From the NCBI RefSeq assembly GCF_029227855.1, contig NZ_CP074356.1: DNA of 64,000 bases; one strand, 5' to 3'. The DNA comes from Escherichia coli. GTDB taxonomy: Bacteria; Pseudomonadota; Gammaproteobacteria; Enterobacterales; Enterobacteriaceae. The translations under genes and the position numbers were made by a program. The notes under the pieces are model-generated. The model saw nothing but the letters and a program-made list of their open reading frames with translations, ran no database searches and was not told the DNA's origin. Of this stretch, positions 1 to 64,000 are shown piece by piece; positions within the stretch are counted from its first letter, which is position 1; each line of letters starts with the position of its first letter.

Positions 1-129
1 CAGCGGGAACTTTAATAGCCCCTGATGTGCCGCAACGCCTCCCAGCAAAGTCACGGTTTCACCTTCCGCCAGGCTACCGATCACCAGCGCGGCATAACCA
101 TATTGTGAGATGAGTGTATTGAGATCCAT
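1..129 (-). CDS. yohD: DedA-family inner membrane protein, N-terminal part only (gene runs off the window start)
   Basis: Reverse-strand ATG at 127-129 gives MDLNTLISQYGYAALVIGSLAEG..., recognised as YohD N-terminus; divergent from yohC. Confidence 0.7.
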   Translation of the reverse strand, partial: MDLNTLISQYGYAALVIGSLAEGETVTLLGGVAAHQGLLKFPL

Positions 130-298
130 AGGCCAGTCTGTCTCCCTTTAGTTGCCTGTAAGCATACACCCTGTGAATAGTTCACGCTGACAAAGGACAT
201 ACATCAGACGCTGCAAATTACATGAGCGAACAAAAAATAATCACAAGCTGACTTATACTTGAACTGTCAGGTTCATGAACTCACAACAAGGGGGCGGT

Positions 299-886
299 AT
301 GAGCCATGTCTGGGGACTGTTTTCCCATCCCGATCGTGAAATGCAGGTGATTAATCGTGAAAACGAAACGATTTCTCATCACTACACCCACCACGTTTTG
401 CTGATGGCGGCGATTCCGGTGATTTGCGCCTTCATTGGCACTACACAGATTGGCTGGAATTTTGGCGATGGCACTATTCTGAAGTTATCCTGGTTTACCG
501 GACTGGCGCTGGCTGTCTTGTTTTACGGCGTTATGCTGGCTGGGGTCGCGGTGATGGGGCGGGTCATCTGGTGGATGGCGCGCAATTACCCACAGCGTCC
601 GTCACTTGCGCACTGCATGGTCTTCGCGGGCTACGTTGCAACTCCGCTGTTTTTAAGCGGTCTGGTGGCGCTTTATCCGCTGGTCTGGTTGTGTGCGCTG
701 GTCGGCACGGTGGCGCTGTTTTACACCGGCTACCTGCTTTATCTCGGTATTCCGAGCTTCCTGAATATCAACAAAGAGGAAGGCCTTAGCTTCTCCAGTT
801 CGACGCTGGCGATAGGCGTGCTGGTGCTGGAAGTGCTGCTCGCCCTTACCGTTATACTATGGGGTTACGGTTATCGTTTGTTCTAG
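299..886 (+). CDS. yohC: Inner membrane protein YohC (Yip1 family)
   Basis: ORF 275-886; internal start MSHVWGLF gives 195 aa, matching the length I recall for K-12 YohC; multiple hydrophobic segments. Confidence 0.85.
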   Translation: MSHVWGLFSHPDREMQVINRENETISHHYTHHVLLMAAIPVICAFIGTTQIGWNFGDGTILKLSWFTGLALAVLFYGVMLAGVAVMGRVIWWMARNYPQRPSLAHCMVFAGYVATPLFLSGLVALYPLVWLCALVGTVALFYTGYLLYLGIPSFLNINKEEGLSFSSSTLAIGVLVLEVLLALTVILWGYGYRLF

Positions 887-1059
887 AAAGTTCTTTTGTG
901 TTGCATTGCTGGCGTAAATGTCAGCAATGCAGCATTTCCTCACGATTCTCCTTTGACGATCGCACTTTTTGCTCGTTATGATGGCGTCGCTAGCCTCAGT
1001 AAATCCTTACTCCGGCGGTGCGCAACCCGTGCGCGTGAACCACTATCTGAATGCTCATC

Positions 1060-1992
1060 ATGCCGAAATTTCGAGTTTCTTTATTTAGCCTGGCCCTGAT
1101 GCTGGCTGTGCCTTTGGCACCGCAGGCCGTTGCGAAAACGGCAGCCGCTACCACCGCTTCACAGCCGGAAATTGCCTCCGGTAGCGCGATGATTGTTGAT
1201 CTGAATACCAACAAAGTGATCTATTCGAACCACCCGGATCTGGTGCGTCCGATTGCGTCTATCAGCAAATTAATGACCGCGATGGTCGTGCTGGATGCGC
1301 GACTGCCGCTGGATGAAAAACTAAAAGTGGATATCAGCCAGACGCCGGAGATGAAAGGGGTCTATTCGCGCGTACGACTGAACAGCGAAATCAGCCGTAA
1401 AGATATGCTGTTGTTGGCGCTGATGTCTTCAGAAAACCGCGCGGCGGCAAGCCTTGCGCACCATTATCCCGGTGGTTACAAAGCCTTTATTAAGGCGATG
1501 AATGCGAAAGCGAAATCGCTCGGAATGAACAACACGCGCTTTGTTGAACCGACCGGATTGTCGGTGCATAACGTTTCAACCGCCCGTGACTTAACCAAAC
1601 TGCTCATTGCCAGCAAACAATATCCGTTGATCGGGCAGTTAAGTACTACCCGGGAAGATATGGCAACCTTCTCTAACCCGACGTATACGCTGCCATTCCG
1701 CAATACTAACCATCTGGTGTATCGCGATAACTGGAATATTCAGTTAACCAAAACCGGCTTTACCAATGCGGCGGGCCATTGTCTGGTGATGCGTACGGTT
1801 ATCAATAATAAACCGGTGGCGCTGGTAGTGATGGACGCGTTTGGCAAATATACCCATTTTGCCGATGCCAGCCGCCTGCGTACCTGGATTGAAACCGGTA
1901 AAGTGATGCCTGTTCCGGCAGCAGCGTTGAGCTATAAAAAACAAAAAGCCGCCCAGATGGCGGCGGCGGGGCAGACGGCACAGAACGATTAA
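1060..1992 (+). CDS. pbpG: D-alanyl-D-alanine endopeptidase (PBP7)
   Basis: ORF 1051-1992; start [25 protein letters not shown] (signal peptide) gives 310 aa; SxxK motif [12 protein letters not shown]. Confidence 0.9.
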
Positions 1993-1999
1993 ATGAATG

Positions 2000-2033
2000 A
2001 CGGATGGCGATACTCTGCCATCCGTAATTTTTA
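2000..2033. terminator. Hairpin between convergent pbpG and dld (acggatggc / gccatccgt) followed by AATTTTT
   Basis: 9-bp inverted repeat with 8-nt loop read directly; T-run on + strand. Confidence 0.55.
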
Positions 2034-3746
2034 CTCCACTTCCTGCCAGTTTTTCCGCTTACTGGTTTTACCGATCCCCGGATTCATGCTGTTGGTCGGA
2101 TCGTTCTCGCGATAAAACTTCTGCAACGTCTCCGGTGCTTTATACAAATGACCGACGTTATGCTCGGCAGGGTACTGCGCGCCGCGCTGCTGTAGCAGTT
2201 CCAGCATCTGTTCTTTCAACGCATGCACATCCACGCCTTTTTTAACGATGTAATCCTGATGGAAGACATAGCACATAAAATGGCCGTAATAGAGCTTGTG
2301 CACCAGCTGGCTGTCGATGTCCGGCGGTAAATGCTCATACCACTCGGTGTCGTTACGCCGCAGAGCGATATCCAGTGCCAGAATGTCTTCGACTTCATCG
2401 GAATGCACCGCCTGATAACGAATTGCTGCGCCCGCAGCGGCGAAACGGTGTAAAAACGCTTTGCTACCTTCCTCCGGCGTACAGACAAAGAAATCGCCTT
2501 CGGCCTGTTTGAAATAATCCACCAGCCACGATTTGGCTTCACCGACGCCATCGCCCGCCATTTTTAACAGCAGATGATGCTCGTATTTATCGCGCCAGTT
2601 TTTCATGCGCGGCGGTAAATGGCTGGGGAACAGGTGACCGAATTTTTGCATCGCACGGTCGGTAAAATGCGGACGGAAGAATTTCACTTTCTCCAGCATC
2701 GCATCGGTGCGCCCCTTGAGATTAAAGAAGAACGGCATCTTGTCGGTGCCTAACTTATCAATCATCAGGAAGGTGTCTTTGCCGTATTTTTCCGCAATAT
2801 CGTAGATATCCCGGTGCATATATTCCCCGGCAACCGGCAGATTTTCGAAATTAGCCAGAATATGACGGCGGATTTCGGTCAGCACTTCCGGCTGGTTGGT
2901 ACCGATATAAAACACCTGCTGATTTTTTTCCGCTTCGAAGGTATCAAGACGTACCGCAAAGACGGCCAGCTTCCCGGCGCAACCAGAAGATTCAAATAAC
3001 CGATCCGGATCGGCGTTATAACGTGCGGGCGTGTCGGCTTCAATATCACGAACGCGGTGGACATAGTCATAATCGTGGGCGTGACGACCATCGTGACGCA
3101 CATCGTCATCTTTGATGCGATCGTCATCCAGCTTGCTAAGGATCTGCTCCGGCGTTTCGCCGAGCTCAATCCCCAGATGGTTCACCAGCGTCAGCTTGCC
3201 ATCTTCATTTATACGCGCGAATAACGACATTTCGGTATACGCCGGGCCACGTTGCACCAGTGAACCACCAGAGTTATTACAGATACCGCCGATAACCGAT
3301 GCGCCTATACACGATGATCCAATCACCGAGTGCGGTTCGCGTCCCAGCGGTTTGAGGGCTTTTTCCAGCGAATAGAGCGTGGTGCCCGGATAGGCCAGCA
3401 CCTGTTCGCCCTTGCCAAGAACGTGCAGCTTGTCGAGACGCAGGGTGCTGATGATCACGATATCGCGATCATAGTCGTTACCGTTTGGCGTCGAGCCTTC
3501 GGTCAGACCTGTATTGGCAGCCTGCATCAGAATAATTTTGTCGGCGGTGACGCAGGCTTTCAGCACCCGCCACAATTCCAGTAGTGAGCCAGGGAAAACG
3601 ACAGCCAGTGCGTCGCCCTGACCAGAACGGAAGCCCTTGCGATAGCGGGCCGTTTTTGCGGGATCGGTGAGCAGGTGTGAAGAACCCACCAGTCGGGCAA
3701 GTTCATTCAAAAAGGCTTTATTATCAGTTGTTGTCATGGAAGACAT
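2031..3746 (-). CDS. dld: FAD-dependent D-lactate dehydrogenase
   Basis: ORF 2031-3779; start MSSMTTTDNKAFLNELARL gives 571 aa as in K-12 Dld. Confidence 0.9.
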   Translation of the reverse strand: MSSMTTTDNKAFLNELARLVGSSHLLTDPAKTARYRKGFRSGQGDALAVVFPGSLLELWRVLKACVTADKIILMQAANTGLTEGSTPNGNDYDRDIVIISTLRLDKLHVLGKGEQVLAYPGTTLYSLEKALKPLGREPHSVIGSSCIGASVIGGICNNSGGSLVQRGPAYTEMSLFARINEDGKLTLVNHLGIELGETPEQILSKLDDDRIKDDDVRHDGRHAHDYDYVHRVRDIEADTPARYNADPDRLFESSGCAGKLAVFAVRLDTFEAEKNQQVFYIGTNQPEVLTEIRRHILANFENLPVAGEYMHRDIYDIAEKYGKDTFLMIDKLGTDKMPFFFNLKGRTDAMLEKVKFFRPHFTDRAMQKFGHLFPSHLPPRMKNWRDKYEHHLLLKMAGDGVGEAKSWLVDYFKQAEGDFFVCTPEEGSKAFLHRFAAAGAAIRYQAVHSDEVEDILALDIALRRNDTEWYEHLPPDIDSQLVHKLYYGHFMCYVFHQDYIVKKGVDVHALKEQMLELLQQRGAQYPAEHNVGHLYKAPETLQKFYRENDPTNSMNPGIGKTSKRKNWQEVE

Positions 3747-3941
3747 TTTCCACTCCTTGTGGTGGCGAAAAAATATCACAAACTAGAATAGCGCCTTGTA
3801 TGACAATTCAGCGAGTGAATATTTTGAAAATTCAGACAATAAACTGAGCATTCTTTTTCTCTCTCCATCATGCTTATGGCAAACTACGGTTTTTGCACCA
3901 TTTTCGCTGCCTCGTCGGGCAACAGAGGAAGAAAAATCCAT

Positions 3942-6239
3942 ATGAAATGGCTATGTTCAGTAGGAATCGCGGTGAGTCTGGCCCTGCAGCCAGCACTGGC
4001 GGATGATTTATTCGGCAACCATCCATTAACGCCCGAAGCGCGGGATGCGTTCGTCACCGAACTGCTTAAGAAAATGACAGTTGATGAGAAAATTGGTCAG
4101 CTGCGCTTAATCAGCGTCGGCCCGGATAATCCGAAAGAGGCGATCCGCGAGATGATCAAAGACGGGCAGGTTGGGGCGATTTTCAACACCGTAACCCGTC
4201 AGGATATCCGCGCCATGCAGGATCAGGTGATGGAATTAAGCCGCCTGAAAATTCCTCTTTTCTTTGCTTACGACGTGCTGCACGGTCAGCGCACGGTGTT
4301 CCCGATTAGCCTCGGTCTGGCCTCGTCTTTTAACCTCAATGCGGTGAAAACAGTCGGGCGTGTCTCTGCTTATGAAGCGGCAGATGATGGCCTGAATATG
4401 ACCTGGGCACCGATGGTCGATGTCTCGCGCGATCCGCGCTGGGGACGTGCTTCCGAAGGTTTTGGCGAAGATACGTATCTCACCTCAATAATGGGTAAAA
4501 CCATGGTGGAAGCGATGCAGGGTAAAAGCCCGGCAGATCGCTACTCGGTGATGACCAGCGTCAAACACTTTGCCGCTTACGGCGCGGTAGAAGGCGGTAA
4601 AGAGTACAACACCGTCGATATGAGTCCGCAGCGCCTGTTTAATGATTATATGCCGCCGTACAAAGCGGGGCTGGACGCAGGCAGCGGCGCGGTGATGGTG
4701 GCGCTGAACTCGCTGAACGGCACGCCAGCCACCTCCGATTCATGGCTGCTGAAAGATGTTCTGCGCGACCAGTGGGGCTTTAAAGGCATCACCGTTTCCG
4801 ATCACGGCGCAATCAAAGAGCTGATTAAACATGGCACGGCGGCAGACCCGGAAGATGCGGTGCGCGTGGCGCTGAAATCCGGCATCAACATGAGTATGAG
4901 CGACGAGTACTACTCGAAGTATCTGCCTGGGTTGATCAAGTCTGGCAAAGTGACCATGGCAGAGCTGGATGACGCTGCCCGTCATGTACTGAACGTTAAA
5001 TATGATATGGGGTTGTTTAACGACCCGTACAGCCATCTCGGTCCGAAAGAGTCTGACCCGGTGGATACCAATGCCGAAAGCCGCCTGCACCGCAAAGAAG
5101 CGCGTGAAGTGGCACGCGAAAGCCTGGTGTTGCTGAAAAACCGTCTCGAAACGTTACCGCTGAAAAAATCAGCCACCATTGCGGTGGTTGGGCCACTGGC
5201 GGACAGCAAACGTGACGTGATGGGAAGCTGGTCCGCAGCCGGTGTTGCCGATCAATCCGTGACCGTACTGACCGGGATTAAAAATGCCGTCGGTGAAAAC
5301 GGTAAAGTGCTGTACGCCAAAGGGGCGAACGTCACCAGTGACAAAGGCATTATCGATTTCCTGAATCAGTATGAAGAGGCGGTCAAAGTCGATCCGCGTT
5401 CGCCGCAAGAGATGATTGATGAAGCGGTGCAAACCGCGAAACAATCTGATGTGGTGGTGGCTGTGGTCGGTGAAGCTCAGGGGATGGCGCACGAGGCTTC
5501 CAGCCGTACCGATATTACTATTCCGCAAAGCCAACGTGACTTGATTGCGGCGCTGAAAGCCACCGGTAAACCGCTGGTGCTGGTGCTGATGAACGGGCGT
5601 CCGCTGGCGCTGGTGAAAGAAGATCAGCAGGCTGATGCGATTCTGGAAACCTGGTTTGCGGGGACTGAAGGCGGTAATGCAATTGCCGATGTGTTGTTTG
5701 GTGATTACAACCCGTCCGGCAAGCTACCGATGTCCTTCCCGCGTTCTGTCGGGCAGATCCCTGTGTACTACAGCCATCTGAATACCGGGCGTCCGTATAA
5801 TGCCGACAAGCCGAACAAATACACGTCGCGTTATTTTGATGAAGCTAACGGGGCGCTTTATCCGTTCGGCTATGGTCTGAGCTATACCACTTTCACCGTC
5901 TCTGATGTGAAACTTTCTGCGCCGACCATGAAGCGTGACGGCAAAGTGACCGCCAGCGTGCAGGTGACGAACACCGGTAAGCGCGAAGGGGCGACGGTAG
6001 TGCAGATGTACTTGCAGGATGTGACGGCTTCCATGAGTCGTCCGGTGAAGCAGCTGAAAGGCTTTGAGAAAATCACCCTGAAACCGGGCGAAACTCAGAC
6101 CGTCAGCTTCCCGATTGATATTGAGGCGCTGAAGTTCTGGAATCAACAGATGAAATATGACGCCGAGCCTGGCAAGTTCAATGTCTTTATCGGCACTGAT
6201 TCCGCACGCGTTAAGAAAGGCGAGTTTGAGTTGCTGTAA
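3942..6239 (+). CDS. bglX: Periplasmic beta-glucosidase (glycoside hydrolase family 3)
   Basis: ORF 3870-6239; start MKWLCSVGIAVSLALQPALA (signal peptide) gives 765 aa as in K-12 BglX. Confidence 0.9.
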   Translation: MKWLCSVGIAVSLALQPALADDLFGNHPLTPEARDAFVTELLKKMTVDEKIGQLRLISVGPDNPKEAIREMIKDGQVGAIFNTVTRQDIRAMQDQVMELSRLKIPLFFAYDVLHGQRTVFPISLGLASSFNLNAVKTVGRVSAYEAADDGLNMTWAPMVDVSRDPRWGRASEGFGEDTYLTSIMGKTMVEAMQGKSPADRYSVMTSVKHFAAYGAVEGGKEYNTVDMSPQRLFNDYMPPYKAGLDAGSGAVMVALNSLNGTPATSDSWLLKDVLRDQWGFKGITVSDHGAIKELIKHGTAADPEDAVRVALKSGINMSMSDEYYSKYLPGLIKSGKVTMAELDDAARHVLNVKYDMGLFNDPYSHLGPKESDPVDTNAESRLHRKEAREVARESLVLLKNRLETLPLKKSATIAVVGPLADSKRDVMGSWSAAGVADQSVTVLTGIKNAVGENGKVLYAKGANVTSDKGIIDFLNQYEEAVKVDPRSPQEMIDEAVQTAKQSDVVVAVVGEAQGMAHEASSRTDITIPQSQRDLIAALKATGKPLVLVLMNGRPLALVKEDQQADAILETWFAGTEGGNAIADVLFGDYNPSGKLPMSFPRSVGQIPVYYSHLNTGRPYNADKPNKYTSRYFDEANGALYPFGYGLSYTTFTVSDVKLSAPTMKRDGKVTASVQVTNTGKREGATVVQMYLQDVTASMSRPVKQLKGFEKITLKPGETQTVSFPIDIEALKFWNQQMKYDAEPGKFNVFIGTDSARVKKGEFELL

Positions 6240-6250
6240 TGCTTTAGTAA

Positions 6251-6275
6251 GGGCGCGACGTTTGCGCCCTTTGCC
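6251..6275 (+). terminator. bglX intrinsic terminator (gggcgc-gacgttt-gcgccc then TTTGCC)
   Basis: GC-rich 6-bp stem read directly, 12 nt after the bglX stop. Confidence 0.6.
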
Positions 6276-6313
6276 TGATGTTCATATCTTAACTTGCTGA
6301 ATTTTCGCCCTTT

Positions 6314-6347
6314 GTAGGCCGGATAAGGCGCTCGCGCCGCATCCGGC
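6314..6347. repeat. REP (repetitive extragenic palindromic) element
   Basis: gtaggccggataaggcgctcgcgccgcatccggc matches the canonical E. coli REP consensus. Confidence 0.7.
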
Positions 6348-6490
6348 AGGAAACGCCGGACCGAATATGCCTCTTAAGTATTTATCTGATTCTGCAACTG
6401 AATCCTTCCGCTCAGGCTAACCCCGCCATTATCAACTATGCTTTTCTCTTAATTCGCTGAAAACAACAGTAAAAGAATGAGGAAAGCATC

Positions 6491-7408
6491 ATGCCACTCT
6501 CAAAGGTCTGGGCAGGTTCACTGGTTCTGATGGCAGCCGTGAGCCTGCCGCTACAGGCGGCTTCCCCCGTTAAGGTCGGTTCAAAAATCGATACCGAAGG
6601 CGCGCTGCTCGGCAATATCATTTTGCAGGTGCTGGAAAGTCACGGTGTTCCTACGGTAAATAAAGTGCAACTGGGAACGACTCCCGTGGTGCGCGGGGCG
6701 ATTACTTCCGGTGAACTGGATATCTATCCGGAATATACCGGCAATGGCGCGTTTTTCTTTAAAGATGAAAACGATGCGGCATGGAAAAATGCCGGGCAGG
6801 GCTACGAGAAAGTCAAAAAGCTCGATGCAGAGCAAAACAAGTTAATCTGGCTGACGCCCGCACCTGCGAATAACACCTGGACCATCGCCGTGCGTCAGGA
6901 TGTGGCAGAGAAAAACAAACTCACTTCGCTTGCTGACCTGAGTCGTTATCTGAAAGAGGGCGGCACCTTCAAACTGGCTGCCTCAGCAGAGTTTATCGAA
7001 CGCGCCGATGCGTTACCCGCGTTTGAAAAAGCCTATGGCTTTAAGCTCGGTCAGGATCAGTTGCTGTCACTGGCTGGTGGCGACACGGCGGTGACGATCA
7101 AAGCCGCTGCCCAGCAAACCTCTGGCGTTAATGCGGCGATGGCTTACGGCACTGACGGCCCGGTCGCGGCGCTGGGGCTGCAAACCTTAAGCGATCCGCA
7201 AGGCGTGCAACCTATCTACGCGCCTGCACCAGTGGTGCGTGAGTCGGTGTTGAAAGAGTATCCACAAATGGCACAGTGGTTACAGCCAGTCTTCGCCAGC
7301 CTCGATGAAAAAACATTGCAGCAACTGAATGCCAGCATTGCTGTGGAAGGACTGGATGCCAAAAAAGTGGCTGCCGACTACCTGAAACAAAAAGGGTGGA
7401 CGAAGTAA
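6491..7408 (+). CDS. osmF: Osmoprotectant ABC transporter periplasmic binding protein
   Basis: 305 aa with signal peptide; first gene of the osmF-yehYXW operon. Confidence 0.85.
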   Translation: MPLSKVWAGSLVLMAAVSLPLQAASPVKVGSKIDTEGALLGNIILQVLESHGVPTVNKVQLGTTPVVRGAITSGELDIYPEYTGNGAFFFKDENDAAWKNAGQGYEKVKKLDAEQNKLIWLTPAPANNTWTIAVRQDVAEKNKLTSLADLSRYLKEGGTFKLAASAEFIERADALPAFEKAYGFKLGQDQLLSLAGGDTAVTIKAAAQQTSGVNAAMAYGTDGPVAALGLQTLSDPQGVQPIYAPAPVVRESVLKEYPQMAQWLQPVFASLDEKTLQQLNASIAVEGLDAKKVAADYLKQKGWTK

Positions 7409-7414
7409 TTTCCC

Positions 7415-8572
7415 GTGACTTATCTACGTATTAATCCTGTTCTGGCGCTGCTGCTGTTGCTGACGGCAATCGCAGCGGCGCTGCCGTTTATCAGTTACGC
7501 GCCTAATCGTTTAGTTTCGGGTGAGGGGCGTCATCTCTGGCAGCTGTGGCCGCAAACGATCTGGATGCTGGTGGGCGTTGGTTGCGCCTGGATGACAGCC
7601 TGTTTTATTCCCGCTAAAAAAGGCAGCATTTTTGCACTCATTCTGGCGCAATTCGTCTTCGTATTGCTGGTGTGGGGAGCAGGAAAGGCGGCGACACAAC
7701 TGGCACAAAATGGCAGTGCGCTGGCGCGTACCAGCCTCGGCAGTGGTTTCTGGCTGGCTGCGGCGCTGGCATTGCTGGCCTGTAGCGATGCCATCCGCCG
7801 AATCTCCACGCATCCGCTGTGGCGCTGGTTGTTGCATATGCAGATTGCCATCATTCCGCTGTGGTTACTGTACTCCGGCACGCTTAACGATCTCTCGCTA
7901 ATGAAAGAATACGCCAACCGTCAGGATGTGTTTGACGACGCGCTGGCACAACATCTGACGTTGCTGTTTGGTGCGGTGCTGCCTGCGTTAGTGATTGGTG
8001 TGCCGTTGGGCATCTGGTGCTACTTTTCCACCGCGCGGCAGGGGGCGATTTTTTCGCTACTCAATGTCATTCAGACCGTGCCTTCGGTGGCGCTCTTTGG
8101 CCTGTTGATTGCGCCGCTTGCCGCGCTGGTTACGGCCTTTCCGTGGCTGGGTAAGCTCGGCATAGCAGGAACCGGAATGACACCCGCACTGATTGCGCTG
8201 GTGCTCTATGCCTTGCTGCCGCTGGTGCGCGGCGTGGTAGTCGGCTTGAACCAGATCCCGCGCGATGTGCTGGAGAGCGCCAGAGCGATGGGCATGAGCG
8301 GGGCGCAGCGATTCCTGCATGTTCAGTTACCGCTGGCGTTACCGGTATTTCTGCGTAGCCTGCGGGTGGTGATGGTGCAAACCGTCGGCATGGCGGTGAT
8401 TGCGGCGTTAATCGGCGCAGGCGGTTTTGGTGCGCTGGTTTTCCAGGGGCTGCTAAGCAGTGCCATTGATTTAGTGTTGCTGGGGGTGATCCCGGTAATT
8501 GTTCTGGCGGTGCTGATCGATGCGCTGTTCGATTTGCTTATCGCACTGCTGAAGGTGAAACGTAATGATTGA
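7415..8572 (+). CDS. yehY: Osmoprotectant ABC transporter permease
   Basis: 385 aa polytopic membrane protein; 7 bp after osmF. Confidence 0.85.
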
Positions 8573-9491
8573 ATTTAGCCATGTCAGCAAACTGTTCGGC
8601 GCACAAAAAGCCGTTAACGATCTCAATCTCAATTTTCAGGAAGGGAGTTTTTCGGTGCTGATTGGTACATCAGGCTCCGGCAAATCCACCACCCTGAAAA
8701 TGATCAACCGCCTGGTGGAGCATGACAGCGGCGTGATCCGCTTTGCCGGAGAAGAAATTCGCTCGCTGCCAGTACTGGAGTTGCGCCGCCGGATGGGCTA
8801 CGCCATTCAATCTATTGGCCTGTTCCCCCACTGGAGCGTGGCGCAAAACATCGCTACCGTGCCGCAATTACAAAAATGGTCGCGGGCGCGGATTGACGAT
8901 CGTATCGACGAATTAATGGCGCTACTGGGGCTGGAGCCAAATTTGCGTGAGCGTTATCCGCATCAGCTTTCTGGCGGTCAGCAGCAACGTGTGGGAGTGG
9001 CGCGCGCACTGGCTGCCGATCCGCAAGTCTTACTGATGGATGAACCTTTTGGCGCACTGGACCCGGTAACGCGCGGCGCGTTGCAACAAGAGATGACGCG
9101 CATTCACCGTTTGCTGGGGCGCACTATTGTGCTGGTCACTCATGATATTGATGAGGCGCTACGGCTGGCAGAACATCTGGTATTGATGGATCACGGTGAA
9201 GTGGTGCAGCAGGGCAATCCGCTGACGATGCTGACTCGTCCGGCGAATGATTTTGTCCGCCAGTTTTTTGGGCATAGTGAACTGGGTGTCCGCCTGCTTT
9301 CGTTACGTAGCGTGGCGGATTACGTGCGTCGCGAAGAACGGGCAGAAGGTGAGGCGCTGGCAGAAGAGATGACGCTACGCGATGCGCTCTCCCTGTTTGT
9401 CGCGCGGAGATGTGAAGTGCTGCCGGTGGTGAACACGCAGGGCGAGCCTTGCGGCACGCTGCATTTTCAGGATCTGCTGGTGGAGGCGTAA
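8565..9491 (+). CDS. yehX: Osmoprotectant ABC transporter ATP-binding protein
   Basis: 308 aa; Walker [13 protein letters not shown] signature LSGGQQQRV; overlaps yehY stop. Confidence 0.9.
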
Positions 9492-9495
9492 GCGT

Positions 9496-10227
9496 ATGAA
9501 GATGTTGCGCGATCCGCTGTTCTGGCTCATTGCTCTGTTTGTGGCGCTGATTTTCTGGCTGCCTTACAGCCAGCCGCTGTTTGCCGCCTTGTTCCCACAA
9601 CTGCCACGACCCGTTTATCAGCAAGAAAGTTTTGCAGTTCTGGCACTGGCTCATTTCTGGCTGGTGGGAATTTCGAGTTTGTTTGCGGTGATCATTGGTA
9701 CTGGTGCCGGAATTGCTGTCACTCGCCCTTGGGGCGCGGAATTTCGCCCACTGGTGGAAACTATTGCCGCCGTTGGACAGACTTTTCCGCCCGTCGCGGT
9801 GCTGGCGATTGCCGTTCCGGTGATCGGCTTTGGTCTGCAACCCGCGATTATCGCCTTGATCCTTTACGGCGTGCTGCCCGTCCTGCAGGCAACACTTGCC
9901 GGGCTGGGAGCGATTGATGCCAGCGTGACAGAAGTTGCGAAAGGTATGGGAATGAGCCGTGGTCAGCGACTGCGTAAGGTCGAGCTACCGCTGGCGGCTC
10001 CGGTGATTCTGGCGGGCGTGCGAACTTCGGTGATTATCAACATTGGTACGGCGACGATCGCCTCAACGGTAGGGGCCAGCACGCTGGGTACGCCGATCAT
10101 CATCGGGCTTAGCGGATTTAATACCGCGTATGTGATCCAGGGGGCGTTACTGGTGGCACTGGCGGCGATCATTGCAGACCGCCTGTTTGAAAGGCTGGTG
10201 CAGGCGCTTAGCCAGCACGCAAAATAA
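9496..10227 (+). CDS. yehW: Osmoprotectant ABC transporter permease
   Basis: 243 aa hydrophobic protein; last gene of the operon. Confidence 0.85.
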
Positions 10228-10315
10228 AGGTATAACCTGCGAGCATGACGCCACCAATTCCGCCTAACGCCATAAACAGGAACAGGGCGATGACCCCAAT
10301 TTTAGCTATGCGCAT
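10208..10315 (-). CDS. yohO: Small membrane protein YohO (35 aa)
   Basis: Reverse-strand [38 protein letters not shown], below the 60-aa ORF-track cutoff; recognised as YohO; 3' end overlaps yehW convergently. Confidence 0.7.
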
Positions 10316-10374
10316 AATGCACTCCTTATGTTAACGAAAGGATTGTACAGTAAAGCGCATTTGTTAACGAATCA

Positions 10375-11106
10375 TTAAATGCCGAGTGGGAAAATATCAT
10401 GGCCTTGTTCCTGCCAACTGGTAAGTTGCTGCTGTTGGGCAGAGGTTCGATTTTCACCGCACCACACCAGCAATGTACGGCCTTCGAACAGTTCAGGGCG
10501 TAGTTGATTGAGCGAGTGGGCGAGGACATCAATGCGCCATCCTTGTTGACTGGCAATCCAGCCCTCCAGCCACAGACGGGTGGTATCGTGAATATTCCAG
10601 CCAACCACCAGCGCATCTTTACCCTGTTTTTTACGTGCCGAAGCCAGACAAATGGCGATGTAGTTGATCAGTACGCCGTCGAGGATCGCCAGCAGCGCCT
10701 GGAGAGTCGGTTGTTGGCACTGAAGTCGTCGGCGCAGAGGAATAAACAGATGCGTGGTGAGTGTCTGGGCGGGGTAATCCTGACCGCGCTCTTTGATCCA
10801 CGTTCGCAGGCTATGCAGATTGCCGCTTTGCAGGTAAGTCAGTAATGTTTCTTGCTGATCGCGCCAGCCGTTCTGCACATCAACATTTTCATTACTGAGC
10901 AGCATTTTAACTTTGCTGACCTGCACGCCGTTGTCGATCCAGCGTTTGATCTCGCGGATCCGGTCAATATCGGCATCGTTGAACAGCCGATGGCCGCCGT
11001 CTGTCCGTTGCGGTTTCAGCAATCCGTAACGCCTCTGACACGCGCGTAACGTGACAGGGTTAATATCACAAAGCAACGCCACTTCACCAATTGTGTAAAG
11101 CGCCAT
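10375..11106 (-). CDS. mlrA: MerR-family transcriptional regulator MlrA (csgD activator)
   Basis: 243 aa; N-terminal MerR HTH (YTIGEVALLCDINPVTLRACQRRYGLLKP). Confidence 0.9.
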   Translation of the reverse strand: MALYTIGEVALLCDINPVTLRACQRRYGLLKPQRTDGGHRLFNDADIDRIREIKRWIDNGVQVSKVKMLLSNENVDVQNGWRDQQETLLTYLQSGNLHSLRTWIKERGQDYPAQTLTTHLFIPLRRRLQCQQPTLQALLAILDGVLINYIAICLASARKKQGKDALVVGWNIHDTTRLWLEGWIASQQGWRIDVLAHSLNQLRPELFEGRTLLVWCGENRTSAQQQQLTSWQEQGHDIFPLGI

Positions 11107-11327
11107 CGTCTCACCCTTGCTCGCGAGGTCCCGGTTTAACTTTAGACGCAGTTTTGCGAACCAGGTAGTTTTGCCCGTTTTTTGTGCATCTATAGGGTGA
11201 TTTTATTTTTGCCAGGCGATTTTGAGTGATCGTACTCACGAATTCTCATTTTTCTGCAAGAGTTCAAAGAAAGTTAAACGCAGGCAATGTATGTTACGCG
11301 TTTTAAAGGGAAGTGTGGTTTGCGGGT

Positions 11328-21864: not shown

Positions 21865-21892
21865 GGGGGAATACCGTTTCCCCCTTTAATAA
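21865..21892 (+). terminator. Intrinsic terminator after the small ORF (ggggga-ataccgtt-tccccc then TTTAATAAAGCTATTTTT)
   Basis: 6-bp GC stem plus T-rich tail read directly; also lies just past the convergent yehK stop. Confidence 0.5.
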
Positions 21893-21894
21893 AG

Positions 21895-22215
21895 CTATTT
21901 TTCTATTTCTTGGTTGAATATATTCTGTAGTTCGCGATTAAAAATGGCTATTACCGTTTCTGGTGATTCGCCCCGTAATTTTCGCTCATCAATAAACTCA
22001 TCTCTTATATAAATCAACGCATCATTTATTAGCGGGTCGACATCCTCTCGATCACGTTGATGAAATGTTGGATGTAGCCGGAATCGCTCCAGTCGGTAGA
22101 CGGAACCTGTAAATAATTCAGAGCATTTATGGATCTCAAGTCTGAAGGAAAACGGATCTTCAGGTACAGGGACCTCATAATCGTAAATAGCAACCAGCTC
22201 TTTTTGCACGATCAT
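21895..22215 (-). CDS. yehK: Uncharacterised protein YehK
   Basis: 106-aa ORF, 60 bp downstream of yehI. Confidence 0.7.
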   Translation of the reverse strand: MIVQKELVAIYDYEVPVPEDPFSFRLEIHKCSELFTGSVYRLERFRLHPTFHQRDREDVDPLINDALIYIRDEFIDERKLRGESPETVIAIFNRELQNIFNQEIEK

Positions 22216-22275
22216 CGCTTTTCCCGGTGGCAGGTCGTGTTAATAACGGGCAGTCGCATCACTGCCCGCTGTGTT

Positions 22276-25200
22276 TTAATGGAAAATGACGTCGGGTGCG
22301 CTTAACGCTTCACTCAAATCAAACACATCAAGTTCGGCAAAAGTGACAGATTTATTGTCACGGTATACATGAAGAGAACGGAAGCTCATTAGCGCTTTGC
22401 TATCAACATTGTAGTGGTTAAAACCGGATGAAAACTTAAGGACCAGCCGGTACTCGCCCAGGTCATAGACAAATGCATTCTCATAGCCTGACTCCCAGCC
22501 TTTGTATCGCATTCCCATAAGTTGCCCAACGGTAGCAGATTTACCTTCCCAGCGATTCAAACTATTACTGGCTGACTCGTCAGGCGTGAGCAGTACTGTG
22601 CGCCGTGCCAATTGGCGAAAAGGCGGCATAATTTCGTAATCGGCAAAAAGCTGTGCAAACTCACTGCGCATTTCTGCTGCCATTTCTAACGGGTGGGCAA
22701 TGCCAATCAGAGCATCGGCAGGCAGGTCAATTGGCTCATCTTGCTCATTGCAGAACTCCCCCTCAGCGGCCACACGAAAGGCGTTGAGTAAACGACGCGG
22801 TTCATTTGCCGGATAAACACCCCATATTAATCGCTGAGTAACCAGACGGGTAAAGGGATGATTAACAAACAGAGAATGAAAATCTGCCAGCGACCAGCGT
22901 CGGGTGGTGCGCAGGGCAGTTTCAAGACGCGGGAGCAGGTTTTTGCTCACCTGAGTGGCATCTTTTTTTAGCCCTTTTAGTCGGGCCAGTGCCTCGGGTG
23001 CTTTCAGTTGATCGTCATCGGCGCGCAACCGGGGAACGCTTTTCTGGCGAACGTTTTGCTGATCAAAGATAACCGGGTTAAGGTTTTCATCGAAGCGAAC
23101 GGTAAATTGCCGTGGACCAAAATCAAAAATCAACGCCTGCGGATCATCAAGACCCAGTGTTGGGACTAATCTGTCCGCTAACTGTTCCTGGCTTAGCCCT
23201 CGATTTTCTGCGACCACCTGAAGAAATTCCGCCGCGTTATCACGTAAGGGGCGGGATTTCGCCCGTTGCGATATATGATGCAGCTGTATCAGTGCCATAT
23301 CATTATTCATCTGAGTAAGTATGTTCAGGCCGCTGACGGCACGGGCAGATTTGCCTTCCTGTGGCCAGGCAAGGATCTGTGTCGTCAGATCCCGTGCCGT
23401 GCTTTCGTCGCCAAAGAGACTTAACGCCAGAAATGCCCAGTTGTCTTTTGCGGGAGCACCAGCTTGTTGCCACGCGGTGAAAAGATCCCAGGCAAAAGCT
23501 GCCAGCGTTTGCGGCTGGCAGAAAGTTTTCAGTTGTTCCAGTCCGCTATAAACGTCCGCCCTGGGTAAAGCGCAGCATTTCGCCGATAATTTCCAGTGCG
23601 TCATCGGTAACAGGCTGATTATTCGTGATAAGGCGCGGCCTGGACCACATTGCCGGCTGCCAGAAATCAGGGGCTTTTGGAATGCGTGTCGGGTAAATCT
23701 CTATTGGACTCTGTTTAAGTAAATGCTCCAGGGCAGGCCATACATCTGTACGCTGCCAGCGGTTTGCCGCGGTTTGCAGCAATTCACCATGTCCCTGTTC
23801 GTAAAGTAAACGTAGGGCAAGTAATGCAGCTTCGCTATTATCGCTGGATTTGGTGAAGACAAGAGGGATAAGTGCAGTAGCCGTATGTTCCGGCCATTGT
23901 AAAATCCACTGGCGAGCCAGATCACGCTGCGCCGCGAAACGTCGCCAGACGCGGGCAACGGGCAGGGCCAGTTCTGTTGCGCCAAAATTTAAAATTAACG
24001 GAAATGTTTCTTTTGGACGATATGAAAAAGCCAACAGCAGACCTGGTAGAGCATCCAATCCGAAGATACTGAGAAAATAGTCCTCACCCGCTAACAGATG
24101 CTTTTTCTCATTGATACGTAGCCAGAAAGTCAAAGCCATCTCACGCGGCAACTGTGCCAATAAATACAGGTTCCAGATACTCTTTTCCCGACGATAGCGT
24201 GAGTAGCTGTCATTTTCCCATATGTTAATTAACACTTCTACGTGACCGCTGCGAAGCGCCTGTTCTGCTAATTGTGCTTCCGGGGAGTTCCAGCCATTCA
24301 GGATCTCTTCAACCCGCCCCTGGTAGTAATGCCACTGAACAATGAGTGAATTGCGTGCAGCATCCAGTTTTCCGGGGAGTATATAATTCAGAAACAGCCA
24401 TACATCATCTCCAAAACCCAGCTCCTGTAGTACAACTCGTCCACTTTTATGTTCCATGCGTTCCGAAAGAGATTCCGTGCTGAAATAACGGGCAGACTCA
24501 GTGGCGGCAAGCCTCTCTCGTTCGCCTGGTTGCCAGTAAACTTGCGGCGTTAATTCGAACGGTGCCAAATCAAGACGTGGAACTGTCATTTTTTTCTTAC
24601 TACGCCACGGTGGTGAAACGAGGATTTCAGGCATTTGGCTGTTATCGGTGCTATCAATAACCGTTTTAGGCGGTGCCGATAAATAACTATTCAGCACTGA
24701 CCGGGCTTGAGTACTTAACCACGGCATCACCTCTTCTGCCAGTTGTGGCTGCGATGCCATCAGCGTTTGTAACAGCGTACGCCAGTATTCATCACGTGCT
24801 TTTTGCTGTGCAGGCAGCTTTTTGTCTTCGATGATTGGATAACCAGGGCGCGTAGGTGGTTCTTTTAGCGCCAGCAGTTCTGCCAGTGCGGCAAGCGTCG
24901 CATGGGGGAAATTTTTACTGTATTTAGCTACACGTTGCAGGCTGGGTTTGTTTTTATCAGCAACTAACAGCAGGGTGCGGATGACCTGCGGATGGTTAAT
25001 TTGTACCAGCAGACTGCCGCAATCTTCTTTATGGGCATACATTGCCAGGCGTGGAACGGCTGCCAGTCCTTGTTCGCGCAAAAGGGCAGCGCAGGCCGCG
25101 TAGCCGAAGTGGTTTTCATGCGACATGTAGCTGGCTTCCCGATCGCTAAATATATCCTGGCTCCAGTAGCGTTCGAGTTTTCTCACCGCTCTGGGGTCAA

Positions 25201-25906
25201 TAGCAACAACTTTTAACCACTCCTTAGAATGAAAATGAGTCCACGGGCATTCAAGGCTTACCAACTCATTGGCGATTTCTGGTTTTTCCGGGAGGATCAG
25301 AGCAATAAAAGGGCGGCGAACTTTGGTTATTCCTGGCAGTGCGGCAATGAGTTTGTCGGCGCAACGCTGCCAGCTGCTTTCCTCTGCCAGAGAGAGATGC
25401 TTACGCAGTCGGAGATCGAATTCGTTATAGGTTTCTGATCGATAACCATAGCCATAATCCTCGTTCTGATACTGCAATGTCACTAGCAGAGGATCACTTT
25501 CATAACATCGTGTAATAAACTGGCGTGCAATCACCACCTCAGTCGCATATTCCAGTCCCTCTTGTTGGACGATTTCGTCGAGCAACTGTTGGCTATCATT
25601 TTGCGCGATACAGGCTAGCGCCGCCATTGTCCGGGCCGGAACTGAGGGTTTGTGTTCGCCAATCAAGTTGATGGCCTGCGTAATGGCCGACTGCCACTCC
25701 AGTGAAAAATTTTCATAACGCCAGACAATGTTTTTTTTCTTCTCAGCTTTTTGTAGCAATTCATCACCCAGTGTCTGGATGAGGCTTTCAGTGATAACAG
25801 GCACCGGTTCGCCCGGCCAACTGCGATGGCTGAGCGGCGTTTTGCCTTTTTTATATTTCAGTTCCACTTGGGCGTTATCCGCCAGCCACGGTAATTCCTT
25901 GTCCAT
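22276..25906 (-). pseudogene. yehI: yehI (MolR-family paralog lacking the N-terminal WGR domain) split by a frameshift near 23546-23604
   Basis: ORF-track pieces 23546-25906 and 22276-23604 are in different frames; start MDKELPWLADNAQ; both halves align with the two upstream paralogs across the break. Confidence 0.65.
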
Positions 25907-25915
25907 GCTCTTTCC

Positions 25916-25990
25916 TTATTCAAACAGGGCTTCAATATCGTTAATGAGTTCGCTGGCGGTGATGTCGTCGAGCACGGAGAACTGCGCTTC
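25916..25990. repeat. Near-identical 3' gene-end tract shared by paralogs B and A (partner at 29723-29800)
   Basis: Includes the identical 27-nt run tcgttaatgagttcgctggcggtgatg. Confidence 0.7.
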
Positions 25991-28900
25991 CTGAGTTGAA
26001 TTACTCCCCCAGCCATAGCTTTCCGCTTTGCCTTCCCATAGCCACAGCTTGCTTAAGACCTGCTCAGCGCTAAGATCGGCTGGTGACATACCCACCGCAA
26101 AACCTTCGTCGATTTCCATGATTAACGACCAGCGACCGAGAGGTTTGATCATCCATCCGATCCAGCCTCCATCCTGTGGTTCGCCCTTTATCCAGCCTTT
26201 ATTTGCCAGCCCCATGACCCGGCCGCTCGGGCATTTTCTGCCTGCCCAGCGGGTCAGTTCGCTGGCGTTGCGCTCGGCTTCTGTCAGGGCGTAACTGTTA
26301 CGTTCAAGCTGACGGAACGGTGGTAGCAGTTCGTAGTCGGCAAAAAGCTGACCAAAGGCGACAGCATCCGTCGGTGATATTTCCAGAACGTGAGGAATGC
26401 CAACAGAGATATCGCCTTCCTGCAAGGTGAAAAGATCATCGTCAGCGGTGCTGTAGCTGTTATCTTCCGCCACCCTAAAGCACGCCTGTAGCTGGTTTTC
26501 GGCGCTATAAACGCCCCAAATCAGACGGCGGGTTAAGTGACGAACCAGCGGATGCTCAACCAGGAAGAGCTGAAAGTTTTCCGGCGACCAGCGGCGGCGC
26601 AGGCACATGGCGGATTCCAGCCTTGCTACCTGCTGGGCGGCGACGGTACGCGCATCTTTTTTCAGCAATTTGTAGCGGTTAACAGCATCGTTTGCCTGTG
26701 ATTCATCATCGCTTTTATTGGGTTTAGGTAAGTCTTTCAGGCGGCTGCCGGAAACATCGCGCACAAACGGTTTTAAGGTTTCATCAAAGCTGACGGTGAA
26801 CTGCCGTGGGCCAAAATCCAGCAGCAGCGAACCGTTATCATCCAGACCGAGAGCCGGTGCTAACCGATCTTCAAGCTCCGCTACCGTCAGTTCGCGACTT
26901 TCGGCAATGTCGGCAATTTTCTCTTTCGCCCGCTCCTGTAATGCTTTGAATTTCAGTTTCTGGGCAATGCCGTTAAGCTGCATCAGGGCGATATCACTAC
27001 TGATAGCGGCGAGGATATCCAGCCCGACGGTGGCGCGTTTATGCTGGGATTCACCAGGCCAGGCGCGTATTAATGGCGTCAGTTTGCGGGCGGTGTTATC
27101 GTTACCGAGAACGCCTAACGCAGTGAACGCCCAACTCTCTTTCGACGGCGCGCCAGCGGTCTGCCAGGCGGTAAACAGATCCCAGGCAAATTCAGCCAGT
27201 GAGTCGGCGGTACAGGCATCTTTCACCTGCAATAATCCCGGATACAGCGCCTCCTCCTGATGGAAGCGGAGCATTTCACCGAGGTGCTGGAGTGCGCTAT
27301 CGGGCAGTGATTGGGCATTTGCTTTTAATACCGGGCGGGTCCAGATCGATGGCTGATAAAAGGCCGGAAGAGTGGGGATTTTTGTCGGGTGATTATCTAA
27401 GGGATCGAGCGCAAGCATAGCGTTCACCGCATTTGTTACTTCCGGCTGGTTATAACGCCGGGCGATTTCTTGCAGTAATGGTTGATGACCGTTTTCGGTA
27501 AGCATACGCAATGCAGCGCGGGCGTTATCCTGTGCTTCACCGGCTTTGCCGAGCGCCGCAGACAGCAGGCCGGTAATGGCGTGTTCCGGGTATTTCAGCA
27601 GCCAGGTGCGGGCGTCTTGTCGTAGGGTTTTGAGTTTGTTGAAGGCGCGGGCGACGGCAGGTGCCAGCTCACTCGCTGCGAAGTAATTCGTTATGGGCAA
27701 GGCTTCCTGTGGATAGCGTGCAAGTGAGTTTACTAACCCAGGTAATCCTTTGAGTCCAAAATGTAACATGGCGTATTCGGTATCGGTATGCGGAGATAGA
27801 GTAAGGGCATTCCATGCTCTTACTGCTTTCTCCAGCGGCAATGTTGTCAAAATCCCCAAATGCCAATAATGCCCGGTAGGTGAATGAAACACCTTAAATT
27901 CACTTATTAAAGTTGAATAATCTTCATTTAGCCATGCCTCAACTACCGCTTCGGGAGCTTTAATATATGTACCAGCGATCCGTCGTTGAAAACCCATCCT
28001 TGCCAACAGATTGGCAGTACTTTCTTCATGACTAACCGTGATGTGTTTTGAATACCAGATATATTTCGCCAAAAGTTGATTACTGATTTCTTCTGTCAGA
28101 TAACTGATTGGCTCAATACCTAATGGTGCTAAATCAAGCACTGGAATCGGCGATTTTTTCTTTTTCGAAAGCCATGGTGGGGAGACTACTATGGCCGGCA
28201 GTAGATCGGCGCTGGCATGGTTTGAGGGCTGTGTCAGTTGTTGCTGGCATGATTTCAGCACTGCAACTGCGGGTGTCGAAAGCCAGGGAATGACCTGTTC
28301 TGCTAGTGTCGGTTGCGAGATAAGCATCGTCATTAGCATAATGCGCCAACTATTCTCTTCTTTTTGCACTAGAAGTTCCGCCAGTGCTGCCAGTGCTGCG
28401 TGTGGGAACGCAGCGCAGGCTTTCGTCATTCGATCGTGACAGCGTTTAGTATGCCCTGCTACACGTATAAGCAGTGTTAATGCGAACGGATGATTGATAT
28501 GACGCAACACATCGGCGCAGTAGTCACTTGCGACATAGGGAGCAAATCGGGGCAGGGCCGCAACACCTTGCTCCTGTAATACGGTGGCTGACCATATCGC
28601 ACCACAATAGTAATCATCAAAAATGGCATATGGCTCGTGATATTTTTCTAATGAGGCAAGAATGTGCTCATCAGTCGCCACTATTTTTAGCCACTCCAGC
28701 GAGGGTAATTTCTTTTGCCCCAGTAGACGCTGGGCAATTTCATGTGCAATTTCTGGTTTTTCGGGCAATAACAAAGCAATTAATGGTTGCCGCCATTCTG
28801 GAATATGTGGAACTGCGGCAATAAGTTTTTGTGCACATTTTTGCCAGAGAGACTCTTCCGCCAGTGATAAATGTTTACGTAGGCGTAATTCAAAGCTGGA

Positions 28901-29710
28901 ATATTGCTGCAAATAATCAGGTGAAATGCCAGACGACAGGAAAACAATATTATTGTTGACATAATCCCATTCAATAGATATTTGTTGAAGATGTATTATT
29001 ACATCAGTAGCATATTCCAGACCGCCTTCCTGAATAATCTGATCCATAACATCCGCACGCTCTTTATATCTCGTGCAGTGCAGTTCAAGTGCCGCGAGTA
29101 CAGCCATTACCGGTGATGGTAATTTTGTCGTTTTCGGGCTGTTAATCAGATCGATCGCCTGAGCGATGAAGTTTTGCCACTCTAAAGTACAGGCGCTGAA
29201 GTCAAATGTAGCTGTTTTGTTATCCCGTTGCGACACGCCACAGGCTAAGCGACGTAACTGGGTTAATTTATCTACAGGTGTAACAGGATCTCCGGGAAAG
29301 CGGCGATGGCTTAAGGTGGTGGGTACGACTTCAAGCGGAAAAACGACAGCAATATCTTTTGCCAGCCACGGTAAAATAACGTCTGTATTTTTGTCAGCCA
29401 CGTAGAATTCTGGTGTAACTGAGGGCTGTTCCTGAATGATGGTAGAAAAGTCAGATAATTCGAGAGATTTCGTTACCGTTCGAGTATGTTTCGATGTAGC
29501 ATTCTCCGCATGTTCCACATACCCCTTTTTCGTTTTCTCCGCAATCAGCTTGAGTTCCGCTTTTTCCGCCGCCGCAGCATCTGCAAAGCTTTTTACCTGA
29601 CTTTGCCCGTTGGTGCCGACTTTGCCCCAACTGATATTCAGTTCGTTTCCCTGCTGCTCCACCGCCCAGAATTTATGTGATTTTTCGTCCTGATAAATAT
29701 AGGTTTTCAT
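25916..29710 (-). CDS. MolR-family protein, paralog B (N-terminal WGR domain, DUF4132-type C-terminal region), 1264 aa
   Basis: Start MKTYIYQDEKSHKFWAVEQQGNELNISWGKVGT (WGR motif); ends ITASELINDIEALFE; SD overlaps the stop of paralog A. Confidence 0.8.
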   Translation of the reverse strand: MKTYIYQDEKSHKFWAVEQQGNELNISWGKVGTNGQSQVKSFADAAAAEKAELKLIAEKTKKGYVEHAENATSKHTRTVTKSLELSDFSTIIQEQPSVTPEFYVADKNTDVILPWLAKDIAVVFPLEVVPTTLSHRRFPGDPVTPVDKLTQLRRLACGVSQRDNKTATFDFSACTLEWQNFIAQAIDLINSPKTTKLPSPVMAVLAALELHCTRYKERADVMDQIIQEGGLEYATDVIIHLQQISIEWDYVNNNIVFLSSGISPDYLQQYSSFELRLRKHLSLAEESLWQKCAQKLIAAVPHIPEWRQPLIALLLPEKPEIAHEIAQRLLGQKKLPSLEWLKIVATDEHILASLEKYHEPYAIFDDYYCGAIWSATVLQEQGVAALPRFAPYVASDYCADVLRHINHPFALTLLIRVAGHTKRCHDRMTKACAAFPHAALAALAELLVQKEENSWRIMLMTMLISQPTLAEQVIPWLSTPAVAVLKSCQQQLTQPSNHASADLLPAIVVSPPWLSKKKKSPIPVLDLAPLGIEPISYLTEEISNQLLAKYIWYSKHITVSHEESTANLLARMGFQRRIAGTYIKAPEAVVEAWLNEDYSTLISEFKVFHSPTGHYWHLGILTTLPLEKAVRAWNALTLSPHTDTEYAMLHFGLKGLPGLVNSLARYPQEALPITNYFAASELAPAVARAFNKLKTLRQDARTWLLKYPEHAITGLLSAALGKAGEAQDNARAALRMLTENGHQPLLQEIARRYNQPEVTNAVNAMLALDPLDNHPTKIPTLPAFYQPSIWTRPVLKANAQSLPDSALQHLGEMLRFHQEEALYPGLLQVKDACTADSLAEFAWDLFTAWQTAGAPSKESWAFTALGVLGNDNTARKLTPLIRAWPGESQHKRATVGLDILAAISSDIALMQLNGIAQKLKFKALQERAKEKIADIAESRELTVAELEDRLAPALGLDDNGSLLLDFGPRQFTVSFDETLKPFVRDVSGSRLKDLPKPNKSDDESQANDAVNRYKLLKKDARTVAAQQVARLESAMCLRRRWSPENFQLFLVEHPLVRHLTRRLIWGVYSAENQLQACFRVAEDNSYSTADDDLFTLQEGDISVGIPHVLEISPTDAVAFGQLFADYELLPPFRQLERNSYALTEAERNASELTRWAGRKCPSGRVMGLANKGWIKGEPQDGGWIGWMIKPLGRWSLIMEIDEGFAVGMSPADLSAEQVLSKLWLWEGKAESYGWGSNSTQEAQFSVLDDITASELINDIEALFE

Positions 29711-29722
29711 TGCAAAGTCCTT
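29590..29722. repeat. Near-identical 5' gene-end tract shared by paralogs B and A (partner at 33388-33520)
   Basis: Includes the identical 37-nt run ctccaccgcccagaatttatgtgatttttcgtcctga in both copies. Confidence 0.7.
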
Positions 29723-32700
29723 TTAATCAAAAAGTGATTCGATGTCGTTAATGAGTTCGCTGGCGGTGATGGCATCAAGCGCGGAGAACGTGAGCGAGGG
29801 CTGTGTACTGTAGCGTTCCCCTGGTGAAGTGATTTTTACGCTTTCAACAGGTAGCAGGTCGCTATACCCCGTTTCGCCATAAATTAATGAAAAATGTTCT
29901 GTTTCAAGTTCGAGAGCGCCATAAGGGGTAGATTTGCGCATCGCATAGACGCTGCCGCTTTCTTCCAGACGTTGCCAGCCTCGACGTTCCAGCCCGACAA
30001 TGCGCCCGGCCTGGCAAAGACGTCCTTGCCAGCGTATCAATTCATGGGTATCACGTTCATTATCAGTAAGGTGGTAATAACCACGATCGAGTTGGCGAAA
30101 GGGAGGAAGCTTTTCGTAATCAGCATAAATTTGCCCAAATGCAGTGGCGGATTCAGGAGATATTTCCAGCACATGCGGTATACCGATGTTTCCTGCTGGC
30201 AGCGTGAATAACTCATCCTGCGCATCGCTGTAAGTGCTGTCTTCTGCGACCCGGAAGCAGGCGATCAGCGTGTTTTCCTCAGTATATACCCCCCATAACA
30301 CCCGTCGGGTTAAGTGACGTACCAGCGGATGCTCCACCAGAAACAGGCGGAACTGCTCTGCCGTCCAGCGTCTGCGCTGGCACATATCCTGCTCCAGACG
30401 ATCAATCTGCTGGCTGGCAATGGCGTGCACATCTTTCTTCAATTGTTTGAAGAGGTTAACGGAGTCAGTTGCCAGTGTTTGATCATCGCTCTGATTTGGT
30501 TTGGGTAAATCTTTCAGGACTTTGCCGTTTGCATCGTGCACTACAGGTTTTAAGGTTTCGTCAAAACCAACGGTGAATTGACGTGGGCCGAAATCCAGTA
30601 TCAGCGAGCCACTGTTATCAAGCCCTAAATCTGGAGCCAGGCGGTCTTCCAGTTCAGCCATAGTCAGCCCACGGTTTTCAGCAACTATGTTGATTTTCTC
30701 GCGGGCATGTTCCTGTAATGCTTTGAATTTAATTTTTCGCGCGATGCCATTAAGCAGCATTAGCGCAACATCGCTGCCAATATCAGCTAATACATCCAGC
30801 CCGTAAACCGCGCGTTTATGCTGGGATTCACCCGGCCAGGCACGGATAAGCGGGGTTAATTTACGTGCGGTGTCGTCATTGCCTAAAATCCCAAGCGAAG
30901 TAAATGCCCAGTTTTCTTTTGCGGGTGCGCCAGCTTCTGTCCATGCCGTGTAGAGATCCCAGCCAAAGTCAGCCAGTGATTCGTGGGTGAAGGTCTCTTT
31001 GATGGTCGCCAGCCCAGCGTAGGAGGTAATGTCGCGTGGAAAGCTCAACATTGTGCCCAGGTGGCGCATAGCGTCATCTGGCAGAGGCAGGTTGTTACTT
31101 TTAAGCCGTGGTCTGCGCCATAAGGTGAACTGATAAAAGCCGGGCAGTGGGGCGATTTTAGCGGGATATTCTTCCAGCGGATCGCTATCGAACAATGTTG
31201 CCAGCGCAGCTAAAACATCAGGTTGGTTGTATCTCCGGCCGATTTCTTCAATCGTTTCTCGCTGGTTTAATTTCACTAGCAGGCGGAATGCCTGGCGGGC
31301 ATATTCCCGATTTTGGCACGGTTTGCCCAGCGCCAAAGGCAGTAGCCCGGCGGCGGCATGGCGCGGGTTATTTGCCAGCCAATTAATGGCATCCTTGTAA
31401 GCCATTTTTTTCTGTAACCGCTGCGCCATTGGTAAGGCTAGTTCACTGGCCCCAATAAAGAGGGTGAATATCCACAGTCGTTGATGATCTCGTTGCAAGC
31501 AGGTCATAAACGCAGGAATGGCCGTACTACCAAAAACTGCCAGAATCTCTTTCTCACCTGAATATCGCTCCTCAATGATTATTTGGTTGAGAAATGAAAT
31601 CGCCTGTTGTCCCGGTAAGTAACAAAGCGCAGATAGATTCCAGCTTTTGTTGGCATTGTTGTGATATTTCGCAAACTCAGCTTTTAGTGCTGGAAAATCA
31701 AAGCGCAACAAGGCATCAACAGCGCTTTGCGGTATATATTTTTTTTCATGTAAGTCATCTTCGCAATGCAGCCATTCATTAAAACCTAATTGCCAAAGGA
31801 TTTGTTGTTCTGGTGTAAAAGGAATGAAAGATGTCTCCCAGCTTTCTTTTTCAATTAGTGGCAGGTCGGTAAATAAGGTTTGCTGTGATGACTGATATTG
31901 CGCGATTTCACTGAATCTGGATATGTCAGTATGACTGATTAACTCTGTAATTCCTGGCGTGATGTCAGTGACTGCAGGGATGGGAAGCACCGGTAAATCA
32001 AATACGGGTATTACATTCGTTTTCTTATTTATTACCCACGGTGGAGCGACAAATAGCTCCGGCAACATATCCGCAGTGGCGTATTCACATTCTTCAGCGA
32101 CTAACTGAGTACGACATTCAGATAAGATGCCTGCCGCTTTAGCATTAACCCAGGGAATGACGTCAGTGACTAAATCTGGCGTGGCGGTAATCAGTTTGAC
32201 AAGCGCTTTACGCCACTGTGCATCTTCATGTATTGCCAGTAAAGTTGCATAAGCGGCAAGAGCCGCAGCGGGATGTTTTTGACAGGCTTTGCTTAAGTAT
32301 TCCAGGTGCTTTTTCTTGCCAATTACACCGAGGATCAGAATTTGAATCGCATCCGGGTGATTCGTTTTCCATAGCCATTTGACAAGATCTTCAGTCTCGC
32401 TGATGCGCTCGAAGAGATAAGTGGGATTGTCAGAATGCTCTTCCGTAAACTCAAGAAGTATCCGGCTTACACCGCGCACCCCATTATTTGCCAGCAACAT
32501 TGCCAGATAAGCGCGAAAATCATGATACAACGGTGGGAAGTCGTATTTTTCTGCTGTAGTCAGAGCGGCGTCATCGGTTACCACCAGTCTTAACCAGGTC
32601 ATCGCCGGAACGTTTTGATCTGCATAACGTAGCGCCATAGCATTGGCAATATCCGGGCGTTCAGGGAGCAGTAACGCCGCAAAAGGTTGCCGTGCTGGGG

Positions 32701-33520
32701 ATAGCGAGGGAATAGCAGCGAGAACTTTATCTACACAGCGTTGCCACTCATCTTCTGAAGCGAGTGAAAGATGATGACATAGACGTTGATGCCAGTTCGG
32801 TAGTGATTCTGCTTTGAGATCAGGGGGAATAATGGTGGTGACGTCGGCTTTTACTGGTTTATATTTGAGTTGAAGAGCGAGAAGGGCGATTTCAACGGTA
32901 GTTTCCAGACCACAGCGAATGACTAAGTCATCGACCAGTTCATCTGTAGAGTAAGAGTTCCATAAATTCCAGAGCAATGCCGCATCAGATTGTATACTTC
33001 CTGTTTGTTGATTATTCAGAATTCGCCTTTGTAACTCGGCAAACGCCAGCTGCCAGTTTTCAGGATAAGAGCGGTAATTATTGTCGGGGTCATATGCCCT
33101 GGTGTTATTCGCGATGCGCTTCCATATTTGGCCATCTTTGTACAGATAATTGATCTCTCTGGGGCGAGAGCGATGAGGAAAAGCAAATCGATTAATATCG
33201 CCAGTTACCGGAATGACTGCATCATCAGCCACCCATGGGCGTTTGTTTTTACTCTCAGGGGAGGTTTCAACTTCAGGAGTGGCTTTGGTGATGGGGGGGA
33301 TATGCACGTTTGCTAAAGCATTTTCCACATAGCCTTTTTTCGTTTTCTCTGCGATCAGCTTAAGCTCCGCTTTTGCCGCTGCCGCAGCATCCGCAAAACT
33401 TTTTACCTGGTTTTGCCCTTTGGTGCCAACTTTTCCCCAACAGATATGCAACTCGTTTCCCTGTTGCTCCACCGCCCAGAATTTATGTGATTTTTCGTCC
33501 TGAAAGATAAAGTGCCTCAT
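29723..33520 (-). CDS. molR: MolR-family protein, paralog A (N-terminal WGR domain, DUF4132-type C-terminal region), 1265 aa
   Basis: Start MRHFIFQDEKSHKFWAVEQQGNELHICWGKVGT; ends ITASELINDIESLFD; first gene after the IS200. Confidence 0.8.
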   Translation of the reverse strand: MRHFIFQDEKSHKFWAVEQQGNELHICWGKVGTKGQNQVKSFADAAAAAKAELKLIAEKTKKGYVENALANVHIPPITKATPEVETSPESKNKRPWVADDAVIPVTGDINRFAFPHRSRPREINYLYKDGQIWKRIANNTRAYDPDNNYRSYPENWQLAFAELQRRILNNQQTGSIQSDAALLWNLWNSYSTDELVDDLVIRCGLETTVEIALLALQLKYKPVKADVTTIIPPDLKAESLPNWHQRLCHHLSLASEDEWQRCVDKVLAAIPSLSPARQPFAALLLPERPDIANAMALRYADQNVPAMTWLRLVVTDDAALTTAEKYDFPPLYHDFRAYLAMLLANNGVRGVSRILLEFTEEHSDNPTYLFERISETEDLVKWLWKTNHPDAIQILILGVIGKKKHLEYLSKACQKHPAAALAAYATLLAIHEDAQWRKALVKLITATPDLVTDVIPWVNAKAAGILSECRTQLVAEECEYATADMLPELFVAPPWVINKKTNVIPVFDLPVLPIPAVTDITPGITELISHTDISRFSEIAQYQSSQQTLFTDLPLIEKESWETSFIPFTPEQQILWQLGFNEWLHCEDDLHEKKYIPQSAVDALLRFDFPALKAEFAKYHNNANKSWNLSALCYLPGQQAISFLNQIIIEERYSGEKEILAVFGSTAIPAFMTCLQRDHQRLWIFTLFIGASELALPMAQRLQKKMAYKDAINWLANNPRHAAAGLLPLALGKPCQNREYARQAFRLLVKLNQRETIEEIGRRYNQPDVLAALATLFDSDPLEEYPAKIAPLPGFYQFTLWRRPRLKSNNLPLPDDAMRHLGTMLSFPRDITSYAGLATIKETFTHESLADFGWDLYTAWTEAGAPAKENWAFTSLGILGNDDTARKLTPLIRAWPGESQHKRAVYGLDVLADIGSDVALMLLNGIARKIKFKALQEHAREKINIVAENRGLTMAELEDRLAPDLGLDNSGSLILDFGPRQFTVGFDETLKPVVHDANGKVLKDLPKPNQSDDQTLATDSVNLFKQLKKDVHAIASQQIDRLEQDMCQRRRWTAEQFRLFLVEHPLVRHLTRRVLWGVYTEENTLIACFRVAEDSTYSDAQDELFTLPAGNIGIPHVLEISPESATAFGQIYADYEKLPPFRQLDRGYYHLTDNERDTHELIRWQGRLCQAGRIVGLERRGWQRLEESGSVYAMRKSTPYGALELETEHFSLIYGETGYSDLLPVESVKITSPGERYSTQPSLTFSALDAITASELINDIESLFD

Positions 33521-33617
33521 TCTGCATCCCTGTAATTTTATCCAGTTGAATGCTGATGCTACCAGTATTTATGCGGGTTAGAGAGAGACAAAATCGCAAG
33601 AAAACAACTTTAGGAAT

Positions 33618-34326
33618 TTATAAATAAATATCCTCCGGCATAGCCGGAGGTTTTTCAAATGCGCCTATAAGGCTCTCTTACCAGCCGCGCCCTAACAGGC
33701 GCACACGATCTGACATTTGCATCCAACTTCGTTACTTACGGCCCGTAAACGGGCTGCCCGGATAGGGAATCGATAACTGCTCTCCCATTTTATCCTCTTC
33801 AAGCTGGTGCTTTATGTAATCCTGTATCTTCGCCGTGTTCTTACCCACCGTATCGACGTAATACCCTCTGCACCAGAACTCCCTGTTCCTGTATTTGAAT
33901 TTCAAATCACCAAACTGCTCGTAAAGCATCAGACTGCTTTTCCCTTTCAGATATCCCATAAAGCCTGATACGCTCATTTTGGGCGGGATCTCCACAAGCA
34001 TATGGATATGATCTGCACAGCATTCAGCTTCCAGAATCCGTACACTTTTCCACTCACACAGCTTTCTCAAAATACAGCCTATTGCTCTACGCTTCTCTCT
34101 GTAGAACACCTGTCTTCGGTATTTTGGCGCAAATACTATGTGATATTTACAGTTCCATCGGGTGTGCGCTAAGCTCTTTTCGTTCCCCATTGGGACCCCC
34201 TTTTGATTTCTTGTTTGACACTTGCAGTTGCCAGACCGCAAGGTGTTTTAACAAATCAAAAGGGGTTTTAATAACTGGCTCAAAGCTGAAAGCTTTCCGG
34301 AACCCCCAGCCTAGCTGGGGGTTTTC
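33618..34326 (-). mobile_element. IS200 insertion sequence (IS200/IS605 family); boundaries approximate
   Basis: Contains a Y1 HUH transposase gene; perfect hairpin cccccagc-cta-gctggggg at 34303-34321; 13-bp inverted repeat ccccttttgattt/aaatcaaaagggg (34197-34265) over the tnpA start; IS200 has no terminal inverted repeats, so ends were set by the expected ~0.7 kb size. Confidence 0.6.
33732..34190 (-). CDS. tnpA: IS200 transposase TnpA (Y1 HUH transposase, 152 aa)
   Basis: MGNEKSLAHTRWNCKYHIVFAPKYRR...HIHMLVEIPP (HUH motif); ORF track extends upstream to 34241 via an alternative start; start coordinate uncertain by about 1 nt. Confidence 0.85.
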   Translation of the reverse strand: MGNEKSLAHTRWNCKYHIVFAPKYRRQVFYREKRRAIGCILRKLCEWKSVRILEAECCADHIHMLVEIPPKMSVSGFMGYLKGKSSLMLYEQFGDLKFKYRNREFWCRGYYVDTVGKNTAKIQDYIKHQLEEDKMGEQLSIPYPGSPFTGRK

Positions 34327-34327
34327 T

Positions 34328-34360
34328 GTGCACAAGAAAAGGCGCTGTCGATACAGCGCC
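34328..34360 (-). terminator. metG intrinsic terminator (ggcgctgt-cgat-acagcgcc then TTTTCTT on the - strand)
   Basis: Hairpin 11 nt after the metG stop; the IS200 sits immediately beyond it. Confidence 0.6.
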
Positions 34361-34371
34361 TTGAAAGGAGA

Positions 34372-36405
34372 TTATTTCACCTGATGACCCGGTTTAGCAC
34401 CGGCATCCGGGCTTAGCAGGAAAATATCTTTCCCGCCAGGACCGGCAGCCATCACCATGCCTTCGGAGATACCGAAGCGCATTTTACGTGGTGCCAGGTT
34501 AGCCACCATAATGGTGTGACGACCAATCAGTGCCTGCGGATCCGGGTAAGCAGAACGAATGCCGGAGAAGACATTGCGTTTTTCACCGCCGAGATCCAGC
34601 GTCAGGCGCAGCAGTTTGTCGGAACCTTCAACAAACTCTGCGTTTTCAATCAACGCCACGCGCAGGTCAACTTTGGCGAAGTCGTCAAAGGTGATGGTTT
34701 CCTGAATCGGATCATCTGCCAGTGGGCCAGTTACTGGCGCGGCAGTGGCTTTCACTTCTTCTTTAGAGGCTTCCACCAGTGCTTCAACCTGCTTCATGTC
34801 GATGCGGTTATACAGCGCTTTGAACGGATTCACTTTATGGCCCAACAGCGGTTGCTGGATACCATCCCAGGTCAGTTCCGTATTAAGGAATGCTTCTGCA
34901 CGCTCGGTCAGTTTCGGCAGTACCGGCTTCAGGTAAGTCATCAGCACGCGGAACAGGTTTATGCCCATCGAGCAAATTGCCTGCAGGTCGGCATCGCGGC
35001 CTTCCTGTTTTGCGACTACCCACGGAGCCTGTTCATCGACATAACGGTTAGCAAGATCAGCCAGCGCCATGATTTCGCGGATCGCTTTACCAAATTCGCG
35101 GCTTTCCCACGCTTCACCAATCACTTCAGCGGCATCAGTGAAGGTTTTGTACAGTTGCGGGTCAGCCAGTTCGCTTGCCAGCACACCGTCAAAACGCTTG
35201 TTGATAAAGCCCGCGTTACGGGAGGCCAGGTTAACCACTTTATTCACGATATCGGCATTCACACGCTGAACGAAATCTTCCAGGTTGAGATCGATATCAT
35301 CAATGCGCGAAGAGAGTTTCGCAGTGTAGTAGTAACGCAGGCTGTCGGCGTCAAAATGATTCAGCCAGGTGCTGGCCTTAATAAAGGTACCGCGAGACTT
35401 AGACATCTTCGCGCCGTTCACCGTCACATAGCCATGAACAAACAGGTTAGTCGGCTTGCGGAAGTTGCTGCCTTCCAGCATTGCTGGCCAGAACAGGCTG
35501 TGGAAGTAAACAATATCTTTGCCGATGAAGTGATACAGCTCGGCGGTGGAATCTTTCTTCCAGTATTCATCGAAGCTGGTGGTGTCGCCGCGTTTGTCGC
35601 ACAGATTCTTGAAGGAACCCATGTAGCCAATCGGCGCATCCAGCCAGACGTAGAAATATTTGCCCGGTGCGTTCGGAATTTCAAAACCGAAGTATGGCGC
35701 ATCGCGGGAGATATCCCACTGTTGCAGGCCAGATTCAAACCACTCCTGCATTTTGTTTGCCACTTGCTCCTGCAACGCGCCGCTGCGGGTCCATGCCTGC
35801 AACATTTCGCTGAAAGAGGGCAGATCAAAGAAGAAGTGTTCAGAATCACGCATTACCGGCGTAGCACCAGAAACCACCGATTTAGGCTCGATCAGCTCAG
35901 TCGGGCTGTAGGTCGCGCCACAAACTTCACAGTTATCGCCGTATTGATCCGGGGATTTACATTTCGGGCAGGTGCCTTTTACAAAACGGTCCGGCAGGAA
36001 CATGCCTTTTTCCGGATCGTACAGCTGAGAGATAGTGCGGTTTTTAATAAAACCGTTCTCTTTCAGGCGAGAATAAATAAGTTCTGACAACTGGCGGTTC
36101 TCTTCGCTGTGCGTCGAGTGATAGTTGTCATAGCTGATGTTAAAGCCTGCGAAATCAGTCTGATGCTCCTGACTCATTTCGCCAATCATCTGCTCCGGGG
36201 TGATACCAAGCTGCTGAGCTTTCAGCATGATCGGTGTGCCGTGGGCATCGTCGGCGCAAATGAAGTTGACCTCGTGGCCGCGCATTCGCTGGTAACGGAC
36301 CCAGACATCAGCCTGGATGTGCTCCAGCATATGGCCGAGGTGGATTGAGCCGTTAGCGTACGGCAGTGCGCACGTCACCAGAATTTTCTTCGCGACTTGA
36401 GTCAT
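34372..36405 (-). CDS. metG: Methionyl-tRNA synthetase
   Basis: ORF 34372-36414; start [29 protein letters not shown] (HIGH motif) gives 677 aa; KMSKS present. Confidence 0.95.
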
Positions 36406-36536
36406 AGTAGGCATTACTTCTTAATAGTGAAAAGGGGTTAGATAGTACCAAATGGGAAAATGTTAAGTAAGTACTTCTCTATATTCTTCAGGTAAACTAT
36501 CAGCTGATGGTTTATCTATACAAAAAAGGAGTCGGG

Positions 36537-37646
36537 ATGAACGAACAATCCCAGGCCAAATCACCAGAAGCCTTGCGCGCAATGGTCGCCGGGACACTGG
36601 CCAATTTTCAGCACCCAACCCTGAAGCATAACCTCACCACGCTGAAAGCGTTGCACCATGTCGCCTGGATGGACGACACGTTGCATGTGGAACTGGTTAT
36701 GCCATTCGTCTGGCATAGCGCGTTCGAAGAGTTAAAAGAGCAATGTAGCGCCGAACTGCTGCGCATCACCGGGGCGAAAGCTATCGACTGGAAACTGTCG
36801 CACAATATCGCCACCTTAAAACGCGTGAAGAATCAGCCGGGAATTAACGGCGTGAAGAACATCATTGCGGTCAGCTCCGGTAAAGGCGGCGTGGGTAAAT
36901 CTTCCACGGCGGTAAACCTGGCGTTGGCACTCGCGGCGGAAGGGGCGAAAGTCGGCATTCTGGACGCCGATATCTACGGCCCATCAATCCCCACCATGCT
37001 GGGCGCAGAAAATCAGCGTCCAACTTCGCCGGACGGTACCCATATGGCACCGATTATGTCTCATGGACTGGCAACCAATTCAATTGGTTATCTGGTCACT
37101 GACGACAATGCGATGGTGTGGCGTGGTCCGATGGCGAGCAAGGCGTTAATGCAGATGTTGCAGGAAACCTTGTGGCCGGATCTCGACTATCTGGTGCTTG
37201 ATATGCCGCCAGGCACCGGTGACATTCAATTGACACTGGCACAAAACATTCCAGTAACTGGCGCGGTAGTGGTCACCACCCCGCAGGACATTGCGTTGAT
37301 CGATGCGAAAAAAGGCATTGTGATGTTCGAGAAAGTCGAGGTTCCGGTGCTCGGTATTGTCGAGAACATGAGTGTGCATATTTGCAGTAACTGTGGTCAC
37401 CATGAACCGATTTTCGGTACCGGTGGTGCTGAGAAACTGGCTGAAAAATACCACACACAGCTGCTGGGGCAGATGCCGTTACACATCTCCTTACGTGAGG
37501 ATCTCGATAAAGGCACGCCAACGGTTATCAGCCGTCCGGAGAGCGAATTTACCGCTATCTACCGCCAGCTGGCTGACCGCGTTGCAGCTCAGCTCTACTG
37601 GCAGGGTGAAGTCATTCCAGGCGAGATTTCCTTCCGCGCGGTCTAA
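36537..37646 (+). CDS. apbC: Fe-S cluster carrier ATPase ApbC (Mrp)
   Basis: ORF 36507-37646; start MNEQSQAKSPEALRAM gives 369 aa; P-loop SGKGGVGKS. Confidence 0.9.
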   Translation: MNEQSQAKSPEALRAMVAGTLANFQHPTLKHNLTTLKALHHVAWMDDTLHVELVMPFVWHSAFEELKEQCSAELLRITGAKAIDWKLSHNIATLKRVKNQPGINGVKNIIAVSSGKGGVGKSSTAVNLALALAAEGAKVGILDADIYGPSIPTMLGAENQRPTSPDGTHMAPIMSHGLATNSIGYLVTDDNAMVWRGPMASKALMQMLQETLWPDLDYLVLDMPPGTGDIQLTLAQNIPVTGAVVVTTPQDIALIDAKKGIVMFEKVEVPVLGIVENMSVHICSNCGHHEPIFGTGGAEKLAEKYHTQLLGQMPLHISLREDLDKGTPTVISRPESEFTAIYRQLADRVAAQLYWQGEVIPGEISFRAV

Positions 37647-37908
37647 CGCCTATTAACCATTCTGGTTATTCTTCATACACCGCAGAGATGTTACATTGAT
37701 GCGGTGTATTTGTTTTTGCCGCATTAATGAACACTTATTTAATACTGCGAATATTCTGCGGACCTTCGTCCGAAACTCTACAAAGTCGATTGATCGTACA
37801 GGCAATGCTTCATTATCATCCTTCGTGGCTGTGTAGTGGATGTACAGCTATAGTTTGTTATGCACTCATTCTATCCAGGCATAACCTTTACTACAGGGAT
37901 AACGTTCA

Positions 37909-38190
37909 ATGAATAAGTATTGGCTGTCAGGAATTATTTTTCTTGCCTATGGATTGGCTTCTCCCGCATTCTCTTCAGAGACTGCCACATTAGCGATTAA
38001 TGGCAGGATCAGTCCCCCAACATGCAGTATGGCTATGGTTAATGGTCAACCTCAACAGCATTGTGGTCAGTTAACGTATGATGTTGATACCCGTCATCAG
38101 GTTTCTTCGCCAGTCAAAGGTGTAACGACAGAAGTGGTTGTTGCAGGTAGCGATAGCAAACGTCGAATCGTGTTAAATCGCTACGATTAA
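37909..38190 (+). CDS. yehE: Uncharacterised secreted protein YehE
   Basis: 93 aa with signal peptide; upstream of the yehDCBA fimbrial operon. Confidence 0.7.
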   Translation: MNKYWLSGIIFLAYGLASPAFSSETATLAINGRISPPTCSMAMVNGQPQQHCGQLTYDVDTRHQVSSPVKGVTTEVVVAGSDSKRRIVLNRYD

Positions 38191-38199
38191 TTTGCCACC

Positions 38200-38486
38200 C
38201 TGGTTTTTTAATCGAATTTAGAAAGCTGAAATCATCCGTGTGAATGATTTCAGCTTTTTTATTGATATCAATAATACCATTTACAAAAATCTGCATTAAT
38301 TAATAGATGTGATAAATATTTAATATGCTTAAGTATTTGTTGTATTTATATTGCAATAGTTAATTTGTTTTAAATCAATAAAACAATATGTTTACATTGC
38401 TGCAACTTTTTTTTGATGTGAGAAATTTGTTTCCAAGAGATACAGACTCTTAACAACCAAAAATAAATTTTATTAAGGAACATATT
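38200..38486 (+). promoter_or_regulatory. AT-rich upstream region of the yehD fimbrial operon
   Basis: Long A/T tracts read directly; typical of H-NS-silenced chaperone-usher fimbrial promoters (inference). Confidence 0.35.
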
Positions 38487-39029
38487 ATGAAACGTTCAAT
38501 TATTGCTGCCGCTGTCTTTTCTTCTTTTTTTATGAGCGCTGGGGTATTTGCCGCAGACGTTGATACCGGAACATTAACCATTAAAGGGAATATTGCAGAA
38601 TCTCCGTGTAAATTCGAAGCGGGTGGCGATTCAGTAAGTATTAATATGCCAACTGTACCAACCACTGTCTTTGAAGGTAAAGCTAAATACTCGACCTATG
38701 ATGATGCAGTCGGTGTAACCAGCAGCATGTTAAAAATTAGCTGTCCGAAAGAAGTTGCTGGTGTAAAACTCTCGTTGATTACCAACGATAAAATAACCGG
38801 AAACGATAAGGCGATAGCCAGTAGCAACGATACCGTGGGGTACTATCTCTATTTAGGTGATAACAGCGATGTCCTGGATGTTTCTGCACCTTTTAACATT
38901 GAGAGTTATAAAACAGCGGAAGGTCAATATGCTATTCCGTTTAAAGCAAAATACCTGAAGCTGACAGATAATTCAGTGCAATCAGGTGATGTGTTATCTT
39001 CTCTGGTTATGCGTGTGGCGCAGGATTAA
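38487..39029 (+). CDS. yehD: Fimbrial major subunit (chaperone-usher pathway)
   Basis: 180 aa with signal peptide. Confidence 0.85.
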   Translation: MKRSIIAAAVFSSFFMSAGVFAADVDTGTLTIKGNIAESPCKFEAGGDSVSINMPTVPTTVFEGKAKYSTYDDAVGVTSSMLKISCPKEVAGVKLSLITNDKITGNDKAIASSNDTVGYYLYLGDNSDVLDVSAPFNIESYKTAEGQYAIPFKAKYLKLTDNSVQSGDVLSSLVMRVAQD

Positions 39030-39109
39030 TAAATAAAATTTCAAGTTTCTCCAGGTAATAAACATGGCCGCTATCCCCATGGCGGCCTTTTAATTTAAGA
39101 GGCATTAAG

Positions 39110-39784
39110 ATGAAAGGATTATTTGCTTTACTCATTTCTTCTATGGTCCTTCCTGCACATGCCGGTATTGTTATCTACGGGACGCGTATTATTTACCCGG
39201 CAGAAAATAAAGAAGTGATGGTGCAGTTGATGAATCAGGGAAACCGTTCTTCGCTGCTGCAGGCGTGGATTGATGATGGTGATACGTCGTTACCACCAGA
39301 AAAAATTCAGGTTCCTTTCATGTTAACGCCACCAGTGGAAAAAATAGGGGCAAATTCCGGGCAGCAAGTAAAAATCAAAATTATGCCGAATAAACTGCCC
39401 ACTAATAAAGAGAGCATTTTTTATCTAAATGTTCTGGATATTCCACCAAATAGTCCAGAGCAAGAGGGCAAGAATGCACTGAAATTTGCAATGCAAAACA
39501 GAATCAAATTGTTTTACCGGCCTGCGGGTATTGCACCGGTAAATAAAGCGACATTTAAAAAGTTACTGGTAAATCGCAGTGGCAATGGATTGGTGATAAA
39601 AAATGACTCAGCAAATTGGGTAACGATTTCGGATGTCAAAGCTAATAATGTCAAAGTCAATTATGAAACTATTATGCTTGCCCCCTTAGAAAGTCAGAGT
39701 ATTAATGTCAAAAGTAATAATGCGAATAACTGGTATCTGACCATTATCGATGACCATGGCAACTATATTAGTGACAAAATTTAA
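39110..39784 (+). CDS. yehC: Periplasmic fimbrial chaperone (PapD-like)
   Basis: 224 aa with signal peptide; operon position. Confidence 0.85.
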   Translation: MKGLFALLISSMVLPAHAGIVIYGTRIIYPAENKEVMVQLMNQGNRSSLLQAWIDDGDTSLPPEKIQVPFMLTPPVEKIGANSGQQVKIKIMPNKLPTNKESIFYLNVLDIPPNSPEQEGKNALKFAMQNRIKLFYRPAGIAPVNKATFKKLLVNRSGNGLVIKNDSANWVTISDVKANNVKVNYETIMLAPLESQSINVKSNNANNWYLTIIDDHGNYISDKI

Positions 39785-42280
39785 TTGCAGGAGCTGCCTA
39801 TGTTGAGAATGACCCCACTTGCATCAGCAATCGTAGCGTTATTGCTCGGCATTGAAGCTTATGCAGCTGAAGAAACCTTTGATACCCATTTTATGATAGG
39901 TGGAATGAAAGACCAGCAGGTTGCAAATATTCGTCTTGATGATAATCAACCCTTGCCGGGGCAGTATGACATCGATATTTATGTCAATAAGCAATGGCGC
40001 GGGAAATATGAGATTATTGTTAAAGACAACCCGCAAGAAACATGTATATCAAGGGAAATTATCAAGCGGTTAGGCATTAATACCGATAACTTTGCCAGCG
40101 GTAAGCAATGTTTAACATTTGAGCAACTTGTTCAGGGTGGGAGCTATACCTGGGATATCGGGGTTTTTCGTCTCGATTTCAGTGTACCGCAGGCGTGGGT
40201 GGAAGAACTGGAAAGTGGCTATCTTCCACCGGAAAACTGGGAGCGGGGTATTAATGCGTTTTATACCTCTTATTATGTGAGTCAGTATTACAGCGACTAT
40301 AAAGCGTCGGGTAATAGCAAGAGTACATATGTACGTTTTAACAGCGGGTTAAACTTACTGGGGTGGCAACTGCATTCTGATGCCAGTTTCAGTAAAACAA
40401 ATAACAATCCAGGGGTGTGGAAAAGCAATACCCTGTATCTGGAACGTGGATTTGCCCAACTTCTCGGCACGCTTCGCGTGGGTGATATGTACACATCAAG
40501 CGATATTTTTGATTCTGTTCGCTTCAGCGGTGTGCGGTTGTTTCGTGATATGCAGATGTTGCCTAACTCGAAACAGAATTTTACTCCACGGGTGCAGGGG
40601 ATTGCTCAGAGTAACGCGCTGGTAACTATTGAACAGAACGGTTTTGTGGTTTATCAGAAAGAGGTTCCTCCTGGCCCGTTTGCGATTACAGATTTGCAGT
40701 TGGCCGGTGGTGGAGCAGATCTTGATGTCAGCGTGAAAGAGGCGGACGGTTCGGTAACCACCTATCTGGTGCCTTATGCAGCGGTGCCGAATATGCTGCA
40801 ACCTGGCGTGTCGAAATATGATTTTGCGGCGGGTCGTAGCCATATTGAAGGGGCGAGCAAACAAAGTGATTTTGTCCAGGCGGGTTATCAGTATGGTTTT
40901 AATAACTTATTGACGCTGTATGGCGGATCGATGGTCGCGAATAATTATTACGCGTTCACTTTGGGGACTAGCTGGAATACACGCATTGGTGCCATTTCCG
41001 TCGATGCCACGAAGTCGCATAGTAAACAAGACAACGGCGATGTGTTTGACGGGCAAAGTTATCAAATTGCCTACAACAAATTTGTGAGCCAAACGTCGAC
41101 GCGTTTTGGTCTGGCGGCCTGGCGTTATTCGTCGCGTGATTACCGGACATTTAACGATCACGTTTGGGCAAACAATAAAGATAATTATCGCCGTGATGAA
41201 AACGATATCTATGACATTGCCGATTATTACCAGAACGATTTTGGCCGTAAAAATAGCTTTTCTGCCAATATGAGCCAGTCATTGCCAGAAGGCTGGGGTT
41301 CTGTGTCCTTAAGTACGTTATGGCGAGATTACTGGGGGCGTAGCGGCAGCAGTAAGGATTATCAGTTGAGTTATTCCAACAACCTGCGACGGATAAGCTA
41401 TACCCTCGCGGCAAGCCAGGCTTATGACGAGAATCATCATGAAGAGAAACGTTTTAATATTTTTATATCGATTTCCTTTGATTGGGGTGATGACGTTACG
41501 ACGCCTCGTCGGCAAATATATATGTCTAACTCAACGACGTTTGATGATCAGGGTTTTGCCTCAAATAATACGGGATTATCGGGAACCGTTGGAAACCGGG
41601 ATCAATTTAACTATGGGGTCAACCTGAGTCATCAGCATCAGGGAAATGAAACAACAGCTGGAGCGAATTTAACCTGGAACGCGCCGGTGGCAACGGTGAA
41701 TGGCAGTTATAGTCAGTCGAGTACTTATCGACAGGCTGGAGCCAGTGTTTCAGGGGGCATTGTCGCCTGGTCGGGTGGCGTTAATCTGGCGAACCGTCTT
41801 TCCGAAACGTTTGCAGTGATGAATGCGCCAGGAATTAAAGATGCTTATGTCAATGGGCAAAAATATCGCACAACAAACCGTAATGGAGTGGTGGTATACG
41901 ACGGAATGACACCTTATCGGGAAAATCACCTGATGCTGGATGTGTCGCAAAGCGATAGCGAAGCAGAATTGCGCGGTAACCGGAAAATTGCCGCACCTTA
42001 TCGCGGCGCGGTTGTACTGGTTAATTTTGATACCGATCAGCGCAAGCCCTGGTTTATAAAAGCGTTAAGAACGGATGGGCAACCATTAACGTTTGGTTAT
42101 GAAGTCAATGATATCCATGGTCATAATATTGGCGTTGTCGGCCAGGGAAGCCAGTTATTTATTCGCACCAATGAAGTTCCGCCATCGGTTAATGTAGCAA
42201 TTGATAAGCAACAAGGACTTTCATGCACAATCACCTTCGGTAAAGAGATTGATGAAAGTAGAAATTATATTTGCCAGTAA
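39785..42280 (+). CDS. yehB: Fimbrial outer membrane usher
   Basis: 831-aa ORF (start may be the internal MLRMTPLASAIVALLLG); operon position. Confidence 0.85.
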   Translation: MQELPMLRMTPLASAIVALLLGIEAYAAEETFDTHFMIGGMKDQQVANIRLDDNQPLPGQYDIDIYVNKQWRGKYEIIVKDNPQETCISREIIKRLGINTDNFASGKQCLTFEQLVQGGSYTWDIGVFRLDFSVPQAWVEELESGYLPPENWERGINAFYTSYYVSQYYSDYKASGNSKSTYVRFNSGLNLLGWQLHSDASFSKTNNNPGVWKSNTLYLERGFAQLLGTLRVGDMYTSSDIFDSVRFSGVRLFRDMQMLPNSKQNFTPRVQGIAQSNALVTIEQNGFVVYQKEVPPGPFAITDLQLAGGGADLDVSVKEADGSVTTYLVPYAAVPNMLQPGVSKYDFAAGRSHIEGASKQSDFVQAGYQYGFNNLLTLYGGSMVANNYYAFTLGTSWNTRIGAISVDATKSHSKQDNGDVFDGQSYQIAYNKFVSQTSTRFGLAAWRYSSRDYRTFNDHVWANNKDNYRRDENDIYDIADYYQNDFGRKNSFSANMSQSLPEGWGSVSLSTLWRDYWGRSGSSKDYQLSYSNNLRRISYTLAASQAYDENHHEEKRFNIFISISFDWGDDVTTPRRQIYMSNSTTFDDQGFASNNTGLSGTVGNRDQFNYGVNLSHQHQGNETTAGANLTWNAPVATVNGSYSQSSTYRQAGASVSGGIVAWSGGVNLANRLSETFAVMNAPGIKDAYVNGQKYRTTNRNGVVVYDGMTPYRENHLMLDVSQSDSEAELRGNRKIAAPYRGAVVLVNFDTDQRKPWFIKALRTDGQPLTFGYEVNDIHGHNIGVVGQGSQLFIRTNEVPPSVNVAIDKQQGLSCTITFGKEIDESRNYICQ

Positions 42281-42295
42281 TAGTCAGGTGGTTCT

Positions 42296-43330
42296 ATGAA
42301 AATTCGCATAATGCTATTTATATTAATGATGATGGTTATGCCAGTGAGCTATGCAGCATGTTATAGTGAGTTATCTGTTCAGCACAATTTGGTTGTTCAG
42401 GGGGATTTTGCACTTAGTCAAACACAAATAGCGACATATGAGCATAATTTTAATGATTCGTCATGCGTGAGTACAAATACTATCACCCCTATGAGCCCGT
42501 CGGATATTATTGTTGGACTTTATAACGATACCATTAAATTAAATTTACATTTTGAATGGACCAATAAAAACAAAATCACGTTGTCAAATAATCAGACCAG
42601 TTTCACCAGTGGTTATTCGGTAACGGTGACACCTGCGGCCAGTAATGCAAAAGTGAATGTTTCTGCGGGGGGCGGCGGTTCAGTAATGATTAATGGTGTT
42701 GCAACATTATCCAGTGCTTCATCATCGACACGCGGGAGTGCTGCAGTACAATTTTTACTGTGTTTATTCGGTGGCAAGTCATGGGATGCATGTGTAAATA
42801 GCTACAGAAATGCATTGGCACAAAATGCAGGTGTCTATTCCTTTAATCTGACATTGTCATACAACCCGATAACCACAACCTGCAAACCGGACGATTTATT
42901 AATTACTTTAGAGAGTATTCCCGTTTCACAATTACCAGCCAAAGGTAACAAAGCAACAATAAATAGTAACAAAGGGGATATTGTTCTGCGTTGTAAAAAC
43001 TTATTAGGTCAACAAAATCAAACATCACGGAAAATGCAGGTGTATTTATCAAGTTCTGACTTGTGGGGCAGTAGTAACACGATCCTGAAAGGTGCGGAAG
43101 ATAATGGCGTAGGATTTATTCTTGAAAGTAATGGTTCGCCAGTCACACTTTTAAATATCACTAACAGCAGTAAAGGATATACAAATTTAAAGGAAGTTGC
43201 TGCGAAGTCAAAACTTACAGATACAACGGTTTCAATTCCGATAACTGCCAGTTACTACGTCTACGATACAAACAAAGTTAAATCTGGCGCACTGGAGGCA
43301 ACCGCATTAATCAACGTGAAATACGACTAA
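42296..43330 (+). CDS. yehA: Fimbrial adhesin-like tip protein
   Basis: 344 aa with signal peptide; last gene of the operon. Confidence 0.8.
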   Translation: MKIRIMLFILMMMVMPVSYAACYSELSVQHNLVVQGDFALSQTQIATYEHNFNDSSCVSTNTITPMSPSDIIVGLYNDTIKLNLHFEWTNKNKITLSNNQTSFTSGYSVTVTPAASNAKVNVSAGGGGSVMINGVATLSSASSSTRGSAAVQFLLCLFGGKSWDACVNSYRNALAQNAGVYSFNLTLSYNPITTTCKPDDLLITLESIPVSQLPAKGNKATINSNKGDIVLRCKNLLGQQNQTSRKMQVYLSSSDLWGSSNTILKGAEDNGVGFILESNGSPVTLLNITNSSKGYTNLKEVAAKSKLTDTTVSIPITASYYVYDTNKVKSGALEATALINVKYD

Positions 43331-43385
43331 TAACAAGCAAGACGAGCAAGTGGCTAATAATAAAAATAATAAGGTGTCTGCATTT

Positions 43386-43413
43386 CCCCCTCTCTTCGAG
43401 GGGGCTTTTTTTT
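43386..43413 (+). terminator. yehA intrinsic terminator (ccccctc-tcttcg-agggggc then T8)
   Basis: Hairpin and T-run read directly. Confidence 0.65.
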
Positions 43414-43750
43414 AGCGATGATAAAAAATCTCACCGTCGTAGGCTTTAATGATTTTACCGTCGGTGTCGCTGATCAACACGTACGCGCCACCCATATAGG
43501 TCCAGTGTGTCCCGGCATCAGGCGCGGGCAGGTTACGTAACTGCCACTGCTTAATGTTGTACTCATCGGTGCGGTACATCTCTGGGACGGTATCGCCTGG
43601 TTTGAAATGCTTAAAGTCAGCAATGAAACTGCTTAACTCATACTTAGAAATTCCCGAGGTATTGGTCGAACCCGCGGTGGCTGGTGCGGCCCAGGCGGCA
43701 CTGGTAACCAGCAAAAGCACACCCAGCAACATCTTATTTTTAATGGTCAT
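43412..43750 (-). CDS. rcnB: Periplasmic nickel/cobalt homeostasis protein RcnB
   Basis: ORF 43412-43930; start MTIKNKMLLGVLLLVTSAAWA gives 112 aa. Confidence 0.85.
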   Translation of the reverse strand: MTIKNKMLLGVLLLVTSAAWAAPATAGSTNTSGISKYELSSFIADFKHFKPGDTVPEMYRTDEYNIKQWQLRNLPAPDAGTHWTYMGGAYVLISDTDGKIIKAYDGEIFYHR

Positions 43751-43968
43751 AAACTCTCCACTTTGGGGATCTGTAATATCAGTCGCATATCTTTCCTGCC
43801 ATACAATATAACTGACAAGCGATATTTTGTTAGTGATCCCATGATTTCGTAAAAAGTGTAAATGAAAGGATGCCCTAAAAGCATCCTTAGCGAGCAGAGA
43901 GTCAGCGGAAATAGCTGATTTAAGAATCATCCTGGGCTGAAGATAACATGCAAGCCTAAAGGATTGAG

Positions 43969-44793
43969 TTATCGCATTATGCCCATGAAGCCATGTACGC
44001 CCATATACACACCAACTAAGCCAATCAACAGACTGGAAAAATAGGGAGCGCGTTTAGCGAGAGTGTTAAATCCGCTCCAGCGTTTTGCGACCTGCTGAAC
44101 GCTGATTGCTGCGCCAACGCCTACGGTGACAAGCGTTAACGCCAGGCCGAGGCTGAAACTGACGACCAGTGTTGCGCCCAGTGTCAGGGCTTTCAACTGA
44201 ATGCAAATCAACAGCACGGTAATTGCTGCCGGGCAGGGGATAAGGCCACCGGTTAAGCCAAATAGCAAAATTTGCCAGTTGGTGACCTCTCTACCATCAA
44301 AGCGTCGTTTAATGTCATTGGCATGGGCTCGTGCATGGGCATCCTGATACTCGCCATGTTCGTGATGGTGATGATGTCCATGGTCGTGGTGATCTTCGTG
44401 ATCGTGGTGATGATGCTCATGATCATGCTCGTGCATATTCTCCAGCCAGTTGCGTTCGCCGCGCCAGGTACGCCAGAACATCCAGAACGCGGTGCTAATA
44501 ATGATCACTGCGGAAATCAACTGGAGCCACGGTTCTGCTGATTGAGCAGTAAAGCGTTTGCTGATCACCATCCCGCCAAAGGCAATTAACCAGACCACTG
44601 CGGTATGCGAAATAGTTGCTGCCAGTCCAAGCATCACCGCCTGTTTAATGGTGCCTTTGATGGCGATGATAAACGCCGCCATCATCGTTTTTGAGTGCCC
44701 CGGTTCCAGGCCATGAAGCGCACCAAGTAAGATGGCGCTGGGGATGAAGAACCAGGCGTTTCCTTGCTGAAGAAGTGTTGTAAATTCGGTCAT
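43969..44793 (-). CDS. rcnA: Nickel/cobalt efflux protein RcnA
   Basis: 274 aa; histidine-rich loop HEHDHEHHHHDHEDHHDHGHHHHHEHGEY. Confidence 0.9.
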   Translation of the reverse strand: MTEFTTLLQQGNAWFFIPSAILLGALHGLEPGHSKTMMAAFIIAIKGTIKQAVMLGLAATISHTAVVWLIAFGGMVISKRFTAQSAEPWLQLISAVIIISTAFWMFWRTWRGERNWLENMHEHDHEHHHHDHEDHHDHGHHHHHEHGEYQDAHARAHANDIKRRFDGREVTNWQILLFGLTGGLIPCPAAITVLLICIQLKALTLGATLVVSFSLGLALTLVTVGVGAAISVQQVAKRWSGFNTLAKRAPYFSSLLIGLVGVYMGVHGFMGIMR

Positions 44794-44830
44794 GATAATA
44801 ATTCTTAGTATTAATTCGGCAATCTGATTC

Positions 44831-44864
44831 TACTCCCCCCCAGTACCTGATACTACCCCCCAGT
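44831..44864. promoter_or_regulatory. Two RcnR operator sites in the rcnA-rcnR divergent region
   Basis: tactccccccagta (44831-44844) and tactaccccccagta (44850-44864), the TACT-G6-N-AGTA type motif on the opposite strand. Confidence 0.75.
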
Positions 44865-44913
44865 AGATTAATAGTGCTATGATTTTTCATATTCTTGTTA
44901 ACCAGGTGTTGCC

Positions 44914-45186
44914 ATGTCTCATACAATCCGTGATAAACAGAAACTGAAAGCGCGTGCCAGTAAGATTCAGGGCCAGGTCGTGGCGCTCAAGAAAATGCTC
45001 GACGAACCGCATGAATGCGCTGCAGTATTACAACAGATTGCTGCTATCCGTGGCGCGGTAAACGGTCTGATGCGGGAAGTGATTAAAGGCCATCTGACGG
45101 AACACATCGTTCACCAGGGGGATGAGCTAAAACGTGAAGAAGATCTGGATGTCGTTCTGAAGGTGCTGGATTCTTATATCAAATAA
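44914..45186 (+). CDS. rcnR: Ni/Co-responsive transcriptional repressor RcnR
   Basis: 90 aa; divergent from rcnA. Confidence 0.9.
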
Positions 45187-45279
45187 TTTCACAACGTTAT
45201 TGTAATACCGCCGTTTTTCCCCGTTTACAACGCGTGCGCTGGACATTACCATCCTCCTCTGCGATTTATTATCGCAACC

Positions 45280-45408
45280 AAACGACTCGGGGTGCCCTTC
45301 TTTGTGAAGGCTGAGAAATACCCGTATCACCTGATCTGGATAATGCCAGCGTAGGGAAGTCACGGACCACCAGGTCATTGCTTCTTCACGTTATGGCAGG
45401 AGCAAACT
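45280..45408 (+). ncRNA. TPP riboswitch (THI element) in the thiM leader
   Basis: aaccaaacgactcggggtgccc...ggctgagaaatacccgtatcacctgatctggataatgccagcgtagggaa carries the conserved CUGAGA THI-box core, directly upstream of thiM. Confidence 0.85.
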
Positions 45409-46197
45409 ATGCAAGTCGACCTGCTGAGTTCAGCGCAATCTGCGCACGCGTTACACCTTTTTCACCAACATTCCCCTCTTGTGCACTGCATGACCAACGA
45501 TGTGGTGCAAACTTTTACTGCCAATACCTTGCTGGCGCTCGGCGCATCGCCAGCGATGGTTATCGAAACCGAAGAGGCCAGTCAGTTTGCGGCTATCGCC
45601 AGTGCCTTGTTGATTAACGTTGGCACGCTGACGCAGCCACGAGCGCAAGCGATGAGTGCTGCCGTTGAGCAAGCAACACGATCACAAACGCCCTGGACGC
45701 TTGATCCGGTTGCGGTTGGTGCGCTCGATTATCGCCGCCGTTTTTGTCTGGAACTTCTGTCCCATAAGCCAACCGCCATACGTGGTAATGCTTCGGAAAT
45801 CATGGCATTAGCTGGCGTTGCTAATGGTGGACGGGGAGTGGATACCACTGATGCCGCAGCTAACGCGATACCTGCTGCACAAACACTGGCACGGGAAACT
45901 GGCGCAATCGTCGTGGTCACAGGCGAGGTGGATTATGTTACCGATGGTCATTGCACCGTTGGCATTCACGGTGGCGATCCGCTAATGACCAAAGTGGTAG
46001 GAACTGGCTGTGCATTATCGGCAGTTGTCGCTGCCTGTTGTGCGTTACCAGGCGATATGCTGGAAAATGTCGCATCTGCCTGTCACTGGATGAAACAAGC
46101 CGGAGAACGCGCAGTCGCCAGAAGCGAGGGGCCAGGCAGTTTTGTTCCACATTTCCTTGATGCGCTCTGGCAATTGACGCCGGAGGTGCAGGCATGA
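45409..46197 (+). CDS. thiM: Hydroxyethylthiazole kinase
   Basis: 262 aa as in K-12 ThiM. Confidence 0.9.
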
Positions 46198-46994
46198 AAC
46201 GAATTAACGCTCTGACGATTGCTGGTACTGATCCGAGTGGTGGTGCGGGGATTCAGGCCGATCTTAAAACCTTCTCGGCACTTGGCGCTTATGGTTGCTC
46301 AGTGATTACTGCACTGGTGGCGCAAAATACCCGTGGCGTACAGTCGGTGTATCGCATTGAGCCTGATTTTGTCGCCGCCCAGCTCGATTCGGTGTTCAGC
46401 GATGTGCGAATCGACACCACTAAAATCGGTATGTTGGCGGAAACCGATATTGTTGAAGCGGTGGCAGAACGGTTGCAACGTTATCAGATCCAAAACGTGG
46501 TACTCGACACCGTTATGCTGGCAAAAAGCGGCGACCCACTGCTTTCACCTTCGGCAGTTGCCACGCTACGCAGTCGATTATTGCCACAGGTTTCATTAAT
46601 AACGCCAAACTTGCCCGAAGCTGCCGCCTTGCTCGACGCGCCACACGCGCGCACCGAACAGGAAATGCTGGAACAAGGGCGATCGCTGTTGGCGATGGGC
46701 TGTGGCGCAGTGCTAATGAAAGGTGGTCATCTGGATGATGAGCAAAGCCCGGACTGGCTGTTTACTCGCGAGGGAGAACAACGATTTACTGCACCGCGCA
46801 TTATGACCAAAAACACCCACGGCACTGGTTGTACGCTCTCTGCGGCGTTGGCTGCACTACGCCCGCGCCATACAAACTGGGCTGACACCGTACAGGAGGC
46901 AAAAAGCTGGCTTTCATCGGCGTTAGCCCAGGCCGACACGCTGGAAGTTGGTCACGGTATTGGTCCGGTTCACCACTTCCACGCCTGGTGGTGA
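46194..46994 (+). CDS. thiD: Hydroxymethylpyrimidine/phosphomethylpyrimidine kinase
   Basis: 266 aa; overlaps thiM stop. Confidence 0.9.
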
Positions 46995-47049
46995 GCACCG
47001 TACTATAGCTGCTTTGGTTATTGTCAGCCTTTGGCACTGACATTCAGGG

Positions 47050-47877
47050 ATGAAACCAATGCAGCTAAGAATCACCAGTCGAAAAAAACTCACCGCTTTA
47101 TTATGCGCTCTTAGGCTAATTTCCATCGTTGCGATTCATCCGCGTCAGACGGTGAATTTTTTCTATTCGACAGCAATTCAGATTAAAGACTACATCCACT
47201 TCTACGGTTATCGCCCGGTTAAATCTTTCGCTATTCGCATTCCTGCCAGTTACACCATTCACGGAATAGATGTTTCGCGCTGGCAGGAGCGAATCGACTG
47301 GCAGCGGGTGGCAAAAATGCGCGATAACGGTATTCGCTTGCAATTTGCCTTTATCAAGGCGACGGAAGGCGAAAAGCTGGTGGACCCCTATTTTTCGCGT
47401 AACTGGCAACTAAGCCGCGAAAATGGCCTGCTGCGCGGGGCGTATCATTATTTTTCCCCGTCGGTATCCGCTTCAGTTCAGGCGAGATTATTTCTGCAAA
47501 CGGTGGATTTCTCACAAGGCGATTTCCCTGCCGTGCTGGACGTAGAAGAACGGGGAAAATTATCGGCAAAAGAATTACGCAAGCGGGTAAGTCAGTGGCT
47601 AAAAATGGTCGAAAAAAGTACGGGGAAAAAGCCGATTATTTACTCAGGAGCCGTTTTTTATCACACGAATCTGGCGGGCTTTTTCAATGAATATCCGTGG
47701 TGGGTGGCTCATTACTATCAACGTCGTCCGGACAATGACGGCATGGCCTGGCGCTTCTGGCAGCATTCCGACCGTGGACAGGTAGATGGCATCAATGGTC
47801 CGGTGGATTTTAATGTGTTTAATGGCACGGTGGAGGAGTTGCAGACATTCGTTAATGGGATTAAAGAAACTCCTTAA
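47050..47877 (+). CDS. yegX: Glycoside hydrolase family 25 (lysozyme-like) protein
   Basis: 275-aa ORF; gene order thiD-yegX-yegW. Confidence 0.8.
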   Translation: MKPMQLRITSRKKLTALLCALRLISIVAIHPRQTVNFFYSTAIQIKDYIHFYGYRPVKSFAIRIPASYTIHGIDVSRWQERIDWQRVAKMRDNGIRLQFAFIKATEGEKLVDPYFSRNWQLSRENGLLRGAYHYFSPSVSASVQARLFLQTVDFSQGDFPAVLDVEERGKLSAKELRKRVSQWLKMVEKSTGKKPIIYSGAVFYHTNLAGFFNEYPWWVAHYYQRRPDNDGMAWRFWQHSDRGQVDGINGPVDFNVFNGTVEELQTFVNGIKETP

Positions 47878-47928
47878 ATAAGAAGCAGTGATATACTCCC
47901 ACCAGACTCCCTGGCAGGAAAAAGACAA

Positions 47929-48675
47929 ATGGAACAAGCGCATACCCAGCTGATTGCCCAACTGAACGAACGTATTTTAGCGGCGGATAACACGCCGCTT
48001 TATATTAAGTTTGCCGAAACGGTAAAAAATGCCGTGCGCAGCGGGGTGCTGGAGCATGGCAATATTTTGCCCGGTGAGCGTGATTTAAGTCAGTTAACCG
48101 GCGTTTCGCGCATTACGGTGCGCAAGGCGATGCAGGCGCTGGAAGAAGAGGGCGTGGTGACGCGTTCGCGTGGTTACGGTACGCAGATCAACAACATCTT
48201 CGAATACTCGTTGAAAGAAGCGCGAGGTTTTTCTCAGCAGGTGGTATTGCGCGGGAAAAAGCCCGATACACTATGGGTTAACAAGCGTGTCGTGAAATGT
48301 CCCGAAGAAGTCGCGCAGCAGCTAGCGGTCGAAGCAGGAAGTAATGTCTTTTTGCTTAAGCGTATTCGCTATGTCGATGAAGAAGCGGTATCAATTGAGG
48401 AATCGTGGGTTCCTGCGCATTTAATTCATGATGTTGATGCCATCGGAATTTCTCTTTATGACTACTTCCGCAGCCAGCACATTTACCCACAACGTACGCG
48501 TTCCCGCGTTAGCGCCCGGATGCCGGATGCCGAGTTTCAGTCACATATTCAGTTAGATAGCAAAATACCGGTGCTGGTGATCAAGCAAGTGGCGCTTGAC
48601 CAACAGCAACAGCCTATTGAGTACAGCATCAGCCACTGTCGCAGCGATCTATACGTTTTTGTGTGCGAGGAGTAG
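47929..48675 (+). CDS. yegW: GntR/HutC-family transcriptional regulator
   Basis: 248 aa; N-terminal HTH (ERDLSQLTGVSRITVRKAMQALEEEG). Confidence 0.85.
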   Translation: MEQAHTQLIAQLNERILAADNTPLYIKFAETVKNAVRSGVLEHGNILPGERDLSQLTGVSRITVRKAMQALEEEGVVTRSRGYGTQINNIFEYSLKEARGFSQQVVLRGKKPDTLWVNKRVVKCPEEVAQQLAVEAGSNVFLLKRIRYVDEEAVSIEESWVPAHLIHDVDAIGISLYDYFRSQHIYPQRTRSRVSARMPDAEFQSHIQLDSKIPVLVIKQVALDQQQQPIEYSISHCRSDLYVFVCEE

Positions 48676-49614
48676 TTCCTCGCGCGTTGGCGCACAATCA
48701 CCGCCCCGATGCCCGACAACCCACGACGCCACTGCATTGCCCAGTAATACGGCATCCGCCAGTGGCAGACCAGAGGCTAGCCCGGCAAGTACGCCACCTG
48801 CATGACTGTCGCCCGCCCCAATGGTGTCTACTACTTGCGTTGGAAATGCCGGAATGCAGCCAGAAGCGTCGTTGCTGAAATACCATGCGCCCTCTTTATC
48901 GAGACGAATGATCAACGGCGCGGCAAATTTCTCCTGCCATTGCTTGCCAAGTGTTGTTATCTCTGCGGATAAAGCAAAACGTTCGGCGGCAATCTCAGCC
49001 TCCTGACGATTGAGTGACACTAAAGGTCGACAGGCCATGATCCGCGCCAGCAATGCATCCGGGATATCGCCAATACGTGGGCCAAAATCGATAAACGGCG
49101 TCACGTCTTGCAGCTTTTCCAGCCATTCCACTAATAATTCGCCGCAGGGCGAGGCCAGTTGATAACCGGAAAAATAGAGCAGGCTGCCAGGCGCAACGGT
49201 TAATCGCGCCAGCCACTGGCGATTCCACTGATTTTCCACACCGCTGAATGACATAAAAGTGCGTTCGCCATCCGGCTCAACCAGCGCCAGACACCAGCCG
49301 TTATCACCTTCGGCGTTATCGATCAGGCTGATTAAGCCCTCTTTTGCCATCCGGTTGCGAATAATCTCCGCCCACACGCCCTGACCGAGCGGCAAGGCGT
49401 TACCCGCTTCGATGCCGAGGCGCTTTAACGCCACGGCAATATTCAGTGCGCAGCCGCCAACGTTAACGCTCTGCTGTTTCAGTTCGATATCGCACCCACG
49501 CCAGGGGAGGGCATAAGCGTCGGCGATCACATCAATGACCGCCGCGCCGACGACCATCACCGGCTGACGCGTGGCTAATTCAGGCAGCAGCGTGTGTAAT
49601 CGAGCGCCGCTCAT
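48649..49614 (-). CDS. yegV: PfkB-family sugar kinase
   Basis: 321 aa; DTxGAGD motif (DTIGAGDSHAG); 3' end overlaps yegW convergently. Confidence 0.85.
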   Translation of the reverse strand: MSGARLHTLLPELATRQPVMVVGAAVIDVIADAYALPWRGCDIELKQQSVNVGGCALNIAVALKRLGIEAGNALPLGQGVWAEIIRNRMAKEGLISLIDNAEGDNGWCLALVEPDGERTFMSFSGVENQWNRQWLARLTVAPGSLLYFSGYQLASPCGELLVEWLEKLQDVTPFIDFGPRIGDIPDALLARIMACRPLVSLNRQEAEIAAERFALSAEITTLGKQWQEKFAAPLIIRLDKEGAWYFSNDASGCIPAFPTQVVDTIGAGDSHAGGVLAGLASGLPLADAVLLGNAVASWVVGHRGGDCAPTREELLLAHKNV

Positions 49615-50615
49615 ATCGCCTCCCGTTGTTGGCGATACTTCGCCAGCGCCGTGGCATAGCGGTTGAAATCAAGCTGATTTACCGCATCCAGTTCCGCCTT
49701 TAACGCAGGAACGATAGCGTTAATGCCATGCAACGCGCCGCAGATTGCCGTCGCCATAGCACCGATGGTGTCTGTATCGCCGCCAAGGTTAGCGCAGAGG
49801 ACGGCGCAACGGTTCGGATCGGTTTGTGCCAGTTCAACCAGCGCAATGGCGCACGGAACGGACTCAATAGTGCTGGTACCTGCGCCAACGACCTGGTAAA
49901 GCTGTTCGCTGGCGGATTCGGTGCCGTCGGCATTGCGCACAATTTTCAGCGCAATCTCCAGGCGCGCCGCCAGTGAGGCGCTGAAGGTAGTGATGCGTTT
50001 TTGTTGAGCATGTCGCGCAATTGAAGGCAGTGAATCAACAATTGCTGACCAGCTTTCTCCGTCAATGGCACGAGAAATCGCCCATGCGATGACTACCGCC
50101 CCCGCAACCGCCAGATCGGATTTATGTGTCGGGCTGGAGGCCAGCGCCACATCATCAATAAAGGAATCAACATCACGCGCCGGAAGCAAACAACCTAATG
50201 GCGAGACGCGCATCGCTGCGCCGTTGGTCACGCCGTTATTTTCCAGTTCAGCAACGGGTTTACCGTCGCGAATGGCGTTAAGCGCAATCTTCGAGGTCGG
50301 ACCTAGTACGTTTTTGTTAAAGGCGTCGAAACGCAGCGCCCAGTCGAGAATATTACGCCCAATCAGATCCGGATCGATCTTGCCTTTACGTTCCAGTAAC
50401 GCATCCGCCAGACACAGCGCCATCGAGGTATCGTCGGTGAATTCGGCGCGGTTAAAATAACAGGCCGCGTTATTCTCCTTTGGTCCAGGCAGAAAACGGT
50501 CAATCCAGCCAAAGTGTGCTTTAACGCGGCTGCGTGGCCAAAGCTCGGAGGGCATCCCCATCGCATCCCCTAACGCCTGCCCATAAAGAGCACCGAGAAT
50601 ACGTTCTGTTTTCAT
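49611..50615 (-). CDS. yegU: ADP-ribosylglycohydrolase-family protein
   Basis: 334 aa; operon with yegT/yegV. Confidence 0.85.
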   Translation of the reverse strand: MKTERILGALYGQALGDAMGMPSELWPRSRVKAHFGWIDRFLPGPKENNAACYFNRAEFTDDTSMALCLADALLERKGKIDPDLIGRNILDWALRFDAFNKNVLGPTSKIALNAIRDGKPVAELENNGVTNGAAMRVSPLGCLLPARDVDSFIDDVALASSPTHKSDLAVAGAVVIAWAISRAIDGESWSAIVDSLPSIARHAQQKRITTFSASLAARLEIALKIVRNADGTESASEQLYQVVGAGTSTIESVPCAIALVELAQTDPNRCAVLCANLGGDTDTIGAMATAICGALHGINAIVPALKAELDAVNQLDFNRYATALAKYRQQREAI

Positions 50616-51889
50616 TTAACTTCCCCTTGTGTCAACGCAATATCGCGATCATCGACCTTGATAGCCGTAATTTCGTTGTCGGATTCGCGGAAAAAAATCA
50701 TGAACAGCACGGCGATAATGGCAATCATCACCGCGCCAAAAGTCCACATCCCGGACCAGTTGAAAGTCAGTCCGTTTACCGGTTCCTGATAAGCGAACAT
50801 CTTTTCCATCATCACACCGCCAAGACGATAGCCGAGCAAACTGCCGAAGCCCTGGCAGCAGAGTGTGATCAGCCCCTGCGCGGCGGTACGCATATGCACG
50901 GGGGCTTTTTTATCGACATAGATGTAAGCGGTAACGTAGTAAAAATCGTAACTTACGCCGTGCAGCAAAATGCCGAGGAACAGTAACGCGTAGGTGAAAT
51001 ATTCATCCGCACTACCGTAAATAAAGAAGCCATAGCGGATCGCAGCGGTGACCAGACCAAGTAATAATACCTTTTTGATACCAAAGCGTTTGGTGAAAAA
51101 CGGCAATGCCAGCATAAAGAAGATTTCAGAGAACTGGCCGAGCGTCATCCAGCCAGTGGCGTTTTTCATACCGACTTCGGTCAGATAACCGTTGGCAAAG
51201 ATGTAATAGAACGCCAGTGGCATCGCAAACAGGAATGAACAGAAGAAAAAGACGAGGAAGTTTTTATCGCGCAGCAGGATCAGCGCATCCAGGCCGAGCA
51301 TGACTTTAATGTCCATTTTGCCGGTGCTTTTTGGCGGCGTGTCGGGCAGGAAAAACGCAAACACACCGAGCAGAGCAGAACTTCCGGCGGTAATCAGCAG
51401 CGGGATGTTAGTCGGAGAGATATCGGCATAACCCAGCATTTGCGGCAAAAATCCACATGCAAGACCGGAGGCAATCCAGCCGATAGTGCCCATCACACGA
51501 ATGCGTGGGAAATCACGCTCCACATCCGGCACGTTGGCAAAAGCGATACTGTTAGTCAGCGCAATGGTCGGCATATAGGTTAGCGAGTAGGCCAGCAGTA
51601 ACGGGAAGAACCCGGCAAAAGTGGTCTGTTGCGCAGCGAAATACATCAGCGCCGCACCAGCGAACATCAATACCGCCAGCACTTTCTGCGCCGAGAAAAA
51701 GCGGTCAGTGATGGAGCCAACCAGAATTGGCGACAGGATCGCCGCAATGGCGGTACAGGCATACGACCAGCCAATTTCTCCGGCACTAAAACCGCTTTTA
51801 CTTAACCACAACCACAATGGCACAAACCACGCGCCCCAGATAAACCATTCAACAAACATCATGAACGACAGCTTTGCTGTTGTTTTCAT
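50612..51889 (-). CDS. yegT: Nucleoside permease (MFS, NupG/XapB-like)
   Basis: 425 aa, 12-TM-like hydrophobicity. Confidence 0.85.
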   Translation of the reverse strand: MKTTAKLSFMMFVEWFIWGAWFVPLWLWLSKSGFSAGEIGWSYACTAIAAILSPILVGSITDRFFSAQKVLAVLMFAGAALMYFAAQQTTFAGFFPLLLAYSLTYMPTIALTNSIAFANVPDVERDFPRIRVMGTIGWIASGLACGFLPQMLGYADISPTNIPLLITAGSSALLGVFAFFLPDTPPKSTGKMDIKVMLGLDALILLRDKNFLVFFFCSFLFAMPLAFYYIFANGYLTEVGMKNATGWMTLGQFSEIFFMLALPFFTKRFGIKKVLLLGLVTAAIRYGFFIYGSADEYFTYALLFLGILLHGVSYDFYYVTAYIYVDKKAPVHMRTAAQGLITLCCQGFGSLLGYRLGGVMMEKMFAYQEPVNGLTFNWSGMWTFGAVMIAIIAVLFMIFFRESDNEITAIKVDDRDIALTQGEVK

Positions 51890-52145
51890 CTTTTAATTCC
51901 TTCATGACAGGTAATGTAAGGTACGCGATGACAATACCATTTAATAATACCTTTTAAATACCTTTGCGGTGAAAACTTGACCGCGGTAACATTTTTTCTG
52001 ATGAATCGAGCCAACAGAAAACGCTGAAAAAACATCCAAAAGATGGAAAAACTCGCCTGTAACGATCAGGATTATGATTGCCCGCAAAAGGCGGGCCAGG
52101 ACAATCCATAGCCGATATCCAATCGGAATTTACGGGAGCATAGTA

Positions 52146-53198
52146 ATGACAGATATTGCGCAGTTGCTTGGCAAAGACGCCGACAACCTTTTACAGCACC
52201 GTTGTATGACTATTCCTTCTGACCAGCTTTATCTCCCCGGACATGACTACGTAGACCGCGTGATGATTGACAATAATCGCCCGCCAGCGGTGTTACGTAA
52301 TATGCAGACGTTGTACAACACTGGGCGTCTGGCTGGCACAGGATATCTTTCTATTCTGCCCGTTGACCAGGGCGTTGAGCACTCTGCCGGAGCTTCATTT
52401 GCCGCTAACCCGCTCTACTTTGACCCGAAAAACATTGTTGAACTGGCGATCGAAGCGGGCTGTAACTGTGTGGCGTCAACTTACGGCGTGCTGGCGTCGG
52501 TATCGCGGCGTTACGCGCATCGCATTCCATTCCTCGTCAAACTTAATCACAACGAGACGCTAAGTTACCCGAATACATACGATCAAACGCTGTATGCCAG
52601 CGTGGAGCAGGCGTTCAACATGGGCGCGGTGGCGGTTGGTGCGACTATCTATTTTGGCTCGGAAGAGTCACGTCGCCAGATTGAAGAAATTTCTGCGGCT
52701 TTTGAACGTGCGCACGAGCTGGGCATGGTGACAGTGCTGTGGGCCTATTTGCGTAACTCCGCCTTTAAGAAAGATGGCGTTGATTACCATGTTTCCGCCG
52801 ACCTGACTGGTCAGGCGAACCATCTGGCGGCAACCATAGGTGCAGATATCGTCAAACAAAAAATGGCTGAAAATAACGGCGGCTATAAAGCGATTAATTA
52901 CGGTTATACCGACGATCGCGTGTACAGCAAGTTGACCAGCGAAAACCCGATTGATCTGGTGCGTTATCAGTTAGCTAACTGCTATATGGGCCGCGCAGGG
53001 TTGATAAACTCCGGCGGTGCTGCAGGCGGTGAAACTGACCTCAGCGATGCAGTGCGTACTGCGGTTATCAACAAACGCGCTGGCGGAATGGGGCTGATTC
53101 TTGGACGTAAGGCGTTCAAGAAATCGATGGCTGACGGCGTGAAACTGATTAACGCCGTGCAGGACGTTTATCTCGATAGCAAAATTACTATCGCCTGA
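52146..53198 (+). CDS. fbaB: Class I fructose-bisphosphate aldolase
   Basis: ORF 52074-53198; start [19 protein letters not shown] gives 350 aa. Confidence 0.9.
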
Positions 53199-53237
53199 TA
53201 CGCCTTATACGAACAGCACTACCCCGTATGACGGAAA

Positions 53238-53260
53238 AGGCGTTTACGTCGCATCCGGCA
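53238..53260. repeat. REP-like element downstream of fbaB
   Basis: ggcgtttacgtcgcatccggca resembles the REP consensus. Confidence 0.5.
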
Positions 53261-53283
53261 TAAAAACACGCGCACTTTGCTAC

Positions 53284-53310
53284 GGCTTCCCTATCGGGAG
53301 GCCGTTTTTT
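53284..53310 (+). terminator. Intrinsic terminator downstream of fbaB (ggcttccc-tatc-gggaggcc then T7)
   Basis: Hairpin with one G-U pair and T-run read directly. Confidence 0.6.
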
Positions 53311-53371
53311 TGCCTGTCATTCTGATTAATTTTCGAATTGTCGTTTTTGTGATCGTTATCTCGACATTTAA

Positions 53372-55571
<2,200 letters not shown>

Positions 55572-55580
55572 GGACGGTAT

Positions 55581-56033
55581 ATGACTAACCTGTTTGTTCG
55601 TAGCGGAATTTCTTTTGTCGATCGTAGCGAAGTTTTAACCCATATCGGTAATGAGATGCTCGCGAAAGGTGTGGTTCATGATACCTGGCCACAGGCATTA
55701 ATTGCCAGAGAAGCAGAATTCCCTACCGGGATAATGCTTGAGCAGCACGCCATTGCAATACCGCATTGTGAGGCGATTCATGCTAAGTCGTCAGCCATTT
55801 ATCTGTTAAGGCCAACAAATAAAGTTCATTTTCAGCAAGCGGATGATGATAACGACGTGGCGGTATCGTTGGTTATTGCGTTAATTGTGGAAAATCCGCA
55901 GCAGCAATTGAAACTTTTACGCTGTTTATTTGGCAAGTTACAACAGCCCGAGATCGTCGAGACACTAATCACTCTTCATGAAACCCAGTTAAAGGAATAC
56001 TTCACAAAGTATGTTTTAGATTCAGACGAATAA
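55581..56033 (+). CDS. gatA: Galactitol PTS EIIA component
   Basis: 150 aa. Confidence 0.9.
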   Translation: MTNLFVRSGISFVDRSEVLTHIGNEMLAKGVVHDTWPQALIAREAEFPTGIMLEQHAIAIPHCEAIHAKSSAIYLLRPTNKVHFQQADDDNDVAVSLVIALIVENPQQQLKLLRCLFGKLQQPEIVETLITLHETQLKEYFTKYVLDSDE

Positions 56034-56063
56034 ATCCCTCTGTAACAATAAAAAGGACTATTT

Positions 56064-56348
56064 ATGAAACGCAAGATTATTGTCGCTTGCGGAGGCGCGG
56101 TTGCGACCTCTACGATGGCGGCGGAAGAAATTAAAGAGTTGTGTCAGAGTCATAATATTCCTGTTGAATTAATCCAGTGTCGGGTTAATGAAATAGAGAC
56201 CTATATGGATGGTGTGCATTTGATATGTACTACCGCCAAAGTTGACCGTAGTTTTGGCGATATTCCGTTAGTTCACGGCATGCCTTTTGTTTCTGGTGTC
56301 GGTATCGAAGCATTACAAAATAAAATTCTGACTATCTTACAGGGGTGA
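56064..56348 (+). CDS. gatB: Galactitol PTS EIIB component
   Basis: 94 aa; [17 protein letters not shown] with active-site Cys. Confidence 0.9.
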
Positions 56349-56351
56349 CCT

Positions 56352-57707
56352 ATGTTTTCAGAAGTCATGCGTTATATTCTCGACCTCGGCCCTACGGTGA
56401 TGCTGCCGATTGTCATCATTATTTTTTCTAAAATATTAGGCATGAAGGCAGGCGATTGCTTTAAAGCAGGTCTGCATATCGGGATTGGCTTTGTTGGCAT
56501 TGGCCTTGTGATTGGCTTAATGCTGGATTCCATTGGTCCGGCGGCGAAAGCGATGGCGGAAAATTTCGACCTGAATCTGCATGTGGTCGATGTCGGCTGG
56601 CCGGGCTCTTCACCAATGACCTGGGCGTCGCAAATTGCGCTGGTGGCGATTCCGATTGCGATTCTGGTTAACGTGGCGATGTTACTGACCCGTATGACGC
56701 GGGTGGTAAATGTTGATATCTGGAATATCTGGCATATGACCTTCACCGGCGCGTTGCTGCATCTGGCAACCGGTTCATGGATGATAGGGATGGCGGGTGT
56801 GGTAATTCACGCGGCGTTTGTTTATAAGCTCGGCGACTGGTTTGCCCGCGATACCCGAAATTTCTTTGAGCTGGAAGGCATTGCTATTCCGCACGGTACG
56901 TCGGCGTATCTGGGGCCAATTGCGGTGCTGGTCGATGCTATCATCGAGAAAATCCCAGGCGTTAACCGAATTAAATTTAGTGCCGATGATATTCAGCGCA
57001 AGTTTGGCCCATTTGGCGAACCTGTCACCGTGGGTTTTGTGATGGGGCTGATTATCGGCATCCTCGCGGGTTACGATGTCAAAGGTGTATTGCAGCTGGC
57101 GGTAAAGACGGCGGCAGTTATGCTGCTGATGCCGCGGGTGATTAAACCCATCATGGATGGTTTAACGCCCATCGCTAAGCAGGCCCGTAGTCGTTTACAG
57201 GCGAAGTTCGGCGGTCAGGAGTTCCTGATTTGCCTTGATCCGGCGTTGCTGCTGGGGCATACGGCGGTGGTATCGGCAAGCCTGATTTTTATCCCTCTCA
57301 CCATTTTAATTGCTGTTTGTGTTCCGGGTAATCAGGTGCTGCCGTTTGGCGATCTTGCAACTATCGGCTTCTTCGTGGCGATGGCGGTCGCGGTGCATCG
57401 TGGAAATCTGTTCCGCACCTTAATCTCGGGTGTCATCATTATGAGCATCACCCTGTGGATCGCGACGCAAACTATTGTTTTGCACACCCAACTGGCGGCT
57501 AATGCTGGGGCGTTAAAAGCCGGGGGTATGGTGGCTTCAATGGATCAGGGCGGTTCTCCCATTACCTGGTTACTGATTCAGGTTTTCTCCCCGCAAAATA
57601 TTCCCGGTTTCATTATTATCGGTGCCATTTATCTTACCGGTATTTTCATGACCTGGCGTAGAGCGCGCGGCTTTATTAAACAAGAGAAAGCCGTTCTCGC
57701 AGAATAA
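56352..57707 (+). CDS. gatC: Galactitol PTS EIIC permease
   Basis: 451 aa polytopic membrane protein. Confidence 0.9.
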   Translation: MFSEVMRYILDLGPTVMLPIVIIIFSKILGMKAGDCFKAGLHIGIGFVGIGLVIGLMLDSIGPAAKAMAENFDLNLHVVDVGWPGSSPMTWASQIALVAIPIAILVNVAMLLTRMTRVVNVDIWNIWHMTFTGALLHLATGSWMIGMAGVVIHAAFVYKLGDWFARDTRNFFELEGIAIPHGTSAYLGPIAVLVDAIIEKIPGVNRIKFSADDIQRKFGPFGEPVTVGFVMGLIIGILAGYDVKGVLQLAVKTAAVMLLMPRVIKPIMDGLTPIAKQARSRLQAKFGGQEFLICLDPALLLGHTAVVSASLIFIPLTILIAVCVPGNQVLPFGDLATIGFFVAMAVAVHRGNLFRTLISGVIIMSITLWIATQTIVLHTQLAANAGALKAGGMVASMDQGGSPITWLLIQVFSPQNIPGFIIIGAIYLTGIFMTWRRARGFIKQEKAVLAE

Positions 57708-57754
57708 TTTTTACCTGAGGGGGAGGTTATCCCCCTTAATAATCAGGAGTTTTT

Positions 57755-58795
57755 ATGAAATCAGTGGTGAATGATACTGATGGTATCGTGCGCGTTGCAG
57801 AAAGCGTCATTCCTGAAATTAAACATCAGGATGAGGTGCGGGTAAAAATTGCCAGCTCGGGATTATGTGGTTCCGATTTACCCAGGATATTTAAAAATGG
57901 TGCACATTATTATCCAATAACGTTAGGCCATGAATTTAGCGGCTATATTGATGCGGTGGGATCCGGTGTTGATGATTTACACCCTGGCGATGCGGTTGCC
58001 TGTGTGCCGTTATTACCCTGTTTTACTTGTCCAGAGTGTCTAAAAGGGTTTTATTCCCAGTGCGCAAAATATGATTTTATTGGCTCGCGGCGTGATGGTG
58101 GATTTGCTGAATATATTGTCGTTAAGCGAAAAAATGTCTTTGCTCTACCCACGGATATGTCTATTGAGGATGGGGCTTTTATTGAGCCGATTACCGTTGG
58201 CCTGCATGCTTTTCATTTAGCGCAAGGTTGTGAGAATAAAAACGTTATTATTATTGGTGCCGGAACCATTGGCCTGCTGGCAATTCAGTGCGCTGTCGCG
58301 CTGGGAGCAAAGAGTGTGACGGCTATCGACATTAGCTCAGAAAAACTGGCACTGGCAAAATCTTTCGGTGCGATGCAAACATTTAACAGCCTTGAAATGA
58401 GCGCGCCGCAAATGCAGGGCGTTTTACGCGAGCTGCGCTTTAATCAGCTTATCCTCGAGACGGCTGGTGTCCCGCAAACCGTCGAACTGGCGGTAGAGAT
58501 TGCCGGGCCTCATGCCCAGCTGGCGCTGGTGGGCACGTTGCATCAGGATCTGCATTTAACATCGACAACGTTTGGCAAAATATTACGTAAAGAGCTGACG
58601 GTTATCGGCAGCTGGATGAACTACTCCAGCCCTTGGCCGGGGCAGGAGTGGGAAACGGCGAGCCGGTTGCTGACAGAACGTAAGTTAAGCCTGGAGCCAT
58701 TAATCGCTCACCGTGGAAGCTTTGAAAGCTTCACCCAGGCGGTGCGTGACATCGCTCGTAATGCTATGCCGGGCAAAGTGTTGCTCATTCCCTGA
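57755..58795 (+). CDS. gatD: Galactitol-1-phosphate 5-dehydrogenase (Zn-dependent MDR family)
   Basis: 346 aa; GHEFSG zinc motif and GAGTIGL NAD-binding motif. Confidence 0.9.
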   Translation: MKSVVNDTDGIVRVAESVIPEIKHQDEVRVKIASSGLCGSDLPRIFKNGAHYYPITLGHEFSGYIDAVGSGVDDLHPGDAVACVPLLPCFTCPECLKGFYSQCAKYDFIGSRRDGGFAEYIVVKRKNVFALPTDMSIEDGAFIEPITVGLHAFHLAQGCENKNVIIIGAGTIGLLAIQCAVALGAKSVTAIDISSEKLALAKSFGAMQTFNSLEMSAPQMQGVLRELRFNQLILETAGVPQTVELAVEIAGPHAQLALVGTLHQDLHLTSTTFGKILRKELTVIGSWMNYSSPWPGQEWETASRLLTERKLSLEPLIAHRGSFESFTQAVRDIARNAMPGKVLLIP

Positions 58796-58894
58796 AACCG
58801 CGGGCCAGCGTGATGCTGGCCCGGTATTGTGCAAAACAGATCATTCACCAATGGTCCCCCTTCGTTTACACTAGCCACAATTGAATATGGGTAA

Positions 58895-59674
58895 ATGACG
58901 ATGAATTCATTCGAGCGAAGGAATAAGATCATCCAATTAGTGAATGAACAGGGAACCGTGCTTGTTCAGGATCTGGCGGGAGTATTTGCTGCCTCGGAAG
59001 CGACAATCCGTGCCGATTTGCGCTTTCTCGAACAAAAAGGCGTGGTTACGCGCTTTCATGGCGGTGCGGCGAAAATAATGTCCGGTAATAGTGAAACCGA
59101 GACCCAGGAAGTCGGGTTTAAAGAGCGATTTCAGCTCGCCAGCGCGCCAAAAAACAGAATAGCGCAGGCGGCAGTCAAAATGATCCACGAAGGGATGACC
59201 GTTATTCTCGACAGCGGAAGTACGACAATGCTTATCGCCGAAGGATTAATGACCGCCAAAAATATCACGGTGATTACCAACAGTCTCCCGGCAGCATTTG
59301 CCCTTTCCGAAAATAAAGACATTACTCTGGTCGTCTGTGGTGGGACCGTCCGCCATAAAACACGCTCGATGCATGGTTCCATTGCCGAGCGTTCATTGCA
59401 GGATATTAATGCCGATTTAATGTTTGTCGGTGCTGATGGTATTGATGCGGTTAATGGTATTACGACCTTTAATGAAGGTTATTCGATTAGCGGGGCGATG
59501 GTTACAGCCGCAAATAAAGTGATTGCCGTTCTCGATTCATCGAAATTTAATCGTCGCGGTTTTAATCAGGTACTGCCAATCGAAAAAATTGACATTATTA
59601 TTACCGATGATGCCGTGTCAGAGGTGGATAAACTGGCATTGCAGAAGACACGGGTGAAATTAATTACGGTGTAG
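58895..59674 (+). CDS. gatR: DeoR-family repressor of the gat operon, apparently intact
   Basis: 259-aa uninterrupted ORF with N-terminal HTH and DeoR C-terminal sugar-binding domain. Confidence 0.85.
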   Translation: MTMNSFERRNKIIQLVNEQGTVLVQDLAGVFAASEATIRADLRFLEQKGVVTRFHGGAAKIMSGNSETETQEVGFKERFQLASAPKNRIAQAAVKMIHEGMTVILDSGSTTMLIAEGLMTAKNITVITNSLPAAFALSENKDITLVVCGGTVRHKTRSMHGSIAERSLQDINADLMFVGADGIDAVNGITTFNEGYSISGAMVTAANKVIAVLDSSKFNRRGFNQVLPIEKIDIIITDDAVSEVDKLALQKTRVKLITV

Positions 59675-59696
59675 TATTGCTCTGTATGCCGGATAA

Positions 59697-59728
59697 AGTT
59701 TTTACACCGCATCCGGCATTACGGATTC
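59697..59728. repeat. REP element between gatR and yegS
   Basis: tgccggataaagtttttacaccgcatccggca. Confidence 0.65.
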
Positions 59729-59755
59729 TCCCTGGTTCAAGAGAGAATAGTGTGA

Positions 59756-60655
59756 TTAACGCAACAATGGGCAATCTGGTGGTAATCGACAACGCAACGC
59801 CGCCGGAAGTATTTCAATATGAAAGTTTTGTCCGCTCAACGGTTCGCCATCAAGATTAAAAGTGATTTCGTGTGGGGCTTGTATATCAAACCACGACGAA
59901 GCGCCTTCGATAATATTCGGGTTATCTTCGTCAGATTTTAATGTTGATACGAGAGCCGGAAGAATTTCATCGCCGGTAAAAATGCGCAGTTGCAGCAAGC
60001 CATCGTTAATTAACGCGTTCGGGCACAATTGCTGACCGCCACCGGCCTGACGCCCGTTACCAATACCAATGACCAGGGCGTCACCTTGCCAGTGAAAGTT
60101 TTCACCGCGGATCTCACAACGGTCCGGTTGCAGAGTATCCATGCGCATTAAGCCATGAATGATGTAAGAGACGCCACCCAGCGCGGCTTTTAATTTTTCC
60201 GGCGTTTCTGTGGTAATACGCGTCCCAAATCCGCCTGTCGCCATATTAATAAAACAGGTTTGTTTGTTGACCTGCGCCATATCTATCGCAATGGCGTCAC
60301 CGGCAATTGCCAGTTTCAGCGCCTTATCCAGTGCCTCAGGAATCCTTACACTGGTGGCAAAATCATTGGCGGTTCCTAATGGCAAAATTCCTAGCGCGGG
60401 TATGTCATCCCCCTCACACTGAATCAACGCCGTAGAAACTTCATTAATGGTGCCATCGCCACCACCGGCAATCACCGTTGCGACGCCCAACTTCCGGGCC
60501 TCCTCTACATATCGTGCGGCATCGCCTTTCTCCCAGGTGACCCGCACATGGATCGTCATTCCTTCCTCACGCAACAGCATAATTGCTTCGCGCAATGGTA
60601 AATTGTCAGTACTTTTGCCATTAAGAATCAGTAAGCTGGCGGGAAATTCTGCCAT
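59756..60655 (-). CDS. yegS: Lipid kinase YegS (DAGK_cat family)
   Basis: 299 aa; GGDGT motif ([11 protein letters not shown]). Confidence 0.9.
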
Positions 60656-61069
60656 GATCGTATGTGCCTTTATGATTGGTCTGTAGATAGTGTATAGCAG
60701 AAAAGAAAAGGTGGAGTCAGAACAGGATGAAAGTCGGAGGATAAAAAATCAGTTCAAGTATGGAGGATTCAGTGGTTACCACCAGGAGCTTGCAATGGGG
60801 ACAGTGAATGTTAACGGTAGCCACCGGTAAATTTCAAAAAAGAGCATATACCTAATATTCAACTAAACAGTGGCATCTTCAATATACTATTAAAAATATA
60901 TTAACCCCCCCATGGGGTTACCCGGAAGGGCCTCCGTGTATGTAATTCCTACTTATGTAGGAAATGTTGTACAGAACATTTATTATAATCCTATTCAATT
61001 ATAATAATCATGCCATTATTATATTTAAACACCAGAGCGTGTCGTTGGTATTTAATGGGGGAAGGTGAG

Positions 61070-61387
61070 ATGAAAAAGATAGCTGCTATATCATTAATTA
61101 GTATTTTTCTTATGTCTGGTTGTGCTGTGCATAATGATGAAACAAGTATCGGTAAATTTGGTCTTGCATATAAAAGTAATATTCAGCGTAAACTCGATAA
61201 CCAATACTACACCGAAGCCGAAGCTTCTTTAGCCAGGGGCAGAATTTCTGGTGCAGAAAATATAGTAAAAAATGATGCAGCTCATTTCTGTGTTACTCAG
61301 GGCAAAAAAATGCAGATAGTTGACCTGAAGACAGAAGGTGCAGGATTACATGGCGTCGCTCGTCTGACATTCAAATGTGGAGAGTGA
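61070..61387 (+). CDS. yegR: Small lipoprotein YegR
   Basis: ORF 61010-61387; start MKKIAAISLISIFLMSGCAVH (lipobox) gives 105 aa. Confidence 0.8.
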   Translation: MKKIAAISLISIFLMSGCAVHNDETSIGKFGLAYKSNIQRKLDNQYYTEAEASLARGRISGAENIVKNDAAHFCVTQGKKMQIVDLKTEGAGLHGVARLTFKCGE

Positions 61388-61556
61388 GAATATTTTTTGG
61401 TAAGCGTCAAACATGCGCGTTCTGATTGTGCGTAGCCGGAACCTGTACGAGCACGATGCCGTTAAGTGAAAGGCATCGTGCTATGAAGGGGGATTCTATC
61501 GATGTGGTCAATGGAAGACGGTCACCTGGGATCAATCCGTCTCTATGGTTTATGCA

Positions 61557-61644
61557 CAAAAAATAAGCCCGTGTAAGGGAGATTACACAGGCTAAGGAGG
61601 TGGTTCCTGGTACAGCTAGCATTTTATGGGTTATGTTTTTCAGC
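61557..61644 (-). ncRNA. cyaR: CyaR (RyeE) Hfq-dependent sRNA
   Basis: Reverse complement reads GCTGAAAAACATAACCCATAAAATGCTAGCTGTACCAGGAACCACCTCCTTAGCCTGTGTAATCTCCCTTACACGGGCTTATTTTTT, which I recognise as CyaR including terminator hairpin and U-tail; directly downstream of yegQ. Confidence 0.85.
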
Positions 61645-61678
61645 GAAACAGATGATAACCTTAATAAATGCAGCTGTA

Positions 61679-61694
61679 TGTGATCGGTTTCTAA
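61679..61694 (-). promoter_or_regulatory. Probable CRP site (tgtga-tcggtt-tctaa) centred about 42 bp upstream of the cyaR 5' end
   Basis: One consensus half-site and one degenerate half-site at class II spacing; cyaR is known to be CRP-activated. Confidence 0.5.
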
Positions 61695-61728
61695 GAATTT
61701 TCCATCCGGGAAAAATAATCGAAATTAA

Positions 61729-63090
61729 TCACTTACCGTGGGGGTTACGCGTGGTTTCCCCGGAGAAATTACGCATCAGCAGCGCGTAATTTAGCTCAAG
61801 ATCCTGCGGCACCGGGATCCACACAGTATAACCATCGCCCGGTGCGACCGGCATTGCTTCGCCTTTGGCGTTTTCCATGTGCTCAAGGGTAAAGTTAATG
61901 TTCCCTTGCGGCGTCATCAGCTCAAGGCTGTCGCCAACGGAGAATTTATTTTTCACCGCTACCGCCGCGAGGTCGCCCTTGCGCTCACTGGTAAACTCAC
62001 CAACAAACTGCTGGCGGTCAGAAACTGAATAACCGTATTCGTAGTTCTGATAATCGTCGTGAGTATGACGACGCAGGAAACCTTCGGTATAGCCACGATG
62101 CGCCAGACCTTCCAGGGTTTCCAGCAGGCTGGTATCGAATGGTTTTCCCGCAGCTGCGTCATCGATAGCTTTACGGTAAACCTGCGCGGTGCGTGCGCAA
62201 TAGTAGAAAGATTTGGTACGGCCTTCGATTTTCAGCGAATGCACGCCCATTTTGGTCAGGCGTTCAACATGGGCGATGGCGCGCAGATCTTTCGAGTTCA
62301 TGATGTAAGTGCCGTGCTCATCTTCAAACGCGGTCATATACTCGCCCGGACGCTGGGCTTCTTCGATCATAAACACTTTGTCGGTTGGTGCGCCGATCCC
62401 CAGCGTCGGTTCAACGTTTTGCACCGGAATCGGTTCGTACTTGTGTACGATGTTGCCGACGTCATCTTCTTTCCCTTCCTGGACGTTATACTCCCAGCGG
62501 CAGGCGTTGGTGCAGGTGCCCTGGTTCGGGTCGCGCTTGTTGATATAGCCAGAGAGCAGGCAGCGACCGGAGTAGGCCATGCACAGCGCGCCGTGAACGA
62601 AGATTTCGATCTCCATATCTGGCACCTGATTGCGGATCTCTTCAATCTCTTCCAGTGACAGTTCGCGAGAGAGGATCACGCGGGTCAGACCCATTTGCTG
62701 CCAGAATTTCACCGTCGCCCAGTTCACGGCGTTAGCCTGTACTGAGAGATGGATCGGCATTTCAGGGAAGTGCTCGCGCACCAGCATAATCAGCCCTGGA
62801 TCAGACATAATCAGCGCATCCGGCCCCATTTCCACCACCGGTTTCAGGTCACGGATAAAGGTTTTCAGCTTGGCGTTGTGCGGTGCAATGTTGACCACGA
62901 CATAAAACTTTTTCCCCAGCGCGTGGGCTTCATTGATGCCGAGCTGAAGATTTTCGTGGTTGAATTCGTTGTTGCGCACACGCAGGGAGTAACGCGGCTG
63001 GCCCGCATAAACAGCATCTGCGCCATAAGCGAAAGCGTAACGCATATTTTTCAGCGTTCCCGCCGGGGAAAGGAGTTCCGGTTTAAACAT
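61729..63090 (-). CDS. yegQ: Peptidase U32-family protein
   Basis: 453 aa; conserved Cys-rich U32 core. Confidence 0.9.
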   Translation of the reverse strand: MFKPELLSPAGTLKNMRYAFAYGADAVYAGQPRYSLRVRNNEFNHENLQLGINEAHALGKKFYVVVNIAPHNAKLKTFIRDLKPVVEMGPDALIMSDPGLIMLVREHFPEMPIHLSVQANAVNWATVKFWQQMGLTRVILSRELSLEEIEEIRNQVPDMEIEIFVHGALCMAYSGRCLLSGYINKRDPNQGTCTNACRWEYNVQEGKEDDVGNIVHKYEPIPVQNVEPTLGIGAPTDKVFMIEEAQRPGEYMTAFEDEHGTYIMNSKDLRAIAHVERLTKMGVHSLKIEGRTKSFYYCARTAQVYRKAIDDAAAGKPFDTSLLETLEGLAHRGYTEGFLRRHTHDDYQNYEYGYSVSDRQQFVGEFTSERKGDLAAVAVKNKFSVGDSLELMTPQGNINFTLEHMENAKGEAMPVAPGDGYTVWIPVPQDLELNYALLMRNFSGETTRNPHGK

Positions 63091-63291
63091 AATTCTCTCG
63101 TTCTGATGACAGGTCAGATCCGCTTCACCTGATGAAGCGGCCAGGGGAGTGCCCCCACTTTAAGGGCGGGCATTGTAGCGCAATCGTCGGGGTTGGCTCC
63201 AGTGTAATTGTGATGAGCTTTTCGATGCCTGGCGTACAATTGACATCAGAATTGAGTATATTTACGACCGTGAATGTTAAGGAGTTAAAAC

Positions 63292-63897
63292 ATGTGGATG
63301 TTAAAGAAGGGATTCACTCTGGCTCTGTTGGTTCTGTTTTCTCTGCCCGCTACTGCCGGTCTTTCGCTGGAGGAGACTGCTCGCAAGGTGATTATCGGCT
63401 TTCAGCAAGAAGATGCTCAATTAATCAACTCATTAATTGATAAAAAAACGGGGTTGTATGTTCTTTTCCACCGTGGCGCTTCGATGGATGTCGAAAATTT
63501 TAAGTCAATTGATTTTAAAACGCCTGTTCCCGAGTATTTGCTGTGGCCTTCGGCAGGGGAGCATATTCCGCGAGATGAAGAGTTTGATAAGAAAACTATC
63601 CCGGAATTTGACTGTGAACGTGGCTGGAATAAGCACGGATATTTTATTAGCAGCAGCGATACACACCATAAAGTCAGCCGTAATTTGGTCTTCACGCAGA
63701 TGTTTGGTTCACCGCGAAACACTATTTCTGATGCGCAGATTGCCGCAGCGCGTCGAATGGAGTACGGGGCCGTGCGTGTGGTCGCTGCGCCAGAAAAGGG
63801 TAGCGACGGACTGGTATTTTATTTAAGTCAACTTTACGGTTATGACACTGACTGGTATCTGACGGTGGTGGATCAGATTGGTGATTGTGGGGCGTGA
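63292..63897 (+). CDS. Hypothetical secreted protein (201 aa), not assigned
   Basis: AAGGAG 7 nt upstream of ATG; N-terminal signal peptide MWMLKKGFTLALLVLFSLPATA; divergent from yegQ; I could not match it to a known K-12 neighbour. Confidence 0.6.
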   Translation: MWMLKKGFTLALLVLFSLPATAGLSLEETARKVIIGFQQEDAQLINSLIDKKTGLYVLFHRGASMDVENFKSIDFKTPVPEYLLWPSAGEHIPRDEEFDKKTIPEFDCERGWNKHGYFISSSDTHHKVSRNLVFTQMFGSPRNTISDAQIAAARRMEYGAVRVVAAPEKGSDGLVFYLSQLYGYDTDWYLTVVDQIGDCGA

Positions 63898-64000
63898 TAA
63901 AGATTTATCCGCCCGCAAGCAGTGATGTTATTTGAAGGGAATGTAACCCCATAATCTGTTGTGAAGTTCCGGATTGCGGGTAAAAAGCGCCTGAAGTTGC

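Follow-up and report, generated by a model that had tools for sequence, protein, structure and literature searches.

The window analyzed here is a 64,000-nt stretch of Escherichia coli DNA, in which RefSeq places osmF, yehY, yehX, and yehW in that order, converging on yohO and mlrA, which are followed by btsS and btsR (Table 1). A listing of the open reading frames (ORFs) in the window contained an ATG-started ORF of 35 codons plus a TAA stop on the minus strand, directly opposite the end of yehW. The encoded peptide is very hydrophobic, with a GRAVY of 1.58 and a value of 2.41 for its best 19-residue Kyte-Doolittle window, and contains 0 acidic residues. The first-pass annotation had described a hydrophobic 35-aa ORF on this strand, too short for a list limited to 60 aa, and had stated that it overlaps the last 20 nt of yehW convergently. 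The description agreed with the ORF listing, and the extent of the overlap proved exact. The shared 20 nt consist of 17 nt of yehW sense codons followed by the yehW TAA, and both stop codons fall within them: the yohO TAA complements the yehW sequence cTTAgc, and the yehW TAA complements the yohO sequence tTTAtt.

Table 1. Features of the yohO locus, in positions of the 64,000-nt window
Feature	Position	Strand	Basis
yohO CDS	10208..10315	-	ORF listing, NF010225, RefSeq, K-12 b4542
yohO/yehW reading-frame overlap, 20 nt, both stops included	10208..10227	.	ORF coordinates
Shine-Dalgarno AAGGAG, 6 nt from the yohO ATG	10322..10327	-	Sequence and cross-species upstream set
Predicted -10 hexamer TACAAT	10342..10347	-	Conservation; predicted transcription start near 10335
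TTAACA element, part of the TTcatTAACa block, 14 nt upstream of the -10 hexamer	10362..10367	-	-10-aligned consensus, position histogram
Second TTAACA element, between the -10 hexamer and the Shine-Dalgarno sequence	10329..10334	-	Conserved; 33 nt from the first
yehW, permease, last gene of osmF-yehYXW, convergent partner	9496..10227	+	ORF listing, RefSeq
mlrA, upstream of yohO on the same strand, 59 nt from the yohO ATG	10375..11106	-	ORF listing, RefSeq

ORFs of this size are frequent by chance (in or extending into an arbitrary 5-kb stretch of this DNA, 77 ORFs of ≥20 aa were counted), and length alone therefore proves nothing. What lifts yohO above the chance level is its family HMM score together with cross-species conservation, a Shine-Dalgarno (SD) sequence, and a conserved -10 hexamer. 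The peptide matched the NCBIfam equivalog NF010225 ("protein YohO") with 80.1 bits, against a curated cutoff of 57 bits (E value, 8.8e-23), residues 1 to 35 aligning with positions 1 to 35 of the 35-position profile. Its translation is identical to that of b4542, the yohO gene of K-12 MG1655 (NC_000913.3), and the coding sequence with its flanks and upstream region is identical to the K-12 sequence at 250 of 251 nt. In K-12, b4542 is annotated as "UPF0387 family protein YohO" and has the same 20-nt overlap with yehW; the protein, its 35-aa length, and its position between mlrA and yehW also are the same, and no difference was found. A 351-nt query around yohO matched 5,423 of 5,426 complete E. 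coli genomes. The ten genomes listed among the matches all carried the RefSeq features yehW, yohO, and mlrA under the match, and five of these were 100% identical. Pfam family PF27791 (UPF0387_membrane) is assigned in the precomputed annotations of the YohO homologues P0004 and P0015. A search of YohO against our local copy of Pfam-A gave nothing significant, the best hit being a sub-threshold match to B12D; the PF27791 model probably is newer than that copy. The ORF is the catalogued E. coli gene yohO, a member of the UPF0387/YohO family, and is already known. Its identification as the known small protein YohO in the first-pass annotation is thus upheld by the NF010225 match, the identity with b4542, the RefSeq annotation, and conservation in Enterobacterales. 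The two points on which that identification was said to be open to refutation, a peptide unlike YohO or a lack of conservation, were examined, and the peptide both matches YohO and is conserved.

To what extent YohO is conserved was assessed in two ways. When 1.84 billion representative proteins were scanned with HMMER, without recourse to a pattern, only 17 representatives were returned at an E value of ≤1e-3, and the intact homologues found in this way, including P0004, P0014, and P0015, share the core GGI(G/S)GVML(A/V)GY. With so few representatives and a common core, YohO is a narrow family. Matches to a DNA pattern back-translated from the core motif were found in 113 genomes when one genome per species was searched. 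This pattern fixes codons 18 to 28, so that conservation of the core in those loci is partly circular and only the HMMER scan is unbiased. The 113 genomes are nearly all Enterobacterales by name, and one record titled Chryseobacterium looks mislabelled. The genera represented include Escherichia, Citrobacter, Salmonella (S. arizonae), Kosakonia, Raoultella, Buttiauxella, Cedecea, Atlantibacter, Franconibacter, Siccibacter, Mangrovibacter, Erwinia, Dickeya, Brenneria, Lonsdalea, and Sodalis. An intact ATG-started ORF of 34 to 40 aa was present in 111 of the 113, giving 77 distinct proteins.

At the codon level, the median pairwise dN/dS of yohO was 0.19. For codons 2 to 17, which neither the pattern nor the overlap covers, the pooled pN/pS was 0.52, with pS saturated at 0.65. 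The entropies of the three codon positions over the same codons were 1.10, 0.57, and 1.53, a profile that reads as the signature of a coding hydrophobic segment. In an alignment of 30 sequences, residues G18, G19, I20, G22, V23, M24, L25, G27, and Y28 were invariant. Across the Enterobacterales, selection on the amino acid sequence of YohO is purifying.

Published data indicate that the gene is expressed. Ribosome profiling had been proposed as a check in the first-pass annotation, and translation of YohO is indeed reported by this method in a preprint (bioRxiv 10.1101/2020.05.05.079178). The protein has been detected in E. coli by top-down mass spectrometry (PMC12529367). In Shigella flexneri grown without oxygen, yohO mRNA was approximately 8-fold downregulated (log2 fold change, -2.96), and no FNR effect is listed (PMC4229854).

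The sequence upstream of yohO was analyzed in 106 distinct upstream regions, right-aligned on the ATG. An SD core was found at positions -18 to -4 in 100 of them, with AAGGAG in 59. A TATAAT-like hexamer, scored as a match at 5 or more of 6 positions including A2 and T6, started between -40 and -26 relative to the ATG (mode, -32) in 101. The hexamer was a perfect TATAAT in 67 of the sequences and is TACAAT in E. coli. It is kept in Mangrovibacter, Entomohabitans, Shimwellia, Brenneria, Lonsdalea, and Sodalis, where mlrA is not found upstream. Since the hexamer is conserved even in species without an upstream mlrA, we infer that yohO has a promoter of its own, which is here a predicted one. yohO would then not be merely the tail of the mlrA transcript, and read-through across the 59-nt spacer may contribute to its expression. 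The -35 region is weak, and a generic promoter scan of the region did not call the yohO promoter, because that region is poor. In the -10-aligned consensus, the hexamer also is flanked by two conserved elements, namely, a TTcatTAACa block located 14 nt upstream and a second TTAAC on its downstream side, before the SD sequence. The upstream TTAACA was considered as a -35 hexamer and rejected, since a 14-nt spacer is too short.

Membrane association of YohO is attributed to Hemm et al. (2008) in bioRxiv 10.1101/2020.05.05.079178. An AlphaFold2 model built from the 30-sequence alignment comprised two helices, residues 3 to 18 and 20 to 34, separated by a break at G19 (pLDDT, 87.4). This model, like the hydropathy and the lack of acidic residues, is consistent with an integral membrane protein, and it suggests that YohO is a single transmembrane helix of approximately residues 3 to 34, kinked at G19. 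None of the 77 distinct YohO proteins contains an aspartate or a glutamate; the net charge is +1 to +3 at the N terminus and 0 to +1 at the C terminus. According to the positive-inside rule, the more positive end of a membrane protein faces the cytoplasm, and the N-terminal charge excess therefore weakly favours an N-in/C-out topology with R2 and K5 at the cytoplasmic N terminus. The nearly invariant center of the helix presents two small-xxx-small faces, G18-G22-A26 and G19-V23-G27. Such faces are typical of tight helix-helix packing, and those of YohO most likely would pack on a second transmembrane helix, which may belong to a larger membrane protein or to another copy of YohO.

We obtained no match of any PDB chain to the YohO family profile, and a Foldseek search of the AlphaFold2 model returned nothing; YohO thus is not seen as a subunit of any solved complex. 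None of the papers and experiments available gives a function or a partner of YohO. Several small single-pass membrane proteins serve as accessory subunits, namely, AcrZ with AcrB, KdpF with KdpABC, and CydX with cytochrome bd. YohO is of the same size class; like them, it is predicted to have one transmembrane helix, and its gene carries a ribosome binding site of its own. Unlike them, it is not cotranscribed with a candidate partner, and it has no sequence or fold match in solved complexes. The likeness to AcrZ, KdpF, and CydX is one of functional analogy only.

The arrangement of yohO and yehW was compared across species. Of 91 scored loci with a yehW-like neighbour, 90 had a tail-to-tail overlap, with a length of 20 nt in 50 loci, 26 nt in 32, 23 nt in 7, and 17 nt in 1. 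All of these lengths are 2 mod 3, and the phase is accordingly fixed, with yohO codon positions 1, 2, and 3 facing yehW positions 1, 3, and 2. The sole exception was Sodalis, in which the yehW-like gene lies 10 nt away and there is no overlap. Two further loci, identified by an exact-protein look-up, have overlaps of 26 and 20 nt; they lack mlrA, and the upstream genes are btsS and a TonB-dependent receptor gene. The overlap is kept also at loci without mlrA, and of the two junctions of yohO, that with yehW is thus the older and the more stable, compared with that to mlrA. The overlap itself is ancient. We also noted that retention this close to universal could exceed what passive locking would produce.

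yohO also was found with neither yehW nor mlrA: in Dickeya, Brenneria, Lonsdalea, and Erwinia, the sequenced flanks of the gene lack yehW. In Brenneria, the genes preceding yohO encode a regulator of the AraC type and an exporter of the LysE type, and those converging with it encode a NUDIX protein and a GH3 (bglX-like) glycosidase. The Dickeya gene is located between a DinG-like helicase gene and a GH3 gene, and in Erwinia yohO has a DUF3833 gene on one side and an MFS transporter gene on the other. yohO, then, does not depend on yehW. The yehW operon begins with osmF in RefSeq E. coli, and bglX presumably lies just beyond osmF on the E. coli map. On these grounds, the GH3 neighbour in the Pectobacteriaceae suggests that yohO occupies the same ancestral site there and that the yeh operon is missing from it.

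In order to determine where the two E. coli transcripts might end, the region was analyzed by a terminator scan and RNA folding. Neither revealed a credible intrinsic terminator for yohO or yehW before the partner gene (z-scores, -0.8 and -1.1); a single stem inside yohO was at chance level. Since the reading frames overlap and neither gene has an intrinsic terminator ahead of its partner, the yohO and yehW transcripts must overlap as antisense RNAs. The untranslated RNA that follows the yohO stop is rich in C and poor in G (C/G ratio of 1.3 to 1.8 over 300 nt), which is compatible with Rho termination limiting the antisense reach. In Dickeya, which has no overlap, a GC-rich hairpin and then a T-run directly follow the yohO stop.

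The first-pass annotation had suggested possible transcriptional interference between the two genes. The transcript overlap that this presupposes is catalogued: ExcludonFinder lists yohO-yehW among 165 convergent excludons of E. coli MG1655, a class defined by transcript boundaries that overlap in 50% or more of the 58 MG1655 RNA-seq samples (PMC12288877). The entry records overlapping coverage and not reciprocal expression, and the suggestion is borne out to that extent. With frames that share 20 nt and a published RNA-seq overlap (PMC12288877), the pair belongs to the convergent excludons by transcript overlap. Like the other members of the class, in which it is itself catalogued, it consists of convergent genes with overlapping transcripts. 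The excludon concept, however, entails mutually exclusive, RNase III-dependent expression, whereas yohO-yehW is known only as a transcript overlap. Furthermore, it is the reading frames that overlap here, and not just the untranslated regions.

Taken as a whole, these observations are best explained by a genuine, independently expressed yohO that has its own promoter and encodes a transmembrane helix engaged in packing, with the overlap as a by-product; we assign this explanation a probability of roughly 0.92. According to this explanation, yohO, downstream of mlrA on the same strand, would be transcribed from the conserved TATAAT-like promoter. The product would be a single inner-membrane helix that packs against another transmembrane helix, as an accessory or modulatory subunit. 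The yohO and yehW transcripts would overlap as antisense RNAs in an excludon-type arrangement. The overlap itself probably is a locked-in by-product of gene packing, with at most a modest regulatory effect.

Other accounts of the gene and its product were considered. The locus might be only a noncoding mlrA 3' region, or an antisense RNA to yehW, that carries a spurious ORF, in keeping with the frequency of such lengths by chance and with an ORF end that is antisense to yehW. We consider this reading refuted, and its chance of being correct is next to nil: the HMM match is strong, third codon positions dominate the variation with dN/dS well below 1, and the ORF, SD sequence, and start codon are conserved in lineages without yehW, in addition to the detection of YohO by mass spectrometry and Ribo-seq. 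An Rfam search of positions 9800 to 10800 found no family, and an RNA-only function of the locus was considered and rejected. The type I toxins Ibs, Ldr, TisB, and Hok are small hydrophobic peptides with antisense control, and YohO resembles them in being small and very hydrophobic, with an mRNA overlapped by antisense transcription. It could, by that likeness, be a peptide that damages the membrane and is restrained by antisense RNA from the convergent operon. This was rejected as highly improbable, since YohO, unlike those toxins, is translated and detected in ordinary cultures (PMC12529367), and its overexpression appears to be tolerated, an overexpression screen having yielded an ASKA yohO clone, induced with 0.1 mM IPTG, among its growing candidates (PMC10299036). 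yohO also is a single-copy, vertically inherited gene with synteny conserved across an order and with a near-consensus promoter and SD sequence, which is unlike tightly repressed toxin genes. Nor does it have a dedicated antisense small RNA according to Rfam and a promoter scan of the region: the one promoter-like site on the plus strand (positions 10290 to 10318; 9/12) compares with 1.6 expected, and there is no above-chance antisense promoter. Many bacterial small membrane proteins, such as KdpF and AcrZ, are transporter subunits, and yohO adjoins yehW in almost all Enterobacteriaceae loci, including those with btsS or a TonB-dependent receptor gene upstream. YohO might be a dedicated accessory subunit of the glycine betaine ABC transporter OsmF-YehYXW, or a regulator of it, the glycine-rich helix face of YohO binding the YehW/YehY permease. 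We regard this as improbable. yohO is convergent to the operon and is not cotranscribed with it, and the same core occurs in Dickeya, Brenneria, Lonsdalea, and Erwinia beside unrelated genes (LysE, NUDIX, GH3, DUF3833, and MFS). The adjacency would be explained by shared ancestry plus the overlap, and we found no structure or paper linking YohO with YehW or YehY.

The expression of yohO likewise can be viewed in other ways. The gene might be mainly the distal member of an mlrA-yohO operon, expressed with mlrA, which we take to be sigma-S dependent. The two genes are on the same strand, the gap between them is short and conserved (51 to 60 nt in 55 of 78 loci), and the 59-nt spacer in the window contains no terminator-like structure. 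Against this, the TATAAT-like hexamer keeps a fixed spacing to the ATG in 101 of the 106 upstream sequences and is present also at loci without an upstream mlrA, which makes the operon reading rather unlikely. A further view is that the overlap is a regulatory device that renders osmF-yehYXW and yohO mutually exclusive. Stress-induced transcription of osmF-yehYXW would cross yohO and its promoter, yohO transcription would run antisense into yehW, and RNA polymerase collision and cleavage of double-stranded RNA would follow. This functional excludon is consistent with the presence of the overlap, in one phase, at 90 of 91 loci and at the two further loci without mlrA, with the lack, on both strands, of an intrinsic terminator ahead of the partner gene, and with membership of the pair in the MG1655 "excludome" (at least 50% of 58 RNA-seq samples; PMC12288877). 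The catalogue, however, gives overlapping coverage only, and C-rich RNA after the yohO stop is compatible with early Rho termination. In Sodalis the yehW-like gene lies 10 nt away with no overlap. The arrangement also is common, as 165 convergent pairs satisfy the same definition; rearrangements cannot easily pull overlapping frames apart, so that conservation can be passive; and yohO is retained in lineages without yehW. For these last three reasons, we rate such a switch as unlikely. A combined reading, in which the overlap, retained in one phase by about 90 Enterobacteriaceae species, is a switch coupling YohO inversely to OsmF-YehYXW, or YohO is a subunit or regulator of the transporter, and in which the TTAACA pair around the -10 hexamer is a regulator-binding site, commands little of our confidence.

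With yohO regarded as an independently expressed gene, much of what is described here was already known: the gene is in RefSeq, the family has NCBIfam and Pfam models, the protein has been detected by Ribo-seq and mass spectrometry, and the overlap is catalogued as an excludon. The present analysis adds the antiquity and the fixed phase of the overlap, a conserved predicted private promoter, the paired TTAACA elements, and the occurrence of yohO without yehW in the Pectobacteriaceae and Erwiniaceae. The overlap also has a practical consequence for genetic work, in that a clean deletion of E. coli yohO must spare the last 17 sense nucleotides of yehW.

The overlap between yohO, which encodes a 35-amino-acid small membrane protein, and the convergent permease gene yehW was compared in the window (positions 10208-10227) and in 90 related loci. 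The overlap lengths were 17, 20, 23, and 26 nt, differing by steps of 3 nt only, and the relative phase of the two reading frames was unchanged in all of these loci. The length of the overlap follows the C-terminal variants of YohO, which end in …RAG, …HAGS, or …RGGVG.

The 3' side of yohO was also inspected in loci without yehW (locus handles, e.g., L025, denote hits of a core-motif pattern scan with one genome per species). In Dickeya undicola (L025) and Dickeya oryzae (L016), yohO overlaps no neighboring gene, and the sequence immediately past its stop codon contains a GC-rich hairpin with a T-run on its 3' side (AACCGGC…GCCGGTTTTT). The Enterobacteriaceae have no such hairpin/T-run terminator because the corresponding sequence encodes YehW. 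In Brenneria alni (L064), yohO and a convergent putative NUDIX-family open reading frame (ORF) share an apparent 20 nt at their 3' ends, the same length as the yohO/yehW overlap in the window. In Brenneria sp. hezel4-2-4 (L083), yohO and the putative NUDIX ORF are 19 nt apart.

Coordinates of features in the neighborhood of yohO (window positions unless indicated)
Feature	Coordinates	Strand	Details
yohO/putative NUDIX-family ORF pair, B. alni (L064)	7442-7549 and 7530-8132 (oriented)	convergent	
Paired TTAACA elements	10329-10367	-	upstream-region conservation
-10 region, TGTACAAT in E. coli	10342-10349	-	
Promoter-like site ATGACC-17-CATAAT, 9/12	10290-10318	+	inside yohO; generic promoter scan
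btsS longest ORF	11313-13013	+	GTG start at 11313; 566 aa

Directly upstream of the -10 region of the predicted yohO promoter is mlrA. The -10 hexamer is bracketed by two copies of TTAACA with a spacing of 33 nt, and both copies are retained in most Enterobacteriaceae yohO upstream regions. The upstream copy forms part of a TTcatTAACa block and lies 14 nt from the -10 hexamer; this is too close for a -35 hexamer, and that assignment was ruled out. The paired elements could represent a regulator site or a 5' untranslated region element. The E. coli -10 region, TGTACAAT, may resemble a half-site of the palindrome described as the MlrA box at the csgD promoter. This likeness may be a coincidence, because most other species whose yohO upstream regions were compared have TATAAT at this position.

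A generic promoter scan of positions 9800 to 11400 returned a single match, the plus-strand site inside yohO, which is directed antisense to the 5' end of yohO and to mlrA. This is not above chance for the region scanned (1 site found versus 1.6 expected). Genomic SELEX has located an RpoE-holoenzyme binding peak (type D; intensity, 4.0) at K-12 W3110 coordinate 2214150, inside a gene, in yehW between yohO and yehX (PMC5493296).

Among complete loci, the YohO frame was without a proper ATG or N terminus only in Citrobacter amalonaticus AUH_CA_2023_1 (L041) and Enterobacter sp. EA-1 (L063), through an apparent frameshift or substitution, and these copies may be pseudogenes or assembly errors. 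In a third locus (L100), the frame is incomplete only because the stored sequence ends within it. In Trabulsiella odontotermitis strain 01 (L071), yohO is intact and the yehW match covers residues 1 to 98 only, suggesting that part of yehW has been deleted or rearranged beside a retained yohO.

The record entitled "Chryseobacterium sp. 18061" (L112) carries a typical Enterobacteriaceae btsS-mlrA-yohO-yehW-yehX locus and, therefore, probably is mislabeled or contaminated. A metagenome-assembled genome labeled "Proteobacteria bacterium" (L010) is Kosakonia-like, and a contig of "Citrobacter freundii M-21" (L102) encodes a YohO of the Atlantibacter/Siccibacter type, with Ser as its last residue.

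There is also a minor ambiguity in the start codon of btsS: the RefSeq start lies 15 nt downstream of the GTG, at the equivalent of window position 11328, giving a protein of 561 aa.

Follow-up and report, generated by a model that had tools for sequence, protein, structure and literature searches.

The gene yehI of Escherichia coli is split into two open reading frames (ORFs) in the DNA analysed here, a 64-kb stretch hereafter called the window, and the split is best explained by a genuine and recent loss-of-function mutation, in which TT was lost from a run of five Ts (T5) as further decay after the loss of yehL and yehM; we put the probability of this reading at about 0.9. Intact yehI alleles read GGACGTTTTTATAGC, whereas the window reads GGACGTTTATAGC, and an alignment with yehI of TUM14771 contains this one indel in the gene. 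The yehI of the window is an ordinary pseudogene, which RefSeq has already annotated in the sister genome JNEC-KY178.

The yehI locus and its lesion

The region belongs to the E. coli chromosome and includes metG, three DUF4132 genes, yehK, yehLMPQ, and yehR. The 3.8 kb around the yehI break has matches in 5335 of 5426 complete E. coli genomes, of which JNEC-KY178 (NZ_AP045174.1) alone is 100% identical over that length, while the next-best genomes are 99.9% identical and 2 nt longer than the window. The yehI pseudogene as a whole occupies positions 22276–25906 on the minus strand, with an intact yehK (21895–22215, minus strand) directly downstream. On its other side lie two intact genes on the minus strand, each encoding a paralog with WGR and DUF4132 domains: one at 25916–29710 (1264 aa, 41% identity to YehI) and one at 29723–33520 (1265 aa, 34% identity to YehI). 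The genes yehP (VWA_CoxE; 16871–18007, minus strand) and yehQ (SWIM zinc finger; 14874–16874, minus strand) are intact as well. In the annotation of JNEC-KY178, yehM, yehL, and yehI are the only pseudogenes among the approximately 57 annotated genes of the 64-kb region.

The two pieces of yehI lie in different frames of the minus strand and have 59 nt in common. The 5′ piece (23546–25906) is a 786-aa ORF without a Pfam domain, while the 3′ piece (22276–23604) is a 442-aa ORF, in which true YehI sequence begins only at about position 23549 and continues downward from there. This layout agrees with the preliminary description of the window, including the end of the upstream frame at ...IGEMLRFTQGGRL followed by a stop codon, the continuation of the downstream frame as ...ADVYSGLEQLKTFCQPQTLAAFAWDLF, and the paralog string LRFHQEEALYPGLLQVKDACTADSLAEFAWDLF, which is found in the adjacent paralog at 25916–29710 and aligns at the position of the break. 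That description had placed the break within 23546–23604, which is correct, and specifically in or next to a C/G run at 23556–23564, which misses the site by a few bases; the break is the change from T5 to T3 at positions 23550–23552.

Specifically, the window has T3 at 23550–23552 (minus strand) where intact alleles have T5, a 2-nt deletion that changes the reading frame at codon 785/786 and places a premature TAG (23546–23548, minus strand) in frame two codons on, so that the shifted frame ends ...CGT TTA TAG. T5 is present at this site in all nine aligned yehI alleles, which are 92–100% identical. When TT is put back, yehI of the window becomes an uninterrupted ORF of 1210 aa that differs from TUM14771 YehI by two residues. 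Since the two pieces line up in order along a single protein of 1210 aa in relatives, the split is not a chance juxtaposition of ORFs. Furthermore, the yehI genes of TUM14771 and M217 (RefSeq, 1210 aa) occupy the same locus with the same synteny (metG, DUF4132 paralogs, yehI, yehK, yehLMPQ) and are 99.9% identical to the window in DNA sequence, except that the window allele lacks 2 nt of T5 and is consequently split and truncated. A frameshift that divides a normally single gene had been proposed in the preliminary description, with the caveat that most strains might naturally have yehI as two genes; in the close relatives TUM14771 and M217 and in six of seven genomes spread across lineages, the gene is one coding sequence (CDS) of 1210 aa, and the caveat therefore does not apply.

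The only Pfam domain of intact YehI is DUF4132 (PF13569), which lies wholly inside the downstream piece, at 22495–23049 (minus strand), corresponding to residues 186–370 of the 3′ ORF and residues 954–1138 of intact YehI. In the downstream piece the domain scores 162.5 bits, above the Pfam gathering cut-off of 27. The DUF4132 domain, the collinearity with orthologues over the full length, and the retained chromosomal context identify the gene as a member of the YehI family, and an indel that is not a multiple of 3, together with a premature stop that removes conserved sequence (DUF4132), identifies it as a frameshifted pseudogene. An NCBIfam scan returned nothing for YehI, and for the two paralogs it returned only sub-threshold matches of their WGR regions to a Leptospira model. 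With the lesion, yehI can encode no more than an N-terminal fragment of 786 aa, in which the conserved C-terminal third of the protein, including DUF4132, is missing; it is conceivable that this fragment is stable and has residual or altered activity.

There is one terminator-like feature downstream of the new stop codon. A G+C-rich hairpin with an 8-bp stem, CTGCCAGC...GCTGGCAG followed by CTTTTGCC, is located at 23499–23521 (minus strand), 25 nt past the new TAG, in sequence that is now outside translation. Such a hairpin might add polarity on yehK.

Order of the lesions and neighbouring elements

The yehI deletion is the third ORF-breaking lesion of the block, as had been noted before. The gene yehL (20242–21319, minus strand), which encodes a MoxR-like AAA_5 ATPase, is a pseudogene owing to an 11-bp deletion near 20963, and the exact allele is present in 220 genomes; yehM (18000–20231, minus strand), which encodes a DUF5682 protein, is a pseudogene owing to an amber mutation of TCG (Ser224) to TAG at 19560–19562, and the exact allele is present in 214 genomes. 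The already inactivated yehM has in addition lost 48 bp in frame at 18304/18305, where 9-bp direct repeats (GCGCCAGCA) flank the deletion, the second one that is specific to the clone; in the matches listed, only JNEC-KY178 matches the sequence with this deletion in a single piece. In TUM14771, yehI, yehL, and yehM are all intact, while M217 carries both the yehL deletion and the yehM amber mutation next to an intact yehI. Because M217 combines the two lesions with an intact yehI, the lesions of yehL and yehM are older and predate the yehI deletion. The three lesions had been called independent, which is accurate in that they are separate mutational events, but they differ in age: those of yehL and yehM are common to approximately 215–220 genomes, and that of yehI belongs to one clone.

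The order of the lesions suggests how the yehI deletion may have come about and persisted. The two Ts were probably lost by replication slippage. YehI appears to be part of a multi-gene system, comprising the tandem WGR/DUF4132 paralogs together with YehL, YehM, YehP, and YehQ, and the lesion in yehI would be tolerated in a system already without YehL and YehM. On the basis of the gene neighbourhood, the yehI lesion and the 48-bp yehM deletion would represent continued neutral decay of an already non-functional system, a reading that we adopt because yehL and yehM were inactivated earlier in the lineage. A counterpoint to decay is that the two WGR/DUF4132 paralogs, yehP, yehQ, and yehK are still intact in the window.

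Comparison with M217 also reveals a step in divergence. Approximately 170 SNPs separate the two sequences in 12100–19153, while there are none in 19153–23549, up to the yehI lesion. Position 19153, inside yehM, looks like a recombination boundary in this comparison.

Two further elements accompany the block. The intergenic region between yehK and yehL contains a single-copy zor-orz type I toxin-antitoxin locus at 21431–21506 (minus strand) and 21752–21841 (plus strand), with an antitoxin RNA, OrzO-P (101 bits to Rfam RF02083), and an ORF of 29 aa, MDTLTQKLTVLIAVLELLVALLRLIDLLK; it is the known locus that Fozo et al. 2010 (PMC2887945) placed between yehI and yehL. An IS200C element is inserted between the outermost DUF4132 paralog and metG, at about 33623–34330 of the window. 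Its tnpA is annotated in JNEC-KY178, its region includes a match to Rfam STnc490 (34200–34323, minus strand), and the element is absent from the corresponding site in TUM14771.

Distribution of the allele and alternative readings of the split

Of 5217 complete E. coli genomes, JNEC-KY178 alone contains an exact match to an 81-mer centred on the yehI lesion. In that genome, PGAP/RefSeq marks yehI (AC0J0T_RS08530) and yehL as 'frameshifted' and yehM as carrying an 'internal stop'. The yehI pseudogene of JNEC-KY178 has the identical lesion, and the yehL and yehM lesions, the 48-bp yehM deletion, and the IS200C insertion are likewise common to JNEC-KY178 and the window, and yet the two are different assemblies, with 6 SNPs and 1 homopolymer indel between them over 64 kb. 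The exact 786-aa product is furthermore encoded on seven contigs of Logan, a collection built by direct assembly of public sequencing runs; both contigs that we retrieved (SRR14933785 and SRR14933787) contain T3 and match the window at 100% identity over 8.3 kb. On this sequence evidence, the yehI deletion is regarded as a real mutation of a small clone.

The sole indel between the window and JNEC-KY178 is located elsewhere, in a run of eight Ts at 38407–38414 (plus strand), approximately 72 nt upstream of the fimbrial gene yehD, which is T7 in JNEC-KY178. Either a true difference in run length or an error of sequencing could account for this.

Two alternatives to a real loss of function take the length of the T run as their starting point. 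If the deletion were a sequencing or assembly artefact, the strain would truly have T5 and an intact yehI; the lesion does lie in a homopolymer, the class of site at which long-read assemblies err, and the T8/T7 difference shows that the window and JNEC-KY178 disagree on one homopolymer elsewhere. The usual error, however, is of 1 nt, while the change here is of 2 nt in a short T5 run, and no other indel relative to M217 occurs across approximately 8 kb (19153–27498). Moreover, the allele recurs in JNEC-KY178 and on the seven independently assembled Logan contigs, of which the two checked are identical to the window, and strains with the JNEC-KY prefix were sequenced by Illumina and Nanopore and assembled with Hybracter, according to a preprint whose text does not name KY178. 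Because the allele is also found on the seven read-derived Logan contigs, we conclude that the deletion is not an assembly artefact, a possibility that we consider highly improbable; T3 occurs both in another genome and in contigs built from sequencing runs, which speaks against the earlier caveat that raw reads might restore the frame. A reversible change in the length of the T run that turns yehI on and off, i.e. phase variation, would likewise be manifested as a homopolymer length change, but the tract has only five Ts and is T5 in nine of nine diverse aligned alleles, T3 occurs in a single complete genome, and the change is −2 where ±1 is expected of such switches, so that this possibility is practically negligible.

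The other two alternatives would preserve a function for the sequence downstream of the break. Programmed +1 ribosomal frameshifting in the 59-nt overlap, in the manner of prfB, would yield full-length YehI, and the arrangement loosely resembles a prfB-type site in having a 0-frame stop (TAG) directly past the lesion and a purine-rich stretch, GGCGGA, 3 nt upstream of the last sense codon; in addition, the neighbouring gene yehP is a reported +1 candidate, in that the FSscan study (PMC2790909) reported a 16-nt cassette of K-12 yehP, GTGGAGTATGGTCGGC, to be prone to +1 frameshifting, and an exact copy of the cassette is present in yehP of the window at 17134–17149 (minus strand). Unlike a prfB-type site, the arrangement in yehI is unconserved, being the product of a deletion specific to one clone (T5 in nine of nine aligned alleles; no T3 allele in 5216 other genomes), and it does not allow re-pairing of the P-site tRNA: by inspection under established decoding rules, a shift from UUA to UAU retains one of three pairs and a shift from CGU to GUU retains none. 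GGCGGA, for its part, matches four of six positions of the Shine-Dalgarno core (GGAGGU), and intact alleles have these bases too, while for transcriptional slippage T3 is far too short. Programmed frameshifting is hence hardly credible, and the low priority given to it in the preliminary description is appropriate. Functional gene fission, in which the 786-aa protein and a separately translated C-terminal DUF4132 protein both work, draws on the length of both ORFs, on the complete DUF4132 of the C-terminal ORF, and on the existence of short DUF4132 proteins of 370–700 aa in the representative library. Against it, the only start of the 442-aa ORF is ATG 23604, which lies out of frame inside the upstream ORF, 59 nt before its stop, and has no Shine-Dalgarno-like sequence ahead of it on inspection; because of these properties, the 442-aa ORF is most likely left untranslated. 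No promoter-like site on the minus strand emerged near the lesion when the surrounding sequence was scanned for promoters and terminators, and the allele, confined to one clone and without later changes, gives no sign of maintenance. In addition, the C-terminal 440 aa of YehI match 5627 representative clusters, the best 150 of which are mostly 1100–1300 aa long with the matched region at the C-terminal end; given this length and position, most of these 150 hold both parts in one polypeptide, the region being fused to an N-terminal part of approximately 700–850 aa. Fission is accordingly very unlikely. We considered each of these four alternatives for yehI and rejected it in favour of a genuine loss-of-function deletion.

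Lesions in other lineages and the DUF4132–YehLMPQ block

We compared the PGAP annotation of the block in seven E. coli genomes chosen to span the ranking by similarity, and in four of the seven PGAP marks one or more genes of the block as pseudogenes. In particular, a K-12 derivative has pseudogenes of a molR-like DUF4132 paralog and of yehQ; O157:H7 has pseudogenes of two paralogs and of yehM, the latter with a stop at residue 510; 13KWH46 has a yehI pseudogene with a 1-nt deletion at alignment column 168; and FDAARGOS_1259 has a yehK pseudogene. These are inactivating lesions independent of those in the window, in different genes or at different positions. Truncated YehI fragments are also numerous as singleton clusters in the protein collection, and a resistance transposon has been reported in the 'DUF4132 region' of ST131 sublineage L1a (PMC9334617). 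Judged by these annotations and sequences, lesions in the DUF4132-yeh block are not unusual in E. coli, each one that was checked being at a different position.

The domain composition of the block is compatible with a multi-component system. YehL contains AAA_5 (MoxR-like), YehM DUF5682, YehP VWA_CoxE, and YehQ SWIM, and the two upstream paralogs contain WGR and DUF4132. A module of AAA_5, DUF5682, VWA_CoxE, and SWIM genes adjoins DUF4132 genes in Klebsiella grimontii and at two distant metagenomic loci, which have two different gene orders, and tandem DUF4132 paralogs are found at two further distant loci. One homolog, in Serratia fonticola, is solitary, without a YehLMPQ-like module, and the coupling is therefore not obligatory. 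This small sample of gene neighbourhoods supports a functional link between DUF4132 genes and the YehLMPQ module.

The number of tandem DUF4132 paralogs varies among the loci compared (L006–L012, L016, L017, and L019), with two to three in E. coli lineages, two in K. grimontii, and at least four in the distant contig L017. The variation in copy number suggests duplication and turnover of these genes.

None of the eight proteins of the block matches an anti-phage model of PADLOC-DB v2, and in the literature on yehI, DUF4132, and MoxR/vWA/SWIM/WGR we found no functional study of YehI, the relevant reports being limited to the transposon in ST131, the zor-orz locus, and the FSscan study of yehP. 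A broader proposal is that the DUF4132 paralogs and YehLMPQ constitute one conserved system, costly or related to conflict, that has been repeatedly and independently inactivated in E. coli, in this clone by steps that began with yehL and yehM and went on to yehI and the 48-bp yehM deletion; we regard this proposal as speculative and rather unlikely.

For the annotation of this strain, yehI, yehL, and yehM are best regarded as non-functional, and separate gene calls for the 786-aa and 442-aa ORFs should be avoided. The yehI lesion by itself matters little and represents a routine pseudogene. If, on the other hand, the block were one such system and its loss were favoured by selection and not neutral, the locus would serve as a natural experiment from which to learn what this uncharacterised system does and what it costs. 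Taken with the gene neighbourhood conserved in distant bacteria, the independent lesions across E. coli lineages may offer a modest lead to the function of a widespread, uncharacterised system.

Follow-up and report, generated by a model that had tools for sequence, protein, structure and literature searches.

A three-gene WGR-DUF4132 array between metG and yehK

The window analyzed here, a 64,000-nt stretch of Escherichia coli DNA (NZ_CP074356.1), carries on its minus strand one operon of three ancient paralogs, A, B, and yehI. ORF calling and Pfam searches identified gene A (29723..33520, minus strand) and gene B (25916..29710, minus strand) as intact and encoding WGR-solenoid-DUF4132 proteins of 1265 and 1264 amino acids; both ORFs coincide exactly with the coordinates proposed in the initial annotation, and the product of A is identical to RefSeq WP_001215556.1. 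The spacers, described previously as 9 to 12 bp, are 12 nt (TAA-AAGGACTTTGCA-ATG) and 9 nt (TAA-GGAAAGAGC-ATG), with a Shine-Dalgarno sequence abutting the upstream stop codon. The third gene, yehI (22276..25906, minus strand), is a DUF4132 paralog without a WGR domain and is a pseudogene here. Of the earlier description of three homologous genes of ~3.6 to 3.8 kb, the array, A, B, and their homology stood, but the ~3.6-kb third gene is instead split into two ORFs (23546-25906, 786 amino acids; 22276-23604, 442 amino acids). Alignment to yehI of M217 and K-12 traced the split to the loss of 2 nt from a T5 run near 23552. RefSeq labels the yehI of the 100%-identical strain JNEC-KY178 as “frameshifted,” and the gene is open in the close relative M217; as the deletion falls in a homopolymer, it could be a sequencing error. 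The operon is a known one that E. coli strains retain variably, and RefSeq already carries its annotation; in ST131, the locus has been named the “metG/DUF4132/yeh region” (PMC9334617).

Profile searches recovered both domains in A and B, as the initial annotation had anticipated. WGR (PF05406) was found at residues 5 to 67 of A and 7 to 69 of B (E = 1.1e-17 for each), and DUF4132 (PF13569) at residues 999 to 1182 of A (E = 8.9e-48) and 988 to 1173 of B (E = 3e-51). K-12 YehI, tested in the same way, matched DUF4132 (E = 4.7e-47) and had no WGR match in the Pfam profile search; each of the three DUF4132 matches spans model positions 1-3 to 179 of 179. The common N-terminal WGR sequence and the C-terminal ending ...ITASELINDIE(S/A)LF(D/E) noted earlier for A and B are both present. 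At the DNA level, the WGR-coding blocks of A (33320..33508, minus strand) and B (29504..29692, minus strand) are the two arms of an ~200-nt homology block common to both genes. The DUF4132 domain of A (29975..30526, minus strand) lies inside a conserved C-terminal module (about residues 655 to 1190) that defines the family, and its core was conserved among 2463 representative homologues (E ≤ 1e-30).

All three proteins share a long, fast-evolving alpha-helical solenoid followed by this conserved module, which combines HEAT-like repeats with the alpha/beta DUF4132 domain; A and B add the WGR domain at the N terminus. AF2 models reached pLDDT values of 94.5 (the conserved C-terminal DUF4132 module of A) and 87.5, and a fold search with them returned helical-repeat matches and no catalytic fold. 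A, B, and YehI are thus modeled as large, nonenzymatic scaffolds. The WGR domain was significantly similar across ~65 residues to that of a Bacteroides protein (PDB 2ra8; E = 1e-16) and to those of PARP1 to PARP3 (PARP3, 2eoc; family profile E = 7.5e-5). PARPs use this domain to contact DNA at breaks. Unlike PARPs, however, A and B have no zinc fingers or BRCT domain, their WGR is joined instead to a solenoid and DUF4132, and no ADP-ribosyltransferase catalytic domain was found in them by Pfam or by the AF2 fold search, which recovered solenoid and alpha/beta folds only.

Downstream on the same strand, the DUF4132 genes are followed by yehL, yehM, yehP, and yehQ, with the small gene yehK (21895..22215, minus strand; 106 amino acids) between yehI and the yehL operon; among the loci fetched, yehK was confined to Escherichia. 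yehL (20242..21319, minus strand), for a MoxR-type AAA+ ATPase, is a pseudogene with an 11-nt deletion that is common to M217 and this strain. yehM (18000..20231, minus strand), a DUF5682 gene as judged by Pfam on the K-12 protein, is interrupted by a stop at codon 224 and a 48-nt deletion. The VWA protein gene yehP (16871..18007, minus strand) is intact according to the RefSeq annotation of the identical strain, as is the SWIM zinc-finger gene yehQ (14874..16874, minus strand), which is a pseudogene in K-12.

A hybrid molR in K-12 and the age of the copies

The initial annotation had described the K-12 metG-yehK interval as holding a single molR pseudogene and yehI and had proposed an extra full-length WGR gene here. 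That K-12 content was confirmed in strain J53, and the body of A indeed has no K-12 counterpart. By synteny (metG-[...]-yehK) and >90% nucleotide identity, B and yehI are orthologues of K-12 molR (92.1% across 3796 nt) and yehI (94.7% across 3633 nt), while a K-12 counterpart of A exists only for its first ~200 nt. K-12 molR is one pseudogene copy, as claimed, but it is not a simple single copy: A-type sequence covers the 95 nt upstream of it and its first codons (MRHFIY) and gives way to B-type sequence from about nt 165, such that the promoter and first ~56 codons of A precede the body of B. The two strains have in common the metG-yehK position, a molR-like body (B), yehI, and the same SOS-box-like upstream region; they differ in that K-12 has a frameshifted A::B hybrid with an internal stop and no A body, whereas here A and B are two distinct, intact genes and the frameshift is in yehI.

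An A-type start joined to a B-type linker was present in all six two-copy genomes sampled. The hybrid junction of JNE21-009 differs from those of the other two-copy genomes, which implies at least two independent recombination events. Within the WGR block, A and B differ at 17 to 35 of 177 nt, a range overlapping that within each paralog (2 to 30), and the A/B polymorphisms are mosaic. These comparisons place the crossover behind the K-12 hybrid within this block. Homologous recombination between the nearly identical WGR-coding 5′ blocks removed the A body from K-12 and about 70% of E. coli, and the “extra” copy seen here is therefore ancestral.

The divergence of the three copies likewise points to ancient paralogs and not to a recent duplication. 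Amino acid identity is 43% (BLASTP) or 47% (MAFFT alignment) between A and B, 27 to 39% between A and YehI, and 35 to 44% between B and YehI, with BLASTP values of 27 to 44% among the paralogs; strong A/B DNA similarity is limited to ~200 nt at the WGR-coding 5′ end (88%) and 67 nt at the 3′ end (85%). The initial annotation had allowed that K-12 and most E. coli might already be three-copy, yet full-length A is present in just 30% of complete E. coli genomes (1629 of 5426), the others matching only its ~200-nt WGR end. Orthologues of A at 83 to 93% amino acid identity were found in E. coli, E. fergusonii, E. marmotae, and further Escherichia lineages, and three-copy arrays in E. whittamii, Escherichia sp. 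E1V33, and MOD1-EC7003. Three copies are the ancestral Escherichia state.

Two other histories were weighed against ancestral retention. A recent, strain-specific tandem duplication could produce adjacent, co-oriented genes with near-identical WGR 5′ ends and C-terminal tails, but the mosaic polymorphisms favor gene conversion as the source of these similar ends, and DNA similarity between A and B is undetectable along most of their length. This history is extremely improbable, being refuted by the A/B divergence together with the A orthologues and three-copy arrays of other Escherichia; of the two origins entertained in the initial annotation, tandem duplication or ancestral retention, only retention survives. 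Horizontal gain of A by a subset of E. coli, instead of loss by the majority, might account for A alleles that differ within the species by up to 17% of amino acids (dS up to 0.36), a divergence suggestive of recombinational import of alleles from other Escherichia, and for AT-rich variable regions. Against it, outgroup Escherichia species hold three-copy arrays, the metG spacer has the same length (141 bp) in K-12 and A-bearing O157, and in two-copy genomes the SOS box, promoter, and first codons of A survive, joined to B, which marks a deletion scar and not an empty site. We consider such a gain decidedly improbable.

Variability, selection, and gene loss

Among E. coli alleles, the ends of the array genes are conserved and the middles hypervariable. 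In B, the N-terminal and middle solenoid region (about residues 70 to 700; 27611..29503, minus strand) is AT-rich (GC = 0.44) and has a pN of 0.25 to 0.43 and a pS of 0.6 to 0.9, compared to a pN of 0.01 to 0.04 in the C-terminal third; the B allele class of this strain occurs in 3386 of 5426 genomes. In A, the hypervariable segment is shorter (about residues 480 to 750; 31271..32083, minus strand), with a pN of 0.09 to 0.18 and a pS of 0.4 to 0.5, while pN elsewhere in A is ~0.01 to 0.08 and mostly <0.06. In no interval did pN/pS exceed 1. Over whole genes, dN/dS was 0.16 to 0.29 for A, B, and yehI, 0.02 to 0.07 for most yehL pairs, and ≤0.04 for metG.

Of the 17 E. coli genomes sampled, 9 bear one or more independent lesions (frameshift, stop, IS insertion, or deletion); in the remaining 8, the large genes were free of lesions within the stretches examined. 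The present strain does not have an intact full set of partners, as yehI, yehL, and yehM all carry the lesions described above. With these three genes inactivated, the intact WGR genes A and B are probably orphaned. As yehL and yehM are dead in both M217 and this strain while A and B remain fully intact here beside them, the two could also function independently of YehLMPQ.

Upstream box, the YehLMPQ cluster, and a proposed role

Seven nucleotides upstream of the A start codon lies an SOS (LexA)-box-like 20-mer, AACTGGATAAAATTACAGGG (33528..33547, minus strand), which we take to be the molR SOS box published by Fernandez de Henestrosa et al. in 2000. It is identical upstream of K-12 molR, it recurs ahead of the first array gene in each of the 17 E. 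coli genomes sampled, and a near-identical box precedes the arrays of E. whittamii and Escherichia sp. E1V33; none was found upstream of DUF4132 arrays in other genera. The box has one mismatch to the CTGT-N8-ACAG core, its half-site being CTGG instead of CTGT, and no exact CTGT-N8-ACAG occurs in the 64,000-nt window. Sequence comparison shows the region upstream of A to be the one that holds the published K-12 box, and this predicted site supplies the SOS box in the promoter region that is expected of the LexA (SOS) regulon, in which molR has been listed among genes with a known SOS box (PMC6590174). Expression of A-B-yehI would then be induced by DNA damage, although an IS200C element ~100 nt upstream of A might alter it in this strain. 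A parallel exists in Deinococcus radiodurans, whose DdrO/IrrE DNA-damage regulon includes induced genes of the same domain families, DR2173 (WGR) and DRA0165-DRA0166 (DUF4132). There, however, WGR and DUF4132 reside on separate proteins under another regulator, and the comparison made here is one of domain families.

The association of DUF4132 genes with yehL extends beyond Escherichia: across phyla, such genes stand immediately upstream of yehL-yehM-yehP-yehQ. At 63 loci representing Gamma- and Betaproteobacteria, Myxococcota, and Actinobacteria, tandem DUF4132 runs comprise 1 to 7 genes, and in 35 of these loci yehL follows downstream within 900 nt on the same strand; at 10 evaluable loci, a solitary DUF4132 gene had no yehL within 10 kb. 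The nearest solved relatives of YehL by sequence are the AAA modules of Midasin, and among MoxR ATPases it is the founder of the YehL subfamily (PMC3893208). As in other MoxR AAA+/VWA pairs (RavA-ViaA, CbbQ-CbbO, NorQ-NorD) and Midasin/Rea1, YehL has a VWA protein, YehP, encoded alongside it, and by analogy YehL/YehP would remodel or extract a client bound via the VWA MIDAS site. The characterized MoxR systems differ in lacking the DUF5682 protein, the SWIM protein, and the one-to-many DUF4132 partners of the Yeh cluster.

Other roles for the array were considered. The legacy name MolR, still current in some sources, would make these proteins transcriptional regulators of molybdate metabolism, but Pfam, NCBIfam, and fold searches found no DNA-binding regulator or molybdate-binding domain, and the neighborhood consists of MoxR, VWA, and SWIM genes, with no mod or moa genes among them; the name is almost certainly misleading. 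That the genes are functionless, decaying remnants whose intactness here is fortuitous would fit the independent lesions, the dead yehL and yehM of this lineage, and dN/dS values 5 to 10 times above those of neighboring genes. Even so, those values still denote clear purifying selection, 1265-codon ORFs have stayed open across alleles at dS up to 0.77, about half of the sampled genomes have no large-gene lesion in the stretches examined, and >2400 diverged family representatives retain a strongly conserved core, making general decay improbable. A further possibility, which we regard as rather unlikely, is that [WGR-DUF4132]n-YehLMPQ is an uncharacterized conflict system against phages or mobile elements, with hypervariable paralogs as diversified sensors and the MoxR/VWA/SWIM module as common effector or engine. 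As with anti-phage systems in PADLOC-DB v2, distribution is patchy, with frequent presence/absence and independent pseudogenization; conserved ends surround hypervariable, AT-rich middles with deeply diverged allele classes in one species, and arrays of one to at least seven paralogs precede one constant module. In addition, yehL and yehM are H-NS silenced (PMC3686432), a type I toxin-antitoxin pair adjoins the locus, and SOS control would suit the sensing of prophage induction or DNA injury. Unlike those systems, though, none of the eight proteins (A, B, YehI, YehK, YehL, YehM, YehP, and YehQ) matched a PADLOC-DB v2 family at E ≤ 0.01, and Pfam and fold searches detected no effector domain, whether nuclease, TIR, protease, or another kind. 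Homologues were present in 0 of 50,697 phage records and rare on plasmids, the chromosomal position is fixed and not that of a mobile defense island, and pN/pS never exceeds 1.

We favor a reading in which an ancestral A-B-yehI operon, reduced in K-12 to an A::B hybrid, encodes SOS-induced adaptors or sensors of a YehLMPQ machine; taken as a whole, we assign it a probability of about 0.6. Gene neighborhood suggests that the DUF4132 paralogs may be interchangeable adaptor or sensor subunits, or else clients, of this MoxR AAA+/VWA machine. The conserved C-terminal module would dock to YehLMPQ, the WGR domain would contact nucleic acid, and the variable solenoid would specify the target. In the present strain, A and B are probably the remnants of a system that has been lost often and independently in E. 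coli.

Gene content and integrity of the DUF4132 array

Downstream of metG (34372-36405), two long minus-strand genes were found intact and in tandem by ORF listing and translation: A (29723-33520, 1265 aa) and B (25916-29710, 1264 aa), both of which encode WGR and DUF4132 domains according to Pfam. The third paralog on this strand, yehI, encodes DUF4132 only and is split into two overlapping ORFs (23546-25906, 786 aa, and 22276-23604, 442 aa); alignment revealed that 2 nt had been deleted from a T5 run near 23552, and yehI of the close relative M217 is intact. The initial annotation had described three consecutive genes of similar length and overlooked this frameshift; because yehI is broken and A and B are intact, its observation stands for the latter two only, the third gene being disrupted. 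The short spacers it described, of 12 and 9 nt with the Shine-Dalgarno sequence directly abutting the preceding stop codon, were confirmed.

On the same strand, yehI is followed in order by yehK, yehL, yehM, yehP, and yehQ. Among these, yehL and yehM are pseudogenes (18000-21319, minus strand) with lesions common to the window and M217: by alignment, yehL has lost 11 nt, and yehM has a stop at codon 224 and has lost 48 nt. In E. coli JNEC-KY178, which is 100% identical to the window over 12.4 kb, RefSeq calls A and B intact “WGR and DUF4132” proteins; it applies the flag “frameshifted” to yehI and yehL, and “internal stop” to yehM. Strain 7/2 carries an A gene 100% identical to that of the window, and its yehI and yehM are instead fused by a deletion.

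The 60-nt yehI-yehK spacer (22216-22275, minus strand) contains a GC-rich hairpin, GGGCAGTGATGCGACTGCCC, with no clear T-run, which may act as a weak terminator or as a site of RNA processing. The yehK-yehL spacer holds a type I toxin-antitoxin pair (21431-21506, minus strand, and 21752-21841, plus strand), present as a single copy in the window and identified by an Rfam match to the OrzO-P antitoxin RNA (101 bits) and a ZorO-like 29-aa ORF (MDTLTQKLTVLIAVLELLVALLRLIDLLK). The OrzO-P/ZorO locus has been reported in O157:H7 (z3289/z3290) and is missing from MG1655 (PMC2887945).

The three-copy operon is ancestral

Amino acid identities by BLASTP were 43% between A and B, 27-39% between A and YehI, and 35-44% between B and YehI. 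Outside two end blocks, A and B could be aligned as DNA only in their conserved C-terminal third (~70%); the end blocks are the WGR block within the first ~200 nt (88% identity) and the last 67 nt (85%). Such low identity in both protein and DNA excludes a recent duplication as the source of A and B. A orthologues were seen in E. fergusonii, E. marmotae, and further Escherichia lineages; three copies occur in E. whittamii, Escherichia sp. E1V33, and MOD1-EC7003; and, of 5426 complete E. coli genomes, 1629 had full-length A and the remainder matched the WGR end only. The three-copy operon is thus the ancestral state, from which the K-12 form was derived by deletion. Of the two origins that the initial annotation had offered, retention of an ancestral copy was therefore upheld, while recent tandem duplication was contradicted by the A/B identity and by the presence of A in other Escherichia. 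An A-like protein (96% identity) was also encoded on a 2.8-kb contig of a MAG labelled Collinsella sp. (locus L006); this contig almost certainly comes from E. coli and was mis-binned into the Actinobacteria MAG.

K-12, represented by strain J53, has one frameshifted DUF4132 gene (molR) and an intact yehI, in agreement with the initial annotation, and its yehQ is also a pseudogene. The molR body is orthologous to B (92% nucleotide identity) and no A body is present, so the window does carry an extra WGR gene relative to K-12. Alignment of 5′ ends and upstream regions revealed how the two forms are joined: the region upstream of molR is A-type (1 mismatch in ~95 nt), as are its first codons (MRHFIY), and the switch from A-type to B-type occurs near nt 165, within the WGR-coding block. 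The spacer to metG is 141 bp in K-12 and likewise 141 bp in O157:H7, where A is present. This architecture of an A start and a B linker was found in all six sampled two-copy genomes (two DUF4132 genes at the metG-yehK locus), one of which, JNE21-009, has a junction unlike the rest, so the deletion of A occurred at least 2 times. In that strain (E. coli O166:H15 JNE21-009, locus L081), the first gene after metG joins a window-like A WGR to a different B-class linker (...EKVKKGYVEELSS), which implies an independent deletion of A through the same WGR-mediated recombination. Across the 177-nt WGR block, A and B differ at 17-35 positions, overlapping the within-paralog range of 2-30, and polymorphisms are mosaic across the two genes. 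These patterns indicate gene conversion that keeps a recombination handle in place.

As a genome feature, a three-paralog operon lost in part by K-12 is real but ordinary: the array is an annotated presence/absence polymorphism whose proteins are already in RefSeq, and the ST131 literature names the locus the “metG/DUF4132/yeh region.” The long-puzzling molR pseudogene of K-12 is accounted for as a recombinant deletion product.

Variation and decay among E. coli strains

Values of dN/dS were 0.16-0.26 for A, 0.25-0.29 for B, and 0.14-0.27 for yehI, compared with 0.02-0.07 for yehL (0.32 in one near-identical pair) and ≤0.04 for metG. Variability is mosaic along A and B: pN reached 0.25-0.43 between allele classes, with saturated pS, at B residues ~70-700, it was 0.09-0.18 at A residues ~480-750, and the WGR and C-terminal third were conserved (pN of 0.01-0.04 in B). 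No window of the sliding-window scan had pN/pS above 1. Across the variable N-terminal halves of the two genes (28000-29500 in B and 31500-32500 in A), GC content falls to 0.44, whereas their conserved C-terminal parts have 0.52-0.54; the adjoining yehL/yehM region is reported to be H-NS-bound and silenced (PMC3686432). The B allele class of the window is the commonest (3386 of 5426 genomes). Among E. coli strains, dS was high in metG (0.08-0.25; 0.03 in one closely related pair) and was 0.05-0.15 in the adjacent apbC, a divergence that may reflect linked diversity or recombination extending out of the DUF4132 genes, which are hypervariable.

Lesions were scattered over the cluster: yehI, yehL, and yehM in the window, yehL and yehM in M217, the yehI-yehM fusion in 7/2, A, B, and yehM in O157:H7, B in SC455 and in AR_0058 (B::IS1), with yehK also affected in both, the hybrid gene and yehQ in K-12, yehI and yehM in OkiPb01709, and yehI and yehP in A31. 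The remaining 8 of 17 genomes had no large-gene lesion in the inspected stretch, several of which cut part of yehM, yehP, or yehQ; one of the eight, AVS0747, has a yehK frameshift. The whole cluster was seen and apparently intact in STEFF_1 and JNE21-009, and was apparently intact with yehQ covered only in part in TUM10828, E8, and NCTC9088. Low dN/dS together with scattered lesions argues for purifying selection where the system is kept and for frequent, independent loss. With both a hybrid pseudogene and a yehQ pseudogene, K-12 is a poor model for the DUF4132/YehLMPQ system.

SOS link, conserved partners, and proposed function

A 20-mer, AACTGGATAAAATTACAGGG, lies at 33528-33547, 7 nt 5′ of the A start codon. 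The identical sequence precedes K-12 molR and recurs in each of the 17 genomes sampled, and it is also conserved in two other Escherichia species. It is probably the published molR SOS box of Fernandez de Henestrosa et al. 2000. Exact CTGT-N8-ACAG was absent from the whole window, and a consensus promoter scan yielded no sigma-70 match upstream of A. In 24 non-Escherichia loci, SOS-like boxes before the arrays were not above background, and no comparable box was found in other genera. The gene molR is listed as LexA-regulated and as having a known SOS box (PMC6590174), and the array operon would be SOS induced. A parallel exists in Deinococcus, where the WGR gene DR2173 and the DUF4132 genes DRA0165-0166 are members of the DdrO DNA-damage regulon. 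The window carries, ~100 nt 5′ of the A start codon and between the metG terminator and the A promoter region, an IS200C (~33625-34333, minus strand) with tnpA (33732-34190, minus strand), the STnc490/art200 sRNA (34200-34323), and a strong terminal hairpin (33632-33650); neither K-12 nor O157 has this insertion, and most sampled genomes lack it.

The gene order DUF4132-yehL-yehM-yehP-yehQ is conserved well beyond Escherichia. With one genome per species (63 loci), 35 had a DUF4132 gene followed by yehL on the same strand within 900 nt, and in these yehM, yehP, and yehQ came next in the same order where sequence reaches; they include Erwinia, Iodobacter, Massilia, Duganella, Cupriavidus, Xanthomonadales, Myxococcota, and Mycobacterium, among others. 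Counts of consecutive DUF4132 genes ahead of yehL were one (21 loci), two (9), three (2), or four, five, and seven (1 locus each), and ten evaluable loci had solitary DUF4132 genes. Tandem arrays of 5 to ≥8 WGR/DUF4132 paralogs were observed in Massilia spp. (loci L011, L016, L021, L027, L028, L030, and L032), with seven paralogs immediately 5′ of a single yehL-yehM in L011. YehL names a functionally uncharacterised subfamily of MoxR AAA+ ATPases (PMC3893208), and among solved structures it is closest in sequence to Midasin AAA modules. The other three genes encode a VWA protein (YehP), a DUF5682 protein (YehM), and a SWIM zinc finger protein (YehQ). Literature searches on DUF5682, yehM/P/Q, WGR with MoxR and SWIM, and WGR in phage defence returned no functional study.

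At E ≤ 1e-30 the family numbers 2463 representatives, clustered at 50% identity, with a conserved core that corresponds to A residues ~655-1190. AF2 modeled A[66-800] as an all-alpha solenoid (pLDDT 87.5) and A[800-1265] as a HEAT-like helical repeat followed by an alpha/beta DUF4132 region and, at the C-terminus, a small alpha+beta domain (pLDDT 94.5). No catalytic domain was apparent, and a PDB sequence search found solved relatives for WGR only (2ra8 and PARP3). An NCBIfam match to LIC_11051 fibronectin-binding proteins was sub-threshold and WGR-only (score of 59 versus a cut-off of 1000) and was rejected as domain sharing; the legacy name “molybdate regulator” found no support.

We propose that YehL and YehP could form a Midasin-like motor, with YehM and YehQ as putative partners, for which the DUF4132 proteins would be adaptors, sensors, or clients, the conserved C-terminal module serving for docking and the variable solenoid for specificity. 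Because the motor genes are dead in the window, A and B are probably orphaned there, unless they also act alone. Protein variability, paralog arrays, and patchy loss would all suit a conflict system, but PADLOC-DB scans of all eight proteins returned no match, an effector domain was not found, and homologues were rare on plasmids and numbered zero in the phage collection. Four E. coli plasmid records (H98-H100 and H102; 181-393 kb, blood isolates) each carry two B-like WGR/DUF4132 genes with ~62% amino acid identity to the A C-terminal module, and may represent captured pieces of chromosome or replicons that were mislabelled. More broadly, [WGR-DUF4132]n-YehL-YehM-YehP-YehQ might constitute a widespread DNA-damage-inducible surveillance or immunity system in which a Midasin-like MoxR/VWA motor is steered by interchangeable, recombination-shuffled solenoid sensors, the WGR block being both a nucleic-acid-sensing domain and a recombination handle for adding, removing, and swapping sensor cassettes; we regard this as speculative, with about one chance in five of being correct. 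The interest that remains lies in this uncharacterised SOS-linked DUF4132/YehLMPQ system: the locus provides a hypothesis open to testing, both for a member of the E. coli SOS regulon that is among the last still uncharacterised and for the uncharacterised YehL subfamily of MoxR ATPases.

Follow-up and report, generated by a model that had tools for sequence, protein, structure and literature searches.

Organization of the locus

The window is a 64,000-nt stretch of Escherichia coli DNA (NZ_CP074356.1) that matches strain JNEC-KY178 at 100%. Two tandem genes on its minus strand, paralogs B and A, are both intact; B comes first, and yehI, yehK and yehLMPQ lie downstream of A. Separated by spacers of 12 and 9 nt, the genes B, A and yehI form a single compact operon. 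The features referred to below are as follows.

29723-33520, minus strand: paralog B, first gene of the array, an intact 1265-aa ORF with WGR, alpha-solenoid and DUF4132
33318-33521, minus strand: WGR-coding 5' homology block of B, with 86% identity to its counterpart in A and a 39-nt exact run at 33465-33503
30998-33325, minus strand: variable part of B, about codons 66-841
30038-30997 (approximate bounds), minus strand: conserved C-terminal half of B
29723-29789, minus strand: 3' homology block of B, with a 27-nt exact run at 29745-29771
29711-29722, minus strand: 12-nt B-A spacer, AAGGACTTTGCA, which holds the ribosome-binding site of A
25916-29710, minus strand: paralog A, ortholog of K-12 molR, an intact 1264-aa ORF with WGR, alpha-solenoid and DUF4132
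29508-29711, minus strand: WGR-coding 5' homology block of A, with the 39-nt exact run at 29655-29693
27221-29515, minus strand: variable part of A (codons 66-830), which opens with a disordered linker and continues into the N-terminal two thirds of the alpha-solenoid
26261-27220, minus strand: conserved C-terminal half of A, codons 831-1150, the last solenoid repeats and DUF4132
25916-25982, minus strand: 3' homology block of A, covering its last 67 nt at 85% identity with B; the 27-nt exact run sits at 25938-25964
25907-25915, minus strand: 9-nt A-yehI spacer
22276-25906, minus strand: paralog C, yehI, frameshifted in the window strain into ORFs of 786 and 442 aa
14874-21319, minus strand: yehL, yehM, yehP and yehQ, from annotation and Pfam

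A and B both run full length, each with a start codon and a ribosome-binding site of its own, and RefSeq names both of them DUF4132 proteins. Their shared architecture leads from a WGR domain at the N terminus through a disordered linker and a long HEAT/ARM-like alpha-solenoid to a DUF4132 region and a short C-terminal motif. Paralog A matches Pfam PF05406 (WGR) at residues 7-69 (E 1.1e-17) and PF13569 (DUF4132) at residues 988-1173 (E 3e-51), while B is annotated with PF05406 and carries PF13569; the AF2 model of A has a pLDDT of 85. Compared with known structures, the family profile matches PDB 2ra8 (2.4e-21) and the WGR of PARP3 (8e-4) in its WGR part. The third paralog, yehI, lacks the WGR domain and is 94.7% identical in nucleotides to K-12 yehI. 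According to annotation and Pfam, yehP encodes a VWA protein and yehQ a SWIM protein; yehL encodes a MoxR-type AAA+ protein and is frameshifted in the window, and yehM (DUF5682) has an internal stop, so that yehI, yehL and yehM are annotated as pseudogenes in this strain. Pseudogenisation and insertions often disrupt genes of this locus. Its only annotated transposase gene belongs to an IS200 copy, and the molR/yeh locus has been described as an integration site of resistance transposons in ST131 (PMC9334617). A LexA-type box (CTG-N10-CAG) is located 10 nt upstream of B, and molR is listed in the SOS regulon.

Similarity profile of A and B

The preliminary description reported almost identical gene ends, with perfect runs of 37 and 27 nt, flanking a divergent middle. 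Both runs are present, each in exactly two copies (29657-29693 and 33467-33503 for the former, 25938-25964 and 29745-29771 for the latter) where shuffled sequences gave an expectation of zero, and both lie at equivalent positions of the two ORFs. The true length of the 5' run is 39 nt (nt 18-56 in A and in B), which is barely beyond chance given 86% identity over 203 nt (P about 0.05-0.06); for the 27-nt run, which falls within the last 75 nt, chance is a poorer explanation (P=0.0016). The ends are similar but not almost identical, with 85.4% identity over the first 130 nt (19 mismatches) and 76% over the last 75 nt (18 mismatches); identity is 86.2% over the first 195 nt, 86% over the first 204 nt and 85% over the last 67 nt. 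The poorly alignable stretch is real, but rather than about 200 codons it spans most of codons 66-830, where nucleotide identity is mostly 30-55% and amino acid identity 10-53%, with islands of 40-50% identity. Similarity returns in the C-terminal half, as described, reaching ~70% in nucleotides and 60-87% in amino acids at nt ~2500-3440, and falls again at codons ~1157-1230. The sliding-window profile of A against B is therefore strongly non-uniform and not flat.

At the protein level this profile is not peculiar to the window. Throughout the family, conservation covers the WGR domain, the C-terminal half with DUF4132 and a C-terminal motif (ITASELINDIExLF), the last of these being encoded by the 3' block of A. 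In the arrays of Massilia and Duganella the same protein-level profile is found, but pS is uniform along the genes. The similarity of the C-terminal half of A to that of B (~70% in nucleotides) is accompanied by saturated synonymous sites. The A-B mean pS of 0.71 in this half implies no conversion there, and the occurrence of the same profile with uniform pS in Massilia leaves a conversion reading of C-half similarity unsupported. Segment exchange thus does not account for the similarity of the C-terminal half, where purifying selection does.

Silent-site and polymorphism evidence for exchange at the 5' end

We compared seven A and six B alleles from four E. coli strains and three other Escherichia lineages, of which Escherichia sp. 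MOD1-EC7003 gave an A allele only. Between A and B of the window, pS is 0.45 (dS 0.68) in codons 1-65, 0.73-0.77 in the middle, 0.68-0.74 in the conserved C-terminal half and 0.50 in the last 25 codons. Across the 13 alleles, a small sample in which the A alleles of the window and of L003 do not differ in their 5' ends, A-B pS in the WGR block is 0.46 and within-paralog pS is 0.31-0.33. The corresponding values are 0.71 and 0.24-0.25 in the C-terminal half, and 0.47 and 0.30 in the last 25 codons. The WGR block thus has a lower between-paralog pS than the equally conserved C-terminal half together with a higher within-paralog diversity, which argues against codon-level constraint alone as the source of the matching 5' ends.

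The distribution of polymorphism points in the same direction. The first 200 nt contain three fixed A/B differences, all at nt ≤15, and 16 shared polymorphisms, compared with 124 fixed and 42 shared sites in the C-terminal half (Fisher p=7.5e-7). A haplotype covering several sites at about nt 174-184, AAAACGAAAAA vs AAGGTGAAGAA, segregates within A, and all sampled B alleles have AAAACGAAAAA; likewise, an AGT->AAC change at nt 80-82 is common to O157 A and O157 B and to no other allele. In neighbor-joining trees of nt 16-195 the A and B alleles are intermingled, and the tree of nt 16-105 differs from that of nt 106-195, whereas the C-half tree cleanly splits A from B. On these allele comparisons, the WGR-coding 5' ~200 nt has been exchanged between A and B. 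Exchange at the 3' end is less firmly indicated, by two linked B-like sites in the A gene of the window.

Such exchange must be old or in short patches, since the 5' blocks are still 14% different (dS ~0.7). Long recent conversion tracts between A and B were not seen. A and B resemble each other slightly more when both come from one genome (P=0.022), with longest runs no longer than those across genomes (P=0.37), and a run-length permutation on silent sites gave P=0.04, although the top run crosses an artificial junction of two concatenated segments. Because identity to K-12 is unusually low (92-97%) all along the metG-yehQ stretch, part of the polymorphism may be regional rather than specific to this locus.

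B::A hybrid genes and the probable ancestral array

Of 5426 complete E. coli genomes, 3720 have a contiguous gene in which a B-type 5' end runs into an A body, and 1643 keep the B body, searched by its B-specific middle. Four hybrids were compared with the 13 alleles. Those of K-12, EC1722-1, T309.Ta3 and TUM12368 have different B-type 5' haplotypes and one A-type body, and the switch falls inside the WGR block; in K-12 molR the B-type sequence extends to about nt 165 and then continues as the A body. The K-12 molR pseudogene (yehF + yehH) therefore seems to combine parts of two ancient paralogs, and our literature search found no paper stating this. The existence of B::A hybrid genes shows that recombination does happen in the WGR block, and the 5' block of A is, by alignment, where both the A/B exchange and the fusion junction (~nt 105-195 of the gene) fall. 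The variety of 5' haplotypes among hybrids could reflect one deletion followed by ordinary allelic recombination instead of several deletions.

E. whittamii and Escherichia sp. E1V33 have the full set of B, A and yehI. B occurs in E. fergusonii and E. marmotae as well, with many B alleles across Escherichia (83-100% amino acid identity). Escherichia sp. MOD1-EC7003 has a fourth, very divergent paralog in the first slot. The three-gene array of the window is probably the older Escherichia state, the two-gene B::A state being derived.

Allelic variation and the operon across taxa

In the variable part, the A alleles of E. coli fall into deeply diverged classes, and the B alleles are 84-100% identical in nucleotides. 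Between the A alleles of the window and of ST131, dS reaches 1.3-3 over codons 66-520 and drops to 0.21 over codons 831-1150. A alleles, as read from such comparisons, are mosaics in which ancient variable modules lie between conserved flanks.

Among 63 loci from other genera, most have at least one DUF4132 gene immediately upstream of yehL, yehM, yehP and yehQ homologs. The yehL-yehM-yehP-yehQ set is the conserved core behind the paralog array in all phyla sampled, and the array itself ranges from 1 to 8 or more tandem paralogs; several Massilia paralogs, like yehI, are without WGR. An operon of n DUF4132 paralogs plus YehLMPQ is thus, as far as gene content and order can tell, recurrent across phyla.

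Origin of the mosaic

Taken together, we hypothesize, with a probability of about 0.7, that the A/B mosaic results from uneven purifying selection acting family-wide plus inter-paralog recombination at the 5' end, that the same 5' block is the site of the B::A crossover, and that the conserved flanks act as homology arms. A and B are ancient tandem paralogs of the MolR/YehI family heading the yeh operon. The first cause, which the family comparison shows, is constraint: purifying selection preserves WGR, the C-terminal half and the C-terminal motif, while sequence changes quickly in the N-terminal two thirds of the solenoid. As the second cause, which the allele comparisons show for the 5' end and less firmly for the 3' end, the ~200-nt WGR-coding block has been repeatedly swapped between A and B in Escherichia by homologous recombination in short patches, holding the block at ~86% identity while the remaining gene became saturated at silent sites. 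A crossover between the B and A copies of this block would have deleted one 3.8-kb repeat unit and left the B::A hybrid gene, the form of molR found in K-12 and in about 69% of complete E. coli genomes. Between strains, the conserved flanks would serve as homology arms through which whole variable solenoid modules, of an age comparable to inter-species differences, are swapped.

It might be argued that no DNA has passed between A and B, and that the matching ends follow from selection to preserve WGR and the C-terminal motif, with codon- or mRNA-level constraint near the start. Both elements are conserved across the whole family, the Massilia and Duganella arrays have a like profile with uniform pS, the run-length tests are marginal (P about 0.05-0.06 and P=0.04), and the 39-nt run, located in codons 6-19, is A/T-rich and nearly invariant across alleles, so that selection for an A/T-rich, unstructured 5' coding sequence could have fixed equal codons in both genes. 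However, constraint of this kind does not fit silent diversity that is higher within paralogs at the ends than in the C-terminal half while being lower between paralogs, nor the shared polymorphisms without fixed differences past nt 15, the multi-site haplotypes common to A and B, the incongruent trees and the hybrid genes joined within the WGR block; we consider it unlikely. It is far harder to accept that A and B arose by a recent tandem duplication, after which positive selection drove the middles apart quickly and the ends stayed unchanged. Tandem order, near-equal length (1264 and 1265 aa) and similar ends would be expected in that case, but silent sites are saturated in the middle and in the conserved C-half (pS 0.68-0.77), E. 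whittamii and Escherichia sp. E1V33 already have A and B as separate paralogs, and dN/dS is below 1.

The preliminary description also likened the locus to diversifying receptor or immunity genes, which remains conjecture. A cassette system that actively shuffles or hypermutates the variable cores, as in pilin antigenic variation or the targets of DGRs, would be in keeping with the copy number of 1 to 8 or more, the deep allelic classes in E. coli, the divergent fourth paralog of MOD1-EC7003 and the frequent disruption of locus genes. However, dN/dS is 0.04-0.69 in every segment and allele pair and never exceeds 1, giving no sign of programmed diversification, and the saturation of the variable core at silent sites indicates that its divergence is ancient rather than ongoing. 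There are no silent donor cassettes, each copy being a complete gene; the locus annotation includes no reverse transcriptase or recombinase; and a search of PADLOC-DB v2 (E≤0.01) with A, B, YehI, YehK, YehL, YehM, YehP and YehQ gave 0 matches to defence families. Programmed diversification is therefore very improbable.

Possible role and significance

The variable solenoid may be where interchangeable adaptor or sensor subunits bind their partners, and these subunits might work with a conserved machine of YehL (AAA+), YehM, YehP (VWA) and YehQ (SWIM). A putative partner-binding surface of this kind would explain why copy number and alleles vary so much. We propose, tentatively and with considerable doubt, that the yeh locus is an undescribed widespread system in which a MoxR-AAA+/DUF5682/VWA/SWIM machine is served by an expandable array of WGR-solenoid-DUF4132 specificity or sensor modules. 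Because of the WGR domain, the SOS regulon listing of molR and the LexA-type box near B, these subunits are possibly sensors of damaged or foreign DNA. If the sensor-array reading is true, recombination-prone conserved ends would let the subunit repertoire be reassorted.

The process itself is textbook evolution, combining domain constraint, patchy gene conversion and fusion by unequal crossover, in genes that were already annotated. The apparently hybrid K-12 molR and the probably ancestral three-gene array bear on pangenome and orthology calls at this locus, and very deep allelic classes occur here within one species, with conserved recombination arms bounding variable modules. The recurring DUF4132 and YehLMPQ operon, with arrays of 8 or more, provides a concrete handle on a five-component system.

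Comparison with known systems

The N-terminal ~70 residues of A belong to the WGR domain type of PARP1-3 and of bacterial MolR-like proteins, the match to PARP3 being the one given above, and WGR has been described as a DNA-binding domain of MolR-like factors (PMC7824862). Unlike PARP1-3, A has no PARP catalytic domain, and any nucleic-acid binding by MolR/YehI is putative. The locus also resembles the MoxR AAA+/VWA ternary conflict systems (Kaur et al., 2020, PMC7159879) in combining a MoxR-type AAA+ protein (YehL) and a VWA protein (YehP) with variable multi-copy partners, and in its sporadic spread across Proteobacteria, Myxococcota and Actinobacteria. SWIM, Yeh and DUF4132 go unmentioned in that paper, and the yeh system is not listed there; PADLOC and NCBIfam gave no system-level match for the locus, in which Pfam/NCBIfam found neither a VMAP component nor a recognisable effector domain. 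In contrast to those systems, the variable partners here are modelled as alpha-solenoid proteins without a predicted enzymatic domain.

A close counterpart is the K-12 locus, with the same place between metG and yehK-yehLMPQ. The body of K-12 molR (b2115/b4499) is orthologous to A, with 92.1% nucleotide identity over the full length and WGR and DUF4132 in both, and the third gene is yehI (b2118), at the 94.7% given above. The difference is that the window has an intact A and an extra full-length B upstream, whereas K-12 molR is a hybrid and a pseudogene.

As an evolutionary process, the exchange between A and B is comparable to the concerted evolution of tufA and tufB in enterobacteria, the delta-beta fusion of haemoglobin Lepore and the red/green opsin hybrids. 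As in those cases, there is a short block of high identity in diverged paralogs, polymorphism is shared without fixed differences, a hybrid arises by loss of exactly one repeat unit and copy number is polymorphic in the population. However, only ~200 nt of A and B take part in the exchange, about 5% of the gene, in patches that are mostly old; the exchanged block is 86% identical rather than near-identical as in tuf, and the A/B hybrid is now the majority allele.

Layout of the array and identity profile of A and B

A and B, tandem paralogs of the molR/yehI family, lie in a 7.6-kb segment that is 100% identical to E. coli strain JNEC-KY178. The annotated minus-strand order is metG, an IS200C copy, B, A, yehI, yehK, yehL, yehM, yehP and yehQ, with the following features:

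33732-34323: IS200C copy between metG and B (tnpA annotated at 33732-34190)
33530-33545, minus strand: LexA-box-like motif CTG-N10-CAG, CTGGATAAAATTACAG, ending 10 nt upstream of the B start codon
29723-33520, minus strand: B, 1265 aa, intact
25916-29710, minus strand: A, 1264 aa, intact
22276-25906, minus strand: yehI, the third paralog, frameshifted
21431-21506, minus strand: OrzO-P antitoxin RNA in the yehK-yehL spacer (Rfam, 101 bits)
yehL, minus strand: frameshifted
yehM, minus strand: internal stop

By blastn against K-12, A is the ortholog of molR (the yehF + yehH pseudogene; 92.1% over the full length) and the third gene of the array is yehI (94.7%), while no full-length counterpart of B was found in K-12. 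There is no base-composition anomaly (GC ~45-56%).

The preliminary description held that A and B share almost identical ends around a divergent middle. Its two exact strings (37 and 27 nt) each occur exactly twice, at equivalent positions in A and B, the 5' run being 39 nt in full, and a repeat finder returned 5' blocks of 204 nt (86% identity), 3' blocks of 67 nt (85%) and repeats of 68-73% identity inside the C-half (conserved codons 831-1150). A sliding-window profile confirmed that identity is not uniform: amino acid identity is 80-90% over codons 1-60, 10-53% over codons ~66-830 (the variable middle, mostly alpha-solenoid) and 60-87% over codons 842-1140, dips a second time at codons ~1157-1230, and reaches 17 of 25 in the last 25 codons. 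The similarity of the ends is thus real, but "almost identical" is too strong, with the first 130 nt at 85.4% and the last 75 nt at 76%. With 28 mismatches spread over 203 nt, the chance of a 5' run reaching 37 nt is P ~0.05-0.06; for the 27-nt run, with 18 mismatches among 75 nt, it is P=0.0016.

Codon constraint or exchange

Silent sites were compared by Nei-Gojobori estimates for the window pair and in a sample of seven A and six B alleles, paired by genome wherever possible: four E. coli backgrounds (window, 2022H047, ST131-type and O157:H7), E. whittamii, Escherichia sp. E1V33 and, for A only, MOD1-EC7003.

Table. Silent-site difference proportion (pS) by segment: window pair A/B; mean A-B; mean within A; mean within B
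WGR segment, codons 1-65: 0.45 (dS 0.68; dN 0.07); 0.46; 0.31; 0.33
Variable middle: saturated (dN 0.64-0.90); window pair only
C-half, codons 831-1150: 0.68-0.74, saturated (dN 0.19-0.25); 0.71; 0.25; 0.24
Last 25 codons: 0.50; 0.47; 0.30; 0.30

Relative to the C-half, silent diversity at both gene ends is raised within paralogs and lowered between them, a pattern predicted by exchange and not by codon constraint, which argues against codon-level constraint alone. The C-half behaves differently: its saturated pS indicates purifying selection on anciently diverged genes, and therefore, although similarity does return in the C-terminal half as described, recombination is not its cause. Constraint from ribosome-binding sites was also considered for the 3' conservation and rejected, since both sites lie downstream of the stop codons.

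Shared polymorphism points in the same direction for the 5' end. Over the first 200 nt, fixed differences between A and B number 3, none of them beyond nt 15, and polymorphism is shared at 16 sites; the C-half has 124 fixed and 42 shared sites (Fisher p=7.5e-7). A linked multi-site haplotype (AAAACGAAAAA vs AAGGTGAAGAA) segregates within A, its AAAACGAAAAA form being that of all sampled B alleles, and AGT->AAC at nt 80-82 is common to O157 A and O157 B and occurs in no other gene sampled. Neighbor-joining trees separate A and B cleanly in the C-half; over nt 16-195 the two are intermingled, with different topologies for nt 16-105 and nt 106-195.

Long conversion tracts of recent origin are unsupported: a silent-site run-length permutation was marginal (P=0.04), its top run spanning the artificial junction of two concatenated segments, and same-genome A-B pairs had slightly higher identity (P=0.022) and no greater run length (P=0.37). 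Species-level concerted evolution was rejected, as the A-B 5' ends of E. whittamii are 84% identical, no closer than to the E. coli copies. A 3' conversion tract in window A is weakly supported, by two linked B-like sites (GAACTC); the remaining "B-like" 3' sites are found in E. whittamii A too. The marginal run tests and the unhomogenised E. whittamii genes indicate that exchange was patchy and mostly old rather than an ongoing homogenisation.

Hybrid B::A genes

The 5' end of K-12 molR has B-type codons (MRHFIY...), following the B haplotype to ~nt 165 and A thereafter. The two-gene strains EC1722-1, T309.Ta3 and TUM12368 carry differing B-type 5' haplotypes on one A-type body, with switch points from ~nt 105 to 195, and the T309 haplotype is identical to that of 2022H047 B. 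A query joining the metG-molR spacer to the first 600 nt of K-12 molR gave a contiguous match in 3720 of 5426 complete genomes; in the remainder the match breaks off at nt 337, where the WGR block (the WGR-coding 5' ~200 nt) ends. A B-specific query was positive in 1643 of the 5426, and the two counts together cover nearly all genomes.

E. whittamii and E1V33 carry all three genes (B, A and yehI), and named B homologs come from E. fergusonii and E. marmotae; together with the saturated divergence of B from A, this comparison of sequences indicates that the three-gene array is the ancestral state. The two-gene state (hybrid, then yehI) then arose by deletion of one 3.8-kb unit via recombination inside the WGR block, once or several times. 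In K-12 yehF (L002, the K-12 locus, 4475-4530), the molR pseudogene has an additional lesion: AGG (Arg) replaces the Trp codon that all other A and B alleles conserve in the WGR "KFW" motif (TTCAGGGC vs TTCTGGGC).

Allelic mosaics, family-wide pattern and regional divergence

The claim of conserved flanks around exchangeable cores is borne out by the A alleles, which are themselves mosaic. Between window A and ST131 A, dS is 1.3-3 over codons 66-520, 0.84 over codons 521-830 and 0.21 over codons 831-1150; the core of ST131 A is similar to the MOD1-EC7003 core, and just past the WGR, A alleles form at least three or four essentially unalignable classes. B middles in E. coli are 84-100% identical. 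The first array slot of MOD1-EC7003 (L010 641-3544) holds a fourth, WGR-less paralog (39% to B, 45% to A), indicating paralog turnover within the genus.

A synteny scan that sampled a single genome for each species gave 63 loci (Erwinia, Iodobacter, Massilia/Duganella, Cupriavidus, Xanthomonadales, Myxococcota, mycobacteria and others), most with at least one DUF4132 gene immediately upstream of yehL, yehM, yehP and yehQ homologs. Massilia (L014, L019, L024, L030, L031, L033, L035) and Duganella (L013, L026) carry DUF4132 paralogs, some of them lacking WGR and some with split or truncated ORFs, in tandem arrays that range from 3 to at least 8 copies; where downstream sequence was covered, the arrays lie directly upstream of yehL homologs (and of yehM/yehP homologs if the locus reaches that far). 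The protein-level profile outside Escherichia is alike, the WGR, the C-half and the C-terminal motif (LSxLDxIxASELI(R/N)D(M/I)ExL, with two invariant and three nearly invariant positions in a 51-sequence alignment) being conserved and the N-terminal solenoid variable, which makes the mosaic primarily a family trait. In Massilia paralogs, pS is uniform along the genes.

Part of the A/B polymorphism may also be regional, since 14874-37646 (apbC/metG to yehQ) is 92-97% identical to K-12, whereas yehR, yehS, btsR and btsS are 98-99% identical. The raised divergence of this block may stem from a divergent phylogroup, from import of DNA or from hitch-hiking close to the O-antigen region.

Decay and mobile elements

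The yeh locus decays frequently across strains. In this strain the pseudogenes yehI, yehL and yehM fall within 18000-25906, beside intact A and B. The O157 array is broken by an internal stop and a truncated A, with IS1203 in one further O157 strain; molR is broken in K-12 and B is frameshifted in 2022H047, and in ST131 sublineages a resistance transposon sits in the array region. The IS200C insertion, which contains an Rfam STnc490 match (146 bits, 34200-34323), is shared with 2022H047 and not found in the ST131, O157 and K-12 loci. A zorO/orzO type I toxin-antitoxin system lies between yehI and yehL in O157:H7 and is missing from MG1655 (PMC2887945); the OrzO-P match in the window belongs to this system. 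Other Rfam gathering-score matches (CyaR sRNA, a TPP riboswitch upstream of thiM and a Peptidase-S11 RNA motif; 61561-61646, 45278-45374 and 975-1055) are irrelevant to the paralogs.

Function and overall interpretation

YehL is annotated as a MoxR-type AAA+ protein and YehP as a VWA protein; YehQ carries a SWIM finger, and YehM falls in the DUF5682 family. Among NCBIfam models, the WGR part alone was matched, to an unrelated Leptospira family, AAA+ and VWA matches being weak and below curated cutoffs. The literature searched contained no functional or evolutionary study of DUF4132, yehI or yehLMPQ and reported regulation alone: BglJ-RcsB activates the molR promoter (PMC3950696), an SOS regulon list includes molR (PMC6590174), and hns/stpA mutants show derepression of yehL and yehM (PMC3686432). 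The 3' part of the LexA-like motif, to which the comparison was limited, is conserved ahead of K-12 molR; this box, the SOS listing and the WGR domain hint at a link to DNA damage.

The suggested likeness to diversifying immunity genes is unsupported: PADLOC returned no match for any yeh protein, and dN/dS, at 0.04-0.69 in all segments with its maximum in the linker (0.24-0.69), stays below 1 everywhere, so that positive selection is not evident at the resolution used. Taken together, the mosaic originally described is real, though overstated, and the mechanism behind it is ordinary, with recombination at the 5' end supported by the shared polymorphisms, incongruent trees, lowered A-B pS and hybrid genes. 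Two by-products are of moderate interest, namely that K-12 molR originated as a hybrid and that an operon with an expandable array of paralogs recurs across phyla.

Follow-up and report, generated by a model that had tools for sequence, protein, structure and literature searches.

An intact IS200C insertion sequence directly behind the metG terminator of Escherichia coli

IS200 of Salmonella is 707-709 bp long (Lam and Roth 1983; Ellis et al. 2015, PMC4513863). Its left end carries a hairpin that serves as a bidirectional terminator (PMC4513863, PMC5435999) and halts about 85% of impinging transcripts (PMC5435999). A stem-loop that sequesters the Shine-Dalgarno (SD) sequence of the transposase gene and a region of the antisense RNA art200 (formerly STnc490) have also been published for IS200 (PMC4513863). 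The E. coli isoform is IS200C (IS200/IS605 family, IS200 group), and Yersinia pestis carries IS1541. IS608 and ISDra2 resemble IS200C in having a Y1 HUH transposase, subterminal hairpins and no inverted repeats. All three insert 3′ of a fixed short sequence by the left end, which is TTAC for IS608, TTGAT for ISDra2 and, in the present analysis, TTNTT for IS200C. The association of the IS200 group with terminators is not new, since a proposal, a preprint and a published insertion site precede our analysis. Terminator-like stem-loops were reportedly proposed as hot spots of IS1541 by Odaert et al. in 1998. A 2025-26 preprint (10.1101/2025.07.22.666184) finds terminator-like sequences overrepresented immediately upstream of ISs, with IS200/IS605 showing the strongest effect, and Yersinia has an IS1541 copy that separates the pheL attenuator from pheA (PMC3082878).

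We analyzed a 64,000-nucleotide stretch of E. coli DNA, referred to here as the window. Profile, Rfam and empty-site comparisons identify positions 33623-34333 on the minus strand as a full-length IS200C of 711 bp with one open reading frame (ORF). The element begins with GTGCACAGAA, ends with ATATTTATT, and corresponds to 711 bp that are absent from CX12, DH5alpha and MG1655. It is 100% identical to copies annotated as IS200C in RefSeq, and its nucleotide identity to copies bearing the PGAP name of the isoform, those of CFT073 included, is 98-100%. Length class, the single 152-aa tnpA and the end structures are those of IS200C as well, so the element itself is no different and only its locus is rare. 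The isoform name rests on the RefSeq annotation, where PGAP calls the product “IS200/IS605-like element IS200C family transposase.” The insertion is already known, being annotated in RefSeq in strain JNEC-KY178. No second IS200 copy was found within the window.

Comparison with unoccupied loci defined the ends of the element. Empty sites read GCGCCTTTTCTT followed directly by TATAAATTCC, and the filled site has 711 extra bp at that point. On the metG sense strand, CX12, DH5alpha and K-12 MG1655 run from AAGGCGCTGCATCGACAGCGCCTTTTCTT straight into TATAAATTCCTAAAG, in an uninterrupted 140-bp spacer. Alignment alone leaves a 2-nt ambiguity at the junction, TT being common to the target and the end of the insert. 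This ambiguity is resolved because five further IS200C copies, at other loci, have constant ends: similarity begins at GTGCACAGAA and stops at ATATTTATT every time, and these consensus ends are common to all six E. coli copies. Filled and empty sites differ by exactly 711 bp, and the longest repeat is the 2-nt TT, all targets ending in TT. Thus, no target duplication longer than 2 nt was found in the alignments of filled versus empty sites. A 2-bp TT duplication would be compatible with the data, as every target ends in TT; the family mechanism predicts none. With both cleavage points placed after TT, the element measures 711 bp, against 707-709 bp for IS200 of Salmonella, whose hairpin is numbered nt 12-34 in print (PMC4513863), which puts its left end 1 nt farther from the hairpin than ours.

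The right-end tail ATATTTATT (33623-33631, minus strand) ends in TTATT, the presumed right cleavage site; it is constant in the six E. coli copies, and divergence starts directly after it. The left-end leader GTGCACAGAA (34324-34333, minus strand) extends from the cleavage point to the hairpin. Beside the foot of the hairpin it is kept as (G/C)AA in all variants from the many species that we compared, and by analogy with the IS608 model its A-rich 3′ part is a candidate guide sequence. The first 30 nt and the reverse complement of the last 30 agree at 8 of 30 positions in register; the best match at any shift of up to 6 nt is 15/30, at a 3-nt offset, and falls in the hairpin-containing ends. 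A preliminary description of this DNA had reported a complete IS200-type Y1 (HUH) element with stem-loops and without terminal inverted repeats, and these points hold: tnpA is intact, both subterminal hairpins are present, the Rfam match is full, and the ends show no inverted repeat. It had placed the boundaries at 33618-34326 and flagged them as approximate. The flag was warranted, as each end was 5-7 bp off; alignment to the empty sites, K-12 among them, and the consensus ends of the six copies gave the exact positions, 33623-34333. The possibility of a mere transposase fragment, raised at the time as the result that would count against the description, did not materialize, with the ORF whole and both ends matching the consensus.

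The tnpA gene (33732-34190, minus strand) encodes an intact Y1 HUH transposase of 152 aa, which is identical to WP_000526113.1, a protein present at several other loci. In JNEC-KY178 it is annotated under that accession, already as an IS200C family transposase (RefSeq). The protein matches Pfam Y1_Tnp (PF01797) with E=1.7e-37 over profile positions 2-121 of 121. It aligns with the solved IS200-family transposases 2EC2 (1.2e-22), 2A6M, the TnpA of IS608 (1.1e-18), and 2F4F. The HUH motif is H61-I-H63, and tyrosines Y110/Y111 align to the RSYF/RGYY region of 2EC2. Thus the kinship with IS608 (E about 1e-18 to 2A6M) extends to the transposase; tnpA is, however, the single ORF in the 711 bp, and there is no tnpB, in which IS200C differs from IS608 and ISDra2. 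Transposition through single-stranded intermediates is a trait of the family and would be expected of this TnpA. Judged by its parts, the copy is intact and probably transposition competent.

The noncoding structures are those published for Salmonella IS200. The left-end subterminal hairpin, AACCCCCAGC-TAG-GCTGGGGGTT (34301-34323, minus strand), has a 10-bp stem, covers positions 1-23 of Rfam STnc490 and is the presumed TnpA binding structure; as the left-end terminator at about nt 11-33 it is shared with Salmonella IS200. Also shared are the SD-sequestering stem-loop, the art200/STnc490 region and the end-to-end Rfam match. The latter (STnc490, RF01405) spans 34200-34323 on the minus strand and scores 146.4 bits against a gathering score of 56, over positions 1-124 of 124. 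Since the match is to the tnpA-sense strand and the published art200 runs antisense, it identifies the region but not the strand of the RNA. In the 5′ untranslated region of tnpA, a stem-loop at 34197-34265 (minus strand; RNA fold, −42.9 kcal/mol; z=−4.1) has the SD sequence AAAAGGGG paired; the published art200 spans this stretch as well, on the opposite strand. The right-end subterminal hairpin, CCTCCGGC-TAT-GCCGGAGG (33632-33650, minus strand), has an 8-bp stem by DNA folding, and the terminator scan scores it as terminator-like on both strands. Two other Rfam hits near the element, both to families of eukaryotic/archaeal type, were dismissed as chance: MIR8001 (23 bits; gathering score, 90) and snoRNA sR43 (15.7 bits; gathering score, 45).

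Along the minus strand the order is metG, its terminator, the 711-bp block, a 102-bp spacer and a gene for a 1265-aa protein with WGR and DUF4132 domains. The upstream neighbor, metG (34372-36414, minus strand; annotation and Pfam tRNA-synt_1g, E=3.8e-166), is co-oriented with tnpA; the ATG of the listed ORF is 3 codons upstream of the RefSeq start. The metG intrinsic terminator, AAGGCGCTG-TATC-GACAGCGCCTT plus TTCTT (34334-34362, minus strand), is native host DNA that is also found in the empty sites, and it is the target of the insertion. The terminator scan places it at 34339-34362 on the minus strand, directly upstream of IS200C, which starts right after the TTTTCTT of the T-tract. Downstream, the retained spacer (33521-33622, minus strand) shows one difference from the K-12 empty site and separates the end of IS200C from the ATG of the molR-like gene at 33520 (gene at 29723-33520, minus strand; Pfam WGR and DUF4132; annotation) by 102 bp. 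The element had initially been placed directly beyond the metG terminator and about 100 bp before the molR-like start; the junction after the T-tract and the 102 bp bear this out. The molR-like gene is whole in the window, and the same locus in MG1655 (4475-8270 of L132) consists of yehF and the pseudogene yehH. A record labeled DH5alpha has an intact molR-like gene of 3795 nt annotated, which is odd for a K-12 derivative.

We then considered how common the insertion is. With flanks plus IS as the query, 5 of 5426 complete E. coli genomes have a filled site between metG and the molR-like gene. These are JNEC-KY178 (100% identical), FDAARGOS_1279, elppa5, 2022H047 and 2022H048. Over 13.1 kb the window is 99.985% identical to JNEC-KY178. 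With IS200C alone as the query, 2063 of the 5426 genomes have a copy covering at least 80% of it and 3094 have some match, with as many as 35 places in a single genome. MG1655 lacks IS200 across the 14 kb inspected around metG, and its 140-bp metG-yehF spacer is uninterrupted; the DH5alpha chromosome gave a flank match only, in a single place, with the query of flanks plus IS. The statement in the preliminary description that K-12 lacks IS200 is thus confirmed for this locus. The insertion is far from universal in E. coli; its universality had been named as an outcome that would count against the description. The label “strain-specific” fits the site (5/5426), but not IS200 itself, which is common (2063/5426).

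The carriers allowed us to ask whether they share one insertion event. Compared with the window, 2022H047 differs by 5.1% in metG, by 9.9% in the molR-like gene, which is frameshifted in this strain, and at 5 of 38 nt in the flank adjacent to the left end. Its IS nevertheless shows 0 differences in 711 bp and has the same junctions. Homologous import from a window-like donor is an unlikely source of this copy, because the flank already departs from the window 17 nt outside the left end of the IS. We read it as an independent insertion, so that the same nucleotide was hit at least twice. FDAARGOS_1279 and elppa5 show another pattern: relative to the window they differ by 3.4% in metG, by 1/3121 in the molR-like gene and by 0/38 in the left-end flank, with 5-7 differences in the IS over 711 bp. 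These copies could represent a third insertion, gene conversion between IS copies, or a recombination tract ending inside the IS. The divergence of metG (3.4%) set against that of the molR-like gene (1/3121) places a recombination breakpoint at or inside the IS in these two genomes. FDAARGOS_1279 also has an extra T at the right junction (ATATTTATT-T-TATAAA; locus position 3222 of L009, approximately window 33621-33622), which could be a 712-bp variant or slippage in a T/A run.

The position directly behind a terminator is not peculiar to metG. In 6/6 E. coli IS200C copies the left end directly adjoins a GC-rich hairpin and its T-run, which together form the terminator of a co-oriented gene; these upstream genes are metG, tcyJ, fdnI, htpX, rph and a plasmid gene. 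For a broader sample, we searched a set with a single genome for each species for exact matches to the 23-nt left-end hairpin, which returned 120 loci with 118 unique left flanks. One Y. pestis genome (IS1541) supplied about half of them, and the others came from Vibrio, Brenneria, Dickeya, Edwardsiella and several metagenome-assembled genomes (MAGs). A flank was counted as carrying a hairpin if it had a perfect stem of 5 bp or more, 3 or more of them GC pairs, closed by a loop of 3-8 nt, and if a T-rich tail reached the IS boundary. This strict test was passed by 91/118 flanks (77%), compared with 0.25% of positions shifted 100-400 nt away and 6.9% of the other TTNTT sites in these loci; the binomial P value for the enrichment of terminators at IS junctions is about 1e-80. 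Many of the 27 flanks that failed the perfect-stem test have hairpins with mismatches or longer loops by eye.

The flanks also specify the target at the nucleotide level. Among the 118, the last five bases are T in 113, T in 98, N, T in 116 and T in 105. The tail between stem and IS measures 4-6 nt in 81 of the 91 flanks that passed the strict test, with TT nearly invariant at −2/−1. There is one orientation, TTNTT directly 5′ of the left end, and the 6/6 E. coli copies follow it too. As deduced from these flanks, the target of the IS200 group is TTNTT next to a hairpin, which sets the group apart from the IS608 model, where an adjacent hairpin is not required. The hairpin would either contribute to target capture or mark places where an insertion is survivable, because it accompanies 6.9% of TTNTT sites in general and 77% of junctions. 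The precision of the spacing and the repeated hit favor targeting. IS200C itself ends on the right in TTATT behind a hairpin, and in two cases an element has inserted immediately after the right end of another copy. We considered that a terminator might be an exact mimic of this right end and rejected the idea, since stem and cleavage point are 9 nt apart at the right end and 4-7 nt apart at targets; the resemblance is loose. IS1541 is 85-87.5% identical to IS200C over its full length and has the identical 23-nt left-end hairpin, and its copies in the 118-flank set sit behind hairpin-plus-T-run sites. It differs in its leader, GTGCCCAGAA, and in a much higher copy number.

Taken together, we are confident that this is an intact IS200C that arrived by peel-and-paste insertion behind the metG terminator, and that its position reflects target choice rather than function, because terminators are the habitual landing site of the group. 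IS200C would have entered the spacer between metG and the molR-like gene by the single-strand “peel and paste” route and been joined, without target duplication, directly 3′ of TTCTT (a TTNTT), which belongs to the T-tract of the metG terminator. Both tnpA and the left end share the orientation of metG. Terminators of this build, a GC-rich hairpin and a T-run, are where the IS200 group habitually lands. TnpA presumably reads the T-run through the A-rich bases beside the left-end hairpin, as in IS608, and the neighboring hairpin probably contributes to targeting.

What the insertion does to its neighbors can be gauged from the anatomy of the site. The metG terminator keeps its stem and the first 7 nt of its T-tract, beyond which TTTATAAA is replaced by GTGCACAG. 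Transcripts that read through from metG would encounter the left-end terminator after another 17 nt, and the right-end hairpin after that. A crude scan, insensitive to weak promoters, found no promoter-like (sigma-70-like) site on either strand of 33400-34500. The insertion is probably close to neutral, because the stem and proximal T-tract of the metG terminator are intact, the two IS hairpins insulate, and the 102-bp spacer is kept. A large effect on the molR-like gene is unlikely, and at most we would expect reduced residual read-through from metG. The preliminary description had suggested that the element might uncouple or alter expression of the paralogs; the anatomy points away from altered expression.

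Other explanations of the locus have to be set against target choice. One is that the element changes transcription of the molR-like paralog, either because it stops read-through from metG or because it brings in or moves promoter elements, and is retained for that reason. IS200C does end 102 bp short of the molR-like start, it places two terminator-like hairpins between the genes, the left-end one being of the kind that halts about 85% of impinging transcripts (PMC5435999), and the molR-like gene is intact in the strain of the window. However, metG has kept its own terminator stem and proximal T-tract, the scan found no outward promoter-like site, and target preference fully explains the position. 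With only 5 carriers, one of which (2022H047) has a frameshifted molR-like gene, we consider retention for function improbable. A second possibility is that insertion is near random and that the terminator pattern reflects the survival of harmless insertions, i.e., selection and not targeting. Insertions behind terminators are expected to be harmless, selection against insertions elsewhere could partly yield the association, and IS200 was first found as a rare insertion in hisD, so sites other than terminators are possible. The preprint cited above (10.1101/2025.07.22.666184) interprets the terminators upstream as a niche in which expression of the transposase is kept low. Selection does not readily account for the nucleotide-level precision of the tail length and of TT at −2/−1, for the same nucleotide being hit in two diverged backgrounds, or for the excess of hairpins at junctions over TTNTT sites elsewhere, and other harmless intergenic positions are not used. 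We therefore hold selection without targeting to be quite improbable.

The insertion might instead be ancestral and have been lost by precise excision from nearly all E. coli. IS200/IS605 elements excise precisely, and the scarless empty site is the same as one that was never occupied. Yet this history needs loss in 5421 of 5426 genomes by an element that is notoriously inactive, and the IS is 100% identical across carriers whose flanks differ by 5-10%. Since the IS is identical and the flanks are not, it must be much younger than the split of the carrier lineages, and we give the ancestral history very little credence. Finally, fragments of IS200 are common in E. coli, as seen in the 3094 genomes with some match against 2063 with a copy of at least 80%, and the element could in principle be a decayed relic or fragment. 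This reading is refuted, and its chance next to nil, given the full Pfam and Rfam matches, the full length with consensus ends, the intact ORF equal to WP_000526113.1 of several other loci, and the identical 711-bp copy in another genome.

The strand on which the target lies provides a further lead. GC skew of the window plus strand is +0.036 overall and positive in all eight 8-kb bins (+0.011 to +0.083). Because the plus strand skew is positive throughout, metG, the IS and the paralog genes, all on the minus strand, are transcribed against replication. The sense strand of IS200C must be its active strand, because it carries both TTNTT cleavage contexts. Judged by the skew, the active strand would therefore lie on the leading-strand template. 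IS608 and ISDra2 prefer the lagging-strand template, the opposite of what we see here, and as a single case this is a lead only. As a speculation that is rather unlikely to be right in full, TnpA of the IS200 group may recognize terminators as structures, a GC hairpin whose stem is followed at 4-6 nt by TTNTT, loosely like the right end of the element. Capture might then also be possible away from the lagging-strand template, for instance on the non-template strand that is displaced when a transcription complex terminates. If true, structural recognition and capture from a transcription complex would explain both the co-orientation with the upstream gene and the site on the leading-strand template. 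A rule that joins structure and a pentanucleotide at nucleotide resolution, and that holds from Yersinia to MAGs of Bacillota and Desulfovibrionaceae, may then lack an earlier mechanistic statement.

The insertion is a strain marker, probably without a phenotype, that strains like JNEC-KY178 share with four further complete genomes. Its filled and empty alleles show, to the single nucleotide, IS200 landing behind a terminator T-tract. The terminator pattern offers a practical rule for annotating the ends of IS200-group elements, which lack inverted repeats. Landing behind terminators also helps to explain how a nearly dormant element reaches a high copy number without damaging genes.

Several minor observations came from the same comparisons. 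The exact 23-nt hairpin was found in MAGs of widely separated assignment (Bacillota, Peptococcaceae, Saccharibacteria, Elusimicrobiaceae, Oxalobacter and Mailhella/Desulfovibrio; loci L012-L072), where the distance to a contig end is mostly about 100 nt or less. These hits reflect either a very wide recent horizontal spread or binning and assembly artifacts at repeats. The window has two adjacent WGR/DUF4132 paralogs whose 5′ ends share a 186-nt stretch at 88.7% identity (window approximately 29508-29693 and 33318-33503; L001 2109-2294 and 5919-6104), a possible substrate for recombination. In Y. pestis NCTC5923, IS1541 occurs in tandem (L078, 2661-3393; L080, 12605-13337; also L077 and L124), with left-end hairpins 710 bp apart and the right end (…CCGGAGGATATTTATT) joined directly to the next left end. 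Such a junction is that of an excised circle, and it is consistent with a right end having served as the target.

Follow-up and report, generated by a model that had tools for sequence, protein, structure and literature searches.

Two 15-bp sites located between the divergent rcnA and rcnR genes very probably constitute a tandem RcnR operator that is common to the rcnA(B) and rcnR promoters and subjects both to metal-responsive repression. They lie in a 64,000-nt stretch of Escherichia coli chromosomal DNA (here, the window). We base this assignment on the sequence match, identity with the K-12 locus, position relative to transcription start sites and conservation across species, and we take binding, stoichiometry and the metal response from the literature. 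The operator in the window is already known and nothing within the window is new; the initial annotation had called it expected biology, and it is indeed an ordinary, established site. The sole mildly new item, a shortened form of one site in O111 strains, lies outside the window.

The flanking genes are well defined. On the minus strand, a 274-aa open reading frame (43969-44793) encodes RcnA, a Ni/Co efflux protein with a His-rich loop, as annotated in RefSeq and as identified by the NCBIfam nickel/cobalt efflux family NF007454 (561 bits) and the Pfam family NicO (PF03824). Downstream of it on the same strand, rcnB (yohN; 43412-43750) encodes a periplasmic accessory protein of 112 aa (PF11776) at the position of K-12 b2107. 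On the plus strand, a 90-aa open reading frame (44914-45186; PF02583) encodes RcnR, the Ni(II)/Co(II)-responsive repressor of the CsoR/RcnR family; it scores 197 bits on the RcnR equivalog model NF011613, for which the cutoff is 138. Its translation contains His3, Cys35, His60 and His64, the H-C-H-H metal-ligand fingerprint that separates RcnR from CsoR and FrmR (PMC11672702). A 1351-bp query over the locus (43900-45250) matched 5369 of 5426 complete E. coli genomes, with RefSeq naming the two genes rcnA and rcnR. Across all 120 bp, the intergenic region shows 100% identity with that of K-12 MG1655, with the window running opposite to K-12 numbering (window position p corresponds to NC_000913.3 position 2230710 - p). 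In one genome (NZ_CP091925.1, 1664290-1665664), the rcnA-rcnR locus measures 1375 bp against 1351 bp (24 bp more, 95.9% identity), possibly because the His-rich loop of RcnA differs in length.

Both sites fall in the 120-bp gap (44794-44913) between the two genes. Site 1, proximal to rcnA (44831-44845, minus strand), reads TACTCCCCCCCAGTA on the plus strand, that is, TACT-C7-AGTA, and TACT-GGGGGG-G-AGTA on the minus strand, and is identical in K-12. Site 2, proximal to rcnR (44851-44865, minus strand), reads TACTACCCCCCAGTA, that is, TACT-A-C6-AGTA, on the plus strand and TACT-GGGGGG-T-AGTA on the minus strand. A 5-bp spacer (44846-44850, CCTGA on the plus strand, with no strand of its own) separates the sites, which belong to one repeat family (D2) with 93% identity and a start-to-start distance of 20 bp. 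The initial annotation had placed two G/C-tract palindromes here, and both are present, with two one-base slips in their description: site 1 was given a C6 tract, the actual tract being C7, and the feature was ended at 44864 when its true end is 44865; the sequence that it gave for site 2 agrees with ours.

The published RcnR recognition motif, as quoted in later papers, is TACT-G6-N-AGTA, and both sites match it exactly; the C7 tract of site 1 still fits, since on the opposite strand it is G6 followed by N = G. A minus-strand search for TACTGGGGGGNAGTA that permitted up to two mismatches returned exactly sites 1 and 2 in the 64-kb window, and zero matches to the motif were found at zero mismatches in 100 dinucleotide-preserving shuffles. 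A look-alike at 41330 (TACTGGGGGCGTA) has no AGTA arm and was dismissed as a chance occurrence. With tracts of 7 and 6 bases and TACT/AGTA arms 7 bp apart in each, the two sites are type-1 operators as defined in PMC3902906. Identification of the pair as the RcnR operator is therefore upheld by the exact motif match combined with the intergenic identity to K-12 MG1655, and comparison with the experimentally defined operator gave an identical motif. Barring the one-base miscount, the first-stage reader had recognised a known operator from sequence alone. We also observed that the tandem operator is enclosed by a larger, imperfect dyad with 16-nt arms (44819-44834 and 44862-44877) that are 75% complementary.

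To relate the sites to the promoters, we used the start sites of Kim et al. 2012 (PMC3415461, supplementary file 2, NC_000913.2), which were mapped to the window through their printed upstream sequences and stem from a genome-wide survey in which few reads supported each (11, 12 and 25), under non-inducing conditions without added metal. The major rcnA start site (25 reads; 2183912 (+) in NC_000913.2) maps to 44820 on the minus strand and leaves a 5′ UTR of 27 nt. A minor rcnA start site (12 reads; 2183891 (+)) maps inside site 1, at 44841 on the minus strand, with a 5′ UTR of 48 nt. The rcnR start site (11 reads; 2183841 (-); upstream sequence CAGTACCTGATACTACCCCCCAGTAGATTAATAGTGCTATGATTTTTCATA) maps to 44891 on the plus strand, with a 5′ UTR of 23 nt. 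PrcnA carries a -10 hexamer TAGAAT (44827-44832, minus strand) at -12 to -7 of the major start, overlapping the final 2 bases of site 1, and PrcnR carries an extended -10, TGcTATGAT (44875-44883, plus strand), whose TATGAT lies at -13 to -8.

Judged by these published start sites, the two sites overlap core promoter elements of both repressed genes. Relative to the major start of PrcnA, site 1 spans -25 to -11, with its G7 tract in the -35/-10 spacer, and site 2 spans -45 to -31, the -35 region; relative to PrcnR, site 2 spans -40 to -26 and site 1 spans -60 to -46. No recognisable -35 element was found for PrcnR, where the C-tract of site 2 occupies the expected position, and the -35 assignments are weak consensus matches from a relaxed promoter scan. 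That scan recovered the TAGAAT of PrcnA; at PrcnR, the lack of a -35 caused it to pass over the extended -10. It was also from consensus matching that two further candidates arose, TTGCCG-16-TATTAT on the minus strand (44822-44795) and TTAACC-18-TACAAT on the plus strand (44898-44927); both were rejected, as the -10 of each abuts or enters coding sequence and conflicts with the published start sites. The initial placement of the sites in a divergent promoter region is borne out by the 120-bp gap and the gene models. Transcription from PrcnA and PrcnR starts 71 bp apart and proceeds outward on either side of the operator, a geometry that fits a single shared operator repressing both genes. Because both sites cover core elements of PrcnA, the layout would also fit tighter repression of rcnA than of rcnR.

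In the known mechanism, which very probably applies here, metal-free RcnR would place one tetramer on each TACT-G6-N-AGTA site, the sites being about two helical turns (20 bp) apart, and would read the TACT/AGTA inverted repeats together with the unusual shape of the uninterrupted G/C tract. Site 1 would fill the PrcnA spacer and touch its -10 TAGAAT, and site 2 would occupy the -35 positions of both PrcnA and PrcnR, such that bound RcnR could exclude RNA polymerase from both promoters, more completely at PrcnA. Binding of Ni(II) or Co(II), through ligands that include His3, Cys35, His60 and His64, would then lower the DNA affinity of RcnR, and this drop would lead to transcription of rcnA-rcnB and of rcnR.

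Within E. coli, the rcnA-rcnR intergenic region varies less than the DNA around it: 5024 of 5368 matching records are at least 99% identical there, against 942 of 5369 for the 1351-bp query. A more diverged copy is found on plasmid p21AR0133A beside pco genes, where RcnR is 92% and the intergenic region about 79% identical. There, both 15-mers are letter-perfect, and the changes fall in the spacer (AAATA) and the flanks. These data bear on the reading that the palindromes are functionless features of chance or base composition, to which we assign a negligible probability: the short length of the palindromes speaks for it and nothing else does, whereas the zero exact matches in the shuffles count against it, and the perfect retention of the 15-mers in the diverged plasmid and cross-genus copies, with the spacer drifting, refutes it. 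In the p21AR0133A copy (L002:1385-2895, beside pcoS), rcnR is intact with both sites, and rcnA is present as a pseudogene and a fragment. Plasmids of Enterobacter, Klebsiella, Citrobacter and Salmonella, 411 in all, carry copies of RcnR with 90-95% identity.

We next consider the tandem RcnR operator across species. A total of 100,044 species genomes were scanned for both sites at a distance of 2-12 bp, with the G6-N form fixed; being seeded by the motif, the scan measures its association with rcnR/rcnA and not the share of rcnR loci that carry it. It returned 77 loci, from Enterobacterales, Vibrio, Shewanella and Chromobacterium. In every locus with flanking sequence, the tandem sites adjoin an rcnR homologue (58-100% identical), and they lie between rcnR and a divergent rcnA in all of these loci bar three from Shewanella. 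Apart from N, the sites themselves were the search pattern, and the informative readouts are consequently N, the spacer, the flanks and the polarity. Polarity is constant, with the G6-T site facing rcnR in 77 of 77 loci and the G7 site facing rcnA in 76 of 77. The spacer measures 5 bp in 61 loci and 6 bp in 16, out of the 2-12 bp permitted, and is free in sequence. Distances are 31-41 nt between site 1 and the rcnA start codon and 44-98 nt between site 2 and rcnR. Both 15-mers, their polarity, a spacer length of 5-6 bp and the distance from rcnA are thus constrained in this survey, whereas the spacer sequence and the distance from rcnR are free. A Ralstonia rcnA-rcnR pair that was found by protein (RcnR 62% identical) contains a single TACTCCCCCCTAGTA between its divergent genes.

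Beyond the search pattern, conservation of the flanks is highest at two places. One is GAATC, immediately adjacent to site 1, where it completes TAGAAT; the other is TAgCA, a block towards rcnR that reads as the TGcTA of the extended -10 on the opposite strand. Both give independent support to the promoter assignment. Across species the flanks read aTTC-site 2...site 1-GAAT, so that most species have a TAGAAT-like -10 hexamer bordering each outer half-site; in E. coli, the outer hexamer on the rcnR side is TAGATT.

The species loci also bear on whether another CsoR-family paralogue, such as the formaldehyde sensor FrmR, is the main protein bound at these sites, or whether the sites serve cross-regulation, which we regard as highly improbable. 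FrmR is the closest paralogue (the RcnR of the window scores 76 bits on the FrmR model), and G/C-tract palindromes, such as ATACTCCCCTATAGTAT in locus L008, are likewise found upstream in FrmR-type loci. Those sites, however, have a 4-base tract and different arms, whereas the window sites are the exact RcnR motif; moreover, the tandem motif accompanies rcnR/rcnA in all 77 species loci, and the literature assigns the sites to RcnR.

Some genera carry a third type-1 site on the rcnR side, 6 bp past site 2, a position at which E. coli has none. In Enterobacter, Lelliottia and Klebsiella (L018, L019, L036, L042, L044, L047, L058, L061, L063 and L084-L087), this site reads TACTCCCCC(T/G)GAGTA, with the tract on the opposite strand, and in Kosakonia and an unclassified Enterobacteriaceae MAG (L037, L046, L048, L052 and L079), a third site reads AACTGGGGGGGAGTT. 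An uncultured Shewanella (L011:631-1137), as well as L033 and L070, has the tandem sites and rcnR without rcnA. The divergent gene of L011 encodes a 116-aa membrane protein with zero Pfam matches, and RcnR may control a different target in these rcnA-less Shewanella.

Within E. coli itself, site 1 has a shorter form, TACT-C6-AGTA (window 44835-44841 equivalent; seen at L003, L010, L088, L089 and L094, for example), in 133 of 5426 complete genomes, and a C8 form was found in 0 of the 5426. The C6 form is concentrated in O111: it is shared by O111:H8, O111:NM and O111:H2 assemblies from several laboratories and by the reference O111:H- strain 11128 (L096:13780-13898), where the intergenic region is 119 bp. 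This agreement between laboratories and with the reference leads us to reject assembly error as the explanation for the O111 lineage, in which C6 is a real, inherited variant. Some other C6 records may not be real, given that in E. coli O103 RM8385 (L090; window 44835 and 44856 equivalents) both tracts are one base short (C6 and C5), which looks like under-calling of homopolymers. Isolated C6 matches in unrelated lineages (for example, one O157:H7 and the laboratory strain DTU-1) may likewise be assembly errors.

Length variation of this kind could suggest that the C7 and C6 homopolymers act as a slipped-strand switch for phase variation by altering promoter spacing, and the C6 form of site 1 in 133 of 5426 genomes, with the tract within the PrcnA -35/-10 spacer, points in that direction. 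We nevertheless consider such a switch very unlikely. A contingency tract would be expected to vary in length in both directions, within strains and among close relatives, and here C6 was seen and C8 never; C6 looks like a fixed marker of the O111 lineage rather than an on/off switch. Seven bases is, in addition, short for an efficient contingency tract. The 77 species loci carry no information on this point, as tract-length variants were unobservable with a search pattern fixed at G6-N.

As part of the RcnR operator, the C6 form brings the half-sites one base closer (6 instead of 7 bp apart) and removes a base from the PrcnA -35/-10 spacer. If this weakens RcnR binding or alters promoter strength in O111, the lineage would have a different set-point for nickel and cobalt efflux. 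Taken with the third sites in other genera, the O111 form might hint that the copy number and geometry of the operator are tuned between lineages; both proposals, drawn from sequence comparison, are tentative and rather doubtful.

Other features of the window were noted in passing. The best match to the 19-bp Fur-box consensus GATAATGATAATCATTATC scores 14/19 at 44788-44812, a score reached by 7 of 353 background windows of 181 nt. This stretch is AT-rich, overlaps the rcnA 5′ UTR and start codon, and lies beside the operator, not within it. The title of Koch et al. 2007 suggests an iron link for RcnRA, and a literature search on Fur control of rcnA yielded no usable site data and one citation of that paper. 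A TPP riboswitch (RF00059, 71 bits; 45278-45374, plus strand) lies between rcnR and thiM, as expected for a thiMD leader. Further Rfam matches, all above the gathering score, are a Peptidase-S11 RNA (975-1055, plus strand), the OrzO-P antitoxin RNA (21431-21506, minus strand), the STnc490 sRNA (34200-34323, minus strand) and the CyaR sRNA (61561-61646, minus strand).

Finally, the primary work on the RcnR operator is reportedly that of Iwig & Chivers 2009 and Blaha et al. 2011. In the literature, the operator comprises two type-1 sites in tandem; RcnR binds with 1:1 stoichiometry and contacts the TACT/AGTA repeats through their minor groove, and the DNA owes its A-form character to the unbroken G/C tract (PMC3902906). 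It is likewise described as two recognition motifs and is in use as part of cobalt- and nickel-inducible expression systems and biosensors (PMC7105576). For Salmonella RcnR, 2 tetramers bind per rcnAPro DNA, and metal weakens this binding at least 90-fold (PMC5709419). The operator of E. coli K-12 is the same DNA as that of the window, with 120 identical intergenic base pairs and no difference. Salmonella enterica rcnAPro resembles the window in having tandem type-1 sites between divergent rcnR and rcnA; in the Salmonella diarizonae locus (L032), both 15-mers are as in the window, whereas the spacer is TTACA and RcnR and RcnA are 94% and 74% identical, respectively.

More distant relatives share the general principle and differ in its execution. 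CsoR-type systems, such as those of Streptomyces lividans or M. tuberculosis, have in common with the window system the protein fold family, G/C tracts flanked by a GTA/TAC dyad and DNA of A-form character, but in their type-2 sites a pair of short G/C tracts is interrupted by 2-4 bases, the repeats lie about 11 bp apart, and each site takes up two tetramers (PMC3902906); the window sites are type 1, with a single unbroken tract and one tetramer per site. FrmR/DmeR-like operators (L006, L008 and L009) resemble those of the window in placing a single G/C tract in an AT-rich inverted repeat upstream of their targets. They differ in having a shorter tract (4-6 bases), in their arms (ATAGTATA... 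and ATACT...TATAGTAT), and in having other effectors and the targets frmA and dmeF. The DmeR-like and FrmR loci, which were found by protein, have distinct but related G/C-tract palindromes, in agreement with the published type-1 class, of which the rcnA-rcnR site is a textbook CsoR/RcnR example.

Follow-up and report, generated by a model that had tools for sequence, protein, structure and literature searches.

The gene gatR was reportedly first described in 1996 by Nobelmann and Lengeler, whose work is also said to be cited for its interruption by an insertion sequence (IS) in Escherichia coli K-12. For Salmonella Typhimurium, a 2017 study by Nolle and co-workers in the Journal of Bacteriology is said to have described a GatR that is autoregulated and acts jointly with CRP, the gat cluster of that organism reportedly being larger, with a second promoter at gatZ, and lying at a different chromosomal site. 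A paper citing that study states that deletion of the GatR helix-turn-helix (HTH) abolishes repression of the gat promoters (PMC7972205). In E. coli, replacement of the MG1655 pseudogene by a PCR fragment from strain HS, extending from yegS to gatD, was found to restore regulation of gat, and in mice fresh IS insertions in the restored gatR made gat constitutive again (Sousa et al., 2017; PMC5850726). Expression of gat has likewise been reported to be higher in MG1655 than in NCM3722, a K-12 strain with an undisrupted gatR, and the difference was ascribed to the disruption of gatR (PMC3045373).

The locus compared here lies in a 64-kb stretch of E. coli DNA, hereafter the window, and very probably carries a wild-type, functional gatR, the product of which would act as the DeoR-family repressor of the galactitol PTS/catabolic operon gatYZABCD and leave that operon inducible, unlike its counterpart in MG1655. 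The ORF list of the window holds a single uninterrupted frame of 259 amino acids with an ATG start at 58895..59674 (+), which the preliminary description had taken as an intact DeoR-family gene of that length. Intactness and family are both upheld, as the frame is open and encodes both the DeoR HTH and the DeoRC domain at full length; as for the length, the frame of 259 amino acids is real, but the likely protein has 257 and starts at 58901. The sequence GGGTAAATGACGATGAATTCA offers two ATGs in this frame, one at 58895 and one at 58901. The RefSeq coding sequence (WP_001295426.1) comprises 774 nt (257 aa) in strains E300010, HS, and JNEC-KY178, the pieces of the MG1655 pseudogene amount to 299 + 475 = 774 nt, and the orthologues of Enterobacter, Kosakonia, Phytobacter, and Superficieibacter (~72-75% identity) are all 257 aa long with the N-terminus MNSFERRNKI. 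The DNA of these four genera lacks the upstream ATG, reading AAATCAATATG where the window has AAATGACGATG. Given the RefSeq start and the orthologues without an upstream ATG, the start at 58895 was rejected in favor of the second ATG, at which the gene likely begins, with a coding sequence of 257 codons plus stop at 58901..59674 (+). Both the 257-aa and the 259-aa forms are present in public databases, and the choice between them leaves the intactness of the gene unaffected. A further orthologue, that of Citrobacter amalonaticus, shows 86% identity.

The two domains are matched far beyond chance and at full length. The DeoR-type DNA-binding domain (Pfam PF08220; region 58916..59074, +) covers residues 8-60 of the 259-aa frame (E 1.3e-16, profile positions 1-53 of 57), and the DeoRC sensor/oligomerization domain (Pfam PF00455; region 59147..59608, +) covers residues 85-238 (E 2.5e-51, profile positions 5-159 of 160), the latter part also matching the solved C-terminal domain of DeoR (7l6l, E 1.9e-11). 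A GatR-specific model was not found in NCBIfam, where the best matches, AgaR and SrlR, each stayed under the cut-off; identity with AgaR (NF040755; 232.9 bits against a curated cut-off of 260) and with SrlR/GutR (NF007753; 226.3 bits against 350) was rejected on these grounds.

In MG1655 (NC_000913.3), gatR (b4498) is a pseudogene in two pieces, 2171727-2171429 and 2170167-2169693, between which, after nucleotide 299 of the coding sequence, lies IS3E (2170171-2171428, 1258 bp, insE5/insF5) with a 3-bp GAC duplication. The MG1655 annotation bears out the IS disruption of MG1655 gatR given in the preliminary description, and its further statement that the insertion renders gat constitutive agrees with published accounts of constitutive or raised gat expression in MG1655, two of which are cited above (PMC5850726; PMC3045373). 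One of these two calls the element IS1 in passing, whereas the MG1655 annotation has IS3E (PMC5850726). With a slash marking each boundary, the K-12 junctions read GGGATGAC/TGATCCTACC and, beyond the element, GGTAAGATCA/GACCGTTATTC, the ends of IS3E being TGATCC...AGATCA; the window reads GGGATGACCGTTATTC instead, so that the empty GAC target triplet can be placed at 59197..59199 (+). With genomes of the K-12 type, the alignment does not begin until query position 402, corresponding to 59197. The insertion falls in codon 100 and, in MG1655, keeps the HTH while removing almost the whole sensor domain. Within the window, gatR carries neither IS3E, the GAC being present in a single copy, nor the IS1 found in copies of the BL21(DE3) type, and alignment with the joined K-12 fragments revealed no frameshift, stop, or insertion: 257 of 257 amino acids and 759 of 774 nucleotides are identical, leaving 15 differences.

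HS GatR, also accessioned as WP_001295426.1, is identical to the window protein by direct translation. The gene differs by 15 nucleotides from K-12 and by 15 from HS, every one of them synonymous; as 77% of sites are nonsynonymous, neutral evolution would yield 15 synonymous and no nonsynonymous changes with a probability of about 3e-10. The 105-bp gatD-gatR spacer is identical to those of HS and K-12. Because protein and spacer match those of HS and only synonymous changes have accumulated, the repressor is intact, preceded by the same upstream DNA as a copy of proven function, and under purifying selection. The spacer (58796..58900, +) is the presumed gatR promoter. It contains a hairpin, GGGCCAGC-GTGAT-GCTGGCCC (58802-58822, +), and a block, CCTTCG(A/T)TTACACTA, that are conserved across the four other genera, and cross-genus alignment further points to a candidate operator-like half-site, TTCGTTT (58861-58867, +), and a -10-like TACACT (58867-58872, +). 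A consensus scan found no sigma-70 promoter in this spacer, and the promoter assignment is therefore drawn from the alignment; two scan matches inside the gatR coding sequence were disregarded. At the opposite end of the gene, REP-like hairpins lie at 59682..59748 (no strand assigned), in the 81 bp that separate gatR from the convergent yegS and that show 4 differences relative to K-12 and 4 relative to HS. The minimum-free-energy fold of 59675-59755 comprises two hairpins at -25.4 kcal/mol, for which a transcript end or stabilizer is the probable role.

The operon itself is open throughout on the plus strand: gatY (53426-54280, 284 aa), gatZ (54309-55571, 420 aa), gatA (55581-56033, 150 aa), gatB (56064-56348, 94 aa), gatC (56352-57707, 451 aa), and gatD (57755-58795, 346 aa) are free of internal stops, have the lengths seen in K-12 and HS, and differ from either by 2-11 amino acids per gene. 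The window copy of gatC is intact, whereas that of MG1655 has become a pseudogene through a frameshift. The order gatD, gatR, convergent yegS is the same in K-12, HS, and E300010, and the order gatYZABCD-gatR is kept in Enterobacter, Kosakonia, Phytobacter, and Superficieibacter. The surroundings vary, as the cluster is flanked by garD and rsmI/lpoA in these four genera and by fbaB and yegS in E. coli.

A candidate promoter/operator region for gatY (53313..53425, +) was delimited from a promoter-like match and inverted repeats, downstream of the fbaB terminator hairpin (53282-53305). The promoter scan places the -35 hexamer TCGACA at 53361-53366 (+) and the -10 hexamer CATTAT at 53385-53390 (+), with TATATT at 53388-53393 as an alternative; a CRP-like site, TGTGATCGTTATCTCG (53349-53364, +), aligns with TCACA-containing sites of other genera. 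The core promoter is flanked by two inverted repeats, I1 and I3, which pair TTAATTTTCGAATT with AAATCGAAAATAAA and TGTCGTTT with AAACGACA. Four candidate GatR half-sites were read from a post hoc motif: TTTCGAAT (53331-53338, +), TGTCGTTT (53339-53346, +), TTTCGATT (53398-53405, -), and a second TGTCGTTT (53408-53415, -). The motif, T[GT]TCG[AT][AT]T, which was picked after the region had been viewed, occurs 17 times in the window, 4 of them within 120 nt at the gatY promoter (0.02 expected), and no other 120-nt span of the 64 kb has three. The cross-genus promoter comparison covered Enterobacter, Kosakonia, Phytobacter, and Superficieibacter and lends the candidate sites independent support. 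In these four genera, CTTTC[GA] occurs 3-6 times in the 150 nt upstream of gatY and in 2-3 copies upstream of gatR (~0.2 expected), and a CTTTCG-N11-CGAAAG palindrome takes the place of the E. coli proximal sites. The E. coli window promoter contains no exact copy of CTTTC[GA], and its sites are therefore treated as degenerate versions captured by a looser, post hoc pattern, that is, as candidates. In E. coli, the CTTTCG repeats that crowd the gatY promoters of the four genera have for the most part disappeared.

These elements suggest a model in which, when galactitol is lacking, GatR oligomers would most likely occupy TTCG-containing half-sites that flank or overlap the CRP-dependent gatY promoter, the candidate distal pair lying at 53331-53346 and the candidate proximal pair at 53398-53415, over the transcription start. 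Looping between these sites is conceivable, and GatR would probably also bind at its own promoter and so regulate itself. Galactitol taken up and phosphorylated by GatABC would give rise to a phosphorylated pathway intermediate, putatively galactitol-1-P or tagatose-6-P, and its binding to the DeoRC domain would free the operators of the repressor. MG1655 differs in that IS3E interrupts codon 100 of gatR and the operon is expressed constitutively. Where the operators lie, whether looping occurs, whether GatR regulates itself, and which compound is the inducer are all inferred, and the model as a whole, with its operator pairs, CRP-dependent promoter, and autoregulation, fits the reports on Salmonella GatR and what holds for DeoR-family repressors generally.

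The preliminary description had called the operon presumably repressible, and this judgment is well supported by a protein identical to that of HS, a spacer identical to those of HS and K-12, an intact gatYZABCD, and the regulation regained with the HS allele (PMC5850726). One might instead take gatR for a silent or decaying frame, unexpressed or nonfunctional, that has simply yet to acquire a disruption, a reading with which the simple sigma-70 scan would agree, as it returned no consensus promoter between gatD and gatR. Such decay is nevertheless extremely unlikely in view of the absence of nonsynonymous changes among the 15 differences from each of two other lineages, the spacer shared with the experimentally functional HS fragment (PMC5850726), the -10-like TACACT block conserved across genera, and a protein that is the common allele species-wide. 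A functional repressor could still meet an altered target, as the HS allele was tested on the K-12/HS promoter and the distal gatY promoter of the window differs from it: at 53316-53337 there are a 2-bp deletion and ~7 substitutions relative to K-12 and HS, including TTTCAC to TGTCAT and TTTCATAT to TTTCGAAT, the -35 hexamer is TCGACA where K-12 and HS have TCGATA, and one base is changed at 53407, between the two candidate proximal half-sites. This haplotype is rare, with 67 of 5102 records reaching 99% identity or more across 53230-53440 and the majority falling at 90-95%. Strain E300010 is identical in gatR yet has a K-12-like gatY promoter, which suggests recombination within the locus. 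Clustered as they are in the candidate distal operator and the -35 hexamer, the differences might weaken or otherwise alter repression in cis and make expression leaky or differently tuned despite an intact GatR. Against this, the haplotype leaves the CRP-like site and the candidate proximal pair as they are in K-12 and HS, save for the base at 53407, and the step from TTTCATAT to TTTCGAAT leads nearer to the motif of the other genera and to the inverted partner at 53398-53405. As TTTCGAAT resembles the cross-genus motif more closely, weaker repression on its account is unlikely, and tighter repression would be the expected effect of the haplotype, if it has any; altered control in cis is accordingly judged very unlikely.

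The permease offers another way in which induction could fail behind an intact repressor. Residue 294 of GatC (codon 57231-57233) is cysteine in the window and glycine in HS, E300010, the four other genera, and the solved GatC of Leminorella (9u82), where it belongs to an invariant stretch, QEFLIGLDPALLLGHT (also written FLIGLDPALLLGHT). It precedes by two residues D296/P297, which belong to hairpin HP3 and form part of the cavity lining in the substrate site of the Leminorella structure (bioRxiv 10.1101/2025.04.02.646771). The exact 71-mer around the codon was found in 1 of 4975 matching E. coli records, that of the source strain itself. The substitution may make transport defective or alter its specificity, it may stem from a sequencing error, and it may equally be harmless. 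Were uptake impaired, no inducer would form from galactitol and repression would persist, so that induction by and growth on galactitol would be lost and the operon permanently shut even though GatR is intact. The invariance of Gly294, its position beside the cavity-lining pair, and the private 71-mer would all suit this outcome, as would the repeated selection of gat loss-of-function mutants, gatC mutants among them, in the mouse gut (PMC5850726). The same experiments produced no gat-negative mutants when gatR was functional (PMC5850726), the rest of the operon is undamaged, a single glycine-to-cysteine change may be tolerated, and an assembly error could account for it; permanent repression through a defective permease is thus considered unlikely. 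A broader proposal joins the intact repressor, the rare promoter haplotype restoring TTTCGAAT, and GatC G294C into a natural galactitol-utilization variant whose operon would be held shut or adapted to a different substrate. This proposal is doubtful, though if true it would show, in a natural strain, the gat polymorphism that the mouse-gut evolution experiments predict.

By its intact gatR, the window belongs with the majority of E. coli. The 960-bp gatR region is present in 5109 of 5426 complete E. coli genomes and lies in one piece in at most 4756 of them, an upper bound, as pieces up to 980 bp apart were joined and copies split by IS1 in the manner of BL21(DE3) count as covered. In approximately 350 genomes the region is found in two places, which is the K-12 pattern. 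An intact gatR is the norm in the species, and it is mainly in laboratory lineages that the gene is known to be disrupted. The preliminary description had presented the state of gatR as a known strain difference, and so it is, with the IS3E disruption of MG1655, known since 1996, as the exception. In Nico21(DE3), a BL21(DE3) derivative, gatR is split by IS1 (locus positions 1606-3155), at a site other than that of IS3E in K-12, the left junction following the position that matches 59134 of the window. As IS1 and IS3E occupy different sites, gatR has been lost independently in two classic laboratory lineages, K-12 and B.

The strain background is equally distinct. That the window does not come from MG1655 was claimed on the strength of gatR and holds on several counts, namely the lack of IS3E, the intact gatC, the 15 synonymous differences in gatR, and one REP copy fewer; since NCM3722 is also reported to have an intact gatR (PMC3045373), this feature alone cannot exclude every K-12 strain, and it is the other differences that decide. 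The REP copy concerned, ~78 bp long, lies in K-12 and HS between fbaB and the fbaB terminator and is missing from the window (53199-53260). Only 10 records are at least 99% identical to window positions 52000-62000; that of JNEC-KY178, a clinical isolate from a human in Japan (NZ_AP045174.1), is 100% identical over these positions and shows zero mismatches over the 14.5 kb compared. Farther along, the CyaR sRNA is encoded at 61561-61646 (-; Rfam, 100.7 bits), and the P2 remnant PR-X (ogrK, yegZ), which adjoins cyaR in K-12, is absent. Beyond trhP (61729-63090, -), positions 63292-64000 hold a hypothetical 201-aa ORF (63292-63897, +) followed by a HEAT-repeat gene, according to the annotation of JNEC-KY178; K-12, HS, and E300010 have yegP-baeR in this place, and the window thus contains a strain-specific insertion that runs past its end. 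Rfam matches elsewhere in the window comprise a Peptidase-S11 RNA motif (975-1055), the OrzO-P antitoxin RNA (21431-21506), the Hfq-binding sRNA STnc490 (34200-34323), and the TPP riboswitch of the thiM leader (45278-45374).

An intact gatR was already known and carries little weight beyond annotation, although it can be used as a strain marker. Data on gat expression in MG1655, where it is constitutive and costly in the gut, are not transferable to natural isolates. GatC G294C and the rare gatY haplotype would matter only in combination with a phenotype.

Among described systems, AgaR, the repressor of the N-acetylgalactosamine/galactosamine operon, shares the two-domain DeoR architecture of the window GatR and is its best curated-family match over the full length, but the score falls short of the family cut-off, so that the window protein is a paralogue; AgaR controls a different sugar pathway. 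AgaR operators have been published as TTTC-repeat sites, and in this they are similar to the CTTTCG repeats that precede gatY in the other genera. SrlR/GutR, the repressor of the glucitol operon, is likewise a DeoR-family protein matched over its full length and likewise represses a hexitol PTS operon, but its operon and genomic context differ from those of GatR. GatR of Salmonella Typhimurium also belongs to the DeoR family and represses gat genes, as the window protein very probably does. GatR of MG1655 (b4498) occupies the same position after gatD and would be the identical protein if its fragments were joined, but that copy is split by IS3E. The nearest counterpart is GatR of HS, which shares with the window the same protein (257/257 aa), the same upstream spacer, and the same place after gatD, and from which the window gene differs by 15 synonymous nucleotides.
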